Shown here: positions 1 through 64,000 of the stretch, piece by piece
Position numbering within the stretch: the stretch's first letter is position 1
Layout of the letters: every line of letters begins with the position of its first letter
Source: an uncultured Anaerolineales bacterium
GTDB taxonomy: Bacteria; Chloroflexota; Anaerolineae; B4-G1
Length of the DNA: 64,000 nt
Direction: 5' to 3'
Assembly (NCBI GenBank): GCA_964649415.1
Contig: CAZYSK010000024.1
Coordinates: forward strand, 4,711 to 68,710
Notes under the pieces: generated by a model
The model's input: the letters and a program-made list of their open reading frames with translations, nothing else
Told to the model about the DNA's origin: nothing
Database searches by the model: none
Translations under genes and position numbers: made by a program

Positions 1-108
1 ACCGGCGTGCTGTTCGGCCTGGCCACAGTCTGGCTGGCCTATCCATACGTGCAGGAGGCGATGGACGAGTTCCGCGAGTCGCTGCGCCGGCGCCGTGGCT
101 GGGAATGA
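1..108 (+). CDS. 3' end of an unidentified CDS entering from the left edge (last 35 codons)
   Basis: Frame +1 is open from nt 1 to TGA 106-108 (TGVLFGLATVWLAYPYVQEAMDEFRESLRRRRGWE*). The stop overlaps ATG 105 (ATGA). Too short to name. Confidence 0.35.
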   Translation, partial: TGVLFGLATVWLAYPYVQEAMDEFRESLRRRRGWE

Positions 109-962
109 GGCGCACGTCACGGAGTCTGGACTGTGCCGATGCTGCACGTGATTGGTTCGGGCCTGGTCTCATGATACGCGCGTGTGTGGACGGCGTGGTG
201 TTGTACCGCTTCGAGGGGCTGGACGGCGTCGAGGGCGTGCGTCACGCCGTACTGACGCGTATCGGCGGCGTGAGCCGGGGGCCATACGCCACGCTCAACC
301 TGGGGCACACGGTGGGTGACGATCTGGCCGCTGTGGAGGAGAACCACCGGCGGGCTTTCCGCGTGCTGGGGTTGGCGTCCGGCAAGGTGGTCAGCCCGTA
401 CCAGGTACACGGGGCGCGGGTGGGTGTCGTCGGGCGCGCGCATCTGGGCACCGTCCAGCCGGCCACCGACGCGTTGGTGACCGCCACACCGGGCGTGCCG
501 CTGCTCATGCGCTTCGGCGACTGCGCGCCGGTGCTGTTCTTCGATCCGGCGCGGCGCGTGATCGGGATGGCGCACGCGGGCTGGCGCGGGGTCGTGGCGG
601 GAACGGTGGAAGCGACAGTGCGGACGATGGCGGAGCGGCTGGGCTGCGATCCGGCTAACCTGTGGGCGGGTATCGGCCCGACCATCGGACCGTGCTGTTA
701 CGAGGTTGGACCGGAGACCGTGACGGCGGTGCAGGGGGCGTGCCCGCCGGGGGCGGGCGTGGCGCGTCGCGTCAATGGGCGGGTACATCTTGACCTGCCG
801 GCGGCGGTGGGGGCTCAACTGCGCGCTGCCGGGGTGGGGGAGATCGAGGCCGCGGGACTGTGCACCGCGTGCCACGTGGACGAGTTTTTCTCGCATCGAG
901 CGGAGCACGGACGCACGGGGCGCTTTGGCGTGGCTATGGAGTTGCGGAGTAGCGAGACCTGA
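105..962 (+). CDS. pgeF: PgeF/YfiH-family protein (DUF152 laccase-domain; peptidoglycan editing factor-like)
   Basis: 285-aa ORF with family motifs HAVLTRIGGVS, LNLGHTVGD, QVHG, TDALVT, FGDCAPVLF, AHAGWRG, GPCCYEV, CTACHVDEFFSHR. ATG 105 is coupled (ATGA) to the upstream stop. ATG 171 is an alternative start. Confidence 0.85.
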   Translation: MRRTSRSLDCADAARDWFGPGLMIRACVDGVVLYRFEGLDGVEGVRHAVLTRIGGVSRGPYATLNLGHTVGDDLAAVEENHRRAFRVLGLASGKVVSPYQVHGARVGVVGRAHLGTVQPATDALVTATPGVPLLMRFGDCAPVLFFDPARRVIGMAHAGWRGVVAGTVEATVRTMAERLGCDPANLWAGIGPTIGPCCYEVGPETVTAVQGACPPGAGVARRVNGRVHLDLPAAVGAQLRAAGVGEIEAAGLCTACHVDEFFSHRAEHGRTGRFGVAMELRSSET

Positions 963-1011
963 CAGGTTCTCCGAAACCTGCCGGGTCTGCCTGGGTAGCG
1001 GAGGTGGCGAG

Positions 1012-1755
1012 GTGGTTGACGTCGCGCACAAGTTGGCACAGGTGCAGGAGCGCATTGGCGAGGCGGCACTGCGGGTGGGGCGGGATCCGGGTGAGGTCAC
1101 GCTGGTCGCCGTGAGCAAGACCCATCCACCCGAGGCGGTCGTGGCTGTCTATCAGGCGGGGGTGCGTCACTTTGGCGAGAACCGCGTCGAAGAGGGGATG
1201 GCCAAGATCCCGGCCGTGCACGTCGCCCTCGCCGGCCCACGGCCGACCTGGCACATGGTGGGCCACGTGCAGAGCCGGAAGGCACAGGAAGCCGTGGCGC
1301 ACTTCGACTACGTGCACTCGGTGGATCGGGTGAAGATCGCGCGGCGGCTGAGCCGTTTCGCGCAAGAGGCCGGACGCACGCTGCCCGTGCTGCTCGAGTG
1401 CAACGTCTCGGGCGAGGCGTCGAAGTTCGGCTTCGACGCGCGGAACTGGGAGGGCGATGCGGGACAGCGGGGGGCATTGTTCGCCGCTGTCGAGGAGGTA
1501 TCGGCGCTGCCGGGTCTCTTGGTCCAGGGTCTGATGACGATGGCTCCGCTTGTGTCCGATCCCGAGATTGTGCGGCCGGTCTTCGTTGGGCTGCGCGTGC
1601 TGCGGGATGCGCTGCGCGAGCGCTATCCGGATTGCCATTGGCCCCACCTCTCAATGGGTATGACCGATGACTTCGAGGTCGCCGTGGAGGAGGGGGCGAC
1701 CATGGTGCGCATTGGACGCGCCATCTTTGGGGAACGGAGGAGCGATCAGTGCTGA
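1012..1755 (+). CDS. yggS: YggS-family pyridoxal-phosphate homeostasis protein
   Basis: Motifs LVAVSKTHP, HFGENRVEEG, WHMVGHVQSRK, LLECNVSGEASKFGF, GLMTMAP, LSMGMTDDFEVAVEEGATMVRIG. GTG 1012 is preceded by GGAGGTGG. The ORF-track start at 775 overlaps pgeF and is unlikely. Confidence 0.85.
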   Translation: MVDVAHKLAQVQERIGEAALRVGRDPGEVTLVAVSKTHPPEAVVAVYQAGVRHFGENRVEEGMAKIPAVHVALAGPRPTWHMVGHVQSRKAQEAVAHFDYVHSVDRVKIARRLSRFAQEAGRTLPVLLECNVSGEASKFGFDARNWEGDAGQRGALFAAVEEVSALPGLLVQGLMTMAPLVSDPEIVRPVFVGLRVLRDALRERYPDCHWPHLSMGMTDDFEVAVEEGATMVRIGRAIFGERRSDQC

Positions 1756-1774
1756 GTGGGGAAGCGGAGAGCCA

Positions 1775-2053
1775 ATGAGTGTACTACCGATTGGCGCGTT
1801 GTTGCGATTCTTGAACCTGCTATTCACGCTTTACTCGTTTGCGATCATCGCCCGTTCGTTGCTGTCGTGGTTTCGGATCAGCTACTACCACCCGATAGCA
1901 CGTTTCTTGATCCAGATCACCGAGCCGGTGCTGGCCCCGCTGCGTCGACACATTCCACCTGTGGGGGGACTGGACTTCACGCCTATGGTGGCGCTGGTCT
2001 TGATCTGGGTGGTCGAGCAAGTCCTGCAGATGGTGATCTTGGCACTGTTCTAG
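1775..2053 (+). CDS. yggT: YggT-family small membrane protein
   Basis: 92 aa from ATG 1775, with two hydrophobic helices. LLRFLNLLFTLYSFAIIARSLLSW and ITEPVLAPLRRHIPPVGGLDFTPMVALVLI are typical of YggT. It follows yggS as in many bacteria. Confidence 0.75.
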   Translation: MSVLPIGALLRFLNLLFTLYSFAIIARSLLSWFRISYYHPIARFLIQITEPVLAPLRRHIPPVGGLDFTPMVALVLIWVVEQVLQMVILALF

Positions 2054-2059
2054 GCGGTC

Positions 2060-2347
2060 ATGGGGCTGTTGGTCAGTCAGGGGGATGACGGGTCTGTCTT
2101 CCCGGTGCACGTCGTGCCTCGGGGCAGGCGGAACGAGGTCGTGGGGCTGTATGGCGATGCGCTGAAGGTGCGGCTGACGGCCCCGCCGGTGCAAGGTAAG
2201 GCGAACCGGGCACTGCGCGAATTCCTGGCCGAGCGGCTTGGTGTCCCGACCGCGCAGGTCGAGGTGATCAGCGGGCATACCTCGCGTCACAAGCGGGTGC
2301 GTGTTTGGGGCGTGTCGGGCGATGAGGTCCGGGGGTTGCTGGACTAA
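2060..2347 (+). CDS. yggU: DUF167/YggU-family protein
   Basis: 95 aa. VHVVPRGRRNEVVG, LKVRLTAPPVQGKANRALREFLAERLGV and VISGHTSRHKRV match the YggU pattern. Confidence 0.75.
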   Translation: MGLLVSQGDDGSVFPVHVVPRGRRNEVVGLYGDALKVRLTAPPVQGKANRALREFLAERLGVPTAQVEVISGHTSRHKRVRVWGVSGDEVRGLLD

Positions 2348-2374
2348 GCCCGAATTGCCAAGGCTAAGTCTGAT

Positions 2375-4891
2375 TCAGGTGATGAGTAGGTCGTAGCGCC
2401 TGCTGATCCGGTCGAGTGCCTCCAAGGCCGCGCCGACGACTTCCGGATCGGGGTCCAACAGCGCGGTTTGCAGGAGTTCGACGTCGTCCAGCCGGCCGAT
2501 CTGGGCCAGCGCTTGCGCTGCGGCCAAGCGGATTGGTACGTCTCCTTCCCCCAGGGCACGGCGCAGCACGTGGCGCGCGGCCTCGCCGAGTCCAACGGCC
2601 TGTCCCCGGGCCGCTGCCCACGAGATGAGCCAGGGCAACTGGTCGGCCCGTGGCAGGGGGGCCACGCCGGCGGTCTTCTCCTGTTCGTCCATTTCGTCCA
2701 GCGCCGCCGTCGCTGCCGAGCGCACGATCCACTGCTCGTCCTCGCGCGCCACCTCCTCCAGCGCGTCGCGCGCTTCCAGTTGCACCAGCCCAAAGACGGC
2801 CGCGCGACGGGCGACCACGTCTTCTGCCTGGGTGGCTTCGCGCAGGAGGCTCAGCCCTTCCTCTCCCCACGTGGCCAATGCCTCGGCGGCTGCCGGTCTG
2901 AGTGCGTCGTCCCCTTCGAGCAGTAACCGCGCCAGCAGGCGCTTGGCAGCATCGCTTTCCAGGTGCGCAAGCCGCCGCACGGCCGCTTCGCGCACGGTGG
3001 ATGAGCTGTTCTGTAGCATGGCTTCCAGCAAGGCCAGGTCCCCGTCGCCCGCCGTCCTGATCAACCCCAACGCAGCGGCGACGCGCACTTCGACGTCTGG
3101 GTGCTTCAGGGCCTGCTTGAAGAAGTAGACGACGCCCTGCATGTTGGTCGCCGCCAGCGTTTCGGCTAACGCCTGCCGGATTCGGGCGGCATGGCCGGCC
3201 TGGAGGAACGCACGGGCCAGCACGGCCATCGCCCCGTCTCGCCAGGCGGCGTCCTGCGGAGCCATGCCGATCCAGGAGCTGAGCGTGTGGAGTCGCCTGT
3301 GGAAGATGTCATCTGGCCCGTTGAGCCAGGCTGCCACCAGCGGCCCCATGTCGCCGATCTCGGCATAGAAGCGCAGAGTCTCAGACCAGCGCTCGTCCTC
3401 CAGCCGTTCGATGAGCGCTGCGGGATTGGTGGCGATCAGTTGCCGGGCGGCCAGGTACGCCTGCCACAGCGGGTGGACGAAGGCATAGGAACTGGAGCCG
3501 TTGCGCTTCCCGTTGCTTAGAATGGTGCCGGTGGAACGCAGCAAGCCCCGCTCGCCGGTGATTGTGTGGAGGACGTCGGCGGCCGCACGGACCGGGCGTT
3601 CCTCGACCGGGGGCAGTGCCGCCTCGATAGCCGCCTCGATTTCCTTGCGGGTTGCGGACCCCCGGCCCTCCTGCTGCAAGCTCAGCGCCACCTGTCCCAG
3701 CGCTGCCCGACAGGTGGCCGGGAACCAGGGTTCATCGTCGTGCCGGAGCAGCAGGTCCAGCGTGCGGTCGAACAGTACCACGCGCCTGTCGGGCGCGTGG
3801 CCGTCGGAGAGGTAGACGAACGCCCGCAGTGCCAGTTCCAGCGGGGAAGCGCCTTCCAGGATCGCGCGGCGCAGTTGGGCCATCACTTCGTGAGGCGGGA
3901 ACGGGGGCGATTCACCGTCCGGCGTATATGCCGCGATCCACTGCCTGACGAATGCGTCCACCTGAGCGGCTTTCCAGGGCGCCAGCGCCAGAGGAACGAA
4001 GCCTGCTTCCGTCCAGGGCGCGTAGCCCCGCACGCCCGTGCTGACCAGCCAGATGTTCCCAGGCAGAGCGCGTGCGAGCGCAGACAAGCACGCAGTGGCC
4101 CGTTGACGCTGCTGCGGGTTGAGTTCGTCCCAGCCGTCGGCGAGCACGATGGCTTGCCCCGCTTCCAGGTGCTGGCGCACCGGTTTCGTCATCCCGCCAC
4201 CACCTGCGATGGTTGCCACGGCGCCGCCAACAAGCCGCTCGATTTCCTCGCTGACCTGCCCGTCTGACTGCTCGCCTTCGCCGTCCGTCTCCGGCCATTC
4301 GATGGCCGGCATGTGGACACAGAGGGGCAGGTGGTCTTGGGCCAGGCCGAGCGTTTCCACACCGTCGTGGGCTCGCGCGGCGCACGTGAGCGCAAGGTGG
4401 GCCATGAGGGCCGTTCGACCTGCTCCTGGGGGGCCCAGGATCAGCAATTGGGTGTGCTGTCCCAACGTTCGGCTCAGGGGCAGGGCCAGCTTGCCCATAG
4501 GAGATGTCTCGATCTCGGAGATGGACTGGGGGAGTGGCCGAGGGGGACACAGTTCGGGCTCAACGAACACGGTGTCCAGGGGAGCGACGTGCTTCAGGAC
4601 GGCGAGGGAGCGTGCCCATTTAGCGACGCGCTCTCGATAGCGGTCCTCAGCGCTAGCCTGGAAACGGTGAAACACCCGGGCAAGCGGGGCCGTCACGGCT
4701 TCCCAACCCACGCGTAGTATGTCGCGGAAGTGGAATGCGAGCCACGCCAGGAGAAGGGCCACCGCAGCACCGATGAAGGCCGATGCGGGGTCAAACTGCC
4801 ACTGGCGCGCGATGAAACGGGTTGGTTCCAACCCGTGGGGCATCCGAGTTCCCGGCAGGTTGTGGGCAATGTGGCGGGCCACGTGAGCCAT
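2375..4891 (-). CDS. Membrane-anchored NACHT-family STAND NTPase with C-terminal HEAT/PBS-lyase-like repeats
   Basis: 838 aa. N-terminal TM helix FIGAAVALLLAWLAFHF. P-loop LILGPPGAGRT (nt 4412-4435) has an Arg codon (CGA) where the Walker-A Lys is expected. NACHT-type Walker B IVLADGWDEL. At least 7 HEAT-like repeats follow (DVEVRVAAALGL, STVREAAVRRL, VVARRAAVFGL, PIRLAAAQALAQIG, DPEVVGAALEAL). Confidence 0.7.
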   Translation of the reverse strand: MAHVARHIAHNLPGTRMPHGLEPTRFIARQWQFDPASAFIGAAVALLLAWLAFHFRDILRVGWEAVTAPLARVFHRFQASAEDRYRERVAKWARSLAVLKHVAPLDTVFVEPELCPPRPLPQSISEIETSPMGKLALPLSRTLGQHTQLLILGPPGAGRTALMAHLALTCAARAHDGVETLGLAQDHLPLCVHMPAIEWPETDGEGEQSDGQVSEEIERLVGGAVATIAGGGGMTKPVRQHLEAGQAIVLADGWDELNPQQRQRATACLSALARALPGNIWLVSTGVRGYAPWTEAGFVPLALAPWKAAQVDAFVRQWIAAYTPDGESPPFPPHEVMAQLRRAILEGASPLELALRAFVYLSDGHAPDRRVVLFDRTLDLLLRHDDEPWFPATCRAALGQVALSLQQEGRGSATRKEIEAAIEAALPPVEERPVRAAADVLHTITGERGLLRSTGTILSNGKRNGSSSYAFVHPLWQAYLAARQLIATNPAALIERLEDERWSETLRFYAEIGDMGPLVAAWLNGPDDIFHRRLHTLSSWIGMAPQDAAWRDGAMAVLARAFLQAGHAARIRQALAETLAATNMQGVVYFFKQALKHPDVEVRVAAALGLIRTAGDGDLALLEAMLQNSSSTVREAAVRRLAHLESDAAKRLLARLLLEGDDALRPAAAEALATWGEEGLSLLREATQAEDVVARRAAVFGLVQLEARDALEEVAREDEQWIVRSAATAALDEMDEQEKTAGVAPLPRADQLPWLISWAAARGQAVGLGEAARHVLRRALGEGDVPIRLAAAQALAQIGRLDDVELLQTALLDPDPEVVGAALEALDRISRRYDLLIT

Positions 4892-4914
4892 GGGGTTATC
4901 CTTGGGGATGGTGC

Positions 4915-5610
4915 CTAGTCTGCGTCCTCAGGGGCGGCCAACTGGTATCCGATCCCTCGCTCCGTGCGGACGAGGACGGGGTGGGCAGGGTCCACCTCGA
5001 TCTTCTGGCGGAGGTACCAGATGTACAGCTTCAGGTACTGCCGTCGCTCCTCGCATTGTGGTCCCCAGACGCGACGGAGCAGTATCTTGTGAGAGACCAC
5101 GTGTCCGGCCTCTCGAACCAACACGGCGAGCAGCTTGTATTCGAGGGGGGTGAGGGAGACGCGTTCGCCGTTGATCTCGACGAGGCGCCGGTTGAGGTCA
5201 ACCAGGAGCTGACCATTGCTGTAGATCCGGTGTCGAGATGCAGCGCGCTGTGCGCGGTGCAAGGCAGCCGTTACGCGGGCCAGGAGTTCCTTGTAGCTGA
5301 AAGGCTTGATGATGTAGTCGTCGGCGCCCATCTCAAGACCACGGATCACGTCCTTCTCAGCACCTAGCGCAGTGGTGAAGATGATGGGGGCGTTGGTGAT
5401 CTCCTGTAGCCTCTCGCACACGAACCAGCCATCCACGTCGGGCAGGAGGATGTCGAGTAGTATCAGGTCTAGATCAGAATCCTGAGCTGCCTGGATCCCG
5501 CTCATTCCATCCTGGGCGATCTTGACCTGGTAGCCTGCGTACTCAAGTTGCGCGTGCATCATCTCTGCCAACGCGTCATCATCTTCGATGAGCAAGATAT
5601 GCTCTTTCAC
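4915..5610 (-). CDS. OmpR/PhoB-family response regulator (receiver + winged-helix)
   Basis: Receiver motifs ILLIEDD, LDLILLDILLPDVDG, DDYIIKPF. C-terminal winged helix LTPLEYKLLAVL...ERGIGYQL. GTG 5610 lies 6 nt after GGAGGT. It sits 23 nt upstream of the NACHT gene on the same strand. No histidine kinase is in the window. Confidence 0.85.
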   Translation of the reverse strand: MKEHILLIEDDDALAEMMHAQLEYAGYQVKIAQDGMSGIQAAQDSDLDLILLDILLPDVDGWFVCERLQEITNAPIIFTTALGAEKDVIRGLEMGADDYIIKPFSYKELLARVTAALHRAQRAASRHRIYSNGQLLVDLNRRLVEINGERVSLTPLEYKLLAVLVREAGHVVSHKILLRRVWGPQCEERRQYLKLYIWYLRQKIEVDPAHPVLVRTERGIGYQLAAPEDAD

Positions 5611-5737
5611 TATCTGACCTCCGTGCCTAATGCCCTGACGAAATACGGGAGCCCCAAGCTCTGACTGCATCCTGATTGGCGTGAGTTCACTGGCCGTGCC
5701 ACAGATTCTTGGGTCCTGAAATGGTACGAGAGTACTA

Positions 5738-5766
5738 TTGACGTAGCATGTTCTATGTGCTAGAAT
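5738..5766 (+). promoter_or_regulatory. Sigma70-like promoter (TTGACG-17 nt-TAGAAT)
   Basis: TTGACG 5738-5743, 17-nt spacer, TAGAAT 5761-5766. It is divergent from the response-regulator gene. No credible CDS lies downstream before the terminator at 5843. Confidence 0.45.
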
Positions 5767-5772
5767 GAAATC

Positions 5773-5883
5773 GATGTCGGGACGGGTGTCCGCCCCCCGA
5801 AGCCCACATCAAAGGCTGTTTGTGGTTACCCTCCTTTCGCAAGTCACGGCCTCCTCTAGATGGGGAGGCCGTGACTTCTTTAT
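5773..5883 (+). ncRNA. Candidate ~110-nt small RNA (promoter-to-terminator unit without a closed ORF)
   Basis: Bounded by the promoter above and an intrinsic terminator. It contains ACCCUCCUUUC (5828-5838), which resembles the 16S rRNA 3' end and so could pair with GGAGG Shine-Dalgarno sites. The only ATG-initiated frame (5774) has no stop before the terminator. Confidence 0.35.
5843..5883 (+). terminator. Intrinsic terminator hairpin with T-tract
   Basis: GTCACGGCCTCC (5843-5854) pairs with GGAGGCCGTGAC (5864-5875), followed by TTCTTTAT. The T-tract is only on the + strand. The hairpin lies just past the stop of the convergent gene at 5889. Confidence 0.55.
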
Positions 5884-5888
5884 GCCGG

Positions 5889-6587
5889 TCATGTTCGTAC
5901 GACGATGCGGTCACAGTTGCTGCAGAAGGCCAGTCCATCCTGGCGCAACTGCCACTGCAGGCTGGCTGAGACGTTCACTCCACACCCGCCGCATGCGCCG
6001 TCGCGCACCTCGACCACTGCCAGACCTGCCTTCCTGCGTCGCAGATCCTGGTAGCTGGCCATGTGATCCGCTTCGATCTTGGGCACGAGTTCTTCCCGCG
6101 CCTGTCCGATTTTCAACAGTCCCTCCTGCAATTCCTCTCGCTCGGCTAGCAGGTCGCTCTGATCGGCCGACCACTGGGCCTCGATTTCGCCGAGGTGTTG
6201 TTGCGCCTGGGCGTGCGCGGCAACCGCTTCCTCCCGCCCAATCATCGTCTCCAGTAGATCGTCCTCCAGGCGTTGCCGTCGCCGCCGGAGCGCAGCGACG
6301 TCAGCCTGCAAATCCGTCAGTTCCTTCGGGTTCTTAACCACGCCGCTGTACAGTCGCTTCTCATTGCGCGAGATCTTGTCCAGCAGTCCTTGCGTCTGCA
6401 GCTCCAGGTCGCGCTGTCGGAGCGTGGTCTTCTGGACCACGACCCGCGTGCGTTCCAGTTCTCGTCGCGCGTGCTGCAGTGCCTCGCTCTCCCCGAGCGC
6501 GGCTTCCACCTCCGCCAGACGGTGCTGCATCTCGTCGGCCTGGCTGTCGAGACGCTGCAAGCGATAGAGATCCGCTCCTCTAGTCAT
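5889..6587 (-). CDS. Coiled-coil / C4 zinc-ribbon protein (COG1579-like)
   Basis: 232 aa. Long heptad-rich N-terminal part, then a C-terminal CxxC...CxxC ribbon (ACGGCGV ... FCSNCDRI). Confidence 0.65.
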   Translation of the reverse strand: MTRGADLYRLQRLDSQADEMQHRLAEVEAALGESEALQHARRELERTRVVVQKTTLRQRDLELQTQGLLDKISRNEKRLYSGVVKNPKELTDLQADVAALRRRRQRLEDDLLETMIGREEAVAAHAQAQQHLGEIEAQWSADQSDLLAEREELQEGLLKIGQAREELVPKIEADHMASYQDLRRRKAGLAVVEVRDGACGGCGVNVSASLQWQLRQDGLAFCSNCDRIVVRT

Positions 6588-6630
6588 TGGCCGAACCCCC
6601 GGTTGTCAAGCGTGTCTGATCTTCGATGGC

Positions 6631-7548
6631 CTATTCCTGTTCACTCTGCTCTGCGGGTGACTCGGTGGTCCTCGTCTCCCGCTCCGCAGCGTGATCGTCG
6701 ATGGGTGTGCCGGCGGACGGCTGACCGGGTCTGGCCTTCACGTGTCGCACGATCAACATGGCGGTCCCGCCGATCACGAAAATGATGGCGAATAGTTGGG
6801 CGGCCGCGAGCGAGCCGATCATCCAGGCGTCGGGACGCAGATACTCAATGAAGAAGCGGCCCAGTGGGTATCCAATGACGTAGCCCAGGAGGAGGTCTCC
6901 CTCAATCAGCTTGTCCTTGCACTTCTGCGCGATCAATGCCAGCGCGACAAACAGCGCCAGGCACCAGAGAGATTCGTACAGGAAGGTGGGATGGAATAGG
7001 GTGTCAGGTGGGAATGCGCTGAGATCGTTGTACGGGACAATGCGATGCTCTGCATCAATGATCAGACCCCAGGGGAGGTCCGTAGGAGGGCCGTACAGCT
7101 CCTGGTTGATGAAGTTACCCCAGCGGCCGATGGCCTGCCCCAGCGCCAGCCCTGGCGCGCCGTAGTCGAGCCACTGCAGGGGGCGCAGTTGGGCACGCCA
7201 GGCGTAGATGATCACCCCCAGCAGACCGCCGAGGATAGCGCCGTAGATTCCCAGGCCGCCATGCCAGATGTAGAGGATTTCAATCGGGTGCTGGCGGTAG
7301 TAGCTCCAACCCACCATCCCACCCGCTGGCTCGGAGAAGACGTGGTAGAGCCGGGCGCCGACGATGGCCAGGATGATGGCGGCGGTGAGGGCATTCCATG
7401 CGTGTTCGGGATCCTCCCCGTCCCGCTTGGCCCGCCAGGAGGCGTACATGGTTCCCATCATGACGCCAGTGACGATCAGAACGCCGTACCAGTGGATGCC
7501 GAAAGTTGGTGTGATGTGAATGAGAATGGGATCAAACGGCGGCCTCAT
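6631..7548 (-). CDS. lgt: Prolipoprotein diacylglyceryl transferase
   Basis: Motifs HWYGVLIVTG, GGLGIYGAILGG, GRWGNFINQELYG and multiple TM segments. ATG 7548 is preceded by AGGAGG. The ORF-track TTG 7566 is an alternative. Confidence 0.9.
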   Translation of the reverse strand: MRPPFDPILIHITPTFGIHWYGVLIVTGVMMGTMYASWRAKRDGEDPEHAWNALTAAIILAIVGARLYHVFSEPAGGMVGWSYYRQHPIEILYIWHGGLGIYGAILGGLLGVIIYAWRAQLRPLQWLDYGAPGLALGQAIGRWGNFINQELYGPPTDLPWGLIIDAEHRIVPYNDLSAFPPDTLFHPTFLYESLWCLALFVALALIAQKCKDKLIEGDLLLGYVIGYPLGRFFIEYLRPDAWMIGSLAAAQLFAIIFVIGGTAMLIVRHVKARPGQPSAGTPIDDHAAERETRTTESPAEQSEQE

Positions 7549-7619
7549 ACATTCCTCCTGCCACAATCGTGCAGTGGATTATACCACAGGCAAGCTGGTT
7601 ATCCAATCGGTTGCGAATC

Positions 7620-7687
7620 CCAGACCTGACAGGGCGGATGCCGCGGATGAGTACATCCGACATCCGTTCAAAACCTGTCAGGTCTGG
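7620..7687. repeat. 68-nt nested hairpin (14-bp outer stem, duplicated GCGGATG/CATCCG inner stems)
   Basis: CCAGACCTGACAGG (7620-7633) pairs with CCTGTCAGGTCTGG (7674-7687). The interior is GCGGATG-CC-GCGGATG-AGTA-CATCCG-A-CATCCG. It lies between the Yip1-like gene stop and the lgt start and has no T-tract. Confidence 0.6.
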
Positions 7688-7694
7688 TGCCTGG

Positions 7695-8447
7695 CTACGA
7701 ACTGGCACCCAGTAACGCCAGGATAAGCGTGGTGAGGCCGCCCATCAGGAGCAATGCCCCGAGGAGCAGCCCGGGCAATATCGTCGCGACGATGGCGCGC
7801 CCGATGCTAAGCCGATGGGACACCGCCACGGCCTTCACGTAGATGGCGATGCCCCACAGCGTCGCCGCCAGTCCAAGCAGCCCTCCCAGGCAGGGCACGA
7901 AACCCAGGATGCCCAGGACGTGCGGTGTGGCATAGAGCGCCGTCGCGCCCAGCATCTCGGAGGCTGTCGCCCGGCCTCCCAGCAGCTTGGCGGCCAGCAA
8001 GACCCAGATGGCGTAGCCGATCCACCCCGCCACGCGGCCAAAGGGCAGTGATAGCCACTGTCCCAGGTCCTGCAGTACGCGCCCCAGCGGTTTGGGTAGC
8101 GCCGTCGGCAGCGCCTCGATGCGCAAGCCCATATCTATTCCGGCCTCCATGTTGGCCACTATTTGGCGTTCGATGCCGGGCGGCAGGTCGATGAACTGCC
8201 GCATCGAGTCAAAGGTGGTGAGTAGCTCCTGGATGGCCTGATTCGCCTCGCGTCGCTGATCCTCGATGTCCACCGGACGGATGTCGCCGACAAAGCTGAT
8301 GAGGAACGGGACGAGGCCCGCGACCAGCGTCACCAGCGCGAGCAGCGCCAGACCGCGCTTCAGTGCGTCAGGGCGGGCGACGTGTTGCGCGTAGGCCTCG
8401 TGTCTGAGTAGCGCTGTGTCCACGGCCAGCTGAAGCAGCTCTTTCAT
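7695..8447 (-). CDS. Polytopic membrane protein, Yip1-like (paralog B)
   Basis: 250 aa from ATG 8447, which overlaps the upstream stop (ATGA). The N-terminus MKELLQLAVDTALLRHEAYAQHV...LKRGLALLALVTLV parallels paralog A, followed by 5 hydrophobic helices. The Yip1 assignment is by pattern only. Confidence 0.55.
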   Translation of the reverse strand: MKELLQLAVDTALLRHEAYAQHVARPDALKRGLALLALVTLVAGLVPFLISFVGDIRPVDIEDQRREANQAIQELLTTFDSMRQFIDLPPGIERQIVANMEAGIDMGLRIEALPTALPKPLGRVLQDLGQWLSLPFGRVAGWIGYAIWVLLAAKLLGGRATASEMLGATALYATPHVLGILGFVPCLGGLLGLAATLWGIAIYVKAVAVSHRLSIGRAIVATILPGLLLGALLLMGGLTTLILALLGASS

Positions 8448-9163
8448 TGCACTGCACCTCCTTCGAAGATCATAGCTGCGAGCACACCGCCCAGGCAGGT
8501 GAAGGACGCGACCACCAGCGCAAGGGCGGCATACGGCAACAGTGTCGCTGCCAGCGCACGCCCCCACGTCAATCGATGGCACGATTTCAGGGCCAGGTAG
8601 CGGCACAGGAGCGTCCACGTGCCCACGACAGCGCCGACGCCGACGTAGGGCAGGAAGGTTGCCAGGTTCAGCAGTTGAGGGGCTACGCTCAGTGCGGTGC
8701 AGCCCAGCATCTGGGAGAGGCTGCCCTGTCCCCCCATCAGCCGCGCGAAGAGATGCGCCACAGCCCCGTACAGCACCCAGATGATTAGCAGGCTCAGGGG
8801 CAGGAGGATGATGCGCAACGCGCCACTGACGAGGTCAGGCGCGCCGAACAACTGGGGGAAAACGCGCCAACCGATGTCGAACGAACGAAGGAACCCCTCG
8901 ACGAACTCGGGCTCATACTGTAGTTCTTTGTACCATGGCATCGCTTGCAGCCCCTCCAGAACGGTCTTCTGGATGTCCTGCAGGTTGGGCGAGGTCGCCC
9001 ACTCCAGCGCGGTGCCCACCAGGCCGGCTACTGCCACAACCAGGCCCACCAGCGCGACGAGACCTAATCCACGCAGCGCCGGCTTCGGGGTCTCCCGCAT
9101 TTCCGTGTAGGGCTCCTCGCGCAGGAAGAGCGCCTCCCACGCCAATCGGATGAGTGCTTTCAT
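8444..9163 (-). CDS. Polytopic membrane protein, Yip1-like (paralog A)
   Basis: 239 aa. MKALIRLAWEALFLREEPYTEMR...LRGLGLVALVGLVV, with the same topology as paralog B. GGAGAAACA precedes ATG 9163. Confidence 0.55.
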   Translation of the reverse strand: MKALIRLAWEALFLREEPYTEMRETPKPALRGLGLVALVGLVVAVAGLVGTALEWATSPNLQDIQKTVLEGLQAMPWYKELQYEPEFVEGFLRSFDIGWRVFPQLFGAPDLVSGALRIILLPLSLLIIWVLYGAVAHLFARLMGGQGSLSQMLGCTALSVAPQLLNLATFLPYVGVGAVVGTWTLLCRYLALKSCHRLTWGRALAATLLPYAALALVVASFTCLGGVLAAMIFEGGAVQ

Positions 9164-9184
9164 TGTTTCTCCTTTCGGTATCTC

Positions 9185-9595
9185 TCAGGATTCCTTGGGC
9201 GCAAAGATTCTGGCTAGCGCCAGAGTGGTCCAGAATACGGTCCAGCCGATGAGGAGCGCCCGGGCCAGCGTGAGCTTCCGCTCGTCGATGATCCCTTTCA
9301 CCTGCGTGCCCGCCGGCGTCACCTCGACGACGGCGAGGGGACGGGCCAGCAGGCCACCACCGCCGCCACTGCCAACGTCGACTTCGTCTCCTGTCGTCTC
9401 TCCGGGCTCTTCGGCCGTCGTTGGTTCTGACCCGATGCCCATCGCGAAGCCATAGGCCACCCCGGCGACGGGGATGACCGTGCGATCCCCGGCGGTCACC
9501 GGCTCGCCGAAGCAGGCGTTGACGTCGGCCTTCTCTCGCAGATCAGCGAGTGCGTCGAGCAGTGCGCTGACTTCCTTTTCCATCAGTTTGTCCAT
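9185..9595 (-). CDS. GerW/YtfJ-family protein
   Basis: 136 aa. FGEPVTAGDRTVIPVAGVAYGFAMG, a Gly-rich GSGGGGG stretch and PLAVVEVTP resemble the Bacillus YtfJ/GerW core. There is an extra C-terminal hydrophobic helix. Confidence 0.65.
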   Translation of the reverse strand: MDKLMEKEVSALLDALADLREKADVNACFGEPVTAGDRTVIPVAGVAYGFAMGIGSEPTTAEEPGETTGDEVDVGSGGGGGLLARPLAVVEVTPAGTQVKGIIDERKLTLARALLIGWTVFWTTLALARIFAPKES

Positions 9596-9653
9596 CCATC
9601 GCCTCCTCTCTTGCCTGTCTCTGCTTCTTGGGTTCGGACACGAGTGGGCCTGG

Positions 9654-9998
9654 TCAGCTGTTGCGCAATCTGCGCGCCAGATGCACGGCCAGGGCCAGCC
9701 AGAGCGGGATCAAGAGTGCTGCCAGGAGCAGGACACCGAGCGCGCGGGCCGTTTTGTCGTGGATCGGAATGCGGCGTTCACTTGCGGCGTCTCGTTCCAG
9801 GATCGCGATGGGCTTGAGGTGCACGAATCCGCCACCTCTTCCGGCAAGCCGGTCGCTGCCTATGAAGGCGTGGCGTCGTGCGTACGTCGTCACCCGTACG
9901 AGAGGCACCAGTTCTCGCTCGCCAACGCGCACGGGATTTCCTTCGACCGTCTCAGTCACGAGTGGCGTGGGCTTGTCCATATCCTGTCTGCCTGTCAT
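9654..9998 (-). CDS. Hypothetical protein with C-terminal membrane anchor
   Basis: 114-aa ORF. Its ATG 9998 overlaps the stop of the upstream 885-aa gene (ATGA). C-terminal helix LGVLLLAALLIPLWLALAVHL. No family recognised. Confidence 0.45.
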   Translation of the reverse strand: MTGRQDMDKPTPLVTETVEGNPVRVGERELVPLVRVTTYARRHAFIGSDRLAGRGGGFVHLKPIAILERDAASERRIPIHDKTARALGVLLLAALLIPLWLALAVHLARRLRNS

Positions 9999-12652
9999 CC
10001 TGCCTCCCGTTCGATTCCTTGTCCCCGTCCGGCCATCCCCTCGGCCGACAGCAGTTCGTCCAGCAGTGCTTCTTCCTCTTCTCTCGTGCTCACCTGGCCG
10101 TCCAGCCGGGCGTCGAGTAGACTCGCCAGTATCTGCCCGAAGAGCGGGCTGGGTCTCAGCCCCCGTGTTTTGAGATCGTCGCCGCTCAGCTCAGTCTCCA
10201 ATAGTCGCCAATCCGTCTCGTAGCGTAGCATACGCCTCCGCAGCCGCTTGCGGTCCGTGGCCACCCACGCGACGGCCAAGACGCGAGCCGGGTACGGTTG
10301 CAGCAGGCGATACGTAGCGCTGGGCCGGCGCGCCTTTGCCAGAGCGGGCAGATCCTCTCTCAGGCTGTGCAGAGAGCGCAGGTCGTCGGCATCGTCGCGG
10401 ACCATCTTCAGCCGGGCAATCAGCTCCTCCAGCTCTTCACCGCTGAGCCGATATGAGAGCAGTGCCAGGTAGGCAAAGGGCGTAACATCGGCCTCCAGTT
10501 TCCAGTGCTGATCGTCAAGCGCCCAGCCACCATTGTCCAGGTGTTCCCTGAACTCCCGGTATTTTCTGCAGATCCACTCGTCGCAGCGAAGATTGGGATG
10601 AATGTAGGCCAGCACGCCCAGTTCCTCCAGGCGACATAGGGCCTGTTCGGGTTCCCGCTCGCGGAAGATCAACTCCAGTTCGTGGCGGAGCCGATCACCG
10701 CTGACCCGTTTGAGGAGCGGCAGGCCTTCGGCGATCAGTTGCTCTGTGCGGGGGTCGAGGTGGAATCCGAGCCGGCTCTCCAGCCGGGCAGCGCGGAGCA
10801 TGCGGGTGGGATCATCCGCAAAGCTAAGGCTGTGCAGCACGCGGATGACGCCGCTCTGCAGGTCGGCCTCGCCGCCGTAGAAGTCCAGGATCTCCCCCCA
10901 GTGCTCTGGATCGAGGCGGATCGCCAGGGTGTTGATCGTGAAGTCGCGGCGGTGGAGATCCTGCCTGATTGAGCTGCGCTCTACCTGCGGCAGGGCCGTA
11001 GGGTGGGTGTAGAACTCGGTACGCGCCGTCACGAAGTCCACGCTGGGCGGCACTTCGTCGTGGGATGCGTCATCGACCACCTGCCGCCAGACCGGCTGCG
11101 AGAGGAGCCACTTGGCGGTGCCAAAGCGTCTGTGAGCGATCACGCGTCCTCCCAGGTCCTTGGCCAGCCGGTGTGCGAGGGCGATGGCGTCGCCCTCAAC
11201 GACCATGTCCACGTCCACGATGGGGCTGCCGAGCAGCAGATCGCGCACCAAGCCGCCGACGAAGTAGGGGACGGCCCCCATGGCGTGAGCTTCCCGTGAG
11301 ATGCGACGCACCAGCGCCAGCACGGGACGTGAGAGGGCGCTCTCTAGCCGTGCGGCGACTTCCTGGCGGCGGGGAGGTGTGGGGGGGGTGCCCCATAGCG
11401 TGATCAGGTCGGTGCGGGTGACCACGCCGACGATGCGTTCATCTTCAACTACGGGGATCTGGCCCCAGCCGCTTTCGATCATCTCCCGCTGGAGGTGGGC
11501 GACGGAATCCTGGCTACTGACCGAGACGTTGCCGGCCTCCATCACCTGGGTGACGGGGACGGCGGCCATCTTGAATTGGAGCGCCCGATCCACGGCCCGC
11601 CGGGTGAGCAGCCCGATCACGCGCCCGGCGTCCAGAACCGGATACCCCTCGTGCCCGGTGCGACGCATGCGCTCGGCGGCGTCGGCGACCGTGTCCTCGG
11701 GAGAGAGCACTTGCACGCCCCGTGACATGATCTCTGCGACGGTGACGCTGGGGCGTATCACCTTCGGCAGCAGGTGCAGCAACTCCTCGCGCACCATGCG
11801 CAGCGGCCGGCCGCGGATGAGCGCTGCCGCCGCGCGCTTGTGGCCCCCGCCGCCGAAGTGGGTGGTAACCACCGAGACGTCAATGTCGTCGGTGGTGCTG
11901 CGGGCGACGAGCTGGATGCGACCGTCGAGAGCGACGAGCACAAACAGGGCCGATGGTTCCAGGAGTTCGCGCAGTTTGTGCGCCAGTGTCGAGATTTCCT
12001 CGGTGAAATCTGGCGCCTCAGCCCAGGCGATGATGACGTGATGGCCTTCGATTTCGTGCGTCTCGCTTTGCCTCAGCAGCCGGTCGTAGAGCTCGCGTTG
12101 CTCTGGTGCGAGCGGGTGGTGGATAAACTCGTTGGCGATGTCGAGGCGGGCGCCTTGTTCCATCAGCCAGGCCGCTGCCCGTACGTCCCGGGGAGTCGTG
12201 CCGGTGTATGAGAGGGAACCGGTGTCTTCGTAGATGCCCAGCAGCAGCAGCGTGGCCTCGGCGCTGGTCAGTTTGAGGGCCCGGCCCGAGATCTCCTCGA
12301 TGAGCAATGTCGTCGTGGCCCCCAGCATCTCGCCGTAGAAGGTCCAATCGGGGGGCAGATCGGGACTGCGCTTGTGATGATCGATGATGTCCACGTGCAC
12401 GTCGGTGCCCATGCCCCTGAGCGTGGTCAGGCTCTGCGTGTCCACGAGGATGGCGCGCTTGATCTTGCGCCGGGGGAGGTCGTCGGGCTGGACCAAGGGG
12501 AGTTCAGCGCCGTATAGCGCCAGGAACGCGCGCCCGTTGCGGTTGACGCGCCTGGGCAGCACGGGCGTGGCCGCCGGGAACAGCTTACTTGCTCCGAGCA
12601 AGCTGGCGATGGCATCGAAATCCGCGTTCTCGTGGCTGAGGATGACCTCCAA
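9995..12652 (-). CDS. DHH/DHHA1 - CBS pair - poly(A) polymerase/CCA-adding tRNA nucleotidyltransferase fusion protein
   Basis: 885 aa. DHH motifs HENADFDAIAS, ILVDT, IIDHH. DHHA1 motif GGGGHKRAAAA. Two CBS modules. Nucleotidyltransferase head YFVGGLVRDLLLG...VDVDMVV and RRDFTINTLA. Confidence 0.85.
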   Translation of the reverse strand: MEVILSHENADFDAIASLLGASKLFPAATPVLPRRVNRNGRAFLALYGAELPLVQPDDLPRRKIKRAILVDTQSLTTLRGMGTDVHVDIIDHHKRSPDLPPDWTFYGEMLGATTTLLIEEISGRALKLTSAEATLLLLGIYEDTGSLSYTGTTPRDVRAAAWLMEQGARLDIANEFIHHPLAPEQRELYDRLLRQSETHEIEGHHVIIAWAEAPDFTEEISTLAHKLRELLEPSALFVLVALDGRIQLVARSTTDDIDVSVVTTHFGGGGHKRAAAALIRGRPLRMVREELLHLLPKVIRPSVTVAEIMSRGVQVLSPEDTVADAAERMRRTGHEGYPVLDAGRVIGLLTRRAVDRALQFKMAAVPVTQVMEAGNVSVSSQDSVAHLQREMIESGWGQIPVVEDERIVGVVTRTDLITLWGTPPTPPRRQEVAARLESALSRPVLALVRRISREAHAMGAVPYFVGGLVRDLLLGSPIVDVDMVVEGDAIALAHRLAKDLGGRVIAHRRFGTAKWLLSQPVWRQVVDDASHDEVPPSVDFVTARTEFYTHPTALPQVERSSIRQDLHRRDFTINTLAIRLDPEHWGEILDFYGGEADLQSGVIRVLHSLSFADDPTRMLRAARLESRLGFHLDPRTEQLIAEGLPLLKRVSGDRLRHELELIFREREPEQALCRLEELGVLAYIHPNLRCDEWICRKYREFREHLDNGGWALDDQHWKLEADVTPFAYLALLSYRLSGEELEELIARLKMVRDDADDLRSLHSLREDLPALAKARRPSATYRLLQPYPARVLAVAWVATDRKRLRRRMLRYETDWRLLETELSGDDLKTRGLRPSPLFGQILASLLDARLDGQVSTREEEEALLDELLSAEGMAGRGQGIEREAG

Positions 12653-12764
12653 ACGATACCTCTCTTAAGCAGGATGGATCATGTCCAGGATAGCACGATT
12701 CGCACAAAACATCAACTCAGGATCGGAGGTAGCTGGCCAGAGATTACGAACCGTGCGTATGATT

Positions 12765-13448
12765 TTATCTGCACCCTTCCAGACGCCAGTCCCCCCAGCC
12801 CGTGGGCGTGCATTCGCCTGCCACCAGACGGCTGATGCGGCGCGCCCGCTCATCGTTGGCCTCTGGTTGATGCTGCACGTTGAAGTTGGCTGGGCCGGGC
12901 AGCATGGCAACCAGTCTCAGGTACTCCTCCTCGCTCAGTTCAGGGAAAGCCTTCCCGAAGTAGGCTTGAGATGCTGCCGCGAATCCAATCACCTGTTCCC
13001 CGTCAACCTGTCCCAAGCGGGCCTCGTTGATGAAGAGCAGGAGTTGATCTCGTTTCGACACCAGGGGATCCATGGCAAACCTGGCGATGAATGTCTGCCG
13101 GATTTTCGGCAGCCCCTGCGTGAAGTGCTCGAAGTAGTGTATCTTCACGAGTGCCTGGGTTATCGTTGTCATTCCAGACCCCGGCGTGTGGAAATCCCAG
13201 CCACGATGGTGGTGGAAGTCGGGATCCTCGACGGCCAGCAGGATGTCAATCTGTCGCTGCGACAGATCGTCGATGTCCAGGGTAATTCTTTCCGGTTGCA
13301 TCGCCGCTTGCACAATGGACGGAGTCGCCTGACGCGCCTCGATGACCTCGACAGTGTAGTAGCCCGCCACAGCGGCAGCGGCCAGCGCCATTAGCGCGAG
13401 TAGCACACGTGCGAACCGCCTGGGTACGGATAGCTTATGCCGCTTCAT
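12765..13448 (-). CDS. Monofunctional peptidoglycan glycosyltransferase-like protein (GT51 domain) with N-terminal anchor
   Basis: 227 aa. Anchor VLLALMALAAAAVAGYY. GT51 donor-site motifs LLAVEDPDFHHHRGWD and TITQALVK. Confidence 0.7.
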   Translation of the reverse strand: MKRHKLSVPRRFARVLLALMALAAAAVAGYYTVEVIEARQATPSIVQAAMQPERITLDIDDLSQRQIDILLAVEDPDFHHHRGWDFHTPGSGMTTITQALVKIHYFEHFTQGLPKIRQTFIARFAMDPLVSKRDQLLLFINEARLGQVDGEQVIGFAAASQAYFGKAFPELSEEEYLRLVAMLPGPANFNVQHQPEANDERARRISRLVAGECTPTGWGDWRLEGCR

Positions 13449-13586
13449 TTCGATCTAGCCTCGTGGTCAATGGTGGAGTTGCCTGCGAGGGTGTCGACCT
13501 GGGTTGACGAGCGGACGTCGTCAGGGAGTGGTCCTGGCCCTCGAGGGTTGATTATAGGCATCCTGGCACGTAGGTCAAGGTGGGCG

Positions 13587-13620
13587 AGACCCTAAAGGTT
13601 TCAGAGAACCTTTAGGGTCT
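13587..13620. repeat. Palindromic element, family F (AGACCCTAAAGGTT-TCAGAG-AACCTTTAGGGTCT)
   Basis: Perfect 14-bp arms in the intergenic region upstream of ltaE. A second full copy lies inside a CDS at 43183-43216. Confidence 0.85.
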
Positions 13621-13698
13621 GTAAGAGTATGACCTCCCGCGTTTGACGCGGATTTCCTCGGGAAAACAGAGGAGAATGCAGGAACTTGTTCTCTTGCG

Positions 13699-13712
13699 AA
13701 CCTTTAGGGTCT
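13699..13712. repeat. Half copy of family F (AACCTTTAGGGTCT)
   Basis: Identical to the right arm at 13607-13620, 79 nt downstream of the full copy. Confidence 0.6.
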
Positions 13713-13730
13713 TGGGGGACCGCACGGCTG

Positions 13731-13758
13731 TTGACTAGGGTGGGATGGGTACTATAAT
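13731..13758 (+). promoter_or_regulatory. Sigma70-like promoter upstream of ltaE (TTGACT-16 nt-TATAAT)
   Basis: TTGACT 13731-13736 and TATAAT 13753-13758, about 80 nt upstream of ATG 13841, which has a GGAGGTG RBS. Confidence 0.5.
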
Positions 13759-13840
13759 CGGTCTCACGCATCACGAACGCTGACCCCAGCGGTCGGACCG
13801 CGATACGTGCTATACATCATGTCTATGGAGGTGCAACGGT

Positions 13841-14875
13841 ATGGATAGAATCATTGATCTACGCAGCGACACGGTAACCTGGCCGACGCCGGAGATGCGG
13901 GAGGCGATGTACCGGGCGGAGGTGGGCGACGACGTCTACGGAGAGGATCCGAGCGTCAACCGGCTCGAGGCGATGGCGGCGGAGCGACTGGGGAAGGAGG
14001 CGGCGCTGTTCGTCGTCAGTGGCACGATGGGGAACCTGGTGGCGCTGCTGACCCACTGCGGGCGGGGCGACGAGGTGATCCTGGGGCATCGGAGCCACAC
14101 GTTCATATACGAGCAGGGTGGCATGGCAGCGCTGGGGGGCATCATGCCGCACACGGTGCCCAACCAGGACGACGGCACGATGCGGCTGAATGACATCGAG
14201 GCGGCGATCCGGGGCGACAATGTCCACTACCCGCGCTCGCGCCTGGTGTGCCTGGAGAACACGCACAACGTATGCAACGGCTCGCCGGTGACTGCCGAGT
14301 ACACGGCGCAGGTGGCTCGTGTGGCCCACGAGCACGGCCTGGGGGTACACGTGGACGGGGCGCGCATTTTCAACGCAGCGGCGGCGCTGGAGGTGAACGT
14401 GCGGGAGTTGGTGCGGGACGTGGACTCGGTGCAGATCTGCCTTTCGAAGGGATTGTGCGCGCCGGTGGGTTCGCTGGTGTGCGGCAGCGCAGCTTTCATC
14501 GCCGAGGCGCGGCGGGCGCGAAAGGTGGTGGGCGGCGGGATGCGTCAGGCCGGGATATTGGCGGCGGCGGGGATCGTCGCGCTGGAGCGGATCGCGCCCC
14601 GTATGGGCGAGGATCACGCGCGGGCGAAGCAACTGGCGGAAGGGTTGGCTGAGATCCCGGGTCTTGAGGTTGCGCCGGTGGCGACCAATATCCTCTATTT
14701 CGGGCTGACGGACGCGGTGGAGCGGACGCCTGCAGAGGTGAGCGCGGCGCTGGAGGAAAGGGGTGTGCGGATACTGGGCCGGGTGGGCGGCCGCTTCCGA
14801 GCGGTGACGCACTATTGGATCACGGACGAGGACATTGAGCGAACGATCTCCGCGGTGCGGGAGGTGGTGGCGTAG
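13841..14875 (+). CDS. ltaE: Low-specificity L-threonine aldolase
   Basis: 344 aa. LRSDTVT, GDDVYGEDPS, SGTMGN, VHVDGARIFNAA and the PLP-lysine region CLSKGLCAPVGS. Confidence 0.9.
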   Translation: MDRIIDLRSDTVTWPTPEMREAMYRAEVGDDVYGEDPSVNRLEAMAAERLGKEAALFVVSGTMGNLVALLTHCGRGDEVILGHRSHTFIYEQGGMAALGGIMPHTVPNQDDGTMRLNDIEAAIRGDNVHYPRSRLVCLENTHNVCNGSPVTAEYTAQVARVAHEHGLGVHVDGARIFNAAAALEVNVRELVRDVDSVQICLSKGLCAPVGSLVCGSAAFIAEARRARKVVGGGMRQAGILAAAGIVALERIAPRMGEDHARAKQLAEGLAEIPGLEVAPVATNILYFGLTDAVERTPAEVSAALEERGVRILGRVGGRFRAVTHYWITDEDIERTISAVREVVA

Positions 14876-14879
14876 GCGG

Positions 14880-15223
14880 GGCGCACAACGGATTTCTCTT
14901 TCTCCGTCCTCGGAACGACAGACCAACTCCCGGGCCTGGGGATCGAACGTGATCTCCAGTTGCTGCTCAGCGAAGTCCTTTCCAGCATTGTAGAGCTGCG
15001 CACCGAGAGAGAACTGACCCTGCGAACTCGTGCGCCGAAACCACCGTCCTTGAGCGAGGTAGTCGTAGACTCGTTCGAGGTCGAGCATCGACTCTTCCCT
15101 GTCCGGACGATACGGTCTGCCAGAGTGCACAGCTTCTGGATAGGCCTCCAGCGGAGGACGCCGATCCGAGGCCTGGGTTGGAAAGTCGTGGTTGAGGAAA
15201 TGACGTCGATCGGTCAGTCTCAT
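14880..15223 (-). pseudogene. Remnant of the C-terminal part of a DDE (rve/Mu-like) transposase
   Basis: About 110 codons (…RPYRPDREESMLDLERVYDYLAQGRWFRRTSSQGQFSLGAQLYNAGKDFAEQQLEITFDPQARELVC…) resemble the non-catalytic C-terminus of integrase-core transposases. No catalytic domain lies upstream. The frame then runs antisense into ltaE. Recognition is weak. Confidence 0.35.
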
Positions 15224-15308
15224 TCGAGACTTTGCTAATGTGCAACCGGTACGACTTTATAGGACTTGACACCCGGACAGTACTATGCTTTCTATGTTCT
15301 TATCCTTT

Positions 15309-16229
15309 TCACCGGCCGTTCCGCTCTCGATACAGAATATACATCCCACTAGACAGCGTCAGAAAAGCACCTGCCAATGTCATCAACGTCGGGATCTCTT
15401 GCCAAATGACAAAGCCCCACATGATATTGATCGGCAGCGATACATATTCAAACGGGGCAACCACCGAGGCTTGAGCCGCGCTATAGGCACGCGCCATACA
15501 ATACATCCCACCAGCCCATACCAGCCCTAAACCGGACATGATGATCCAATCCAGGAATGTCGGCATGGTCCAGGTCCGAAGAAGAAAAGCAATACTCGGA
15601 TGAGCGTCGGGAATCTCTCCCACAATGCCAGGAAGTGGCACCAAAACAAAAGCGGCAACCAGGTAAACAAGCGAACTGTAGTAGGCCATTGTGGCGCTGC
15701 TGTCCGTTGTTTGCAGCCTACGTGTGAGCATGACATTAAGCGCATAGAACAGCACGGATATCAAAATGAAAATGGAACCCAGATTGAAGGTTACCGAACC
15801 GGGTCTGACAATAAAAAGGACACCCACAAAACCAACGATCAGCGCCAGCCAGCGACGTGGGCCAACCTTTTCGCCCAGCATCACGACCGATAAGAAGGTG
15901 ATCATCAGCGGAGCCGAGAAGCGAATCGATTCGACATCGGCCAGCGGCAGAGCAGCCAATCCCATAAAGTGGGTGGTGTAGGAGAGAAAAAGGAAAACTC
16001 CACGCACATATTCGAGCTTGTGCCGCTGCGTGGTTGGCAGCCCCCGCTTGCCTTCATAGCGATAAAAGAGCAGGGTGCAGGGCAAGGCAATCAAGCTGCG
16101 AAAAGTGACGATTTCCAATATGGAATAGTCGCCGCCAATCCATTTGACCGCGATATTTTGGAGGGAGAAGATCAGTGCAGACAGCATGAGAAAGCTGACG
16201 CCCGTGACGTTGGAACTAGTTTTCGTCAT
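15309..16229 (-). CDS. EamA/DMT-family transporter
   Basis: 306 aa from ATG 16229 (GAGGTAAACA upstream). About 10 TM segments in two EamA-like halves. The ORF-track extension to 16529 overlaps the upstream gene. Confidence 0.85.
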   Translation of the reverse strand: MTKTSSNVTGVSFLMLSALIFSLQNIAVKWIGGDYSILEIVTFRSLIALPCTLLFYRYEGKRGLPTTQRHKLEYVRGVFLFLSYTTHFMGLAALPLADVESIRFSAPLMITFLSVVMLGEKVGPRRWLALIVGFVGVLFIVRPGSVTFNLGSIFILISVLFYALNVMLTRRLQTTDSSATMAYYSSLVYLVAAFVLVPLPGIVGEIPDAHPSIAFLLRTWTMPTFLDWIIMSGLGLVWAGGMYCMARAYSAAQASVVAPFEYVSLPINIMWGFVIWQEIPTLMTLAGAFLTLSSGMYILYRERNGR

Positions 16230-16248
16230 GTGTTTACCTCGGTGATGT

Positions 16249-17967
16249 TCATCTTTCAATAATTGGGAGAACCAGACGCGATGGATACGCCGCGTCATGG
16301 AAGACACGGTTGATCGCGGGTTGGTATTGATCGGCAGTCTCACTGGCGATCTCCCCGCCCGTGTTGCTGTTGCGGTCGAACCGTGGGAAGTTGCTGCTGG
16401 AGACCTCCAACCGGATGCGGTGGCTTGGCAAGAACACGTTCGCCGTGGCCCACAAGTCGAGCCGGAGTTCGTAGATCGCATCAGGTTCGAGGAGTTCAGG
16501 CTCCGTGAACGAGTCGCGGTAGCGGGCACGCAGAATGCCCTCGGTCAGGATCATCGCCTGGCCATCTGGGTAGACATCCACCAGCTTGCCCGTAAAGTCC
16601 GTGTCACGCGCCGATGAGACCACGAACAGGCACAGTTCGATTGGACCGGTCACTTCCACCGGGCGATCCAGCACCGGGGTGCTATACACCAGCACGTCAT
16701 CGCGCAGTTCAACCTCGCGCTGGTCGCGCGGCCCCATGGCATTGCCACCAGGTAGGATGACTTGGCCGCCGACGGTTGGCACCGGACGCAAGGGGTTGTA
16801 CAGGTACACATCCGGCGGCTCGTCGCCCGGTGGCTCGGTTGATAGTGTGCCGTCGCCGTAAAGAGTGTTCGCCCCTCCGCTGCTGTGCAGGTAGTAAGGG
16901 CGGTATTGCGTGTTTGGTAGCGGCCAAGCGGCTTCGGTGCGCCATTCGTCAACGCCCATCACAAAGATCATCACCGGCGGCTCTTGGTCTATACCATTGT
17001 CCACATCTTTCAGCCAGCGGTCGAACCAACGAAGATGGATACCAGGCAGATCGATGGCAGCGCTGCTGCTGCCCCAGCCAAATTCGCGTTCCGGGAAACT
17101 GCCGCTGAAGTTCATATGTGTCCAGGGGCCGATGATCAGGCGCTGGTTCCGGCGGGCCTCTTCCGTGCCGCCTCGCTGCTTCATGCCCATGTAATTCTGG
17201 AAGGTGCTCCACAGAAAGATGTCGTACCAGCCGCTGACGTTGAGCGCGGGCACGCTGATCTGCTCGTATCCCGCCTGGGGTGAGGAAGGCAGCCAATAGT
17301 CATCCGCCGTTGGGTGAGCCAGCCAGTCAAGGTAGAAGTCTGCGTACTCCCGGATCAAAGGATGGGTGGCGAGCGGGAGTTCAGTCAGTGCCACATCCAC
17401 GTCTAAAGGGGTTTCACTATCTAACGGCTTCTCACCGCGGGCGACACGGCGCCCGACTTCTGCCGGAACGATGTTTGCGACCACCCAGCGGAGATCATGG
17501 AGTACCTTGGCTCCGCCCTGGTATGCGCAACCTTCGTACCCATCTGAGAAGGTGATCGATGGCGCCATCGCTCGCAAGGCCGGGGGCTGTTCACGGGCAG
17601 GCAACCACTGGGTGGAACCCAGGTAGGAGCCACCGAAGGTGCCCACCACCCCATTTGACCAGGGTTGAGCCGCCGCCCAGGCAAAGGCATCAAGGCCGTC
17701 GTCTGTTTCTTGAACGTGCGGGTTGAACGTCCCCTCGGAGGCATAGCGTCCCCGCACATCCTGAGCCACCACTGTGTAGCCAGCCTGCACCGCCCGCAAA
17801 ATGTTGAAGATATCCCCGCCGGCGACCACGTGGTCTTTGTTGTAGGGGGTGCGGACGACCAGCACAGGTGTAGGGCTTGCGCCCTCCAGCCGATAGATGT
17901 CGGTGGCGAGCTGTACTCCATCGCGCATGGGGACCATGATGTTCTTTTCAACTAGAATGGTTGTCAT
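16249..17967 (-). CDS. CocE/NonD-family hydrolase (S15 X-Pro dipeptidyl-peptidase fold)
   Basis: 572 aa. VVRTPYNK, QDVRGRYASEG and the nucleophile elbow GGSYLGSTQW (compare CocE GVSYLG). Confidence 0.85.
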   Translation of the reverse strand: MTTILVEKNIMVPMRDGVQLATDIYRLEGASPTPVLVVRTPYNKDHVVAGGDIFNILRAVQAGYTVVAQDVRGRYASEGTFNPHVQETDDGLDAFAWAAAQPWSNGVVGTFGGSYLGSTQWLPAREQPPALRAMAPSITFSDGYEGCAYQGGAKVLHDLRWVVANIVPAEVGRRVARGEKPLDSETPLDVDVALTELPLATHPLIREYADFYLDWLAHPTADDYWLPSSPQAGYEQISVPALNVSGWYDIFLWSTFQNYMGMKQRGGTEEARRNQRLIIGPWTHMNFSGSFPEREFGWGSSSAAIDLPGIHLRWFDRWLKDVDNGIDQEPPVMIFVMGVDEWRTEAAWPLPNTQYRPYYLHSSGGANTLYGDGTLSTEPPGDEPPDVYLYNPLRPVPTVGGQVILPGGNAMGPRDQREVELRDDVLVYSTPVLDRPVEVTGPIELCLFVVSSARDTDFTGKLVDVYPDGQAMILTEGILRARYRDSFTEPELLEPDAIYELRLDLWATANVFLPSHRIRLEVSSSNFPRFDRNSNTGGEIASETADQYQPAINRVFHDAAYPSRLVLPIIER

Positions 17968-20251
17968 TGCTGTGTACCTGCTTCAACAATTCGTCCACCA
18001 TTTCCTCGGGGTGCACGGTCCACGCGTCTCGCTGGAAAATCAGTACGCTCACCAGGGGCATGTCATTAAGCATTTCCATAATATCCATACCGATGGCGCC
18101 TTCGTTGCCATAACGCTCGTCGCCACCGCTGAACCTCTTGCGGGCTTGGGTTTCCATCTTTTCGTAGTGAGGGCCAAAGGCAGCCTTGCCGCGCGGGTCA
18201 GCCATCCACTCGCGGACGGTGGATTCCTTGTCGAGAATGCAGGGCAACTCGAGGGTTGATTCAAGCGTCACCGTCAGGGTGTGGCGAATGTCCGCCGCGG
18301 AGGCCGCGATGAGGAGGTCGAACTCCCCAGCTTCGGTAATCCACTGCTTATATTCGGGATGATAGTAAGCAAAGGCGCGGAAATCGAGAGGGATGGAGAT
18401 GGTTTTGGTCTCGCCCGGCTGGAGTTCCACTTTGGCGAAGCCTTTCAACTCCTTTTCTGGCCGCACCAACCCGGCTTCGTGGTCGTGGACATACACCTGG
18501 ACAATTTCCTTGCCTGCCACATCCCCGGTGTTGGTGACATCCACCGTAACCGTCACGCCCTCCGTGTCCTTGAAGGATTGCGCCGATACTTGCGGATTGC
18601 TGTATTCAAAGGTGGTGTAGCTCAGCCCGTAGCCGAAGGGGAAGAGGACGGGCATTTGCTTGGCATCGTAGTAGCGATAGCCGATGAACAGACCTTCGCC
18701 GTAGCGCACTGCGCCCGCGTCGCCCGGCCAGTTGAGATGGGAGGGAGTGTCGGCGAGTTTGAGAGGGAAGGTTTCCGCCAGCTTGCCGGAGGGATTGACT
18801 TTGCCAAACAGTACATCGGCAATCGCCGTGCCGCCTGCCTGCCCCATCAGCCAGCTTTCAAGGACGGCGGCCACATCGTCAATCCAGGCGCTCATGGCGA
18901 CCGGCGCGCCGTTGTTGAGCACCACGACGGTCTTGGACTGGACCGCGGCGACGGCTTTGATCAGCGCGATCTGCTGTTCGGTCAGGTCGAGGTCGGGGCG
19001 GTCGTAGCCCTCGGATTCCTTGAAGGTCGGCAGCGCGATGTACAGCACGGCTACGTCCGCATTCTGGGCGAGTGTCACGGCTTCGTCGATCAAATCCTGG
19101 CGGAAGGAATCATCTTTGGGGTAGCCTTCGCCGTAGGTCAGTCCGGCGTCTCTGGCCAGAGCTGCCAGCTCGTCGAACGGAACCGCCACTTTGGTCGGTT
19201 TGATGTGCGAACTGCCGCCGCCCTGGAAGTGAGCGTGTTGCGCGGAGCGACCGATCACGGCGATGCGCTGCTGGCCTTTGAGGGGCAGGATACCGTCGTT
19301 TTTGAGCAGCACGATGCCTTCCGCGGCGACGTGATGCGCCAGTTCGTGATGCGCGTCCACATCAAATTCGCCGCCTTTGGACGTTTCCGCGGCCTTGAAG
19401 ACGATGCCCAGAATGCGGCGAACGGATTCGTCCAGCACGGCTTCGTCCAGTTCGCCGGAGCGCACGGCGGCAATCACTTCTTTGACACGGCGATCCTGCG
19501 GGCCGGGCATTTCCCAATCCAGCCCGCCTTTCAGCGCCGCGACTCGGTCGCGCACCGCGCCCCAGTCGGAGACCACCAAACCTTGAAAGCCCCATTCGCC
19601 CTTGAGAACCTTGTTCAAAAGGCCGGCGTGCTCGGAGGCAAACGTGCCATTGACTTTGTTGTACGAACACATCACCGTCCAGGGTTGGGCCTGTTTGACG
19701 GCTTTCTCAAAGGCGGGTAGGTAGATTTCGCGCAGGGTACGCTCGTCCACTTCGGCGCTGATGCTGAAACGCTGGAATTCCTGGTTGTTGGCGGCGTAAT
19801 GCTTGAGGGAAGTTCCCACCCCTTTGCTTTGCACGCCATTGATGAAGTTGGCGGCCAGCTCCCCGGCCAGATAGGGGTCTTCGGAAAAGTACTCAAAGTC
19901 ACGGCCACCCAACGGGGAGCGTTTCATATTCGCGCCGGGGCCGAGGAGTACATCCACATTCAGGGCAATACATTCTTCGGCTAGGGCCTCGCCCACTGTG
20001 CGGATCAAATCCACATCCCAGGTGGACGCGAGACAAGATGCGGTGGGGAAACAGGTGGCAGGCAGACTGTCGTGCGCTATATCGTGGACATCCGGCACGC
20101 GGCGGACGCCGTGTGGCCCGTCCGAGACGATCATTTCCGGCACATCCAGGCGCTCGATGGGGGTGGTCGTCCATGCGCTTGCGCCGGTGCAGAGCGCGGC
20201 TTTCTCTTCGAGGGTCATTTGTGAAACGATAGATTGAATGTTTTTCATCAT
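17948..20251 (-). CDS. Glycoside hydrolase family 3 beta-glucosidase
   Basis: 767 aa. SDGPHGVR, GGRDFEYFSEDPYL, the nucleophile region LVVSDWGAV, and a C-terminal Fn3-like domain. Its 3' end overlaps the CocE-like start by 20 nt. Confidence 0.9.
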   Translation of the reverse strand: MMKNIQSIVSQMTLEEKAALCTGASAWTTTPIERLDVPEMIVSDGPHGVRRVPDVHDIAHDSLPATCFPTASCLASTWDVDLIRTVGEALAEECIALNVDVLLGPGANMKRSPLGGRDFEYFSEDPYLAGELAANFINGVQSKGVGTSLKHYAANNQEFQRFSISAEVDERTLREIYLPAFEKAVKQAQPWTVMCSYNKVNGTFASEHAGLLNKVLKGEWGFQGLVVSDWGAVRDRVAALKGGLDWEMPGPQDRRVKEVIAAVRSGELDEAVLDESVRRILGIVFKAAETSKGGEFDVDAHHELAHHVAAEGIVLLKNDGILPLKGQQRIAVIGRSAQHAHFQGGGSSHIKPTKVAVPFDELAALARDAGLTYGEGYPKDDSFRQDLIDEAVTLAQNADVAVLYIALPTFKESEGYDRPDLDLTEQQIALIKAVAAVQSKTVVVLNNGAPVAMSAWIDDVAAVLESWLMGQAGGTAIADVLFGKVNPSGKLAETFPLKLADTPSHLNWPGDAGAVRYGEGLFIGYRYYDAKQMPVLFPFGYGLSYTTFEYSNPQVSAQSFKDTEGVTVTVDVTNTGDVAGKEIVQVYVHDHEAGLVRPEKELKGFAKVELQPGETKTISIPLDFRAFAYYHPEYKQWITEAGEFDLLIAASAADIRHTLTVTLESTLELPCILDKESTVREWMADPRGKAAFGPHYEKMETQARKRFSGGDERYGNEGAIGMDIMEMLNDMPLVSVLIFQRDAWTVHPEEMVDELLKQVHSNDNHSS

Positions 20252-20408
20252 TTATTCTTCTCCTTATAGTGAAAGATTCATGATTAACCACTTGCTATAG
20301 ATTGTTCGCAAAACGCACTCCGGTTATCTATTGACTGGCAGTTCACAACCGATGATGCGCGTATCAAGCTCAAGCGTCTTTATCCGTCAATTCCAGATTG
20401 ACTGGGTA

Positions 20409-22856
20409 CTAGTGCGCACTGTACAGTGCCTGATAGACGGCGAGGTGTTCTCGGACGCGCCGGAGATAGAGGCGCGGTTCGTACAGCGTGACAAGTTCGA
20501 GGAACAGATCGGTGTCGTCGCCGGCAAGCTCCAGCCAACGCTCGGCGCGGGACGGGCCGGCGTTGTAGGCGGCCAGGGCGGCATCTATCCGGCCGTCGAA
20601 CCGGTCGCGCTGCTGGGCCAGGTAGTAGGTGCCGAAACGGAGGCTGACGTAGGGGAGGTAGAGGTCGGCGGTCTCGTAGCCGGGCGGCCAGTCCAATTCG
20701 GCGGCGATCTGTGCGCCGGTGGGGGGGACGACCTGCATCACTCCGTGGGCACTGGCCACCGAAGTGGCGAGGCTTTCGAAGAGGCTCTCCTGGCGGATGA
20801 GGGCGAAGACAAGGAGCGGGTTAAGGCCGCTCAGGCGGGCGTTGTCCAGTACGAGGTCTTCGTAGTAGGTGGGATAGACCAGGCGCGCGACGAAGGTGGG
20901 GGCGTCGAGGACGGTGTCGGCCGGGGAGAGGGACATGACCCGCGCGGCGCAGAGGATGGAGGAACGATACAGGCCGATGTCGCGGAACGCCAGGGCCAGT
21001 TGGTATTGGGCCAGTGCGTCTGCGCGGGTGGCCGTGCGCAGTGCTTCAAGTTCCCATTTGGCTTCCTCGAAGCGTCCCAGGCGCCACAGCGCCAGCCCGC
21101 GTTGGAGGCGGGGATCGGCAGCCAGGTCGGGGGAGAGCTCGCCCAGGCGCACGGCGGATTCCAGGCCCAGCCATCCGGCCAGCCACTCCTCCGCCTCGAC
21201 CTGGGCGGCTGCCGGATCGTATCCGGGATCGGGGCTGTAGCTGGCGGGCGGGAAAGGCGGGGATATGGGAGCGGCCAGCAGGTCGGCAGCCCGGAGGCCA
21301 TAGTAGCCCAGGGGATCAGTGGCGCTGGCGGCCTCAAACGCCTCCTGGGCGGCCTCGGCATCGCCCTGGTCGCGGCGGAGCTTGCCCAGCCAAAGGAGAG
21401 CAATGGGGCGGTAGGGCGAGTCGGGGTAGAGCGCGGCCAGGGTGTCCCAGGAGACCGCGGCGTCGACGAGTTCGCCCAGCCGGTAGGACTGGAGCCCGCT
21501 CCGGAAGAGGGCGGGGGGGGCGTAGTCAGAGTCAGGATAGCGCACGTGGGCGTCGAGGTAGGCCTCGGCAGCATCCTCCAGTTCATCGCCCCGCTCGAGA
21601 AGCTGTGCGGCCTCCCAGAGCGCCTGGGGCGCGTTCGGGTCGTCGGGGACGATCTCCGTAAACTGCGTGTAGGTCTCGATGGCGGCGTCCGCGTCACCGG
21701 CGTCGATGAAGGCCTCCGCCAGGCGCATCCAGGCGTCGCTCCAATGCGCGTTGCCCGGGAAAGAGTCAAGCAGGGTCTCGAACTCGGCGGCTGCCAGTTC
21801 CGGGCTGCCGGCGGCCAGGTACGATAGACCGGCGTACCAGTGGGCGTCGTCCGAGTACGTGTCTGGATAGGTGCGCATGTAGCGGTAGAGCGCCTCGACC
21901 GCCGGGCCGTATGCCTCCCCGTAGTAGTCCACCACGCCGCGCAGGAAGTCGTCCACCGGGCGTCCCGCCTCGACCAATTCGACCAGCGAGAGGTAGGCGT
22001 AGCGCTCATCGGGGTACGCCTCGACGACGGACGTGTGGCGCTCGTAGCCCGCCTCAACCTCGCCGGACAGGATCAGGGTCAGGGCGGCCTGGTGCTCAAT
22101 GCGGGCGCGATAGGCGCGGATCTGGGCGATGTCCAGGATGGCCTCGTATTGGGCGATGGCGGCGGGGTAGTCTTGCAGAGCGACGTGTGTCAGGGCCAGC
22201 TTCTCGCGCATGCCGACCTCGAAAGAGCGGTCAGGCGCATCGGCGAGCGCGGACTCGTAGGCTTCGACGGCGGGAAGATAGGCCCCGCCCGCGTAGAGCG
22301 CGTTTCCCAGCGACTCGTTGACGTACGCAGTGATGACCGTGCCTGCCGACAGGGCGGCCTGGTACGCCTCAGTGGCCGTCAGTGGGTGCCCCGCGCCCAC
22401 CAAAGCCTCGGCCAGGAGGAAGTGGCCGTCGAAAGCCCACTCCCTCTCAGGGTGGGTGGTCAGAAAGTCGCGGAAGGCCCCCGTGGCCGGGTCGTAGTCG
22501 CCCGCGCGCAGATAGGCCGTGCCCAGGCCAAGACGGGCCTGGGCGTCGCCGTCTTGGTCGAGCGGCAGGGCGAGCACGCGGCGGTAGATCCCGGCCGCGG
22601 CCTCGAAGTCACCGTTCTCCGTCGCCCGCGCGGCATCGGCGAGCCATTCGGCTGGGTCGGGCGTGGGTGTTGGTGTTGGTGTTGGGGTGGGGGTAGGCGT
22701 CGGGGTGGGCGTGGGCGTGGAAGTGGGGGTGAGGGTGGGTGTGGGCGTGTCGGTCGCGAGGAATGCCGGCGGCGTCAAACCGAAGGGCAGGTTGCAGGCC
22801 AGCGCAGCCACGGCCAGGGTGGCGAGAACACACAGGGCAATCCTTGCTCGGCTCAT
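20409..22856 (-). CDS. Lipoprotein-type lytic transglycosylase (TPR-like repeats + C-terminal SLT domain)
   Basis: 815 aa from ATG 22856. Signal/lipobox LAVAALAC. A (Thr-Pro)n linker. Many TPR-like helices. SLT motifs ALIRQESLFE, AHGVMQVVP, AYNAGPSRAERW. Confidence 0.8.
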   Translation of the reverse strand: MSRARIALCVLATLAVAALACNLPFGLTPPAFLATDTPTPTLTPTSTPTPTPTPTPTPTPTPTPTPDPAEWLADAARATENGDFEAAAGIYRRVLALPLDQDGDAQARLGLGTAYLRAGDYDPATGAFRDFLTTHPEREWAFDGHFLLAEALVGAGHPLTATEAYQAALSAGTVITAYVNESLGNALYAGGAYLPAVEAYESALADAPDRSFEVGMREKLALTHVALQDYPAAIAQYEAILDIAQIRAYRARIEHQAALTLILSGEVEAGYERHTSVVEAYPDERYAYLSLVELVEAGRPVDDFLRGVVDYYGEAYGPAVEALYRYMRTYPDTYSDDAHWYAGLSYLAAGSPELAAAEFETLLDSFPGNAHWSDAWMRLAEAFIDAGDADAAIETYTQFTEIVPDDPNAPQALWEAAQLLERGDELEDAAEAYLDAHVRYPDSDYAPPALFRSGLQSYRLGELVDAAVSWDTLAALYPDSPYRPIALLWLGKLRRDQGDAEAAQEAFEAASATDPLGYYGLRAADLLAAPISPPFPPASYSPDPGYDPAAAQVEAEEWLAGWLGLESAVRLGELSPDLAADPRLQRGLALWRLGRFEEAKWELEALRTATRADALAQYQLALAFRDIGLYRSSILCAARVMSLSPADTVLDAPTFVARLVYPTYYEDLVLDNARLSGLNPLLVFALIRQESLFESLATSVASAHGVMQVVPPTGAQIAAELDWPPGYETADLYLPYVSLRFGTYYLAQQRDRFDGRIDAALAAYNAGPSRAERWLELAGDDTDLFLELVTLYEPRLYLRRVREHLAVYQALYSAH

Positions 22857-22976
22857 GGTCTGATCGAGGCGTATTCTACCGCCGTCAGGTGGCTTTGGCA
22901 AGGGGCGCGCGCGGCGCCGATGCGGCCTGTTTTCTGTCAACAACGTGTTATTGAACCTCAAAACCCGGCGCGCGCG

Positions 22977-23005
22977 TTGACATACTTGTGGTTTTCGTGT
23001 ATAAT
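22977..23005 (+). promoter_or_regulatory. Consensus sigma70 promoter (TTGACA-17 nt-TATAAT) for the C1 operon
   Basis: TTGACA 22977-22982, 17-nt spacer, TATAAT 23000-23005. The first CDS starts about 390 nt downstream. Confidence 0.6.
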
Positions 23006-23011
23006 AGAGAA

Positions 23012-23397
23012 AATCCAATATTCCACTGCGCATACACTAGCTCCAACGAGCATTGCCGCATTGAGTAGCGTCCTCGTCTCATCAAGCGCGCTTTTTGGTA
23101 ACAGCTTTGGCCTCAGCGGCCTAAGCGTGGGGAACGTCTGGACGGCTCAATACAGCTACCCTGCGGATGGGATTGCGCGGCTGTTTAGCATGATCCGCTT
23201 AACCACAGCCGAGCCGCCGAGAGCCTTCTCTCAGCGGTTCGGTTGTTTGCATGTAGGGAGGTGATATAGCCACATAAGTACAGTCAAACAGGTAATGGTT
23301 AGGTAACTCAAGCAGGTTTCAGGGATTCCGATTAGGGTTGGAACGTTTGCGTATTTCAGGCTCTGAAGGGCCGACACAAATACCTGGAGGTGTTAAC
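23012..23397 (+). promoter_or_regulatory. Long (~385 nt) untranslated leader; candidate riboswitch/attenuator of unknown class
   Basis: No credible ORF. It contains several GC hairpins and a terminator-like stem at 23209-23250. Confidence 0.4.
23209..23250 (+). terminator. Terminator-like stem-loop inside the leader (attenuator candidate)
   Basis: CCGAGCCGCCGAGAG (23209-23223), loop CCTT, CTCTCAGCGGTTCGG (23228-23242). That is 15 positions with 1 wobble and 1 mismatch, followed by TTGTTTGC. Confidence 0.4.
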
Positions 23398-25176
23398 GTG
23401 GAGAAGGAACTTCTAGCGACCGTTATGGCGGTGACTTCGAACGTCGAGTATACGACCAGTGACCGGATTGAGGCCTTGACCAAGGGGCACGGGATGTTGA
23501 ACCTCTCGGCCCTGTGTGCGGCGAACGCGATGACACACGAGATTCTGCAGGGACGCGACATCGCCCTCTCAGATGCGAACCTTGAAGCGCTGCCTCTCGA
23601 CATGGTGGTTGAGGCAGGTGTGAATGCGGCTATGGAGGCGGGTGCAGCGCCTGCGAACGCGGCCCTGATTACTGCCTCTCTGCTCCTGATTGCGGGCACG
23701 GAATCGCGGGCCGGTGTACCCGCTGGCAACCGCAAGCTTGGGGCAATGGCTCGCCTGAAGGCAGGCGCGGGCCGCTCCGGCGTGGCAGCCATTCCCACAT
23801 CCAAGCTGACGAACAAGGTTTCGGGTTTTGCTGCCGTGCAGGCACTGTATGACGCGATGCAGAAAGGTGAGTTGGTCCGGGTAGACGGCGCTGCCGTGCC
23901 CGCCTTCGTGGCCGGTGGTGCTCCCATGGGCCACAGCGTGTTGGGCGAGGACATGGTCTACGTGGATCTGTGCATGAACGGCGGCAAGATCGCGGTGGAC
24001 GCGATGATGAAGGCCTACCACGGTGTGGGCATCAGCGCCAGCCCGATCCAGTGCGCCATGCTCGCCGCTGCCGCCGTGCTGGAGATCATCAACCCGGACG
24101 GGATGATCGGAGCCGAGTACGGCACTTTCTTTGTCGAGGGCACCGGCTATCTGGCGGGCAAGGGCGCGGCCGAGGCTGCCGGGCTCCCAGAGAAGCTCCA
24201 CCTGCGCGGCACGGGCACAGAGTACGACACAGCCGCGTTCATAGGCGGCATGGGCATGATCCTCAAGGACGTGGGTGCCCCCTCGGTGATCGGCATGATG
24301 ACGCTGAACGAGATACTGGCCGCTTTCGCGGAGGGCCCGATGATCGGGGCTGGCTTCGGCGGTGGCCCGGTCAATCCTCCGCTGGCTCACCTGTTGGCTG
24401 ACTGCGTCATCTCCATGAATTTGCTGATCGACCACAAGGGTGATGTGGAGGCATGCGCCGACGTCATCCACGAGGTCAAACTCACGCAGTGGATTGACGG
24501 TGAGATCGCCGCCTGCTGCACCAACACGATCGCTCGCAAGGCCGAGCAGGTCCGCCGCGGCCCGGTCACGGAGACCATCATCAAGGCCACCGACGGCATC
24601 CGGGCCAATGCTATCTACCGCCGGGCGAAGTTCGCTTACGACGAACTGAGCGCCGGCAAGGAACTGGCCGACGTGTGCGTGGCGCTGGATCAGGCGCGCA
24701 AGGAGAAGGTCGAGGCGAGCGCCGGCGTGATCCTGAGCGGTTTCTTCGGCAAGGAAATCGCCATCAAGTTCACCAAGCTGGAGGGTGGAGCGCGTCGCGA
24801 TCACCCCTTCGCCCAGTCCTACTGGGGCTTCGACGCTGACATTGACACCGTGGTGACCGTAGACGGTGAGGAGTTCGTGATGGAGGGTCTGAGCCACAAG
24901 GTGATCCCCGACGCCGTGCTCAACAAGAAAGCCGAGCTGTCATTGCCGATCACCGTCGCGGCAGCAGTGGCGCAGGAACTCATGTACGTCGGCTGCTGCA
25001 CGATTGACGCGGTCATTCCGGCCGTCGTGGCCGCGGCTATGGGCAAGTACACCTGGAAGGACGCGGGGAAGAAGGCGGAGAAGGCCGCCCGAATCACGTG
25101 CTCCATCCCAGGGGCGAAGGACACAGCCCGCGAGGTGGCCCGGCTCGCCGTGCGGATCTTGAAGGATCTGGAGTAG
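23398..25176 (+). CDS. Uncharacterised Ala/Gly-rich 592-aa protein; first gene of the C1/Lar operon
   Basis: GTG 23398 lies 7 nt after GGAGG. It appears soluble (no long hydrophobic stretch). Two vicinal Cys-Cys dipeptides: IAACCTNT (TGCTGC 24514-24519) and YVGCCTID (TGCTGC 24994-24999). No Walker A, Rossmann or LarA-like motif recognised. Confidence 0.7.
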
Positions 25177-25230
25177 TCTCCGGAGTTTGTCTTGCTCCGG
25201 GCAGTCCTAAGACCTGTCGCATCTGAGTAA

Positions 25231-25262
25231 GGGTAGGGGTGCGGGGGATCGTACCCCTACCC
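25231..25262 (+). other. 10-bp GC hairpin between the first two operon genes
   Basis: GGGTAGGGGT (25231-25240) pairs with ACCCCTACCC (25253-25262). No T-tract follows. Confidence 0.4.
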
Positions 25263-25315
25263 ATCTGGTGGTCGATCTCACACGGCCCTGAGCACTGGCG
25301 AGACGCTAACCTCTG

Positions 25316-25822
25316 ATGTTGCTTTTGGTGAATGTGGATGACATATCGGGTGAGGTGATCCCCCACGTCATTGATGGATTGATGGCGCGGGGGGCTATGA
25401 GTGTGCACGTGGTTCAGGCATTCACCAAGAAGGGGCGGCTGGACTATCTATTCTTCATAGACGCCCCGGAGGAGCGGGCCGAGGGATTGGGAGGCTACCT
25501 GGCCTGCGAGTTGGGCACGTTGGGTGTACGGGTCTTCGATCCACGCCACATCCGCTTCGAGTACCGCATGCAGCGGGTGCGACTGAGCGCTCAGGTGGAC
25601 GTGCGTGTGGAAGCGCTCGTGAGCGTGAAGGAGGTCCTCGGCCACGATGGGAGCGTTGTCCACGTCAAGGCCGAGTGGGGTGATCTGGAGGCGGCACTGA
25701 CCCAGCTTGAGCGGGCCGGTTGCCCTGTCTCCCTCACTGCACTCAAACGACTCGTCGAGCAGGCCGTGCTGGGGCGGAGGGACTGTTCCCTCTCGAACGT
25801 TCAGGCAGAGTATCTACCTTGA
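25316..25822 (+). CDS. Stand-alone LarC C-terminal-domain-like protein (DUF111 C-terminal half)
   Basis: 168 aa. LLLVNVDDISGEVIPHVIDGLMARGAMSVHVVQAFTKKGRLDYLFFID...TLGVRV aligns by eye with the in-window LarC segment [48 protein letters not shown]...TIGVRM. The N-terminal LarC domain is absent. Confidence 0.65.
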   Translation: MLLLVNVDDISGEVIPHVIDGLMARGAMSVHVVQAFTKKGRLDYLFFIDAPEERAEGLGGYLACELGTLGVRVFDPRHIRFEYRMQRVRLSAQVDVRVEALVSVKEVLGHDGSVVHVKAEWGDLEAALTQLERAGCPVSLTALKRLVEQAVLGRRDCSLSNVQAEYLP

Positions 25823-25839
25823 GTTGCAAGGAGATGATA

Positions 25840-26715
25840 ATGAAGCATATACTGATCTACTTCGACATGAACAAGCGGCCGAGTCCGTTCGACATCTTGT
25901 TCGCATACGACGTGGGCTTCGACATCGTGCTGCCGTTCAGCGGGGTGACGATGGAGGAGATCACGCCACTGGTGCAGGATGCCATGTTCCCCCGTGGACC
26001 GAAGGGGGCGACGTACACGACGATCTTCTTCGGGGGCAGCGACCTTGACGCCGTGGAGAAAATGGCCAAGAAGGCCAAGAAGACGATGTTCCCGCCGTTT
26101 CAGCTTTCCATCGCTGTTGACCCGAAGGGCGCTCACACGACGTCCTCAGCGATCGTAGCGAAGGTTTTAGAGGCCTTGGCCAGCAAGGGTGAGACGTTGG
26201 AGGGCAAGAAGGCCGCCGTTCTAGGGGGCTGTGGCCGTGTGGGCCGGGTGGCGAGCCGAATCCTGGCCAGGGAAGGCGTCGAGGTCACGATGTTGGACAT
26301 CGTCGAAGACGTGACCTCGCTTGCTCTTCAGATTTCTGAGATGGTGGAAGGGAAAGTGACGGGCGTGGTGGCCAAGTCGCCGCAGGAGATAGTGGCGGCA
26401 GCGAAAGAGTGCGAGATCGTGGTCTCTGCCGGCCCGGCGGGTGTCGAGCTGGTACCTGAGGAGTTCGTTCCCCAGTTGGAGAAGTGCATGGTCGCGGCCG
26501 ACGTGAACGCGGTCCCGCCGGCGGGCATCGCGGGCATCAAGGCGAAGTATGACAAGCGGGAGAAGAACGGGATTTTGACCATTGGTGCGCTCGCTGTCGG
26601 GAACCTCAGGAACAAGATCGAGGCCAAGATGCTGAAGACAGCGATGGAATCGGAGGGGGCGTTCCTGGACTACACCAACGCCTTCGAGTTCGCCAAGGAG
26701 TTGGCGGACATTTGA
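25840..26715 (+). CDS. NAD(P)-dependent methylene-tetrahydromethanopterin dehydrogenase (MtdA/MtdB family)
   Basis: 291 aa from ATG 25840 (AAGGAG upstream). FDMNKRPSPFDILFAYDVG, TTIFFGGSD, PFQLSIAVDPKGAHTTSSA, GKKAAVLGGCGRVG and IGALAVGNLRNKIE parallel Methylobacterium MtdA/MtdB. Confidence 0.85.
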   Translation: MKHILIYFDMNKRPSPFDILFAYDVGFDIVLPFSGVTMEEITPLVQDAMFPRGPKGATYTTIFFGGSDLDAVEKMAKKAKKTMFPPFQLSIAVDPKGAHTTSSAIVAKVLEALASKGETLEGKKAAVLGGCGRVGRVASRILAREGVEVTMLDIVEDVTSLALQISEMVEGKVTGVVAKSPQEIVAAAKECEIVVSAGPAGVELVPEEFVPQLEKCMVAADVNAVPPAGIAGIKAKYDKREKNGILTIGALAVGNLRNKIEAKMLKTAMESEGAFLDYTNAFEFAKELADI

Positions 26716-26790
26716 GTCGACCGAGTCTTTGAGACCAGCCATGGAGAACGGCTGGGAAGGAAACCGGGTTCTTGGCGACGCCATCTTGAT

Positions 26791-26824
26791 GGCGCGCCAT
26801 CGGAATGGCGCCTTTGTAGGAATG
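26791..26824. repeat. Hairpin+GTAG element related to families B2/C (GGCGCGCCAT-CGGA-ATGGCGCC-TTT-GTAGGAATG)
   Basis: Intergenic between mtd and the ATP-grasp gene. It is the reverse-complement counterpart of the 36-nt units at 45628-45735, with a few mismatches. A second small palindrome, GCCATC-TT-GATGGC, lies at 26780-26793. Confidence 0.6.
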
Positions 26825-26890
26825 CTGGGGCGCCGTCGCGGGAGCCTACGTCGTACGAGAGGCCCTGGTTTCTGAGGGTGGTGGAGCGGA

Positions 26891-28129
26891 GTGCGCACTG
26901 GCATTCTCATCGTCGGACTTAGCACACGCGCCATCGCCGAGTCGGCGGTGAGGGGGGGGCATCAGGTCGTCACACTGGACTACTTTGGCGATCGGGATCA
27001 GCGGGAGCTGGTGGAGAACCACGCGCTCCTGCGAGATCCTACACTGATTGGTGAGACCTGCCCCTCCTTCAGCGCCGCAGCACTGGAGCAAGCCAGCCGT
27101 TCTCTTGACTTCGAGTCAGTTGTGTACATCTCCAATCTGGAGAACCATCCCGAGGTGGTTGAAGAACTGGCACAGGGGCGCGTTCTGCTCGGGAACGCGC
27201 CCACTGTGCTCTATCAGGTGCGCGACTGGCGCACGCTGCGGGCCTTCTGCCATGAGGTTGGGGTTGCCTGTCCGCACACGTTGCTAGCTGGAGAGGGGGC
27301 GGCGGCTGACGGGGGCAACCGCTGGCTACGCAAGCCGGTCCGCAGCGGCGGAGGGCACGGCGTCCAGCCGTGGGATGGCAGGCCGTTAGGCCAGTCTCAC
27401 TTCCTGCAGGCGTATGTTGAAGGTCGGCCTGCGTCTGCGGCCTTCGTGGCCGATGGGAAGCGGTGCGTGGTGATCGGCCTGACGGAGCAACTCATTGGGC
27501 GGGGTGAGCTGGGGGCACAGGGCTTCGGCTGGTGTGGCAACATCCTTCCGTTGGCAGGGGGGGACAACGAATCGGGAAAGGAACGAAGGGGGGAAGGGGC
27601 GCAGCGGACTGCGCCTTGGAAGGACGAAGGGCTCGCCGTATTGGAGGAAGTGGAGCGGATGGCTGCTGCGCTCACTCGCCGCTTCGGTTTGCGGGGTGTG
27701 AACGGGCTGGATTTGATCGTGGCGCGCGACCGAGACGGTGGTCCACGCGCGATCCTGGTGGAGGTCAACCCCCGCTACACGGCCTCGATGGAATTGGTCG
27801 AGCGAGCATACGGGCTTAACATCTTCTCGCTGCACGTGGAAGCGATGGACGGTCGATTGCCTGACTTTCGGCTGGCGGAGCACTTGTACGCTCGGGGTCT
27901 GTGGTTTGCCAAAGGGATCGTCTACGCCAGGCGACCGGTGACTATGCCGGAGACAGGCGGGTGGGTGAAACGGGGCAGGCGGGACATTCCCTTCCCCGGC
28001 GAGCGGATCGAGGCTGGCCATCCCGTGTGTACGGTTCTAGCAGAAGGTGAGGGGCGAGATACGTGCTGGCAGCATTTGTTGGCGGGCGTCGCAGACGTCC
28101 GGCAGGAGATCGGAGACCTGACAGAGTGA
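26891..28129 (+). CDS. ATP-grasp domain protein of the C1-cofactor cluster (Orf17/OrfY- or MfnD-like)
   Basis: 412 aa from GTG 26891. ATP-grasp core: WLRKPVRSGGGHGV, FLQAYVEG, GVNGLDLIV, LVEVNPRYTASMEL. It carries the family B insert at 27559-27619. The exact substrate cannot be told from sequence. Confidence 0.7.
   Translation: MRTGILIVGLSTRAIAESAVRGGHQVVTLDYFGDRDQRELVENHALLRDPTLIGETCPSFSAAALEQASRSLDFESVVYISNLENHPEVVEELAQGRVLLGNAPTVLYQVRDWRTLRAFCHEVGVACPHTLLAGEGAAADGGNRWLRKPVRSGGGHGVQPWDGRPLGQSHFLQAYVEGRPASAAFVADGKRCVVIGLTEQLIGRGELGAQGFGWCGNILPLAGGDNESGKERRGEGAQRTAPWKDEGLAVLEEVERMAAALTRRFGLRGVNGLDLIVARDRDGGPRAILVEVNPRYTASMELVERAYGLNIFSLHVEAMDGRLPDFRLAEHLYARGLWFAKGIVYARRPVTMPETGGWVKRGRRDIPFPGERIEAGHPVCTVLAEGEGRDTCWQHLLAGVADVRQEIGDLTE
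27559..27619 (+). repeat. Composite repeat B (module B1 27559-27592 + hairpin module B2 27596-27619), in-frame in the ATP-grasp CDS
   Basis: GGGGGACAACGAATCGGGAAAGGAACGAAGGGGG is identical to 42664-42697. GGGGCGCAGCGGACTGCGCCTTGG is identical to the units at 44644-44742. It is translated as GDNESGKERRGEGAQRTAPW. Confidence 0.85.
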
Positions 28130-28143
28130 AGGAGACGAGGCGG

Positions 28144-28488
28144 ATGAGTACATCCGTGAGCAAGTGTTTCACGTTGATTACCGGGCGCACGCCTGAACAG
28201 GGGAAAGGGTTGCACGTGGGCAAGGATTCGGACGTGTACCGCGAGGCAACCGCTGCGGTGATGATGGGCGAAGGGGACATGGCCCACCTTGGCGTCAAGG
28301 AGGGGCAGATTGTCCGAGTCCGGACGGCGGCAGGACAGGTGGAAGTGCCGGTGCGGGCGGAGTCGCTTCCTGAGGGGCTGTTGTTTATGCCGATGGGGCC
28401 GATGGCGAATGTGCTGATTGGGACGGGCACGGAGGGGACGGGCATGCCCCACTTCAAGGGATTGGAGGCGGAGGTGGAGGCAGCATGA
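28144..28488 (+). CDS. fwdD: Formylmethanofuran dehydrogenase subunit D (molybdopterin-dinucleotide-binding-domain protein)
   Basis: 114 aa. FTLITGRT.EQG, GEGDMAHLGVKEGQIVRVRTAAGQVEVPV and GLLFMPMGP are typical of FwdD/FmdD. The stop overlaps the fwdB ATG (ATGA). Confidence 0.8.
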   Translation: MSTSVSKCFTLITGRTPEQGKGLHVGKDSDVYREATAAVMMGEGDMAHLGVKEGQIVRVRTAAGQVEVPVRAESLPEGLLFMPMGPMANVLIGTGTEGTGMPHFKGLEAEVEAA

Positions 28489-29783
28489 CGCGGACGCAGG
28501 AGTCCAACGTGTTCGAGAACGTGGTGTGTTCTTTCTGTGGCTGTCTGTGCGACGACCTGGCGGTAGAGGTGGATGGGGGGCGTATCACGCGGGTGCGCAG
28601 GGCATGCGCCAACGGGCGTGGGCTCTTCACGCACTACGATCCATCGCCCCGGCGACCTCGCGTGAATGGCCGGGAGGTGGATTGGGACGAAGCGGTTGCG
28701 GAGGCGGCACGCATCCTAAGCGCATCTGACAGCCCGTTGATCTATGGCCTCAGCTCCACGGCCACGGAAGCTCAGCGCAAGGCGGTGGAACTGGCGGACC
28801 GGCTGGGGGCGATGATAGACACCACGTCGTCGGTGTGCCACGGCCCCACAGGGCTGGCGATGCAGGCTGTGGGCGAGCCGACGTGTACACTGGGGGAGGT
28901 GCGGAACCGCGCTGATCTGCTGGTTTTCTGGGGCTGCAACCCAGCGGTCTCCCACATCCGCCACTTCTCGCGATATTCGGTGACGCCCAAGGGTATGCTC
29001 ACTCCCAATGGGCGCCGGGATCGGACCTTGGTCGTCGTGGACGTGCGGCCCACCGGCAGCACGAAGATGGCCGACCTCTTCCTGCAGGTGAAGCCGGGTT
29101 CCGACTTCGAGGTGCTGACGGCGCTGCGAGCGCTGGTAGGTGGGAAGGAACTCGACGCGGAGGCGGTGGGCGGCGTCCCGCTGTCGCAACTGCGAGACCT
29201 CGCGGAGCGGATGAAGACGTGCCGTTTCGGGGTGGCGTTTATGGGCATGGGGCTGACGCAGACCGGAGGGCGGGATCTCAACGTGAGCGAGCTTTTCACG
29301 TTAGTGGCCGAGTTGAACGCGCACACGCGTTTCACCGTCATCCCGATGCGAGGACACGGGAACGTGGCCGGAGCGGATCAGGTGGTGACCTGGCAGAGTG
29401 GCTATCCGTTCGCTGTCAGCTACTCACGTGGCTATCCCCGCTATGGCCCCGGCGAGTTCTCGGCGGTGGACGTGTTGGCACGAGGGGAGGCGGACGCGGC
29501 CCTGATTGTGGCCTCAGACCCGGTGGCCCATTTCCCGAAGGCGGCCGCCCAGCAATTGGAGCGCATCCCGGTCATCGCTCTCGACCCGATGCCGAGCCTG
29601 ACGACGGAGGTCGCGCAGGTGGTCTTTCCTACCGCCTGCTATGGCGTGGATGCGGCCGGCACGGCCTATCGCATGGATGGCGTGCCCATCCGGCTCCGGC
29701 CGGTGCTCCCTTCGGTGCGTCCGACCGACGAGAAGGTCTTGGGTGATATCAGTGCCTTAGTGCAGCCTGGGATGGTGATGTGA
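28485..29783 (+). CDS. fwdB: Formylmethanofuran dehydrogenase subunit B
   Basis: 432 aa. N-terminal Fe-S motif VVCSFCGCLCDD...ACANG. TTSSVCHGPTGLAMQ carries Cys118-His119 (TGC 28836-28838). RNRADLLVFWGCNP, IPMRGHGNVAG and GTAYRMDGVPIRL align closely with archaeal FwdB as I recall it. Confidence 0.9.
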   Translation: MTRTQESNVFENVVCSFCGCLCDDLAVEVDGGRITRVRRACANGRGLFTHYDPSPRRPRVNGREVDWDEAVAEAARILSASDSPLIYGLSSTATEAQRKAVELADRLGAMIDTTSSVCHGPTGLAMQAVGEPTCTLGEVRNRADLLVFWGCNPAVSHIRHFSRYSVTPKGMLTPNGRRDRTLVVVDVRPTGSTKMADLFLQVKPGSDFEVLTALRALVGGKELDAEAVGGVPLSQLRDLAERMKTCRFGVAFMGMGLTQTGGRDLNVSELFTLVAELNAHTRFTVIPMRGHGNVAGADQVVTWQSGYPFAVSYSRGYPRYGPGEFSAVDVLARGEADAALIVASDPVAHFPKAAAQQLERIPVIALDPMPSLTTEVAQVVFPTACYGVDAAGTAYRMDGVPIRLRPVLPSVRPTDEKVLGDISALVQPGMVM

Positions 29784-31471
29784 TGCTAGGAATCCTGAAC
29801 GGTCGAGTATACGACCCGATAAATGGGGTGAACGGCGAGGTCAAGGACCTGTGGATTGAGGACGGGCGGGTGGTTGCCCCGAGTGACGTGGATCGTGGCG
29901 GCGCGCAGACCATAGATGCGACGGACCTGGTGGTGATGCCCGGCGGTGTGGACGTCCACAGCCACTTTGCTGGGGCCAAGGTGAACTCGGGGCGCAAATT
30001 CCGTCCAGAGGATCACCGTGGGCACGTGCGGGCGCGGGGGAGTACGCCGGATGGGAGTGATACACGATGGCGTGGGGGGCGGATGGGCATGACCCGGTCC
30101 GGCGTGGGCTACACGACCCCAACGACGCATCTGACCGGATACCTCTACGCGGAGATGGGCTACACCACGGTGATGGAGGCTGCCTCTGCTCCCCTGGTGG
30201 CCCGCCATACCCACGAGGAGTTCGACGATGTCCCCATCTTGGACAAAGGCGCGTACATCACGATGGGCAACAATCACTTCATCATGCGCTGCATCCGTGA
30301 TGGGGAGCGGGAGAAGGCCCGGGACTACGTGGCCTGGTTGCTGGACGCGACCAAGGGTTACGCGATCAAGGTCGTCAACCCGGGTGGGGTAGAGAACTGG
30401 AAATGGGGCCAGAACGTGGCGCGCCTGGATGACGAAGTCATCGGTTTCGGTGTCACCCCCAGGCAGATTCTCACCACGCTGTCCTGGATCAATGACGACC
30501 TCGGCCTGCCTCACGTGCCGCACCTCCACAGCCTGAACCTGGGGCAGGCGGGGAACGTGCCCTCGACGATCGAGGTGATTGAGGCGCTCGACGGGCGACG
30601 GGCGCATATCTGTCACCTCCAGTTCTTCAGCTACGGCGGCGAGCCCGGCAAGATGCCGCGCTCCGGCGCGGTGGAGATCGCCCAGGCGGTGAACGCGCAC
30701 CCCCTCCTCACCGTGGATGTGGGGCAGGTGATCTTCGGCGAGGCAACGACGATGACGTCCGATGGCCCCCTCCAGTACCGGTTGCATCAGTTGACGGGCA
30801 ACAAGTGGTTGAACGACGATGTGGAGGGAGAGACGGGCGGCGGGCTGGTGCCCGTGCTCTACAAGCGGTCTAATGCGTTCAACGCGGTGCAATGGCTGAC
30901 CGGCATGGAGCTCTTCCTGCTCATCGAGGATCCGTGGCGGGTCTTCCTCACCACGGACCACCCGAATGCCGGCCCGTTCTTCTACTATCCGCGCGTGATC
31001 AAACTGTTGATGGACCGTGACTACCGGGCAGAGGCGTTGGCGGGCATATCGGCCCGGGTGCGAAGGGGGGCGCTGCTTCCCGAACTGGATCGGGAGTACT
31101 CGCTGTACGAAATCGCGATTATCACCCGAGCGGGCACGGCTCGCGTGCTGGGTCTCAAGAACAAGGGCCATCTGGGGGTGGGGGCCGACGCTGACGTGAC
31201 CATCTATGCACCGCTGGAGGATAAAGAGGAGATGTTCGCCCATCCTCGATACGTGCTCAAGGATGGTGAGGTGGTGGTGAAGGACGGCCGGCTCGTGAGC
31301 GAGCGACCGGGGCGCACGTTCTACGTCAGTCCACCGCACGATCCGGGGATCGAGGCGGACATCCGCGCCCACTTCGAGACGTGCTATAGCATGTCGTTCG
31401 ACAACTACCCGGTCCAGCCAGAGTATCTGCCCCACGGCGACGTTGTGGCCTGTGCAGGGGGCGGACATTGA
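29780..31471 (+). CDS. fwdA: Formylmethanofuran dehydrogenase subunit A (amidohydrolase)
   Basis: 563 aa. VVMPGGVDVHSHF (the HxH metal site), HVPHLHSLN, HICHLQF, FLTTDHPN. The start (GTG 29780 or ATG 29783) overlaps the fwdB stop. Confidence 0.9.
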   Translation: MMLGILNGRVYDPINGVNGEVKDLWIEDGRVVAPSDVDRGGAQTIDATDLVVMPGGVDVHSHFAGAKVNSGRKFRPEDHRGHVRARGSTPDGSDTRWRGGRMGMTRSGVGYTTPTTHLTGYLYAEMGYTTVMEAASAPLVARHTHEEFDDVPILDKGAYITMGNNHFIMRCIRDGEREKARDYVAWLLDATKGYAIKVVNPGGVENWKWGQNVARLDDEVIGFGVTPRQILTTLSWINDDLGLPHVPHLHSLNLGQAGNVPSTIEVIEALDGRRAHICHLQFFSYGGEPGKMPRSGAVEIAQAVNAHPLLTVDVGQVIFGEATTMTSDGPLQYRLHQLTGNKWLNDDVEGETGGGLVPVLYKRSNAFNAVQWLTGMELFLLIEDPWRVFLTTDHPNAGPFFYYPRVIKLLMDRDYRAEALAGISARVRRGALLPELDREYSLYEIAIITRAGTARVLGLKNKGHLGVGADADVTIYAPLEDKEEMFAHPRYVLKDGEVVVKDGRLVSERPGRTFYVSPPHDPGIEADIRAHFETCYSMSFDNYPVQPEYLPHGDVVACAGGGH

Positions 31472-31491
31472 CCGTGCGTCCAGGACACTTG

Positions 31492-32061
31492 ATGAGCATC
31501 GCCTGGGGAGTCACGGGCGGTGGTCATTTTCTGCAGGAGTGCGTCGACTTGGTTCGGGAGCTCGGTGAGGCGGAATTTGGGGGTGCGGCCAAGATGGCCG
31601 CGGTCCGAGTGGACGTCTTCCTCTCCCTCGCGGGTGAGGAGGTACTGCGCATGTATGGCCTGGCGGACGCGGTGCACCGGTCAGCCAGGGCGGTAGTGCG
31701 GGACAACATGAGCAGTGCGCCCGTCGTGGGTCGCTTTGCCCAACCCGACCGGTATCGCGCCCTGGTCATTGCCCCGGCCACGTCGAATACAGTGGCCAAG
31801 TTTGTCTTGGGCATCTCCGATTCCCTGATCACCAACCTGTTTGCCCAGGCCGGGAAAAACCGGGTGCCGACTCTGGTGCTACCCACGGATCTCGCGCCCG
31901 AGATGGACACCGTCACGCCCAGTGGAAGGACGATCAAGGTCTACCCGCGCGAGGTCGACCTGGAGAACACGGCCAGGCTGCGCGAGTTCCCGAACGTAGC
32001 GGTGGTGGAAGATCTGGAGGGACTTCGATGTCGGTTGCAGGGCCTAGATACCTGTTCGTAA
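31492..32061 (+). CDS. AfpA/DmrB-like flavoprotein (candidate dihydromethanopterin reductase)
   Basis: 189 aa from ATG 31492. MSIAWGVTGGGHFL and LVIAPATSNTVAKFVLGISDSLITNL are typical of the flavoprotein (PF02441-type) fold. Function is inferred from cluster context. TTG 31468 is an alternative start. Confidence 0.65.
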   Translation: MSIAWGVTGGGHFLQECVDLVRELGEAEFGGAAKMAAVRVDVFLSLAGEEVLRMYGLADAVHRSARAVVRDNMSSAPVVGRFAQPDRYRALVIAPATSNTVAKFVLGISDSLITNLFAQAGKNRVPTLVLPTDLAPEMDTVTPSGRTIKVYPREVDLENTARLREFPNVAVVEDLEGLRCRLQGLDTCS

Positions 32062-33380
32062 CCGGCAAGCTGGCGGCGGATGCGCTCACGGCGGCGCTGG
32101 AGCGGATGGCGCCCGATTTCGAGTACGAGGTGGCCGTGCTCGACTACTCGGTGGCGGCTCTGATGAGTACTGACTGGATCGCACGGCAACTGGTGGATGC
32201 CCGGCGGTGCGAGGAGATTATGATCTCCGGGTGGTGTCAGGGCGATCTATCCGTCATCGAGGAGCGGCTGGGGGTTCCGGTGACTCGCGGCCCCAAGGAT
32301 CTCAAGGACTTGCCCGCCCTATTCGGTCGCGAACGGGTGATGCCAGGCTACGGCCAGTACCGGGTGAAGATCCTGGCCGAGGTCGTGGACGCTCATCGGT
32401 TGCCCTGGGAGGACATTCTGACCCGGGCCGAGTACTACCACGCCAGCGGAGCCGACATCATTGACCTGGGGTGTCCGGTGCAGGGCGGTTTCCCCCACGT
32501 GGGCGAGGTCGTGAGGAAGCTGAAGGAGCGCGGCTTTCTCGTCAGTGTGGACACCTTTGATCACGAGACGATCCTGCACGCCGATGCGGCGGGCGTGGAC
32601 TTCCTGCTGAGTGTCAACTCGAAGAACATCGAACTGGCCCCGCGTCTTGGGTGCAAGGTGGTGGTTATCCCCGATTTCGACCAGGGGCTGCCTTCCCTGG
32701 AACGCAATATTGCCCGGCTGGAGGAATGGGGGGTTCCGTATATCGTTGACCCGGTGCTGAATCCCATCAGCTTCGGTTTCACGGAATCCATCCATCGGTT
32801 CTACGAGGTGAGGCAGCGATACCCGGATGCAGAGATGCTCATGGGGTTGGGGAACCTGACCGAGCTGACCGAGGCGGACAGCACCGGCATCAACGCCGTG
32901 ATGGCCGGGATGCTTTCGGAGTTGGAGATAGACTACGTCCTGACCACAGAGGTGATCAGTTGGGCCAGAGGAGCGGTGCGCGAACTGGATCTGGCGCGCA
33001 AGCTGATGTACTACTCTCGTCAGAACCAGGTTCTGCCCAAGCACGTGGACAGCAGCCTGGTGACGGTTAAGGACCCGCTGCACGGATACACGTACTATGG
33101 CGAAGCAGATCTACGGCTGATGCAATCCCAGGTGCGGGATCGGAACTTCCGTATCTTCACCGACGACGAGCAAATCACCGTGTTCAACAGTGAGATGTTT
33201 GTCGTGGGCACCGATCCGGATGAGGTTTTCGCCCGCCTTGGCGTGAGCGAGGGCTCACACGCCTTCTACCTGGGGCGGGAGTTGGAGCGGGCGGCTCTGG
33301 CTGTGAGGCTGGGCAAGAGATACACGCAGGAGGAGCCGCTGCGATGGGGGTACTTGAGCGATCGGATTCGGAAGGGCTGA
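32028..33380 (+). CDS. Dihydropteroate-synthase-like pterin-binding protein with N-terminal extension (Orf20/MJ0301-type H4MPT biosynthesis enzyme)
   Basis: 450 aa. RYLFVTGKLA N-domain, then a pterin-binding barrel (GADIIDLGC, VSVDTF, LLSVNS, IVDPVL, GLGNLTELTEADSTG). GGAGGG lies 6 nt before ATG 32028. Confidence 0.75.
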   Translation: MSVAGPRYLFVTGKLAADALTAALERMAPDFEYEVAVLDYSVAALMSTDWIARQLVDARRCEEIMISGWCQGDLSVIEERLGVPVTRGPKDLKDLPALFGRERVMPGYGQYRVKILAEVVDAHRLPWEDILTRAEYYHASGADIIDLGCPVQGGFPHVGEVVRKLKERGFLVSVDTFDHETILHADAAGVDFLLSVNSKNIELAPRLGCKVVVIPDFDQGLPSLERNIARLEEWGVPYIVDPVLNPISFGFTESIHRFYEVRQRYPDAEMLMGLGNLTELTEADSTGINAVMAGMLSELEIDYVLTTEVISWARGAVRELDLARKLMYYSRQNQVLPKHVDSSLVTVKDPLHGYTYYGEADLRLMQSQVRDRNFRIFTDDEQITVFNSEMFVVGTDPDEVFARLGVSEGSHAFYLGRELERAALAVRLGKRYTQEEPLRWGYLSDRIRKG

Positions 33381-33399
33381 TATTTGGAGGTAGTAGAGG

Positions 33400-34284
33400 A
33401 TGCACATCAACGGCGTTGAGATTGAGGACACCTTCGCCGAGGCGTTCAAGATGCGGGCTGCACGGTTGCTCATCACTGCGATTAACCCGCAGTGGGCGAT
33501 GACGGCGGCGCAAGTGAGCACGGGTTTCGCCACATCGGTCATCGCATGTGGCTGCGAGGCCGGCATCGAAGGGGTCGTCCCGTCGGACGTGACACCCGAT
33601 GGCCGCCCCGGCGTGAGTATTCTCATCTTCACAATGGGGCCAAAGGGGATGAAGGATCAGTTGATGCGCCGCGTGGGCCAGTGTATCATGACTTGTCCCA
33701 CGACGGCCTGCTTCAACGGCCTGGAGGGCGAGGAGTGGCTCAAGATCGGCGGGACGCTGCGCTACTTCGGCGATGGGTTCCAGGCGAGCAAGCTCGTGGG
33801 GGGGCGGAGGTTCTGGCGGATACCGGTGATGCAGGGCGAGTTCCTGGTGGAAGAGCAGTTCGGCATGAAGAAAGCCGTTGGCGGCGGGAACTTCCTTATC
33901 CTGGGCGAAAGCGTCGAGGCCACGCTTGGGGCGGCCGAACGGGCGGTGGAGGCGATGCACGCAGTGGAGGGGGTGGTGATGCCGTTCCCCGGTGGCATCG
34001 TACGCAGTGGCAGCAAGACGTCGTCACAGTACAAGTTCCTGCATGCCTCGACCAACACCGCGTACTGTCCTAGCCTCCGTCGCCAGACCGACAGCGCGCT
34101 GCCGGAGGGCGTCAATTCCGTGCTGGAGATCGTGATCGATGGGCTGGATGAGGATGCGGTGAGAGAGGCGACGCGGGTGGGCGTCGATGCGGCGTGCCGG
34201 CCCGGCATCGTGCGCATCTCGGCGGGCAACTACGGTGGCACTTTGGGGCAATACCAGATTCATCTGCAGGAGTTGTGGAAGTGA
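33400..34284 (+). CDS. ftr: Formylmethanofuran:tetrahydromethanopterin N-formyltransferase
   Basis: 294 aa. VEIEDTFAEAF.MRAARLLITA, GFATSVIACGCEAGIE, RIPVMQGEFLVEE, GGGNFLILG, MPFPGGIVRSGSK, ISAGNYGG.LG match Ftr/FhcD. Confidence 0.9.
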   Translation: MHINGVEIEDTFAEAFKMRAARLLITAINPQWAMTAAQVSTGFATSVIACGCEAGIEGVVPSDVTPDGRPGVSILIFTMGPKGMKDQLMRRVGQCIMTCPTTACFNGLEGEEWLKIGGTLRYFGDGFQASKLVGGRRFWRIPVMQGEFLVEEQFGMKKAVGGGNFLILGESVEATLGAAERAVEAMHAVEGVVMPFPGGIVRSGSKTSSQYKFLHASTNTAYCPSLRRQTDSALPEGVNSVLEIVIDGLDEDAVREATRVGVDAACRPGIVRISAGNYGGTLGQYQIHLQELWK

Positions 34285-35171
34285 GGAGCACTACACTGCG
34301 TTTGAGGGACTCGGTCACTCTCCCCGTCGAGGCGGAGAGTATATCGCCCGACCGGTTTGCCGGGCTCAGTCAGGAGGAGGTGGCGGCGCTACCACTCCTG
34401 TATGGGCGGCGACCGGTGACTGTCGGCGATCTGTTCGTGGTGGAAGGGGCGGACGTTGCGGACATTCAGGTGGGACGCACTTCAGAAAGTGCGTCCCACC
34501 TGGTTGGTCGTGCGTCCGATGGGGAGGAGATCCTCCTCGAAGGTGATCTCAGTCACGTGAAGCGGATCGGGCAGGGGATGGCCAGTGGACGGATCACCAT
34601 CCGAGGCAATGTCGGCATGCATCTTGGAGCCGAGATGAGCGGGGGGGAGATCGTCGTCCACGGGAACGCCGCGGCGTGGATGGGCGCGCACATGTCCGGT
34701 GGGGTCATCCGCGTGCGGGGGGACGTCGGCCCGATGGCCGGCGCTGCCTATCCGGGAGAGAAGCGCGGTATGCGCGGCGGTTCTATTCTCGTGGAAGGAA
34801 GCGCCGGGCCGCGGGTGGGGGAGCGCATGCGGCGCGGGCTGATCGCCGTCCAGGGCGACGTGGGAGAGTTCTCCGGGGTGCGGATGATCGCCGGATCGCT
34901 CTTCGTGTTTGGCACGTTGGGGCCGAGGGCGGGCGCTGGCATGAAGCGCGGCACGATCGTCGCGCTGGGATCTATTGAGGGCGACCTGCTGCCTGTGTTC
35001 CACTATGCCTGCTCCTATCAGCCGGCCTTCCTGCGCACTTATCTGCGCCACCTGCGCGGGTGGGGTTTGCCCGTCACGTCAGATCACGTCGAGGGAGTCT
35101 TTCGCCGCTACGTTGGTGACATCACGACTCTGGGAAAAGGGGAGATTCTGGTCTATGATCGGCGTCAATGA
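34281..35171 (+). CDS. fwdC: Formylmethanofuran dehydrogenase subunit C
   Basis: 296 aa from GTG 34281 (GTGA overlap with ftr). VTVGDLFVVEG, then the repeated G-x-x-x-G beta-helix motifs (GRITIRGNVGMHLGAEMSGGEIVVHGNAAAWMGAHMSGGVIRVRGDVG...). It carries the family A insert at 34449-34506. Confidence 0.85.
   Translation: MRSTTLRLRDSVTLPVEAESISPDRFAGLSQEEVAALPLLYGRRPVTVGDLFVVEGADVADIQVGRTSESASHLVGRASDGEEILLEGDLSHVKRIGQGMASGRITIRGNVGMHLGAEMSGGEIVVHGNAAAWMGAHMSGGVIRVRGDVGPMAGAAYPGEKRGMRGGSILVEGSAGPRVGERMRRGLIAVQGDVGEFSGVRMIAGSLFVFGTLGPRAGAGMKRGTIVALGSIEGDLLPVFHYACSYQPAFLRTYLRHLRGWGLPVTSDHVEGVFRRYVGDITTLGKGEILVYDRRQ
34449..34506 (+). repeat. Repeat family A copy 1 (58 nt, 16-bp hairpin), in-frame in fwdC
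   Basis: 58/58 identical to 39417-39474. The core is CAGGTGGGACGCACTT-CAGA-AAGTGCGTCCCACCTG (34467-34502). It is translated as ADVADIQVGRTSESASHLV. Confidence 0.9.
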
Positions 35172-36126
35172 ACGCGCAGTGGAGATCGTGCGGCGGATGA
35201 TCGCCGACGCGGAGGGATTGGGGTTGGCGGTGACGCGACTGCCGAACGGGACCACGGTGATCGATGCCGGTGTGCGGGTGCCCGGCTCGTTGGAGGCGGG
35301 ACGGCTGTTTGCTGAAGTATGCCTGGGGGGACTTGGCCAGGTTGGTTTCGCTGAGCTCGATTTCGACGACATGTGGCTGCCGGGAGTTTCCGTCTCGGTG
35401 AGCCACCCAGCGGTGGCGTGCATGGCGTCGCAGTATGCGGGGTGGTCGCTCGAGGCCAAGACCGAGAAGGGAAAGTACTTCGCGATGGGCTCCGGTCCAG
35501 CGCGGGCGCTTTACGCCGGGGAGCCGATCTTCGAGCGGCTGGTGATCCGGGACGAAGCCGATGTGGCAGTCCTGGCACTGGAGGGGCACGAGTTGCCGCC
35601 GGAGGTGGCAGCGGACAAGGTGGCCGAGAAGTGCGGGGTCTCTCCCGATGCGCTCTATCTTCTGGTTGCGCCTACCGCCAGCGTGGTGGGCTCGGTGCAG
35701 ATCGCTGCGCGTGTGGTGGAGACTGGGTTGCACAAGATGTTGGAGGTGTGCGACGGGGAAGACCTTGACATCGCTACGGTGGTGTCTGGCTTCGGCACCT
35801 GTCCCCTAGCGCCCGTCGCGGACGACGACCTGCGGGCCATCGGGCGCACCAACGACGCCGTGCTCTACGCTGGTCGGGCATGGTACACGATGAAGGCGGA
35901 CGACGCGCAGATCGAGGAGATGATTGACTGTTTACCCTCGTCGGCGTCACGGGACTACGGAACCTCCTTCTATGAGCTCTATCAGCGCTACAACGGTGAT
36001 TTCTACAAGATTGACCCGCTGCTCTTCAGTCCGGCCGAGGTGTTTATCAACAACCTGGGCAGTGGCCGCACGTTCCACGCCGGGCGCGTCAACGGCCGAA
36101 TGCTAAGGAAGGTGCTTCTGGAGTGA
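35155..36126 (+). CDS. mch: Methenyltetrahydromethanopterin cyclohydrolase
   Basis: 323 aa. Near-collinear with Methylobacterium/archaeal Mch: RMIADAE, LACMASQYAGW, FAMGSGPARA, GSVQIAARVVE, GRTNDA..YGG, SSASRDYG.F.E....YNGDFY.ID..LFSPAEV. Confidence 0.92.
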   Translation: MIGVNERAVEIVRRMIADAEGLGLAVTRLPNGTTVIDAGVRVPGSLEAGRLFAEVCLGGLGQVGFAELDFDDMWLPGVSVSVSHPAVACMASQYAGWSLEAKTEKGKYFAMGSGPARALYAGEPIFERLVIRDEADVAVLALEGHELPPEVAADKVAEKCGVSPDALYLLVAPTASVVGSVQIAARVVETGLHKMLEVCDGEDLDIATVVSGFGTCPLAPVADDDLRAIGRTNDAVLYAGRAWYTMKADDAQIEEMIDCLPSSASRDYGTSFYELYQRYNGDFYKIDPLLFSPAEVFINNLGSGRTFHAGRVNGRMLRKVLLE

Positions 36127-37043
36127 GAATCGGCATTCTTGGGCAGCGGGGGGGCTGGCACGTGCGTGCCCTGCAGCAGGCATTCGCTCGACGGGGCATC
36201 ACCGCCCCCTCGTTTTCTATTACGTGGCTGAAGGCGCGCCTGTCGGCGCGCCCATGGCTGACGGCCCCGGCCGATCAGGCCGACGCGGATGCGGGCATCC
36301 GCCTTCGGGATCTTGACGGAGCAGCACTGGAAAGCTACGACGTCTTGTTCGTGCGCGCGATCCCTGGGGGCTCCTTGGAGCAGATCATCTTCCGCGTGGA
36401 CGCGCTCCATCGCCTGGAAAACGCCGGCGTACGCATCGTCAACTCACCGGCGGCCATTGAGCGCACGGTGGACAAGTACTACACGTCGACGCTCCTGGAG
36501 GATGCGGGTCTGCCCACACCGCGCACAGTGGTCACCGAACGGTTCGCCGATGCGATGGCAGCGTTCCACGAGCTGGGGGGCGACGTTGTGGTCAAGCCCA
36601 TCTTTGGCTCGGAGGGACGGGGCATCGTGCGCGTCTTGGATCCGGACACGGCCTATCGGGTCTTCCGAGCGTTGGAACTGGGCCGCTACGTGTATTATCT
36701 TCAGGAGTTCGTGCCCCACGGCTGCCAGGACGTGCGTGTCTTTGTCGTCGGCCAGGAGGTGGTGGCCGCGATGACGCGCCGGGGAGAGACGTGGAAGACG
36801 AACGTGGCGCAGGGTGCTAAAGGCGAGCCGCTGGCGATCGACGACGAGCTGCGCGCGATGGCCCTCCAGGCAACCCGTGCATTGGGGGCCGATTACGCGG
36901 GCGTGGACATTCTCCCGCTTTCGGGCGGAGGCTATAGTGTGATCGAGGTCAACGGCATCCCCGGTTGGCGCGGTCTTCGGGCTGCGACCGGGGTGGATGC
37001 TGCTGACTGCCTGGTAGAATACGTTCTGGGAGAAGCGCGATGA
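36123..37043 (+). CDS. mptN: RimK-family ATP-grasp ligase, MptN-like (tetrahydromethanopterin:alpha-L-glutamate ligase by context)
   Basis: 306 aa. DKYYTSTLLEDAGLPTP, VVVKPIFGSEGRGI, YLQEFV, DVRVFVVG, GVDILP, VIEVNGIPGWRG. GTG 36123 overlaps the mch stop. Confidence 0.65.
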   Translation: MRIGILGQRGGWHVRALQQAFARRGITAPSFSITWLKARLSARPWLTAPADQADADAGIRLRDLDGAALESYDVLFVRAIPGGSLEQIIFRVDALHRLENAGVRIVNSPAAIERTVDKYYTSTLLEDAGLPTPRTVVTERFADAMAAFHELGGDVVVKPIFGSEGRGIVRVLDPDTAYRVFRALELGRYVYYLQEFVPHGCQDVRVFVVGQEVVAAMTRRGETWKTNVAQGAKGEPLAIDDELRAMALQATRALGADYAGVDILPLSGGGYSVIEVNGIPGWRGLRAATGVDAADCLVEYVLGEAR

Positions 37044-37927
37044 CACCTCTAGGACTGGACAAGATCGCATGGGCTGTCCACATTGCATGCCTGTTCGAGG
37101 TATGTGCCGACAAGCCGGGCAACGTGACCTGGGGCAAGGATTTCTGGGACACGCGCTTTGTCGACTTCCTGGCCAGTGCTATCGCCATTGGGCCTGCCCT
37201 GCGGGACGCGACTCACACCTCCGTTGGCCAGACCATCCTGCGGGCGGTGAACGACACCCACCAATTCGTGAGCACTAATACCAACCTGGGGATGGTCCTT
37301 CTGCTGGCTCCGTTGGCAAAGGCGGCCGGGCGGGGTCATCCCAATGGACTGCGGCTGGCTGTGAGCGAGGTATTGGAGGCGTTGACCGTGGAGGATGCCC
37401 GCTTGACGTTCGAGGCGATCCGCCTTGCCGCTCCGGGGGGCCTGGGCAGCGATGGTCGCTACGACGTGCACAGGGCAGACGTGGACGTGACGCTCAGAGA
37501 AGCTATGCGGGTGGCTCAGGATCGAGATACCGTGGCGCGGGAGTACGTGACGGACTTCGAAGTGACTTTCGAGCTTGGATACGCGACGCTCCGCCGCTTG
37601 TGGGCAGAGGGCCGCGGATTCTCAGAGTCCATTGTCCAGACTTCCCTCACTATCCTGTCGCAGATGCCGGATACGCTGATCGCGCGCAAGGAAGGAATGG
37701 ACGTTGCTTTGGACGTATCGCGGCGCGCCGGTGTCGTGTTACAGCACGGAGGGGCTTTCTCCGAGCAGGGCCGGGCGGCGTTGCGGGCATTCGATCTGTC
37801 GATCCGGGATGACAAACATCGTCTGAATCCGGGCACCACGGCGGACTTGATCGCAGCTTCGCTCTTCGTCTTCCTGACGGAGGGGGGCGCGTTCGAGGAC
37901 TTCCCGGAGTTGCTTGCACGTTGGTGA
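37040..37927 (+). CDS. Triphosphoribosyl-dephospho-CoA synthase (CitG/MdcB)-family protein ('Orf7' of C1 clusters)
   Basis: 295 aa. EVCADKPGNV, TNTNLGMVLLLAPL, DTLIARK, NPGTTADLIAASLF. ATGA overlap with mptN. Confidence 0.7.
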   Translation: MTPLGLDKIAWAVHIACLFEVCADKPGNVTWGKDFWDTRFVDFLASAIAIGPALRDATHTSVGQTILRAVNDTHQFVSTNTNLGMVLLLAPLAKAAGRGHPNGLRLAVSEVLEALTVEDARLTFEAIRLAAPGGLGSDGRYDVHRADVDVTLREAMRVAQDRDTVAREYVTDFEVTFELGYATLRRLWAEGRGFSESIVQTSLTILSQMPDTLIARKEGMDVALDVSRRAGVVLQHGGAFSEQGRAALRAFDLSIRDDKHRLNPGTTADLIAASLFVFLTEGGAFEDFPELLARW

Positions 37928-38003
37928 GGCAGTCGGCAAAGCAGCAAATCGGCAGAGGGGAGATTGTTTGACACGGTCGCGAGGTGCGGGAGGAACATCG
38001 GGT

Positions 38004-39095
38004 ATGGACCGCCGGCATCCTGCCGGCATGACTCGGGCGCACGATACGGGTCCGCAAGGCCCGCGCTTGCTGTGCGAAGGGTTCGCGGTGTTGACGGCAG
38101 ATGGCCTGATCTTCACGGTCAAGGGGTTGGTTCATCCCCCTGAGCGGGTGATCGCGTATCTGCGGTATCTCCCCGATCCAGAGGGCGGTCGGGAGCGCCT
38201 GGGCGTGCGCTACCGGCGCGTCTACCACTTCGAGGAGCAATTGGAAGTGCTCCAGAATCGCTTCCCGCACTATCTGTGGGACGATGAGGTGTTCGGGGTG
38301 CGTTTGCAGAGCGTGCCTCGGCGTTTTGTCCGGGAGGCATTCGATCCCTGCCTCTGCCTGGCTGATCTCCGTGACCGGGGTCCGGCCGACCTGGTCGAGG
38401 AACACGCCCTGGGTCTGTCGGAGCTGCTGAGAGACGTGGCCGGTGTGCCCGGCGAGGATCTGGGTGTCTCGGGGTCGGTGATGGTGGGCACGCACACAGA
38501 GAACTCGGACATTGACCTCCTCGTATATGGTGACGCGTCGGGGCGGGCCGTCCACCGAGCGCTTCAGCGTCTGTTGGATGAGCCGGGGAGGCCCGTGCGT
38601 CGCCTTGACGGGCAGGAGATGGCCGCACTGCACGCCGAGCATCGGCCGGACACCCCACTGTCTTTCGAGGATTTCTCCCGGCTTCAGAATCGCAAGGTCA
38701 ACGAGGGGCGCTATCGGGGGCGGGAGTATTTCATCCGCTTCGTGAAGCGACCATCGGAGGTGAGTGAGCGGTATGGGGATCGCCGCTTTGAGGCACTGGG
38801 GCAGGCCACGATTCGGGCGGAGGTGACGGACGCCCGTGATGCGATTTTCACGCCCTGTCGCTACACCGTCGCAAACGCGACGGTTCTGGATGGCCCGCCC
38901 GCGCCCGACTTGCGCGAGGTGGTCTCCTTTCGGGGGCGCTTCAGCGACCAGGTGCGCGTAGGTGAGTGGGCCATCGCCCGGGGGAGCCTGGAGCGGGTTG
39001 TGGTCGAAGGCGAGCGGGTGTATCATCACCTGGTCGTCGGTGGACAGGCGGGCGACTACGTGCGCCCTGAGCGCGTGACGTCCCCCGTTCAGTAG
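38004..39095 (+). CDS. Pol-beta-superfamily nucleotidyltransferase-like protein with C-terminal OB-like domain (paralog 1)
   Basis: 363 aa from ATG 38004 (GGAGG 10 nt upstream; ORF-track TTG 37914 is an alternative). NTase signature LGVSGSVMVGTHTENSDIDLLVYG. Clearly paralogous to 42119-43303 over its full length. Confidence 0.6.
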   Translation: MDRRHPAGMTRAHDTGPQGPRLLCEGFAVLTADGLIFTVKGLVHPPERVIAYLRYLPDPEGGRERLGVRYRRVYHFEEQLEVLQNRFPHYLWDDEVFGVRLQSVPRRFVREAFDPCLCLADLRDRGPADLVEEHALGLSELLRDVAGVPGEDLGVSGSVMVGTHTENSDIDLLVYGDASGRAVHRALQRLLDEPGRPVRRLDGQEMAALHAEHRPDTPLSFEDFSRLQNRKVNEGRYRGREYFIRFVKRPSEVSERYGDRRFEALGQATIRAEVTDARDAIFTPCRYTVANATVLDGPPAPDLREVVSFRGRFSDQVRVGEWAIARGSLERVVVEGERVYHHLVVGGQAGDYVRPERVTSPVQ

Positions 39096-39128
39096 GGGCG
39101 CGGTTTCCGCGCCCGCCGGAGTGCCAGA

Positions 39129-40070
39129 GTGCCGGAGTTGATGGCTTTGGAGTCTGAAGACAGGGAGTTGGATACGAAACGGGCTGCGCTGAGGGAAACG
39201 TTCGCCGATATGGAGCGCGTGCTGGTCGCCTACTCTGGCGGCGTGGACAGCGCGTTTCTGCTGTGGGCTGCCTTGGACGCGCTGGGCCCGGAGCGTGTGC
39301 TGGCCGTGACCGCTTCCTCGCCCATATTCGCCCGCCGGGAGTTGAGGGCAGCCGAGGACTTGGCGCATCGCTTGGGGGCTCCCCATCGTTTCGTGCGCAC
39401 CATGCAACTGGAGGATGCGGACGTTGCGGACATTCAGGTGGGACGCACTTCAGAAAGTGCGTCCCACCTGGTTGATGGTGCGCCCGTGAAATTCGCGACG
39501 AATCCGCCGGAGCGATGCTATCTTTGCAAGCGGGAGATATTCGCCCGGCTGGTGGAGGTGGCCCGCGAGGAGGAAATACCCTGGGTCGTCGAGGGCTCCA
39601 ACCTGGACGACCGTGACGAGTACCGGCCAGGCACCCGGGCAGTGCGTGAGTTGGACGTGCGAAGCCCGTTGGAGGAGGTCGGACTGACCAAGGCGGACAT
39701 CCGGGCTCTCTCCCGGCGCGTGGGCTTGCCGACGTGGAATCAGCCAGCGCAGACCTGTTTGGCCACGCGCTTCCCGCACGGCACGCCGATCACGCGTGAG
39801 CGGCTGGAGCGGGTGGAGGCCGCTGAGGTGGTGTTGAGGGAGATGGGATTCGGCGAGCTGCGGGTGCGGGATCACGTCGACCCTGCGGCGGGTCCTATCG
39901 CCCGCATCGAGGTGCTCCGTGAGGATGTGGCACGGCTGGCGCGACCGGAAGCCGCGGAACGGGTGGTGGCCGCGCTGCGGGGGCTGGGCTACGACTACGT
40001 CACGTTGGACCTGGGGGGCTACCGGCGCGGTGGCCTCAGTGGGCAGGTTGGTGAAGTAGTAGATTGGTAG
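39129..40070 (+). CDS. larE: LarE, ATP-dependent sulfur transferase of nickel-pincer (NPN) cofactor biosynthesis (PP-loop ATP pyrophosphatase)
   Basis: 313 aa. PP-loop VAYSGGVDSAFL, DDRDEYRPG, CLATRFPHG, RVRDH, YVTLDLGGYRRG. There are three Cys: CYLC 39516-39527 and TGT 39756-39758. It carries the family A insert at 39417-39474. Confidence 0.85.
   Translation: MPELMALESEDRELDTKRAALRETFADMERVLVAYSGGVDSAFLLWAALDALGPERVLAVTASSPIFARRELRAAEDLAHRLGAPHRFVRTMQLEDADVADIQVGRTSESASHLVDGAPVKFATNPPERCYLCKREIFARLVEVAREEEIPWVVEGSNLDDRDEYRPGTRAVRELDVRSPLEEVGLTKADIRALSRRVGLPTWNQPAQTCLATRFPHGTPITRERLERVEAAEVVLREMGFGELRVRDHVDPAAGPIARIEVLREDVARLARPEAAERVVAALRGLGYDYVTLDLGGYRRGGLSGQVGEVVDW
39417..39474 (+). repeat. 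Repeat family A copy 2, in-frame in larE
   Basis: Identical to 34449-34506 and in the same reading frame (ADVADIQVGRTSESASHLV). The hairpin is at 39435-39470. Confidence 0.9.
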
Positions 40071-40131
40071 ATTGGTACATTGGTACATTGGTAGATTGGT
40101 AGATTGGTACATTGGTACATTGGTCAATCGG
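40060..40131. repeat. Octanucleotide tandem array [(TAGATTGG)2(TACATTGG)2]x2 + TCAATCGG
   Basis: Nine 8-nt units from 40060 to 40131. The second unit contains the larE stop codon TAG (40068-40070). The array fills the larE-larB spacer. Confidence 0.9.
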
Positions 40132-40143
40132 AGTGTGATATAG

Positions 40144-40887
40144 ATGGAAGTGAAGTGGTTGCGTGAGTTGTTGGAGAACGTACGAGAGGGCGAGACGGAC
40201 ATAGAGGATGCGTTGGCCCGGTTGCGGGGATTCCCCTACGAGGATCTGGGATTCGCCCGGCTGGACAGCCATCGCACCTTGCGCAAGGGTTTCCCCGAGG
40301 TGATATTCTGCCCGGGCAAGACTACCGGGCAGATCGTGCAGATCGTAGAGCGAATCCGGGCGCGGGAGGGGCGGGTGATGGCGGCGCGCGCCGAGCCAGC
40401 GGTGGCAGATGCGGTACAGCAGGCTTTTCCCGACGCGGTCTATCATCCTGCCGCGCGGATGATCGTCGTCGGTGAGCCGGCCCCCCAGCAGGGACGGGGG
40501 ACGGTGCTTGTGGTCAGCGCGGGCACCGCAGACATCCCGGTGGCCGACGAGGCCGTCGTGACGGCTGGGACGATGGGCAGCCCCGTGGAACGGCTGTACG
40601 ACGTCGGCGTGGCGGGCATTCACCGGCTGCTGGGCAACCGTGACCGCCTGTTCGCCGCCAATGTGCTGGTGGTTGTGGCCGGGATGGAGGGAGCGCTGGC
40701 CAGTGTCGTGGCCGGCCTGGTGGACCGGCCTGTTGTGGCTGTCCCCACCAGTGTCGGCTACGGGGCCAGTTTCGGCGGGTTGTCTGCGCTGCTGACGATG
40801 TTGAATAGCTGCTCACCCGGCGTGTGCACGGTCAACATCGACAATGGGTTTGGGGCGGGATACCTGGCTCACTTGATCAATCAGTGA
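40144..40887 (+). CDS. larB: LarB, NPN cofactor biosynthesis carboxylase/hydrolase (PurE-like)
   Basis: 247 aa. N-terminal LD.HR..R.GFPEVIFCPGKT, then a PurE-like core VLVVSAGTADIPVADEA, VVVAGMEGALASVVAG, VVAVPTSVGYG. Confidence 0.85.
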   Translation: MEVKWLRELLENVREGETDIEDALARLRGFPYEDLGFARLDSHRTLRKGFPEVIFCPGKTTGQIVQIVERIRAREGRVMAARAEPAVADAVQQAFPDAVYHPAARMIVVGEPAPQQGRGTVLVVSAGTADIPVADEAVVTAGTMGSPVERLYDVGVAGIHRLLGNRDRLFAANVLVVVAGMEGALASVVAGLVDRPVVAVPTSVGYGASFGGLSALLTMLNSCSPGVCTVNIDNGFGAGYLAHLINQ

Positions 40888-40915
40888 AAGGATTACTCTC
40901 AACGAGGGGTGACAG

Positions 40916-42115
40916 ATGAGGATTGCATATTTCGATTGCTTCTCGGGTATCAGTGGGAACATGGTTCTGGGGGCGCTGGTGGACGCCGGCCTGGACGTCG
41001 AGCGGTTAAGGGCCGAGTTAGCCCGTCTGCCGGTGTCCGGCTACGAACTGGTCGCCGAGCCGGTGCAGAAACGCGGTCTGCGCGGCACGCACGTCAGCGT
41101 TGAGGTGTCGGAGCACGGGGTGGAGCGTCACCTACATGACATTGAGGAGATCATCGGGGGGAGCGATCTGCCCGATGAGGTCAAGCGCACCGGTCTGGCG
41201 ATATTCCGACGATTGGCGGAGGCGGAGGCGGGGGTGCACGGCATGCCGCTGGATCACGTGCACTTCCACGAAGTGGGAGCGGTGGACGCCATCGTGGACG
41301 TGGTGGGGGCAGCAATTGGACTGTGGCTGATGGGCATAGAGCAGGTCTACGCATCGCCGGTGCACGTGGGATGTGGGACGGTGACGTGTGCCCACGGTAC
41401 ACTGCCGGTGCCTGCCCCGGCGACGCAGGAGCTGCTGCGTGGGGTGCCGATCTATGGGCGGGATGTGGAATCGGAACTGGTGACCCCAACGGGAGCGGCC
41501 ATCCTCACGACGCTGGCCGAGGCGTTTGGGAGCGCGCCCCCGATGCGTGTGGAACAGATGGGCTACGGCGCTGGGACCCGCGATCTGCCGCTGCCTAATC
41601 TGCTGCGCGTCTCGATCGGTGAGGTCGAGGCGGCGTTGGAGGAGATGGAGGGGTACGAGGCGGACGTCATCACCGTCATCGAGACCAACATCGACGACAT
41701 GAACCCACAGTTCTACGAGCACGTGATGGCCAAGTTGTTCGATGCGGGGGCGGTTGACGTGTTCCTGACGCCCATCCAGATGAAGGCGGGACGGCCGGGC
41801 GTGCAGTTGAGTGTGCTCGTGGCCCAGGCGCACGTTGCGGCTGCCACGGAGACCCTGTTCGCTGAGACGAGTACCATCGGGGTGCGGATGGCCTCAATGC
41901 GGCGGTGGAAACTGGGGCGCGAGCGCGTGGTGGTGGAGACGCGCTATGGGCCGATTGGCACGAAGGTGGCCCGGCGTGGGGAGGAAGTGGTGAACGCGGC
42001 TCCGGAGTATCGAGAATGCCGCCGCGTCGCCGAGGAGCTTGGCGTGCCGCTGAAGGACGTGTATCAGGCGGCTACGGAGGCTGTCCGCGCCTATGTCCAG
42101 CAGGAGACGGGTTAA
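40916..42115 (+). CDS. larC: LarC, nickel-inserting cyclometallase of NPN biosynthesis (DUF111)
   Basis: 399 aa in a single frame. MRIAYFDCFSGISGNMVLGALVDAG, HFHEVGAVDAIVDVVG, ETNIDDMNPQ, PIQMKAGRPG. Confidence 0.88.
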   Translation: MRIAYFDCFSGISGNMVLGALVDAGLDVERLRAELARLPVSGYELVAEPVQKRGLRGTHVSVEVSEHGVERHLHDIEEIIGGSDLPDEVKRTGLAIFRRLAEAEAGVHGMPLDHVHFHEVGAVDAIVDVVGAAIGLWLMGIEQVYASPVHVGCGTVTCAHGTLPVPAPATQELLRGVPIYGRDVESELVTPTGAAILTTLAEAFGSAPPMRVEQMGYGAGTRDLPLPNLLRVSIGEVEAALEEMEGYEADVITVIETNIDDMNPQFYEHVMAKLFDAGAVDVFLTPIQMKAGRPGVQLSVLVAQAHVAAATETLFAETSTIGVRMASMRRWKLGRERVVVETRYGPIGTKVARRGEEVVNAAPEYRECRRVAEELGVPLKDVYQAATEAVRAYVQQETG

Positions 42116-42118
42116 GCC

Positions 42119-43303
42119 GTGACAGATATGCAGGAGAGGCGCAAGCCCAAGGACCGGGACTTCCTCCGTACCCGCGAGGGCATGTTCTTCTGTGTGACCG
42201 GTTATCTGCACCCGCCGGATCGGTATACCGCCTATCTCAAGTATTCGCCTGCTGCGTCGGGGAAGTGGCACAATGCGGAGACGGCCTACCAGCGGGAACT
42301 GCCTTACTACCACGTCCGCAGTGTGGAGGATACAATCCAGCATCTGGAGGCGCATTACCCCTGGTACGTCGCGGATTGCCCCGTCCGGAATATCCGCTTC
42401 TCAATGGTGCCCCGGGAATACGTCGCCCGCTACTACGATCCACAGGAGCGGTTGAGGGAGATACTGGCGCATCCTGGCGACTCGCTGGAGGAGGAGGTGT
42501 GTGGTCTGGCGACCGAGATCGCCGAGACCGCCGGCGTGCCCGTCGGCGATCTGGGTATCACGGGATCGATCCTGATCGGATTGCACAACCCGACCTTCTC
42601 GGATATTGATCTGGTGGTGTATGGGCGGCAGAGCGCCCGTCGGGTGCGCCGGGCCTTGGGCGCGGGGGACAACGAATCGGGAAAGGAACGAAGGGGGAGA
42701 GCAGCGCAGTCCGCTGCGCCGCGAATCCGCGAGTTGGGCGCGGCGTTCATCGAGCGCTGGAGCCGGGGAATCGCGGAGCGCTTTCCCTTGACGGTGAGTG
42801 AGGCGCAGTATCTCGCCCGCCGGCGTTGGAACTACGGCTGGTACGGGGAGCGGTATTTCTCGATCCACCCGATCCGCACGGATGACGAGATCACCGAGCA
42901 CTACGGAGATCACATCTACCGCGGCCAGGGAGCCGCACGAATCCGGGCCACCGTTGTCGGCACGAGCGACGCGCTGTTCATGCCCGCCGGGTACCTGCTG
43001 GCGGACGTGGAGGTCTTGGAAGGCCTTGCAGAGGCGGCGGATGTCCGGGAACTGGTCTCCTACGAGGGTCTCTATCGCGACGTGGCCGACGTGGGGCAGA
43101 GAATCGAGGCCAAGGGGAACGTGGAGCGAGTGGACGCGGACATTGCGGACATTGATAGCGCGTCCGTCCGTGCGTCCGCGGCAGACCCTAAAGGTTTCGG
43201 AAAACCTTTAGGGTCTGACATCAGGCTGGTGGTCGGCACGAGCGCCCTCAAGGGTGAGGGGTACATACGGCCGCTTCCCGCCGGGGATAGCGCGGACAAC
43301 TGA
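42119..43303 (+). CDS. Pol-beta-superfamily nucleotidyltransferase-like protein (paralog 2)
   Basis: 394 aa. LGITGSILIGLHNPTFSDIDLVVYG. Collinear with paralog 1 except for two extra segments, which coincide with the repeat elements at 42664-42720 and 43136-43216. Its stop overlaps the next ATG (TGATG). Confidence 0.6.
   Translation: MTDMQERRKPKDRDFLRTREGMFFCVTGYLHPPDRYTAYLKYSPAASGKWHNAETAYQRELPYYHVRSVEDTIQHLEAHYPWYVADCPVRNIRFSMVPREYVARYYDPQERLREILAHPGDSLEEEVCGLATEIAETAGVPVGDLGITGSILIGLHNPTFSDIDLVVYGRQSARRVRRALGAGDNESGKERRGRAAQSAAPRIRELGAAFIERWSRGIAERFPLTVSEAQYLARRRWNYGWYGERYFSIHPIRTDDEITEHYGDHIYRGQGAARIRATVVGTSDALFMPAGYLLADVEVLEGLAEAADVRELVSYEGLYRDVADVGQRIEAKGNVERVDADIADIDSASVRASAADPKGFGKPLGSDIRLVVGTSALKGEGYIRPLPAGDSADN
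42664..42720 (+). repeat. Composite repeat B copy 2 (B1 42664-42697 + B2 hairpin with flipped loop 42704-42719), in-frame
   Basis: B1 is 34/34 identical to 27559-27592. The hairpin is GCGCAG-TCCG-CTGCGC, against GCGCAG-CGGA-CTGCGC in copy 1. It is translated as GDNESGKERRGRAAQSAAP. Confidence 0.85.
43136..43216 (+). repeat. Double hairpin element in-frame in paralog 2: GCGGAC-repeat hairpin (43136-43179) + family F palindrome (43183-43216)
   Basis: GCGGACATTGCGGACATT...GCGTCCGTCCGTGCGTCCGC, then AGACCCTAAAGGTTT-CGGA-AAACCTTTAGGGTCT. It is translated as DADIADIDSASVRASAADPKGFGKPLGSD. Confidence 0.8.
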
Positions 43304-44670
43304 TGGCGGAAGCGGTCTTCCTGATATACGTCGCCACGGTCATGGTGATGGGCGTCAAGGCCAAAGCTAAGACGCTGGAGACGTTCATCCTGGGCGACGT
43401 GCTGGACACGAAGACGATGGTGGCCACAATCGTGTCCACGTTCTACGGCGCGTCTGCCATCCTTGGCGGGGTGAGCCTGACGTACCAGTTGGGGCTGGAC
43501 GTAATCTGGTTCATGGTGCCCTTCTATCTGGGCAACGTGGCCATCATCCTCTTGCTCAAGCGGATCGCTTCCTCAGAAAGGTGCACGCTGCCAGGCTTCC
43601 TGGGCGACTTCTACGGCAATGGGTTCGCTGTGGCAAGTTCGATGCTGTTGGTGACTCTGTGCCTCGTTCCGGAGGAGATCATCGCCGGGGGAAAGATCCT
43701 ATCCCTGTTCACGTCAATGCCCGTGGAGGCGGCGATGGGCGCTATGACCTTCGTGTTGGTGGTGCCTGTTGCCATCGGCGGGATGAAAGCAGACGTGATA
43801 ACGGATATCGCTCAGTTCGCCCTGATGTTGATCATGCTTGGCGTCATGGTGCTGTTCCTCGGCCATACGGGCCGCCTGGGCCTGCAGCCGGACCTGGACT
43901 CGGGTGTCCCGCCCGGGCATCTGACTCTCTGCTCGTCTCTATCGCTGCAGGAAATCGCCGTGTTCTTCGTCTCCTTCTTCTTCCTGCCGATCACCTCAGC
44001 ACCTCTGTACCTGCGCTTCTTTGCCTCGGAGTCAGAAGCGTGCTCCAGGAAATCGGTGCTGTCGTCTGTCGCGATATGGATGGTCGTAGACGCGATCATC
44101 GTGCTCTGCGGCTTCGCGGCCCTGCGGATGTTTCCGAACCTGGACGATCCAGATATGTCGTTCGTCCTGCTTGGGATGGCGATGCCCCCGGTGGGTCGGG
44201 GCGTGTTCACTATAGGGCTGCTGGCCGCGATCATGAGCACGGTGAACTCCTTTCTCCAGTCCGGGGCGTCAAGCCTGGCGCACGACGCATTCAGGCATTT
44301 CATGCCTGGAACCAGTGACCGGCGATTGCTCGCGCTGTCCAGGGTGTTCGTGATTGTGCTGGGCTTGCTGAGCCTGGCGCTGGCTCTGTGGTTCCAGATG
44401 ATCGTGCCGGCGCTGTTGTTCACGTTGAGTATGTGGACGGCCGGGGTGCTGGTTCCCACTCTGGCGGCTCTCAGCGGCGTGCGGTTGAGGAAGCGGTCGG
44501 CGTGGGCCAGTCTGGCGGCCGGGACACTATCCTGTCTGGCCTGGCAGATGGCGCAGCCGTTTCAGGTAGATGCGTTGTTCGTCGGCCTGGGATGCTCTGT
44601 GCTCGCCGCGCTTATCTCGGAAGTCCTGCCCGGTCGCGCTCAGGGGGCGCAGCGGACTGCGCCTTGGTAG
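43303..44670 (+). CDS. Sodium:solute symporter (SSS) family transporter
   Basis: 455 aa with about 12 TM segments. GGMKADVITDIAQF-type motif. The last 8 codons and the stop (GAQRTAPW*) are encoded by repeat unit 1 at 44644. Confidence 0.75.
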   Translation: MAEAVFLIYVATVMVMGVKAKAKTLETFILGDVLDTKTMVATIVSTFYGASAILGGVSLTYQLGLDVIWFMVPFYLGNVAIILLLKRIASSERCTLPGFLGDFYGNGFAVASSMLLVTLCLVPEEIIAGGKILSLFTSMPVEAAMGAMTFVLVVPVAIGGMKADVITDIAQFALMLIMLGVMVLFLGHTGRLGLQPDLDSGVPPGHLTLCSSLSLQEIAVFFVSFFFLPITSAPLYLRFFASESEACSRKSVLSSVAIWMVVDAIIVLCGFAALRMFPNLDDPDMSFVLLGMAMPPVGRGVFTIGLLAAIMSTVNSFLQSGASSLAHDAFRHFMPGTSDRRLLALSRVFVIVLGLLSLALALWFQMIVPALLFTLSMWTAGVLVPTLAALSGVRLRKRSAWASLAAGTLSCLAWQMAQPFQVDALFVGLGCSVLAALISEVLPGRAQGAQRTAPW

Positions 44671-44742
44671 AGGAGCGGGGCGCAGCGGACTGCGCCTTGG
44701 TAGAGGAGCGGGGCGCAGCGGACTGCGCCTTGGTAGAGGAGC
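44644..44742 (+). repeat. Three perfect tandem 33-nt units of hairpin module B2 (GGGGCGCAGCGGACTGCGCCTTGGTAGAGGAGC)
   Basis: Units at 44644-44676, 44677-44709 and 44710-44742, then a degenerate start of a fourth unit. Each has the GGCGCAG-CGGA-CTGCGCC hairpin followed by TTGGTAG. Confidence 0.9.
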
Positions 44743-44798
44743 GGGGTGAAGCGGTGAATCCGCGAGGAGAAAGGGTCGGGCCACGACTGGGCCTCAAT

Positions 44799-45611
44799 AT
44801 GCATCCCCGGTGGGTGGGGGGCGGCACGCCTGGCGCGTTTCTCTTTCCCCTGAGGGAACTGGGCCTGAGCGTCCTCGAGTTCGGCTTGAACCTCACGGCT
44901 CCCGATTGGCCGGAGATGGACGCCTTGATCAAAGCGTGCCATCAGTTGGGGTTCCTGCTGAGCTTTCACGCGCCTTTCAAAGGCCCGCACAACCCGGCCG
45001 GTTTCTCTGGCCCCAAGCGGGGGGAACTCGAATCGCTGTATGCGCCGGCCATGCGCTATGCCGCTGGATTTGCCGAGGAGATGGGGCCTGTCAGTCTCGT
45101 CGTTCACGGGGCTAAGGGGAATCGCCCGCGCGAGGCGCTGCGGCGGGACACCGCGGCTTTCCTGACGTGGATATCGCAGGAGTGGCCGGACGTTCGCCCC
45201 TCCCTCGAGCTCCTGTATCGGGATGAGAACGTGGTCAAGGTCGGGGACAACAAGCCGGAACTGGTTGAGCTCGTCTCCGGGCTGGGGCTGGCGCAGGTCG
45301 GTATCTGCTGGGATATGGGTCACGATGCGCGCAACGGTTCGAAACCCGTTCCGCCTGGATTTCTGGCGCGGGTGAGACATGTGCATGCCCACGACGTCTC
45401 TCCCGATGGGAAGGATCACTGTCCACTGGTTTTCGGCAACGTGCCCTACGCCCGCCATCTGCGTCGCCTGGGGCAGGTGGGCTATGGTGGGACGATCATT
45501 CTCGAGGTGAACGGTGTCCGCGTGTGTGACCTGGCGACAGGGCGGGGGAAGAAGCCTATCGAGATTCTGCAGGATAGCTTCGTGGAGTTGGCCCGGGTAA
45601 TCTCTGTGTGA
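44799..45611 (+). CDS. Sugar phosphate isomerase/epimerase (xylose-isomerase-like TIM barrel)
   Basis: 270 aa from ATG 44799. FHAPF, LELLY, ICWDMGHD, HVHAHD, IILEVNG metal-ligand pattern. The ORF-track start at 44388 would read through the repeats and overlap the symporter. Confidence 0.75.
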   Translation: MHPRWVGGGTPGAFLFPLRELGLSVLEFGLNLTAPDWPEMDALIKACHQLGFLLSFHAPFKGPHNPAGFSGPKRGELESLYAPAMRYAAGFAEEMGPVSLVVHGAKGNRPREALRRDTAAFLTWISQEWPDVRPSLELLYRDENVVKVGDNKPELVELVSGLGLAQVGICWDMGHDARNGSKPVPPGFLARVRHVHAHDVSPDGKDHCPLVFGNVPYARHLRRLGQVGYGGTIILEVNGVRVCDLATGRGKKPIEILQDSFVELARVISV

Positions 45612-45627
45612 TGATATAGCGAGCCAT

Positions 45628-45735
45628 CATCCCTACAAAGGCGCCGTTCTGACGGCGCACTAACATCCCTACAAAGGCGCCGTTCTGACGGCGCGCTAAC
45701 ATCCCTACAAAGGCGCCGTTCTGACGGCGCGCTAA
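45628..45735. repeat. Three tandem 36-nt units, family C (CATCCCTACAAAGGCGCCGTTCTGACGGCGCRCTAA)
   Basis: Units at 45628-45663, 45664-45699 and 45700-45735, between convergent genes. Hairpin GCGCCGT-TCTG-ACGGCGC with CTAC 3 nt upstream. The last unit supplies the stop codon (45732-45734) of the minus-strand lipoprotein gene. Confidence 0.9.
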
Positions 45736-46598
45736 TCGCCGCTCAGGCCGTCGATCTTGCGGGCCTGGCGCGTTGTCAGGTCGAGCAGGTAGATGCCCTC
45801 TGTGTTGTCCTGCACCGGGCAGGCCCATTTCATGGCCGTTACCAGTTCGGTGTTGCTTCGCCACCTACCTGGGGCTGTCAGATCGCCCGCTGTCGTGGGA
45901 TAGAAGGAAGCCGCCTCGTCATCTCTTGGCAATCCTGCGAAATCTGTCTGATGGTAGACGGCCGCTGTCCGCATAGTCGCGTCCAGTTCAACGACCGTGA
46001 GCCTGTATCCCACATGGCAGGCGTCGCCCCATAGTACACCGGCAAGCACGGCCACATAGCGACCATCGGGCGAGACGCGCGGAGCGTGTCCCGTGCCGAT
46101 CTGGTGTCTCTCTCCGGTCTCGACGTCGCGGATGCAGACATCCGCCTCTAGAGGGGGGATTGATATGATCCACAATGTGTCTTCCCTGTTCACGACTGGC
46201 TGTGAAGGATCGCGGTCACTGTACACGATATGGTCCCCATTGGGGAACCAAGCCAGGCTGGAGATCTCATCGATGACCAGGATCTTGTGCTGTTGGCCAT
46301 CCGCGTCCTGCACGATCAGGGTGCCGAGGTCTTGCACGACTGCTAGGCGCGAGTTGTCCGGAGACGGGAATGGCAGGGTGGTTGTCGTTGCAGGGGAGGC
46401 CGTTGCGGTTGTTGGCGGGAGGGACGGGGGCGGCGTGCGGATGGCCGCATGAGGGCTTTCTGTCCCAGGTGCTACCGGCGTCGGATCTGGGGCAGAGGTG
46501 GGGGAGACCGCTGGAGCACAACTGAGAAACGTGACAATCAGTGCTGTGACTGTCAACGAAAGCCATCCTTTGCTGCTACTGATGTTGATCACTCTCAT
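45732..46598 (-). CDS. Lipoprotein with TolB/PD40-like beta-propeller repeats
   Basis: 288 aa. Signal plus lipobox LIVTFLSC. Pro/Thr-rich linker. Repeats such as WFPNGDHIVYSD and VSPDGRYVAV. Confidence 0.65.
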   Translation of the reverse strand: MRVINISSSKGWLSLTVTALIVTFLSCAPAVSPTSAPDPTPVAPGTESPHAAIRTPPPSLPPTTATASPATTTTLPFPSPDNSRLAVVQDLGTLIVQDADGQQHKILVIDEISSLAWFPNGDHIVYSDRDPSQPVVNREDTLWIISIPPLEADVCIRDVETGERHQIGTGHAPRVSPDGRYVAVLAGVLWGDACHVGYRLTVVELDATMRTAAVYHQTDFAGLPRDDEAASFYPTTAGDLTAPGRWRSNTELVTAMKWACPVQDNTEGIYLLDLTTRQARKIDGLSGD

Positions 46599-46608
46599 CC
46601 TCGCTTTT

Positions 46609-46734
46609 GGGGGCGGCGCGTATGGAAACGCGCCCTACGTTGGCCGATGGTTCGGCGGGGGCGGCGTGTATGGAAACGCGCCCTACGTTGGCTGATGGTT
46701 CGGCGGGGGCGGCGCGTATGGAAACGCGCCCTAC
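46609..46734. repeat. Tandem 48-nt units x2.6, family D (GGGGGCGGCGCGTATGGAAACGCGCCCTACGTTGGCYGATGGTTCGGC)
   Basis: Units at 46609-46656 and 46657-46704, plus a partial unit at 46705-46734. Hairpin GGCGCGT-ATGGAA-ACGCGCC is followed directly by CTAC. The array fills the spacer between the FtsX permease stop and the lipoprotein start. Confidence 0.9.
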
Positions 46735-46749
46735 AGGGATTGGGGATCG

Positions 46750-49311
46750 TCACTCGTATTGCACCGCCCGCACGATGTTGACTTTCGTGGCCCGCCACGC
46801 CGGGTAGAGGGACGCGAGCTGGGAGATGCCCAGCGCGAGGACCGCGCCGACGACAAGCAGGCTCTTGGGCAGGACGAACTCCAGTTCCCAGCCTGAGCTC
46901 TGTGCCATTCCCTGCACGGCGAAGTAAGCCACGTACGTCCCAACCGCCACCCCGAACAGCCCACCGAGGATGCCGATGATCAAGGCCTCGGCCAGGACCA
47001 TCCTGACCACCTGCCAGCGGGTCATGCCGACTGCCCGTAAGATTCCGATCTCCCGGATACGCTCCAGGACGTTCATCGTCATCGTGTTGGTCACGCCCAG
47101 CGTACCGATGACAATGCCGATTCCGACGACGATGTCGAAGAAGGTCATCACCGACATGAACTCCTTCAGCCATCTCTCCCTGTAATCCTGTCCGGACGCC
47201 ACCTCGATGTGCCGGCGCTTGCCGTACTGGTCCTCCATCCGCTGCTGTACCTGGTCGACATCGGCCCCTGGCGCGACGTCCACAACGAAGATGTCGGCCT
47301 TGTCCGTCCTGAAGTAGCGCTGTAGATCTGGCCAAGAGCCTGTGACCGACTGGCCGCCCCACGTATAGTCCGCGATCACGCCGGCCACGGCGAAGTCCTG
47401 TTCTCCACGGGACGTGCGGAGACGGATGGCGTCGCCCTTTCCGAAGTCATACTTCTCGCTCATCAGAGTGGAGATGAACACCGCGTTCCCCTCCACCAGG
47501 CGCTCCACCATCGCCTGCCCATCGCCCTGACCTGAAGCGAACTCGAATTCGCTGATCTGGATGTACTCCAGGGGTTTGACGGCTACAAAGGCGACGTCGT
47601 CGTCCTGGGGGGTGAAGCCCTCGTGTGTCGTGGTCCCCGCCACCTTAGTGTGCTGGTAGCGCATAGGTGTGATCCCGACCACGCCCTCGATGGTCGCCAG
47701 TTCCTCCCGCAGGTCGAGCCGCATGGGTTGGTAGGAGTCTACGAACAGATCCCCCTGCATGGCCGTTTGCATCCAGGCTCTTACGTCAGACGTCATACTC
47801 GTTGATTGCGCACCGATCACGATGAGCATGAGCACGCTCATCGTCAGAGCGCCGGCCGTGACGGTGGTGCGGCCCAGAGCCCGGTTGACGTTGCTGCCCC
47901 CGATCCGCCCCTCGGTGCCGTAGAGGAGGGCGATGGCGGGCCGGGCGAGCCGCTCCAGCAGGCGGATGACGAGGGGGAGGAGCAGCGTGACACCGGCCAG
48001 GAGGACCAGGAAGGTCATCTGGTCAAAGCCCATCTGGGCGACGTCCTCGGGGATGGGAATGAACGACGTGGACTCGGCCAGGAGTATGAGCGCCAGCCCG
48101 ACCTTCCAGCCGTGCCGGATGAGCCAACCTGCCTTGTGCCCTGTGCCTCTGACGGTCAGGGCCTGGATGGGTGAGATACGGCCGGCGCGGATGGCAGGAA
48201 TGAGCGCGCCGCCTATTGTCACTGCCATTCCCACGGCCAGTCCGGCGATGAGGCCGCTGGGTGGCACGGAAAGGGTCCACTCGGTCAATCCAAAGGGCGC
48301 ACTGAGCATGCGCGTCATCGCCAGGGACAGCAGCAGCCCAAGGAGGATGCCGAGGAGAGAGCCTGCGAGCCCTAGAATGAGGGCCTCGGACAGAATGAGG
48401 CGGAAGTTCTGCCCCTTGGTGGCGCCGACTGCCCTGAGCATCCCGATCTCGCGCATGCGCTCCACGACTGTCATCGAGAACGTGTTGAAGATCAGGTACG
48501 CGCCCCCGAACAGGGCTGTGGCGGCGAAGAAGCTGAGCCCCAGGGATATGCCCTCCAGCGCTTCGGTGATGGTCTTGGCCCTGGCGGCGGGGTATAGGGC
48601 TTCGTAGGACGCGCCCACTTCATCCTGGAGCGCGGCCTTCAGCCGATCCAGTGTGCTGGTGGATTGGGCAATCTCTTCCTTGGCGATGATGTCGATGGTG
48701 TCAATCCTGTGTCGCCGTGCAAAGATGTCCTGGGAGTCCGTGAGGGGCATCACGATCTGCGCCCGCCGGGCCGGTCCCTCCTTAGCCATGATGCCCACGA
48801 CCAGGACCTGCTCCGGCCCCTGGGCCCCCAGGAGTGTCACGTTCTCGCCTACCTCGATACCATGCTCGGTGGATAGATCCTTCACGACGATGGCCGTGTA
48901 CTGCCGGGCGGCGGACAGAAAGCTGCCTTCGACCATATGGTATGGGCGCACGCGTGCATCTATCTCCGGGTCGACGCCGTAGACTGTGAGGGCGATCTCT
49001 CTGTCTCCGAGCAAGAGCATGGTTTCGTTGGCGGTGCTGGGCACGGCCAGCGCGACTCCCTCGACGGCTCGAACCTGCTCCAGGAGGCGCTCGTCGAACC
49101 CGTCCTCGGATATGGAGGCGGCCTGGACTGTGAGGTGGGCGGAACCTGCCACGTCGGCGAAGAGGGCTTCGAAGCCGGCGAGTATGCTCTGGTTCGCGAT
49201 GGATATGCTGACAATCGTGGCTACTCCCAATATAATGCCGGCGGCCGTCAGCAGGGTGCGGCTAGGCCTGGTCCAAACGTTTCGGAGAGCTAGCGCGGAC
49301 AGACGTTGCAT
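46750..49311 (-). CDS. ABC transporter permease with two FtsX domains (MacB/YbbP-like)
   Basis: 853 aa. Two FtsX-type 4-TM modules, each preceded by a large extracytoplasmic domain. It lies downstream of the ATPase gene. Confidence 0.85.
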   Translation of the reverse strand: MQRLSALALRNVWTRPSRTLLTAAGIILGVATIVSISIANQSILAGFEALFADVAGSAHLTVQAASISEDGFDERLLEQVRAVEGVALAVPSTANETMLLLGDREIALTVYGVDPEIDARVRPYHMVEGSFLSAARQYTAIVVKDLSTEHGIEVGENVTLLGAQGPEQVLVVGIMAKEGPARRAQIVMPLTDSQDIFARRHRIDTIDIIAKEEIAQSTSTLDRLKAALQDEVGASYEALYPAARAKTITEALEGISLGLSFFAATALFGGAYLIFNTFSMTVVERMREIGMLRAVGATKGQNFRLILSEALILGLAGSLLGILLGLLLSLAMTRMLSAPFGLTEWTLSVPPSGLIAGLAVGMAVTIGGALIPAIRAGRISPIQALTVRGTGHKAGWLIRHGWKVGLALILLAESTSFIPIPEDVAQMGFDQMTFLVLLAGVTLLLPLVIRLLERLARPAIALLYGTEGRIGGSNVNRALGRTTVTAGALTMSVLMLIVIGAQSTSMTSDVRAWMQTAMQGDLFVDSYQPMRLDLREELATIEGVVGITPMRYQHTKVAGTTTHEGFTPQDDDVAFVAVKPLEYIQISEFEFASGQGDGQAMVERLVEGNAVFISTLMSEKYDFGKGDAIRLRTSRGEQDFAVAGVIADYTWGGQSVTGSWPDLQRYFRTDKADIFVVDVAPGADVDQVQQRMEDQYGKRRHIEVASGQDYRERWLKEFMSVMTFFDIVVGIGIVIGTLGVTNTMTMNVLERIREIGILRAVGMTRWQVVRMVLAEALIIGILGGLFGVAVGTYVAYFAVQGMAQSSGWELEFVLPKSLLVVGAVLALGISQLASLYPAWRATKVNIVRAVQYE

Positions 49312-49335
49312 GATGGTCTCCTCTTCCCCGTCAGA

Positions 49336-50073
<738 letters not shown>

Positions 50074-50105
50074 CTGGAGCCTCCTTCGGAGGACCGCGAA
50101 CTGTG

Positions 50106-50224
50106 ACTGGAAACGTCAAACGTTGAGAGTTGTCATTGGCAAACCGGGCCGACTACCGCGGATGGAGAAATACACGATAGTACACTGGAAACGTCAAACG
50201 TTGAGAGTTGTCATTGGCAAACCG
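50106..50224. repeat. Two identical 41-nt direct repeats, family E (ACTGGAAACGTCAAACGTTGAGAGTTGTCATTGGCAAACCG), 78 nt apart
   Basis: Copies at 50106-50146 and 50184-50224, immediately upstream of the ABC ATPase gene. Each contains the small palindrome AACGT-CAA-ACGTT. Confidence 0.85.
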
Positions 50225-50473
50225 TGTACTGTGCTCATTATAGCAGCAGTTGGCTGATTTGTCATCGGACCGGCGGATGAATGCGAGTTGTACTTGGGTA
50301 CAGTGTGCGGCTGCGGGGCAGGGATGGCTGCGCTCATTCTTGACTCCAGGCTGCTTTTGTGGTAGAACGACACCGTTGTAGGTACAAAGTCCCGCAGGAA
50401 TGGAACCAGCCAGGATGCAGGGTGCCGGGGTGTATAACGTGCCCTGCTTCACCGCCAACCCCGGAGGTGTCGC

Positions 50474-51523
50474 ATGCGCGTTGACCAATTGGATACACCG
50501 GTCGCCATTGTTGATCTGGATCGGCTAGCTGCAAACATCGCCAGGCTCCAGCGCTACCTGGATGAGCACGGTATCGCCAACCGGCCTCACATCAAGACCC
50601 ACAAGATCCCAGAGATCGCCCACATGCAGCTCAACGCCGGGGCGGTGGGGATCACGTGTCAGAAGTTGGGGGAGGCCGAGGTAATGGTCCAAGCGGGGAT
50701 TCGCGATGTCTTCTTGCCCTACAACATCGTGGGCCAGGCCAAGCTGGAGCGCCTGATGTGTATGGCTCGTCGGGCGCGCATGAGCGTCACCGCCGATTCA
50801 GAGGTCGTCGTGCGAGGGCTCTCGAGCGCGGCACAGCGCGCGGGGTTGACCTTGCCAGTGCTGGTGGAGTGCGATACCGGTGGAAAGCGCTGTGGGGTTC
50901 AGTCGCCCCACGAGGCCGCCGATCTGGCGCGCGCCATTGCGCGGTCGCCTGGCCTGCGCTTTGGCGGCCTGATGACGTTCCCCAACGGCGAAGGCACCGA
51001 TCGCTTCGTGCGCGAAGCCAAGGCGCTGCTGGCCGCGGATGGGCTCTCGGTAGAGCGTGTCAGCGGCGGGGGAACGCCCTGTATGTGGCAGGCCCATACC
51101 CTGGAAATGCTCACCGAGCACCGGGCCGGCACGTACGTCTATGGCGACCGCTGCACCCTCAAGTCAGGCGCGATGCAACTGGAGGATGTCGCCTTCAAGG
51201 TCGTCACCACTGTCGTCAGCCGGCCCACGCCAGATCGGGGGATTCTCGATGCGGGGAGCAAGACCTTCTCCTCCGATCTGCCTGGGTTGAGAGGATACGG
51301 CATCATCTTGGAGTATCCCGAGGCCGAATTCTATGGTCTGTCGGAGGAGCACGGCCACGTTGACTTTTCGAGGTGCCAACGCAAGCCGAAAATCGGCGAC
51401 CGGCTCAGCGTTGTCCCGAATCACGTTTGTGTGGTCTCCAATCTCTTCAACGAGGTTGTCGGCGTTCGCCAAGACACGGTCGAGGTCGTGTGGCCGGTCG
51501 CGTGTCGTGGCGCGTTGGGCTAG
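50474..51523 (+). CDS. D-threonine aldolase / D-serine dehydratase-like PLP enzyme (alanine-racemase-fold)
   Basis: 349 aa. TPVAIVDLDRL..N, PLP-lysine motif RPHIKTHK, ITCQKLGEAE, HGHV near the C-terminus. GGAGG lies 6 nt before the ATG. Confidence 0.78.
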   Translation: MRVDQLDTPVAIVDLDRLAANIARLQRYLDEHGIANRPHIKTHKIPEIAHMQLNAGAVGITCQKLGEAEVMVQAGIRDVFLPYNIVGQAKLERLMCMARRARMSVTADSEVVVRGLSSAAQRAGLTLPVLVECDTGGKRCGVQSPHEAADLARAIARSPGLRFGGLMTFPNGEGTDRFVREAKALLAADGLSVERVSGGGTPCMWQAHTLEMLTEHRAGTYVYGDRCTLKSGAMQLEDVAFKVVTTVVSRPTPDRGILDAGSKTFSSDLPGLRGYGIILEYPEAEFYGLSEEHGHVDFSRCQRKPKIGDRLSVVPNHVCVVSNLFNEVVGVRQDTVEVVWPVACRGALG

Positions 51524-51634
51524 CACCCAGGTAGCCGTGGCACCCATCTGGCCAGTTGAGAGTGGGCCCCACCACGAATCACCACTCTTGATCTGCTGAA
51601 GCGTGCCAGGTTTCTCGACTCCTTCCTTGATTAT

Positions 51635-52672
51635 TCAGCGTGAGACACGTCCGGAGACGTCGCCGCCCATGAGTTTCTCGACCTCAGCGACGGTCACTAG
51701 ATTGAAGTCACCAAAGATCGAGTGTTTCAGGCAAGAAGCAGCCACGGCAAACTCGAGAGCCGTCTGCCGGTTTGCCCCATAGTTGCGCAGGCCATAGATT
51801 AGCCCTCCCACGAACGAATCTCCGCCCCCCACCCGGTCCACAATGTGGGTAATATCATAGATGGGAGCCACATAAAACTCTCCCTGATCCCACAGTACTC
51901 CTGACCAGGTATTGTGATTGGCCGAAATCGAGCCCCGCAAAGTGATGGCAACAGCATTCAGGTTAGAGAATCGCTTCTTCAATTCCTCACACACGTAGCG
52001 ATATCCATCGGCGTCGACCTTGCCCGCAATCACATTAACATCAGGTGCCTTGATGCCGAGCACCTTGTCGGCATCCTCCTCGTTGCCAACGGCCACATCA
52101 CAGTATTTCAATAACTCTGGCATCACTTGGTTCGGCTTCTTTCCCCATTTCCACAGCTTCCTGCGGTAGTTCAAGTCGCACGACACTGTGAGTCCCGATT
52201 CTTTCGCTACCTGAACTGCCTCCAGACAGGTGTCTGCTGCCCCTGCCGAGAGAGCTGGGGTGATACCGGTCCAGTGGAACCAGTCAGCGCCCGTGAAAAC
52301 CTTCTTCCAGTCAATCATTCCGCGTTCGATCGTAGCGATGGCTGAGTTGGCTCGGTCATACACCACCTTGCTAGCGCGCTGAATTGCACCTATCTCGAGA
52401 AAATAGGCACCCAGGCGGTCACCGCCGCGTACAATTTCGTCTACACCTACGCCGTGCTGTCGGAGGAACTGAATACACGCATCGCCCAGGTCGTTATCGG
52501 GCAGACGCGTGACGTAATCAACCGGCACCCCGAAATTGGCCAGTGACACAGCTACATTGGCCTCACCCCCGCCATAGCATACGTCAAATGAGCGTGCCTG
52601 CCCGAACCGTAAGAACCTCGGCGGCGATAACCGCATCATGATTTCGCCAAAGGTCACCACTTTCTTGGTCAT
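51635..52672 (-). CDS. kdgK: 2-dehydro-3-deoxygluconokinase
   Basis: 345 aa from ATG 52672. Near-collinear with Thermotoga-type KdgK: VVTFGEIMMRLSPP, YGGGEANVA, GAYFLEIGA.QR.SKVVYDR, VSCDLNYR.KLW, DRVGGGDSF, ASCLKH.I.GDF. Confidence 0.88.
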   Translation of the reverse strand: MTKKVVTFGEIMMRLSPPRFLRFGQARSFDVCYGGGEANVAVSLANFGVPVDYVTRLPDNDLGDACIQFLRQHGVGVDEIVRGGDRLGAYFLEIGAIQRASKVVYDRANSAIATIERGMIDWKKVFTGADWFHWTGITPALSAGAADTCLEAVQVAKESGLTVSCDLNYRRKLWKWGKKPNQVMPELLKYCDVAVGNEEDADKVLGIKAPDVNVIAGKVDADGYRYVCEELKKRFSNLNAVAITLRGSISANHNTWSGVLWDQGEFYVAPIYDITHIVDRVGGGDSFVGGLIYGLRNYGANRQTALEFAVAASCLKHSIFGDFNLVTVAEVEKLMGGDVSGRVSR

Positions 52673-52696
52673 TGTATCGGCCCCTATCGCAAATGT

Positions 52697-52726
52697 GCAG
52701 AACCGGCCTTCCCTGGCCGGTTCTGC
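52697..52726 (-). other. 12-bp intercistronic hairpin between kduD and kdgK
   Basis: GCAGAACCGGCC-TTCCCT-GGCCGGTTCTGC. It has no clear T-tract, so it may be a partial terminator or an mRNA stabiliser. Confidence 0.45.
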
Positions 52727-52809
52727 TACAATTCTGAACACATATCCGTCTCGATCACTTGGCCTATGCTTCGCCCTCCCCATAAGGGTAAGGCCAGGAT
52801 AAGTAAACT

Positions 52810-53577
52810 CTATCGAGCCAACCACCCGCCGTCCACCGGCACGATCGCGCCATGCATGTAATCCGAGGCTGACGAGGCCAAGAATACTACTACTCCCACC
52901 AAATCGGTTGGTTCTCCCCACCGGCCTGTCGGGATGTGGGCCAGGATGGCCTGACTGCGTTGTGGGTCGGCGCGTAGGGGAGCGGTGTTGTCGGTCGCCA
53001 TATAGCCCGGCGCGATGGCGTTCACGTTGATGCCCTTCGATGCCCATTCGTTGGCCAGGGCGCGGGTGAGCCCGGCTACCCCGCTCTTGGCCGCCGTGTA
53101 GGAGGGAACCAGAATCCCGCCCTGAAACGAGAGCATGGAGGCCACGTTGATGACCTTTCCTTTCCCCTGCTGGTCCATCACGCGGGCCACGGCCTGCGAG
53201 AGGAAGAAGAGCGCCTTCAGGTTGATCTGAAGCACATCGTCCCAGTATTGCTCGCTGAATTCAAGCGCAGGCGCGCGGCGGATGATCCCGGCGTTGTTGA
53301 CCAGGACGTCCAGCCGTCCCAGTTTGCGGACTACCTGATCGACCACCTCGTTCAGCCGGGCGACAGTGGCCTCCCGTAGATCGCACTGCACCGGCAGAAA
53401 GCGCCTGCCCAATGCTTCCACCTGAGCCTGTGTGTCCTCGTAGCGGGTCAGATACAGACCGGCGATTTCCGCACCGGCCTCTGCCAGTCCAACGGCCATA
53501 GCCTGTCCCAGACCCCGTCCCGCACCGGTGACCATGGCGACCTTTCCGTCTAGCTGAAACAAGTCTAGTATGCCCAT
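52810..53577 (-). CDS. kduD: 2-dehydro-3-deoxy-D-gluconate 5-dehydrogenase (SDR)
   Basis: 255 aa. Strongly collinear with E. coli KduD: GKVAMVTGAGRGLGQ, VNNAGIIRR, INVASMLSFQGG, VPSYTAAKSG, NAIAPGYMATDNT, VDGGWLAR. Confidence 0.9.
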   Translation of the reverse strand: MGILDLFQLDGKVAMVTGAGRGLGQAMAVGLAEAGAEIAGLYLTRYEDTQAQVEALGRRFLPVQCDLREATVARLNEVVDQVVRKLGRLDVLVNNAGIIRRAPALEFSEQYWDDVLQINLKALFFLSQAVARVMDQQGKGKVINVASMLSFQGGILVPSYTAAKSGVAGLTRALANEWASKGINVNAIAPGYMATDNTAPLRADPQRSQAILAHIPTGRWGEPTDLVGVVVFLASSASDYMHGAIVPVDGGWLAR

Positions 53578-53696
53578 CTCAATGTCTCCTTAAATATGCA
53601 ATGTAATACGACTGGTTGGGGCTGTTGGCCCCTGGCAATGGGTGGAGGTTTTTATCAAGCCAATGGCTATTTTCGTTTGTGCCGTTGCGAGGATGA

Positions 53697-54716
53697 TTAA
53701 GCGATGAGGATTTTCCCCCGATTCTTTCCCTCCTTCATGGTCTGAAGCGATGTTTCCAATTCGTCCAGGCTGCGCAGTTCGTAGATCAGCTGGTCCACAT
53801 CAAACAGTTTGGTTATGCCCTCCAGTATTTTGGTGGTTCGCTTAAAGTGATCGAAACTGTAGACTCTACTCCCGATGATGGTCAGTTCTTTGAATATCAC
53901 CTGTAAGATATCGCACTCTGGTTTGCTGGCGGGGAATCCCACTGGGACGATAGTGCCCCTGATCCTGCAAGCTTGGGTCGCCATCAATTGTCCTGCTTGC
54001 GACCCTGACACTTCAAAAACGATGTCAAAGCCGATGTCTTCGGTAAGTTCACTGATACGGGCTATGGCGCCTTCTTCAGTGGGGTTAACGGCAGTGAAGC
54101 CAAATTCTCGGATCATCTCCACTCTGGCTGGATTGATCTCTGAGAAGACAACCTGGGCCGCTCCACTCATTTTCGCCACCATGCCCACAATTAAACCAAT
54201 GGGACCACCGCCAATGACGAGGGCCGTGTCCCCAATACCTAATCCTGCCCTTTGATTGACGTGAAAGCCGACCGCAAAGGGTTCGGTGAGAGCCGCAACG
54301 CTATCAGGTAGCGTGTTGTTGACTTTGATCACCTTGTCTGCCGGCACTTTGACGTATTCTGCAAACCCGCCATTGATATGAATCCCCAGAAGCTTCAGGT
54401 TTCGGCATACGTGCCAGTTTCCTTCCTGGCAGGCTTCACACACGCCGCAGCTGATCAAGGGACAGACCACAACTTTGTCTCCAACTGCCACATCAGTTGG
54501 ACCTTGCGGCTTTATCTCTTCCACAATACCGACGAACTCGTGGCCTAATACGAGCGGTGTGACCGCAGTAGGATGATGCCCCTCATATATGTGCACATCT
54601 GAGCCACATATGCTTGCACATTTTACTCTTATCAAGCATTCTCCCTCGCTGATTTCCGGCACTGGGATGTCTTGAAGTTCGATATGTTTCCATTCAGTCA
54701 ATACCGCTGCTTTCAT
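53697..54716 (-). CDS. Zinc-dependent medium-chain alcohol/polyol dehydrogenase
   Basis: 339 aa. CGSD.H, GHEFVG, the structural zinc site CGVCEACQEGNWHVC, and the NAD site VIGGGPIGL. Confidence 0.85.
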   Translation of the reverse strand: MKAAVLTEWKHIELQDIPVPEISEGECLIRVKCASICGSDVHIYEGHHPTAVTPLVLGHEFVGIVEEIKPQGPTDVAVGDKVVVCPLISCGVCEACQEGNWHVCRNLKLLGIHINGGFAEYVKVPADKVIKVNNTLPDSVAALTEPFAVGFHVNQRAGLGIGDTALVIGGGPIGLIVGMVAKMSGAAQVVFSEINPARVEMIREFGFTAVNPTEEGAIARISELTEDIGFDIVFEVSGSQAGQLMATQACRIRGTIVPVGFPASKPECDILQVIFKELTIIGSRVYSFDHFKRTTKILEGITKLFDVDQLIYELRSLDELETSLQTMKEGKNRGKILIA

Positions 54717-54834
54717 CGTAATGCACCTCCTGGGAAATGTTTGAGGTTCACGGGGCCAAGCTGTTTCCTACACGAATAGGGTAGACTACCAACTCACGGG
54801 GTTGGTCTTGGCGAATTTTCGGTATTTCATGTCG

Positions 54835-54845
54835 CCCCCCCCCCC
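54835..54845. repeat. Homopolymeric C11 tract (G11 on the coding strand)
   Basis: Eleven consecutive C residues between the uxuA stop (54860) and the dehydrogenase start (54716). Confidence 0.9.
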
Positions 54846-54859
54846 GTGTCTTGACCCGG

Positions 54860-55825
54860 TCACGAAGCCGCTGCAAGCAGGGCCGTCATGTATCCAATCG
54901 CGTAGGCTCGCCCTCGGTGCCCCCACGGTGTGTCACCTGCCATTTGCGGTACGTGGTCGGGCAAAAGGGATCCGGTGAACCCCACCTCTCTGAGGGTCCT
55001 CACTACCTCGAACAAGTCAGTGTTCCCCTCATTGATGAAACACTCTTGAAACCCGGGTACTGCACCTTGCACGTCTCGAAAGTGTATGTAAAAGATTTTA
55101 TCTCGCTCTCCAAAGTAACGGATAGACTCGATCACTCCCGTGCCCATCTCAGACAGGCAACCCAGACACAGATTCAGACCGTGCACAGGACTTTCTATGA
55201 CTTCCATTGCCCGCTTGAGACCCTCGAAATTACGAAAGATGCGTGCGATCCCGCCCAGGGACTCAACCGGTGGGTCGTCTGGGTGGAGGGCTAACTTGAC
55301 ACCCGCCTGCTCCGCAACGGGGACGATGGCTCTCACAAAGTACTCATAGTTGGCCCACATCGCCTCCTCGGTGTATATCCGGTTATGGGATAGCGGTGCA
55401 TTCTTGGCCAGTTCCATATCAAAGCTCATGCACTTTGCACCACCTCTGCCGAGTGTGGTGCGCGATGTCCGCCACACGAAGTTGGGCATCCAGTGGTAGC
55501 TGAAGATTGAGATGCCGGCTCGGCCCATGTTCTCGATAGTAGTGGCCAGTTGATCGATTTCCTCGTCCCGTCCCGGTAGCCCCAGCATAACCTTGTCATA
55601 GGAGCCAATCGGAACACCCTCAATTGCCTCCAATATCAGCCCGGCGTCTTCGCACCGTGTTCGAAGATGTAGCAGATCCATGAACCGATAATGCTTCTCG
55701 TTGAACAGAAGCGGTCTGCTGAGATGAACCACGTCCACGCCGAGCTGCTTGATGAAGTGTAACGTCTCGTCAGTCAGGTCCTCGACGTGGCGTAATTCCT
55801 TAATATGTCCTAGAGCCAGCCTCAT
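54860..55825 (-). CDS. uxuA: Mannonate dehydratase (UxuA family)
   Basis: 321 aa from ATG 55825. TIM-barrel UxuA pattern, including HFRDVQG, FQECFINEGNTD, LLPDHVPQM and GRAYAIGYM. Confidence 0.8.
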   Translation of the reverse strand: MRLALGHIKELRHVEDLTDETLHFIKQLGVDVVHLSRPLLFNEKHYRFMDLLHLRTRCEDAGLILEAIEGVPIGSYDKVMLGLPGRDEEIDQLATTIENMGRAGISIFSYHWMPNFVWRTSRTTLGRGGAKCMSFDMELAKNAPLSHNRIYTEEAMWANYEYFVRAIVPVAEQAGVKLALHPDDPPVESLGGIARIFRNFEGLKRAMEVIESPVHGLNLCLGCLSEMGTGVIESIRYFGERDKIFYIHFRDVQGAVPGFQECFINEGNTDLFEVVRTLREVGFTGSLLPDHVPQMAGDTPWGHRGRAYAIGYMTALLAAAS

Positions 55826-55964
55826 TTTCTTTTCCACGATGATCTTATTCCTTTTTTGCGAATTAGCAGAGAGCACAAACTGTCGCTCAACTTAATTGTA
55901 CTGTGCCGTTGGACTTCCAGGATAGCGCGTGCAGCATAGGTGGGTCATTTCCTTTGGGGACTGA

Positions 55965-57077
55965 CTACCAGTCTGTTACGCTGCCGTCGTCATCGTGGAA
56001 CCAGGAAGTGAGCGCAAAGTCGCCGTCGAAGGACCCCTTGAGAGCCTCTTCGTCAATCTCAAATCCAAGCCCTGGTTTCTGGGGAAGTTCGATGTATCCG
56101 TCCTTCACCTCCCAGTCTTCTTTGAGAATGCCCCAACCGCAAGTATAGTCGTGTAGCTCCTGGATCAAGAAATTTGGGATGCAGGCATCCAATTGGAGAG
56201 AGGCAGCGAAAGCTACTGGCCCGATGGCAGAGTGAGGTGCCAGGTAAATATAGTACATCTCTGCCAGTGCGGCAATTTTCCTTGTCTCCAAGATGCCTCC
56301 CGCATGAGCGAGGTCTGGCTGCAGGATAGCTGCTGCCTGCTTTTCGACGATGTCCCGGAAACCCCATCGGGTGATCAGCCGCTCGCCGGTGGCGATGGGA
56401 ATAGTGGTGGAGCGGGCGATAGTGGCCAGCACATCAGGGTTTTCCTGAGGAACCGGCTCCTCCACCCATAAAGGATGTGCATCCTCGAGTTCTTTGCACA
56501 CTCGGATGGCTTGAGCCGGACTCATCTTTCCGTGCAGTTCCACAGCGATATCTACGCTTGGGCCCACGTGCTCCCTCGCCTTGTAGACCAGGTCGATGAA
56601 TTCCTGTGTGCGCTGAGGTGTCTCGATGCCGTGCCATTTTCCCGGCACTTTACACTTGATCGCTTTGAACCCTTTCTCCTTGACGAGATAGTCCATACGA
56701 TCGTAGTCATCCCAAGCAGAGTGCGCGTACACCTTGATCCGATCACGTGTGGGACCACCCAGGAGCCAGTACGAAGGTACACCGAAGTGTTTTCCGGCGA
56801 TGTCGTACAGCGCGTGCTCAATGCCGGAGATCGCGGTCATGTTCTGGGGACCCCCACGGTAAAAAGCGCTACGATACATACTCTGCCAGTGATGTTCGAT
56901 TCTGAGGGGGTCTTGGCCGATCAAATAGCCTGACAGTTCCTTGACAGCCGCCGAGGCACTATCCAATTTCCCCTCTAGAGTGATCTCGCCCCAACCCACC
57001 AACCCGGTGTCGGTGGTCACTTTCACGAGCTGGCAACGGTGTCTAAGCCTGTACTGCTCGATGCTCACGATTCTCAT
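55965..57077 (-). CDS. Enolase-superfamily dehydratase, galactonate-dehydratase (DgoD)-like
   Basis: 370 aa. LVKVTTDTGLVGWGE, HWQSMYRSAFYRGGP, SGIEHALYDIAGK, LLGGPTRD. Metal/acid-base residues are in the usual MR/MLE positions. Confidence 0.82.
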   Translation of the reverse strand: MRIVSIEQYRLRHRCQLVKVTTDTGLVGWGEITLEGKLDSASAAVKELSGYLIGQDPLRIEHHWQSMYRSAFYRGGPQNMTAISGIEHALYDIAGKHFGVPSYWLLGGPTRDRIKVYAHSAWDDYDRMDYLVKEKGFKAIKCKVPGKWHGIETPQRTQEFIDLVYKAREHVGPSVDIAVELHGKMSPAQAIRVCKELEDAHPLWVEEPVPQENPDVLATIARSTTIPIATGERLITRWGFRDIVEKQAAAILQPDLAHAGGILETRKIAALAEMYYIYLAPHSAIGPVAFAASLQLDACIPNFLIQELHDYTCGWGILKEDWEVKDGYIELPQKPGLGFEIDEEALKGSFDGDFALTSWFHDDDGSVTDW

Positions 57078-57128
57078 AGTATCTCCTCATTCGACATTGT
57101 ATGGTTCCCGGTCAAGGTGCTCCCAATG

Positions 57129-57977
57129 TCAGGCCTCATTGGATTGGAGACCACCCTTTCGCGGGCCGATCAAGTTGTAGATGGTGTCCAAGACAGCAAG
57201 CTGGGCTACGCGAGAGGGACTCAAGTTCGCAGCCATAAGCCCTCCCGGTGTGCCAGTGACGAGTTTTATGTCCGAGATTTCGGTGATGGGTGTGCCTGCG
57301 AAATTGGTGAGGCAAATAGTGGTGCTTCCGCTTTCTTTGGCCTCAGCCAATACATCAACGATAGCTTTGTTGGAGCCTCCAAATGAAATCCCGATAGCTA
57401 CCGCTGTGGGTCCGGCCAGCGAAGCTTGAGTCATTTGAGAGGCGACATCGGGATGAGCTGTCGCCAAGTATCCCATGCGCATAAGCTTGAAGGCTGAGAG
57501 TTGTGCTATGCGCATCGAACCGCCGATGGAAAAAAGGTGCACACACTCGGCAGCCGATATGGCCTCCACTGCTCGGGCCAATTCGTCGACGTCCAGAACT
57601 GTAAGCACGTTTTGCAGTGCCTGTGAACAGAGGGATACAACCTTTGACAGCACATCTGTAGGCGAGTCTTCAGGGGAGAAGGGCGCGGTTACTGGCGACT
57701 TGGAACTGGCGACCTCCTGGAGCAGTGCCTCCCTGAATGCGGATAAACCTTCATATCCTACTTTCCGTACGAAGCGAATGACCGACGCTTCACTGACGCC
57801 GCACCGACGGCCTAACTCTCGTGATGAGAAACTGGCAACTGCTGTTGGGTAACTGATGGTTAAATCGGCTATGGCCCGGTCGGCCCGGGTGAAGTGAGGA
57901 TACAGTGTGTGAATTCTCGCGGTGCACGTCGTTTCACCCCTAGACGATTGTGTCAAGAGAGTTTCAGTCATTTTCAT
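57129..57977 (-). CDS. RpiR/MurR-family transcriptional regulator (HTH + SIS domain)
   Basis: 282 aa. HTH region SSRELGRRCGVSEASVIRFVRKVGYEG. SIS domain with VHLFSIGGS and ISFGGSN. Confidence 0.88.
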   Translation of the reverse strand: MKMTETLLTQSSRGETTCTARIHTLYPHFTRADRAIADLTISYPTAVASFSSRELGRRCGVSEASVIRFVRKVGYEGLSAFREALLQEVASSKSPVTAPFSPEDSPTDVLSKVVSLCSQALQNVLTVLDVDELARAVEAISAAECVHLFSIGGSMRIAQLSAFKLMRMGYLATAHPDVASQMTQASLAGPTAVAIGISFGGSNKAIVDVLAEAKESGSTTICLTNFAGTPITEISDIKLVTGTPGGLMAANLSPSRVAQLAVLDTIYNLIGPRKGGLQSNEA

Positions 57978-58036
57978 ACCTCGTCAGTTGCTACACTGAA
58001 TGTCGGTTCTATGTAACACAGACCTTCACTGGCGTC

Positions 58037-58065
58037 ATTCTACCATAATCGATCCATAATGTCAA
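58037..58065 (-). promoter_or_regulatory. Sigma70-like promoter for rpiR (TTGACA-17 nt-TAGAAT on the minus strand)
   Basis: -35 at 58065-58060 and -10 at 58042-58037, read on the minus strand. Confidence 0.55.
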
Positions 58066-58137
58066 GCATAGATGTAACAAACGGCCCCTGATTGTGGTAT
58101 TTAAACCTTAAAAAACGCGATTTTGTTACACTAGTGC

Positions 58138-58166
58138 TTGACAGTATGTAACAGCTATGATATAAT
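58138..58166 (+). promoter_or_regulatory. Consensus sigma70 promoter for the sugar ABC operon (TTGACA-17 nt-TATAAT)
   Basis: TTGACA 58138-58143, 17-nt spacer, TATAAT 58161-58166. A TGTAACA box sits in the spacer. Confidence 0.6.
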
Positions 58167-58329
58167 ATCCACTGTGTTACATTTTGTCTCGATAAATGTA
58201 ACAGTTACTCTGGGCTGAGTTCAACCAGCAAAGAGCCACGCGCTGAATGAGTGAGATTGAGGATGTGCATTGGCTCAACTCGCAAGGCTGGTTCTGCTGG
58301 TTCTGATCGTAAAGATGGAGAATCATGAC

Positions 58330-59247
58330 ATGTTATTTCAGAGTGTTCCGATCTCAACTCATCACCCTGATCACCGTACACCAATCTGGTACAGACGTAG
58401 GAATCGTATTGCCAAGACGCTGCGGATAGCCAATAGAGCAGCAGCCTATCTACTGCTCATTATCTTGGTGTCCAGTATGGCGCTGCCGCTCTTCTGGATG
58501 CTTATGTCGTCTCTCAAGACGGACGGTGAGCTCCTTTCTTACCCACCTACGATCTTCCCCCAGAAGTGGACTCTGGAACACTATCGGATACTGTTCGACA
58601 CCACACTGTTCCCGATATGGTTCCGCAACAGTCTTCTTGTTTCTATCGGCACTACGTTGACCTCGATTGCGGTGAGCGTCGCGGGAGCGTATGCCTTCTC
58701 GAGATTCCGTTACCGGGCGTTTGAAGTGTTCTCCCGCGTGATCCTGTTTGCCTACATGGTACCCCGAGTTCTGCTCCTCATCCCAGTGTTCAAGATTATC
58801 TATTCACTCAAACTGAACGACTCCCTGTATGGGCTGCTGCTTACCAATAATGCTTTCCTAATCCCGTATGGTCTTTGGACACTGCGTTCCTACTTCGCCG
58901 GGATACCACACGAGATTGAGGAAGCAGCCTGGATAGACGGATGTAGCCGCTGGCGCGCTTTTGTCCACGCGGTCCTTCCTCAGGCACTTCCAGGCATCAT
59001 TTCTGCAGCCTTGTTCGCTTTCCATGTGGCCTGGAATGAATACCTCTTCTCCTCAGTTCTTCTTTGGTCATCCAATCACCAGACACTAAGTGCAGGCGTC
59101 GCAACTTTCATGGGCAAGGTTGGCCCTAACTCTTGGGGTTTGTTGATGGCTGCCTCGGTGATGATCACTTTGCCGGTTGTCATTCTGTTTTCTTTCATGC
59201 AGAGTTTCCTGGTAGCGGGATGGGGCGGAGGGGCGGTGAAAGGGTAG
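58330..59247 (+). CDS. Carbohydrate ABC transporter permease (MalG-like)
   Basis: 305 aa from ATG 58330 (GGAGAA 7 nt upstream; TTG 58270 and ATG 58315 are alternatives). Six TM segments. EAA loop EEAAWIDGCSRWRAF. Confidence 0.85.
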   Translation: MLFQSVPISTHHPDHRTPIWYRRRNRIAKTLRIANRAAAYLLLIILVSSMALPLFWMLMSSLKTDGELLSYPPTIFPQKWTLEHYRILFDTTLFPIWFRNSLLVSIGTTLTSIAVSVAGAYAFSRFRYRAFEVFSRVILFAYMVPRVLLLIPVFKIIYSLKLNDSLYGLLLTNNAFLIPYGLWTLRSYFAGIPHEIEEAAWIDGCSRWRAFVHAVLPQALPGIISAALFAFHVAWNEYLFSSVLLWSSNHQTLSAGVATFMGKVGPNSWGLLMAASVMITLPVVILFSFMQSFLVAGWGGGAVKG

Positions 59248-59392
59248 ACCTAACTCTGACCCCGCCTGGGAGCGACACAATTAAAAGGAGGTGGATAGGG
59301 AAGGAGATACATGGCCAGTTCCGGTTGAGTACCGTTGGATGCTCTTTGGTCCAAAAGAACCGACATCAGAATCAAGAGAGGAGTACGCAACA

Positions 59393-60910
59393 ATGAAGAG
59401 AAGGGATTTGAAGCGAGGGCTGATTGGGGGCACGTTGGTGCTTCTCCTCAGCATAGGGATCGTAGCATGTGGCCCGGCGCCAACACCAGAGGTGGTCGAG
59501 GTCACCAAGGTAGTAGAGGTAGAAATCGAGAAGGAGACGGAGGTCGAGGTCGAGGTCGAGGTCGAGGTAGTGGTGACACCAACTCCGGCCCCACTCCCTG
59601 AAGGATCAGTCAAAACGATCTCCTTAGGCACGACTGAATCTGACCCCGAATCGGTGGTTGTCTGGCAGGAGATTATTGCCGAATATGAGGAACTTCACCC
59701 GGACGTCCGCATTGACCTGGTGCTCATGCCACATGGCACGGAAATGGAGCGACTGGTAACAGCCCAGGCTGTGGGAGCGGAGCTGGGTATAATGTCGCCG
59801 GAGCGCGAATACTTCAGCGATTATGTTGAGGCTGGTTACCTGATTCCACTGGATGATGTAGTCGACGGTATTGGCCGCGACAAGTTCAAGCCGAACGCGG
59901 TGTTGAGCCTGGATGGCCACGATTACGCTATCGGCTATGCTGGGGGCACGCAAACCACGCTGTGGGTGCGGAAGGATCTTTTCGATGCAGCCGGTCTTGA
60001 ACTCCCGACCAACTACGACGAATTGTTGGCGGCTGCCAAGGCGCTGACCCAGGACACGGACGGAGACGGAGACATCGATATCTATGGTATCGGTCTTCCG
60101 GCGGCTGCAAATGGCGCGACTCAAAACCGGTTTATTCCCTTCGTCTACCAGAACGGCGGCGACTGGTTTGACAAAGAGGGCAACCTGACATTTGACAGTC
60201 CCAATGTTCTTGAGGCCCTCGAGAGGTATGTCGCGCTCCTGGAGTACGCGCCCCCTGATGTCACTGGCTGGTCATACTCCGATGGCATTACCGCGTTCAC
60301 CGCGGGCAGAATTGCTATGCATCCCTATGGTGGTCGCTTGGGCTACAACCTTTTCCGCGACAAGCCAGAAATGCGCGAGAAGACCACGGCCATTTGGTTC
60401 CCTGTGGGCGAAAAGGTCTATGCAGGGCGTGGATCGTACGATTACCTGGCGGTTTCTAGCACCTGTCGCTGGCCTGAGGAGACGAAGGACTTCCTGGAGT
60501 TTTTCTTCACCGGTGACAGGCTGGCTCGTTTCTTGATGACTGTACCCGGTCACCTGATCCCACCGACGACTGACCTCGACCAGGTCGTCTTTGAATCCGA
60601 TCATCCGTATGTGCAGCAGTACGCCGACGATGTCCATACACTCTTCGGCGCGCTGACACACGATTGCTTCCCTCAGCTCCAGATGGGGGGAGTGGATGTC
60701 AAGACGGGCACGTTTGACTGTGCCTACAATCCTTGTCCGTGGTCTGGTGGAGTCTTTGGCGCCAAACTCGGTGTCCAGATGATCGTAGACGTGTACGTGG
60801 GTGGTGATACGCCTGAGGACGCCTGGACCCGGGCGTACACCGAAATGCAGAGAGTTGCAGACGAGTGGAAGGCCGAGCATCCAGATTGGAAACCTGTGGT
60901 TAGCCAGTAG
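59393..60910 (+). CDS. ABC transporter extracellular solute-binding lipoprotein (family 1)
   Basis: 505 aa from ATG 59393. Signal/lipobox LLLSIGIVACG. An acidic (Glu-Val)n linker. SBP-like body. Confidence 0.85.
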   Translation: MKRRDLKRGLIGGTLVLLLSIGIVACGPAPTPEVVEVTKVVEVEIEKETEVEVEVEVEVVVTPTPAPLPEGSVKTISLGTTESDPESVVVWQEIIAEYEELHPDVRIDLVLMPHGTEMERLVTAQAVGAELGIMSPEREYFSDYVEAGYLIPLDDVVDGIGRDKFKPNAVLSLDGHDYAIGYAGGTQTTLWVRKDLFDAAGLELPTNYDELLAAAKALTQDTDGDGDIDIYGIGLPAAANGATQNRFIPFVYQNGGDWFDKEGNLTFDSPNVLEALERYVALLEYAPPDVTGWSYSDGITAFTAGRIAMHPYGGRLGYNLFRDKPEMREKTTAIWFPVGEKVYAGRGSYDYLAVSSTCRWPEETKDFLEFFFTGDRLARFLMTVPGHLIPPTTDLDQVVFESDHPYVQQYADDVHTLFGALTHDCFPQLQMGGVDVKTGTFDCAYNPCPWSGGVFGAKLGVQMIVDVYVGGDTPEDAWTRAYTEMQRVADEWKAEHPDWKPVVSQ

Positions 60911-60925
60911 CCTTACTGCAACGTT

Positions 60926-60957
60926 CAGGTTGGGAGCCCGCGTGGGCTCCCAACCTG
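60926..60957 (+). other. 14-bp perfect hairpin after the binding-protein gene
   Basis: CAGGTTGGGAGCCC-GCGT-GGGCTCCCAACCTG with no T-tract. It is positioned like the mRNA-stabilising hairpins that follow SBP genes in sugar ABC operons. Confidence 0.5.
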
Positions 60958-61016
60958 TAAGGGGAACATAGGAGTCCCTTCTTGGCACTAGACTTAGCAT
61001 TAGTTGGAGTTTAAAC

Positions 61017-61922
61017 ATGGAGTTCAAGTTGGGCGAGCGTCTGGGAGCTAAGGTTTTTGCCTGGGGTCTGGTTGCACCTTCAATCATCTGTCTGACCGCG
61101 CTTTCGATCTATCCCTTCCTGACGGCGGTTCAGAGTAGCTTCTACTGCATCCATACCATCACTCGTGAGTCCTCCTACGTTGGGTTGGACAACTACGTCT
61201 GGGTTCTCCATTCGCCGATGTTTTGGGCATCGTTGAGACGGTCCTTTATCTGGTCGTTTTTCGGGGTGGGTATCCAGCTTGTCTTGGGCATCGTATTTTC
61301 GCTAGTCCTGCATCAAGAACTCAAAGGCCGGGTTATCGCTCGTGGCCTGGTCTTGTTTCCATATCTCATCCCTGCTGTTGTGGCGGCAAGTGTCTGGCGG
61401 TTCATGCTGAGTCCATCAGTCGGCGTCATCAATTATCTGCTGGTCGACGTGCTCCATCTGCTCAAGGGTCCCCTGACGTGGCTGATGCGTCCCGAAACGG
61501 CTTTGCCTGGCGTGATCCTGGTGGGAATCTGGAAGTACATTCCATTTATGGTCATCTTGTTCCTGGGGCGCTTGCAGACCACGCCCCTCGAACTCTATGA
61601 TGCGGCAAAGATCGACGGTGCTAATGCGTGGCAATCGTTTCGGTACATTACGTTTGCTTGGCTGAAGCCCATCATCCTGGTGGCTCTCATGCTGCGTACC
61701 ATCTGGCTTTTTAATCATTTCGATCTGGTCTACCTGTTGACGTTCGGCGGCCCGATGCACGCTACGACGACTGTTCCCGTGCTGATTCGCCACACTGCCT
61801 TTGAGGAGCTTCAAATGGGAAGGGCCGCCACTATCAGTATGGTCCTTGTAGTCGTCCTGCTGATCGCTTCCATCGGATACACATGGGCCTATGCTCGGTC
61901 AGAGGAAGAGCTTCGGCATTAG
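61017..61922 (+). CDS. Carbohydrate ABC transporter permease (MalF-like)
   Basis: 301 aa with six TM segments. EAA loop YDAAKIDGANAWQSFRYIT. Confidence 0.88.
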   Translation: MEFKLGERLGAKVFAWGLVAPSIICLTALSIYPFLTAVQSSFYCIHTITRESSYVGLDNYVWVLHSPMFWASLRRSFIWSFFGVGIQLVLGIVFSLVLHQELKGRVIARGLVLFPYLIPAVVAASVWRFMLSPSVGVINYLLVDVLHLLKGPLTWLMRPETALPGVILVGIWKYIPFMVILFLGRLQTTPLELYDAAKIDGANAWQSFRYITFAWLKPIILVALMLRTIWLFNHFDLVYLLTFGGPMHATTTVPVLIRHTAFEELQMGRAATISMVLVVVLLIASIGYTWAYARSEEELRH

Positions 61923-62046
61923 CCCTTGTTCTGCTTACAATCGTTTGGTGGCATGGAAAGCGGCTGGATCCAGTCGATTGTTCAGAACCGAGTGCCGTTC
62001 CTGGCCCCCAGGACCATGCCAACATCACCACGGAAGAGGTCGTAGA

Positions 62047-63237
62047 ATGAGGATCACCGAAGTACGCGTTATTGTAACCTGCCCTAATCGGAATTTCGTT
62101 CTCGCCAAAGTCATGACAGACCAGGATGGCCTGTACGGCGTAGGCGGGGGAACGCTCAATGGGAACGAGCTGACTGTCGCTCAGGCTATCGAGCACGCGT
62201 CACATCTGATCATCGGGCGCGACCCGTTGGACACTGAGGATACGTGGCAGTTGCTCTATCACTGGAGCTACTGGCGTGGAGGCCCGATTTTCATGCCTGC
62301 CATCGCCGCGATTGATCTGGCTCTGTGGGATATCAAAGGAAAGGTTGCTGGCCTCCCTGTCTACCAGCTTCTGGGGGGCAAGTCCCGAGAGGGAGTTGCC
62401 TGTTACGAGCATGCGGACGGGAACAATCCGGTTGAGGTAGAGGACAGCGTGCGCAGCTTTATCGAAAAGGGGTACAAGTACGTCCGAGCCCAACTGAACG
62501 GCTACGGTGGGCCAGGGAAGGTCAGGTACGAGCCGCCCACACAGCCGGGTATTCCCGGCACCAGTTTCTTCACTCCTAGGCCCTACTTGCTGAGCACACC
62601 CAAGCTGTTTGAACACCTGCGTAAGACGCTTGGCGAGGAGGTGAATCTCGTACACGACGTCCACGAACGGTTGACGCCCATTGAGGCAGCCTGGCTCGCC
62701 AAGCGATTGGAGCCACATGGCCTCTTCTATTTGGAGGACCCTATCCGGCCAGAGCACAGGGAGAGTCTTAGGCTCGTTCGTCAAGCGTCTACGACTCCTA
62801 TTGCAATGGGGGAACTCTTTACTTCCCGCTGGGATTGTCTGCCTCTCTTCCAGGAGCAGCTAATAGACTTCATCCGTGTCGGGCCTATTCACGTCGGGGG
62901 CATTACAGAGGCAAAAAGAATCTCCACACTGGCTGAGACTTTCCAGATTCGCACTGCTTTCCATGGTCCCCCCGACATAGATCCTATTGGCCAGGCGGCC
63001 GCCGTTCACATTGGCATGGTCATCCCCAACTTTGGTGTGCAGGAGTGGTCGACCTTTCCCGACTTGGTGCACGAAATCATGCCTGGAGCCTGTGAGTTCC
63101 GTGATGGCTATGCTTACCCCAGCGACAAGCCGGGGTTGGGTATGGACATCAACGAAGAGTTGGCAAAGAAATATCCTTATCAGCGCGCCTACATGTCGAT
63201 CGTTCGTCGGCAGGACGGCAGCATGCATGTCTACTAG
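62047..63237 (+). CDS. manD: Enolase-superfamily D-mannonate dehydratase (ManD/RspA-like)
   Basis: 396 aa from ATG 62047. VIVTCPNRNFVLAKV, GGGTLNGNELTVA, YWRGGP, AIDLALWDIKGK, YQLLGG match the ManD subgroup pattern. Confidence 0.85.
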   Translation: MRITEVRVIVTCPNRNFVLAKVMTDQDGLYGVGGGTLNGNELTVAQAIEHASHLIIGRDPLDTEDTWQLLYHWSYWRGGPIFMPAIAAIDLALWDIKGKVAGLPVYQLLGGKSREGVACYEHADGNNPVEVEDSVRSFIEKGYKYVRAQLNGYGGPGKVRYEPPTQPGIPGTSFFTPRPYLLSTPKLFEHLRKTLGEEVNLVHDVHERLTPIEAAWLAKRLEPHGLFYLEDPIRPEHRESLRLVRQASTTPIAMGELFTSRWDCLPLFQEQLIDFIRVGPIHVGGITEAKRISTLAETFQIRTAFHGPPDIDPIGQAAAVHIGMVIPNFGVQEWSTFPDLVHEIMPGACEFRDGYAYPSDKPGLGMDINEELAKKYPYQRAYMSIVRRQDGSMHVY

Positions 63238-63288
63238 GACGCCTACATCCTATTTGGTCGAGAACAAGACAAAAGGAGGCTGCTAACA

Positions 63289-64000
63289 ATGAGAATTGAT
63301 CCTAACAGCTGTGTTGGCTGCGGACAGTGTATTTCCTATTGCCCTATGGAGGCCATTCACCTGACGGACGCGGGTGTATCCGAGGTCGATCAAGAGGAAT
63401 GCGTGGAGTGTGGTGTCTGCCTGCGGAATGCAAGTTGCCCCACAGATGCGATCATCGAGACAGAAAATCCATGGCCCCGTTCGGTGCGTGCTTCGTTCTC
63501 CAATCCATTGATGGAACATAAAGAAACTCGCATCCCTGGCCGTGGTACCGAGGAGATGAAGACCAACGACGTGACTGGGCGATTCAGATATGGCCAGGTC
63601 GGGATGGCTATGGAAGTGGGGCGTCCGGGCACTGGTACGCGCTTCCGTGACGTACAGATTCTGACGATGATGCTGGCGGAACTAGGCATTCACCTTGAGG
63701 TCCAGAACCCTGTGACGTCTCTCATCGTAGACGAGGACAAGGGCTTACTCAATCCTGATGTGCTAAATGAGAAGGTCTTATCGGCAATCGTTGAGTTTAC
63801 CATCCCCATTGAGAAAGTGCCGGGAGTCATCGAACGGCTGCGCGAGGTGGAAGGACAGTTGAACACCGTGTTTAGTGTCGATTTGATCTGCAAGGTGCGG
63901 CAAAATGACTTCGTGGCTACTGTCCCGCTGATGGAGCGACTCGGCGTCTCACTTTCGGCGAATGGCAAGAATAACTTGGGTCTGGGACGACCGTACTTCG
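63289..64000 (+). CDS. 4Fe-4S dicluster-domain protein, 5' part (runs off the right edge)
   Basis: ATG 63289 lies 9 nt after GGAGG, and the frame is open to the window end. Two ferredoxin motifs, CVGCGQCISYCP and CVECGVCLRNASCP, then at least 190 aa without a motif I recognise. Not listed in the ORF track because it is incomplete. Confidence 0.7.
   Translation, partial: MRIDPNSCVGCGQCISYCPMEAIHLTDAGVSEVDQEECVECGVCLRNASCPTDAIIETENPWPRSVRASFSNPLMEHKETRIPGRGTEEMKTNDVTGRFRYGQVGMAMEVGRPGTGTRFRDVQILTMMLAELGIHLEVQNPVTSLIVDEDKGLLNPDVLNEKVLSAIVEFTIPIEKVPGVIERLREVEGQLNTVFSVDLICKVRQNDFVATVPLMERLGVSLSANGKNNLGLGRPYF

What the first reader, a model, noticed from the sequence alone, without database searches (positions are those of the whole stretch)
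43136..43216. A double-hairpin element (GCGGAC-repeat hairpin + family F palindrome) is translated inside nucleotidyltransferase paralog 2
GCGGACATTGCGGACATT (43136-43153) can pair with GTCCGTCCGTGCGTCCGC (43162-43179). It is followed by the perfect palindrome AGACCCTAAAGGTTT-CGGA-AAACCTTTAGGGTCT (43183-43216). Together they encode DADIADIDSASVRASAADPKGFGKPLGSD. Paralog 1 has only ERVVVEGERVYHHLVVGG at the corresponding place. The 5' module resembles the 5' end of family A (GCGGACGTTGCGGACATT) and encodes a similar peptide (DADIADI vs DADVADI). Different palindromes therefore share a common left arm.
Basis: seen in the sequence. Interest (0 to 1): 0.7.

Follow-up and report, generated by a model that had tools for sequence, protein, structure and literature searches.

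The report
Two tiny repeats translated inside gene
Two unrelated miniature DNA repeats have landed one after the other, in frame, in a floppy surface loop of a Chloroflexota enzyme gene; one of them is a 33-34-base palindrome that recurs, with identical arms, in well over a hundred genomes and in a phage.

Summary
The sequence is exactly as described and far from chance. It is not one "double-hairpin element" but two independent repeats, inserted side by side.

- **Module 1 (43136-43177).** Two 9-nt GCGGACATT units plus two 12-nt ..GCGTCC units, read as ADI-ADI-DSAS-VRAS. It belongs to a lineage-restricted in-frame repeat family. Its hairpin is weak (DNA fold z -1.05).
- **Module 2 (43183-43216).** A copy of a sharply bounded palindrome, AGACCCTAAAGGTTT-loop-AAACCTTTAGGGTCT, with no target-site duplication. 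A Mu-like phage contig carries 8 copies. Most copies are intergenic and often terminator-like, for example just after tRNA-Ser. Some sit in frame inside ValRS, Mfd, HsdM and other genes.

The closest orthologue has module 1 but an empty site for module 2. 68 of 72 homologues have neither. AlphaFold places the insert in a disordered loop between two beta-strands of an otherwise confident fold.

Best reading: REP/RPE-like selfish or terminator-derived repeats, tolerated in a permissive loop. How they move is unknown. The kind is known (Rickettsia RPEs, intragenic REPs). The family, its small size and its cross-phylum spread appear undescribed.

The parts
42119..43303 (+). Host gene: 394-aa uncharacterised nucleotidyltransferase ('paralog 2'). 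It lies downstream of larE-larB-larC, and its stop codon overlaps the start of the SSF transporter gene.
   Evidence: ORF. Pfam NTP_transf_2, 26.7 bits. Gene call identical on the public contig. 892 homologues, mostly about 347 aa. AlphaFold pLDDT 88.8, pTM 0.87.
43136..43153 (+). Module 1, left half: two tandem 9-nt units GCGGACATT, read as ADI-ADI.
   Evidence: TRF period 9, 2.1 copies. The same doublet occurs at 34449 and 39417 and in L004, L006, L007, L044, L071, L086, L087.
43154..43177 (+). Module 1, right half: two 12-nt units, GATAGCGCGTCC and GTCCGTGCGTCC, read as DSAS-VRAS. They are partly complementary to the left units (CGGAC/GTCCG).
   Evidence: The same architecture, (GCGGACRTT)2-3 + GRYCGTGCGTCC + GTYCGTGCGTCC, occurs in L087, L044, L006, L012 and L004. 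21-nt unit search. Always read in phase 0 in verified genes.
43183..43216 (+). Module 2: the 'F' palindrome, with 15-nt arms AGACCCTAAAGGTTT / AAACCTTTAGGGTCT and loop CGGA. Here it extends to 16 bp by C43182:G43217. It is read as DPKGFGKPLGS.
   Evidence: The site is empty in orthologue L003. Family copies.
42664..42719 (+). A second in-frame repeat insert in the same gene: a 34-nt G/A-rich repeat (42664-42697) followed by the small hairpin GCGCAG-TCCG-CTGCGC (42704-42719). It is read as GDNESGKERRGRAAQSAAP.
   Evidence: 42664-42697 is identical to 27559-27592. Absent from 66 of 72 homologues. AlphaFold pLDDT about 60 for residues 181-200.
13587..13620 (.). Second F palindrome in the window (14-bp arms, loop TCAGAG). 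It is intergenic and has no GCGGAC arms.
13698..13712 (.). Solo right arm of F (GAACCTTTAGGGTCT), 77 nt downstream of the full copy.
34449..34518 (+). Family A composite: GCGGACGTT-GCGGACATT, then the 36-nt palindrome CAGGTGGGACGCACTT-CAGA-AAGTGCGTCCCACCTG, then GTTGGTCGTGCGTCCG. It sits in frame in a GXGXG (FhcC-like) gene.
39417..39486 (+). Family A composite in frame in larE, read as ADVADIQVGRTSESASHLV. It is absent from the larE of the syntenic relative L004.
   Evidence: The LarE HMM match is split into two stretches.
31461..31481 (+). Single 21-nt unit GCGGACATTGACCGTGCGTCC at the end of the Amidohydro_3 gene.
60926..60957 (.). Another perfect CAG...CTG palindrome (14-bp arms, 4-nt loop). 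It is intergenic, 16 nt after a stop codon.

Best explanation
The 81-nt segment is the product of two separate insertions of miniature repeats into one permissive loop of the nucleotidyltransferase gene.

**Step 1 (older).** A copy of a lineage-restricted repeat landed between the two beta-strands ...NVERVD and RLVVGT. This repeat is built from 9-nt GCGGACRTT units and 12-nt ..CGTGCGTCC units. All unit lengths are multiples of three, and the repeat is always read as ADI/ADV + xRAS.

**Step 2 (younger).** A copy of an unrelated palindrome, AGACCCTAAAGGTTT-loop-AAACCTTTAGGGTCT, was inserted 5 nt downstream of the first repeat. This element is sharply bounded, usually 33 nt long, and has no target-site duplication.

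**Why both persist (inferred).**
- The net insert is a multiple of three.
- The one stop-free frame of the palindrome is the frame in use.
- The extra 25 residues form a disordered loop that does not disturb the fold.

**The palindrome family.** It behaves like a REP-like or terminator-like dispersed element:
- It is mostly intergenic.
- It is often followed by a T-run, sometimes directly after tRNA genes.
- It is multi-copy within genomes and present in a Mu-like phage.
- It is occasionally fixed in frame inside genes.

**Mobilisation (inferred only).** Copies are probably made in trans from a single-stranded hairpin intermediate, by machinery not encoded nearby.
For: **Shown: this is an insertion, not ancestral sequence.**
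- 68 of 72 homologues have 22 residues where this protein has 47 (alignments).

**Shown: the two modules are separable and differ in age.**
- Orthologue L003 (85% aa identity) has a diverged module 1, followed by GGCAG-TTCG-CAGGCTGG.
- The window has GGCAG-ACCC...GGGTCTGACAT-CAGGCTGG at the same place, a net +33 nt.
- The syntenic relative L004 lacks both modules at this site. It carries 12 units of the GCGGAC family at four other sites in the same operon.

**Shown: module 1 is a recurrent element.**
- L087, L044, L006, L012 and L004 share the (9 nt)2-3 + (12 nt)2 layout.
- It is read in phase 0 in all verified genes.

**Shown: module 2 is an independent dispersed element.**
- In 115 copies, position -1 is A in 112 and position +1 is T in 114. 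There is no conservation beyond that, no target-site duplication, and loops vary.
- No gene is shared between the neighbourhoods.
- One Mu-like phage contig carries 8 copies, in intergenic gaps.

**Shown: in-frame copies occur in bona fide genes elsewhere.**
- ValRS, Mfd/TRCF, HsdM and the CO-dehydrogenase flavoprotein carry them, at domain boundaries and in the same two peptide frames.

**Shown: terminator-like use.**
- Copies lie 4-9 nt after tRNA-Ser(CGA) in three MAGs and after tRNA-Pro(GGG) in two.
- 23 of 119 copies have a run of at least 6 T in the 8 nt on one side.

**Shown: the loop is permissive.**
- AlphaFold gives pLDDT below 50 only for residues 342-364 (apart from the C-terminal tail, 391-394). 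These lie between strands 328-340 and 367-372.
- P0003 and P0071 carry unrelated inserts in the same loop.

**Shown: not an assembly artefact.**
- JGI and ENA assemblies give the same contig and genes around this operon, and the cluster of this exact protein counts 2 contigs. A Logan contig covers larB, larC and the first 191 residues only.
Against: - No transposase or RAYT was found. None is in the window. The copying mechanism is unsupported.
- Translation of the insert is inferred from the intact frame only. There are no proteomic data.
- Removing the 34-nt palindrome alone would shift the frame. The event therefore needs a 1-nt adjustment, or a 33-nt ancestor, and the diverged flanks (ACAT against TTCG) cannot resolve which.
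- L003 could have lost the palindrome by precise excision rather than never having had it.
- The identical stem across orders could reflect function (terminator, or a binding site) rather than selfish spread.
- The collection scan required exact arms. Stem conservation in the retrieved set is therefore partly ascertainment.
Confidence: 0.75

Rival explanations
1. One composite mobile element. The GCGGAC hairpin and the palindrome move together, and different palindromes are carried by a common left arm.
For: - The left arm is shared with family A.
- In family A, and in the L003/L086 variant, a palindrome really is nested between GCGGAC.. and ..GCGTCC arms. The A composite occurs as an identical 58-nt block in two genes.
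Against: - L003 has module 1 without the palindrome.
- The palindrome occurs without arms at 13587 and in 119 genomic copies elsewhere.
- Here the palindrome lies outside a complete arm pair.
- No second copy of the 81-nt block exists in the window or in any fetched locus.
Confidence: 0.04
2. The insert is kept for a function rather than merely tolerated. One version: the 16-bp mRNA hairpin, 84 nt before the stop codon that overlaps the SSF start, acts as a processing site or a 3'-exonuclease barrier. It could also act as a ribosome pause that sets the expression ratio of the lar/NTase genes to the transporter. Another version: the new loop changes substrate or partner binding of the OB-like C-terminal domain.
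For: - The hairpin is very stable.
- Family members sit at gene ends and after tRNA genes like terminators or stabilisers.
- REP hairpins are known to stabilise upstream mRNA (established knowledge; reviewed in PMC3733652).
- The insert lies in a loop of an OB-fold-like domain.
Against: - The closest orthologue, and all but one of 72 homologues, do without the palindrome.
- No T-run follows this copy.
- The same loop carries unrelated inserts in other lineages.
- The insert is predicted to be disordered.
Confidence: 0.15
3. Local origin. The segment arose in place by replication slippage and snap-back (hairpin-templated) duplication, not by insertion of pre-existing elements.
For: - The 9-nt unit is tandemly duplicated.
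- Copy number of the 9-, 12- and 21-nt units varies between loci, as expected from slippage.
- The family A palindrome contains the right-arm motif GTGCGTCC and its complement.
Against: - The same module 1 layout occurs at unrelated loci and in other metagenomes.
- The palindrome's 15-nt arms are identical to those of more than 100 copies in other organisms. Independent local origin cannot produce that.
Confidence: 0.05
4. The gene is a decaying pseudogene or an assembly chimera, and the insert is never translated.
For: The gene has accumulated at least three or four repeat insertions. A paralog exists nearby that could cover the function.
Against: - The full-length frame is intact despite a palindrome with stops in two of three frames on each strand.
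- All conserved residues are kept.
- The AlphaFold model is confident.
- Independent JGI and ENA assemblies give the same contig around this operon, and the exact protein is on record from 2 contigs.
- Essential genes such as ValRS and Mfd carry the same element in frame in other genomes.
Confidence: 0.03

Closest known systems
Rickettsia palindromic elements (RPE). Ogata et al. 2000, Science 290:347, from my own knowledge; summarised in PMC10969869 and PMC3733652.
   Same: - Palindromic dispersed repeats inserted in frame in unrelated, functional genes.
- One reading frame is used consistently, giving a conserved peptide.
- Insertions are thought to sit in surface loops compatible with the fold.
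   Different: - RPEs are about 100-150 bp and confined to Rickettsia. The elements here are 33-45 nt and occur in Chloroflexota, with the palindrome also in Geobacterales and a phage.
- RPE-type short repeats end in a CGTC tag (PMC3733652). The F palindrome has no tag.
- F is mostly intergenic: only about 8-12% of copies lie in long ORFs.
REP elements of the GTAG and CGTC superfamilies, including intragenic REPs (Di Nocera et al. 2013, PMC3733652), and REPIN/RAYT systems (PMC3116915).
   Same: - 20-40 bp palindromes, dispersed and multi-copy.
- Mostly downstream of coding regions.
- Some lie inside genes and encode extra residues in linkers or loops.
- No target-site duplication.
   Different: - No GTAG or CGTC tag and no 3-bp tail.
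- The stem is 15 bp and perfect, against 5-13 bp (GTAG) or 8-9 bp (CGTC) in Table 1 of PMC3733652.
- No RAYT was found near any copy.
- In my understanding (not checked in the papers read) REP families are species- or genus-specific, whereas F keeps identical arms across several Chloroflexota orders and another phylum.
[quoted passage not shown]
   Same: A dispersed repeat whose hairpin plus T-run looks like an intrinsic terminator. Copies lie at gene ends and after tRNA genes.
   Different: - The copy in this finding has no T-run and lies inside a gene.
- F is far shorter than a typical MITE.
- F is not restricted to one species.
Small dispersed repeats (SDR) of heterocystous cyanobacteria (Elhai et al. 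2008, Genome Res 18:1484). The paper was not held. [quoted passage not shown]
   Same: Module 1 behaves this way:
- units of about 9-21 nt;
- single or in tandem with variable copy number;
- dispersed to different sites in related genomes;
- able to host nested palindromes.
   Different: - Different sequence and a different phylum.
- Here the units are nearly always read in one frame inside genes.
- The defining features of SDRs could not be checked because the paper was not available.
MITEs (PMC10969869).
   Same: - Terminal inverted repeats.
- Non-autonomous.
- Variants exist in which the two F arms flank 60-80 nt of other sequence.
   Different: - No target-site duplication.
- 33 nt instead of 70-300 bp.
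- No parent IS with the same ends was seen.

Membership tests
REP (GTAG/CGTC-tagged; RAYT-associated) | Short (20-40 bp) palindromic unit present in many dispersed copies | tested here: met
   F is 33-34 nt. There are 2 copies in the 64-kb window, several per MAG (for example at least 9 loci from one Caldilinea MAG), and 8 in one phage contig.
REP (GTAG/CGTC-tagged; RAYT-associated) | Conserved GTAG or CGTC tetranucleotide at one end, with a 3-bp tail | tested here: not met
   Flanks of 115 copies: only A(-1) and T(+1), which extend the stem, are conserved. Positions beyond show no consensus. Module 1 units end in GCGTCC, which contains CGTC, but not as an external tag. That case is inconclusive.
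REP (GTAG/CGTC-tagged; RAYT-associated) | Association with a RAYT (IS200/IS605-type Y1 transposase) gene in the genome | tested here: inconclusive
   No such Pfam family is on record for the called genes covering most of the window, and a Pfam scan of seven further ORFs found none. No gene recurs near copies. Whole genomes could not be scanned.
REP (GTAG/CGTC-tagged; RAYT-associated) | Predominantly extragenic, downstream of ORFs | tested here: met
   105 of 119 copies are not spanned by an ORF with at least 40 codons on each side. Copies in the phage lie in gaps between co-directional genes.
Rickettsia palindromic elements (RPE) | In-frame insertion in functional genes with one conserved reading frame and peptide | tested here: met
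   DPKGFxKPLGS (4-nt loop) or TLKVxxTFRV (3-nt loop) in NTase2, ValRS, Mfd, HsdM and the CO-DH flavoprotein. ADI/ADV + xRAS for module 1.
Rickettsia palindromic elements (RPE) | Element length of about 100-150 bp, homologous to RPE-1..10, in the Rickettsia lineage | tested here: not met
   33-45 nt, in Chloroflexota, Geobacterales and a phage. No sequence relation is expected, and none was looked for beyond Rfam.
MITE | Terminal inverted repeats flanked by a target-site duplication | tested here: not met
   TIR-like 15-nt arms are present. Direct repeats of 2-5 nt at the flanks occur no more often than in shuffled pairings.
Intrinsic (Rho-independent) terminator | Stable stem-loop immediately followed by a T-run on the transcribed strand | tested here: not met
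   The copy at 43183-43216 is followed by GACATCAGGCTGG. In the family, 23 of 119 copies have at least 6 T in the 8 nt on one side, and several follow tRNA genes. Some members qualify; this copy does not.
CRISPR repeat | Regular array of repeats separated by unique spacers of similar length | tested here: not met
   Copies are single. The two-copy case, L128, is a tandem duplication whose flanks are near-identical. TRF finds no array at the site.
Known RNA family (Rfam 15) | Match to a curated covariance model | tested here: not met
   No match at gathering score in the whole window. The only sub-threshold match near the site is a chance miRNA hit at E 3.9.
PARCEL (palindromic amphipathic repeat coding elements, PMC2996958) | 25-residue amphipathic motif in tandem arrays encoded by dyad-symmetric DNA | tested here: not met
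   The units here encode 3, 4 or 7 residues (module 1), or a single 11-residue hydrophilic peptide (F).

The most novel reading that the evidence does not exclude
The 33-nt palindrome AGACCCTAAAGGTTT-NNN-AAACCTTTAGGGTCT may be the product of an undescribed hairpin-copying system that moves between hosts. Such a system, possibly carried by or trafficked through Mu-like phages, would make clean insertions without target-site duplication. These occur in several Chloroflexota orders and in Geobacterales or Desulfuromonadaceae. That would make it one of the smallest mobile elements known with a cross-phylum range. Its copies are repeatedly co-opted as terminators, and occasionally as protein loops. 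The GCGGAC 9/12/21-nt family would be a second, lineage-restricted system that also hosts nested palindromes.
Probability: 0.2. Interest if true: 0.75.

Novelty: new member of a known kind. Interest (0 to 1): 0.5.

Why it matters
- **A second, independent case.** In-frame colonisation of working genes by palindromic repeats is best known from Rickettsia and a few REP-rich bacteria. Here the same thing happens in free-living Chloroflexota, with elements three to four times smaller. Such inserts can add 10-25 residue disordered loops to enzymes without breaking them.
- **Annotation.** Unexplained length differences between orthologues in these MAGs are largely repeat insertions. Examples are LarE at 313 aa against 269, and the NTase at 394 aa against about 347.
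- **The palindrome family.** Its arms are identical across distant orders, another phylum and a phage, and it has sharp ends and no duplication. It is a convenient handle for finding whatever copies such hairpins. It is also a ready marker for terminators in Chloroflexota, whose transcription signals are, to my knowledge (not checked here), little studied.

Tried and rejected
1. **Hairpin-loop targeting by the palindrome.** Nested cases suggested it: the phage loci L240/L241, the Geobacter copies, and adjacency to module 1. But the flanks of 121 copies are no more complementary than shuffled left/right pairs (Mann-Whitney p 0.32). Rejected as a general rule. Adjacency here is better explained by a permissive protein loop.
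2. **Target-site duplication or a conserved target motif.** None found.
3. **An associated gene.** Clustering ORFs within 2.5 kb of 119 copies gave no family shared by more than 12 loci.
4. **Known RNA families.** None.
5. **Plasmid and phage GenBank collections.** No real match.
6. **Literature search for the sequence itself.** Only chance primer-like hits. No paper on Chloroflexota REPs or MITEs beyond one mention in PMC3733652.
7. **Metagenome scan with GCGGACRTTGCGGACRTT.** The pattern was too unspecific. Most of the 119 stretches are unrelated genes encoding ADI/ADV repeats.
8. **Viral scans for the 21-nt unit and the family A palindrome.** No matches.
9. **Elhai et al. 2008.** The paper could not be read.
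10. **Foldseek against the PDB.** No significant full-length relative of the host protein. There is only weak OB-fold similarity for the C-terminal part.
Full report
**1. What is in the sequence**

The palindrome extends by one C:G pair to a perfect 16-bp stem with a 4-nt loop, at 43182-43217.

The segment lies in the + strand ORF 42119-43303. The ORF is 394 aa and matches Pfam NTP_transf_2 weakly. The segment is read as DADIADIDSASVRASAADPKGFGKPLGSD.

The window is part of a 125-kb metagenome contig that was assembled independently by JGI and ENA. Homologues of the gene come from Chloroflexota/Anaerolineae MAGs.

Neither module is a chance feature.
- The left motif has 3 matches against 0.15 expected.
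- The palindrome has 2 matches against 0 expected.
- As single-stranded DNA, the palindrome folds with z = -9.5.
- The first 'hairpin' folds no better than its shuffles (z = -1.05).
- The 101-nt RNA segment gives -49.8 kcal/mol, z = -4.86, mostly owing to the palindrome.

**2. It is an insertion, and it has two parts of different age**

In an alignment of 72 homologues, 68 have 22 residues between the conserved EA(K/R)G and LV(I/V)GT motifs. This protein has 47. Paralog 1 (38004-39095, 36% identical) also lacks the insert.

The closest orthologue is P0002 on contig L003, 85% identical. There, GTGGAC is followed by a diverged version of module 1 and then by GGCAG-TTCG-CAGGCTGG. The window has GGCAG-ACCC...GGGTCTGACAT-CAGGCTGG, a net +33 nt or 11 codons. 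So module 1 was already present when the palindrome arrived, or the palindrome was lost precisely from L003.

A syntenic relative, L004 (about 72% identity across the operon), has neither module at this site.

**3. Module 1 is a member of a lineage-restricted in-frame repeat family**

The 42 nt at 43136-43177 are two 9-nt units, GCGGACATT, followed by two 12-nt units, GATAGCGCGTCC and GTCCGTGCGTCC.

The same layout, (GCGGACRTT)2-3 + GRYCGTGCGTCC + GTYCGTGCGTCC, recurs in L087, L044, L006, L012 and L004. A 21-nt form, GCGGACRTTGRYCGTGCGTCC, occurs singly at window 31461. It occurs twelve times in L004, including a run of four tandem copies inside paralog 1 of that organism.

In every verified gene it is read in the same phase, as ADI/ADV followed by DRAS/GRAS/VRAS. 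All unit lengths are multiples of three.

Window and L004 carry the repeat at different sites in orthologous genes, so it has been dispersed and not just inherited.

Other palindromes can sit between the left and right units:
- the 36-nt 'family A' palindrome, at 34467 and 39435 in the window and in L081;
- a CCGACCG-TCYG-CGGTCGG palindrome, in L003 and L086.

**4. Module 2 is an independent, widely distributed palindrome**

Among the listed records, hosts include:
- Anaerolineales, Caldilineaceae, Herpetosiphon, Chloroflexia, Villigracilis and Brevefilum MAGs;
- at least nine stretches from Geobacter, Geobacteraceae or Desulfuromonadaceae MAGs.

One such contig carries an APC permease whose named relatives are Desulfobacterota and Proteobacteria, not Chloroflexota. 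This agrees with the record's taxonomy.

In 115 copies with usable flanks:
- the base before the core is A in 112;
- the base after it is T in 114;
- nothing beyond that is conserved;
- the stem is rarely extended;
- flanking direct repeats are at chance level.

The element is therefore AGACCCTAAAGGTTT-loop-AAACCTTTAGGGTCT, usually 33 nt with a 3-nt loop, and the loops vary.

No gene recurs next to it.

A 36-kb contig from IMG/VR carries eight copies in gaps between co-directional genes. The contig encodes a MuA-like transposase, portal, terminase, tape-measure protein and baseplate hub, so it is a Mu-like phage.

Degenerate copies, solo arms and forms with 60-80 nt between the arms also exist. 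One is a solo right arm at 13698-13712 in the window.

**5. What the palindrome does elsewhere**

Most copies are intergenic.
- 23 of 119 have at least 6 T in the 8 nt on one side. My rough binomial estimate of the chance expectation is about 9.
- Copies lie 4-9 nt after tRNA-Ser(CGA) in three MAGs from different lineages, and after tRNA-Pro(GGG) in two.

So many copies look like intrinsic terminators.

About one copy in ten is spanned by a long ORF. Pfam confirms real host genes:
- ValRS, between the catalytic and anticodon-binding domains;
- Mfd/TRCF;
- HsdM;
- the CO-dehydrogenase flavoprotein, exactly between its two domains.

Each strand of the palindrome has stops (TAA, TAG) in two of its three frames. 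A 4-nt loop leaves only DPKGFxKPLGS open. A 3-nt loop leaves only TLKVxxTFRV open. Either orientation gives the same peptide. This follows directly from the sequence and matches.

**6. Why it is tolerated here**

AlphaFold2 on the 72-sequence alignment gives a confident model (pLDDT 88.8, pTM 0.87).
- Segments below pLDDT 50 are residues 342-355 and 357-364, which are this insert, and the last four residues.
- The insert lies between strands 328-340 and 367-372.
- The other dip, to a mean of about 60 over residues 181-200, coincides with a second repeat insert.

The C-terminal part has weak OB-fold similarity.

The same loop carries unrelated inserts in P0003 and P0071. Flanks of the palindrome family are not unusually complementary. 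I therefore attribute the side-by-side position of the two modules to a permissive loop acting as a selective filter, not to targeting of hairpins.

**7. Mechanism: shown and inferred**

Shown:
- two separable repeats;
- the order of arrival, or a precise loss;
- sharp boundaries and no duplication;
- in-frame retention;
- location in a disordered loop;
- the broad distribution of the palindrome and its terminator-like contexts.

Inferred:
- that the insert is translated, since the frame is intact and essential genes elsewhere carry the element;
- that it is neutral or nearly so;
- that copies are made in trans through a single-stranded hairpin intermediate. This is by analogy with REP/RAYT and IS200/IS605, and no enzyme has been identified.

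The 34-nt length of this copy means that the original event was either a 33-nt element that later gained a loop base, or came with a 1-nt target change. The diverged flanks do not settle this.

**8. Comparison with known systems**

The phenomenon matches Rickettsia palindromic elements and intragenic REPs (PMC10969869, PMC3733652). Those too are palindromic repeats inserted in frame, with a conserved peptide frame, in loops or linkers of working proteins.

Membership fails for each named family:
- no GTAG or CGTC tag, and a 15-bp perfect stem that lies outside the ranges tabulated for REPs (PMC3733652);
- far shorter than RPEs or MITEs;
- no target-site duplication;
- no RAYT seen;
- no Rfam family.

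Module 1 resembles the cyanobacterial 'small dispersed repeats' as summarised in PMC2884548, but that paper could not be read.

I found no description of either family in the searchable literature. That is absence of evidence only.

**9. Verdict**

What is there is ordinary in kind, namely selfish or terminator-derived miniature repeats tolerated in a protein loop. It belongs to families that appear undescribed.

The notable point is the palindrome's invariant arms across Chloroflexota orders, a second phylum and a Mu-like phage. That is wider than the species- or genus-level range I understand to be usual for REP families, and it hints at an unidentified mobilising system.

Noticed in passing
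window 25720-37927: A full tetrahydromethanopterin-linked C1 module sits directly upstream of NTase1-larE-larB-larC-NTase2-SSF. It comprises Mpt_N (MtdB-like), two ATP-grasp genes, Fhc/Fwd-like subunits (Molybdopterin, Amidohydro_3, GXGXG), FTR, MCH, DUF6513/pterin-binding, Flavoprotein and CitG. The larB-larC-NTase order is kept in three related contigs (L004, L251, L252), and the SSF gene follows it in L004 and L251. No larA is seen.
   Followed up: partly
window 42664-42719 and 27559-27619: The same composite is inserted in frame in NTase2 and in an ATP-grasp gene (26891-28129). It is a 34-nt G/A-rich repeat plus the small hairpin GCGCAG-loop-CTGCGC. The hairpin loop is flipped between the two copies (TCCG against CGGA), as expected for opposite orientations of a palindromic stem.
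   Followed up: partly
window 44644-44754, 45628-45735, 46609-46734, 50106-50224, 40059-40124: There are several short tandem arrays:
- 33 nt x 3.4, whose core is the same GGCGCAG-CGGA-CTGCGCC hairpin;
- 36 nt x 3;
- 48 nt x 2.6;
- a repeat pair 78 nt apart (41 nt identical);
- the 8-mer GTACATTG x 8.

They lie in short gaps between genes or over annotated gene starts. The called start of the AP_endonuc_2 gene probably runs through one array. In L004 the equivalent gap holds GCGGAC-family units instead.
   Followed up: partly
window 34449-34518 and 39417-39486: An identical 58-nt block of family A (arms plus the 36-nt palindrome) sits in frame in two unrelated genes, an FhcC-like GXGXG gene and larE. 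It gives the same peptide, ADVADIQVGRTSESASHLV, in both. The LarE HMM match is split in two by it.
   Followed up: yes
window 60926-60957 and 52697-52726: Two further perfect palindromes lie in intergenic positions: CAGGTTGGGAGCCC-GCGT-GGGCTCCCAACCTG and GCAGAACCGGCC-TTCCCT-GGCCGGTTCTGC. Like family A, and like F in this window, they begin with CAG and end with CTG. Whether that is meaningful is unknown. In other genomes the base outside the F arms is not conserved.
   Followed up: partly
L240, L242, L243, L246 (IMGVR_UViG_3300033405_000047): A Mu-like phage contig of 36 kb carries 8 copies of the F palindrome between its structural genes. At one site in L240, and one in the related contig L241, the palindrome is nested inside another inverted repeat (GTGATCGCTCAATGCA ... 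TCGGTTCAACGATCAC).
   Followed up: partly
L127, L129, L166, L177, L230, L231 (L127-L177 are titled Geobacter/Geobacteraceae MAGs; titles for L230/L231 were not shown): In these genomes the F palindrome is the core of a longer repeat with its own outer inverted repeats (TCAAGATGACATTTTATA-[F]-TGTCCTGAAATAAGTGTAATCTTGA). This suggests a MITE-like derivative specific to that lineage.
   Followed up: no
L140 2803-2880 (Caldilinea aerophila MAG): A tandem array of at least four 20-nt units, AGACCCTAAAGGTCTGATTT. The unit is a shortened self-complementary variant of the F arm. The array runs into a stretch of N.
   Followed up: no
L148 1621, L180 457, L154 2066; L130 7096, L214 2241: The F palindrome lies 4-9 nt downstream of tRNA-Ser(CGA) in three MAGs of different lineages, and downstream of tRNA-Pro(GGG) in two. 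This is either an old conserved terminator or a recurrent landing site.
   Followed up: partly
window 42119-43303 and 38004-39095: The two NTase paralogs have no NCBIfam match and no significant full-length structural relative in the PDB. The model shows an N-terminal beta domain, an NTase core and an OB-fold-like C-terminal domain. Their conserved linkage to larB, larC and larE suggests a role connected with the nickel-pincer cofactor.
   Followed up: partly
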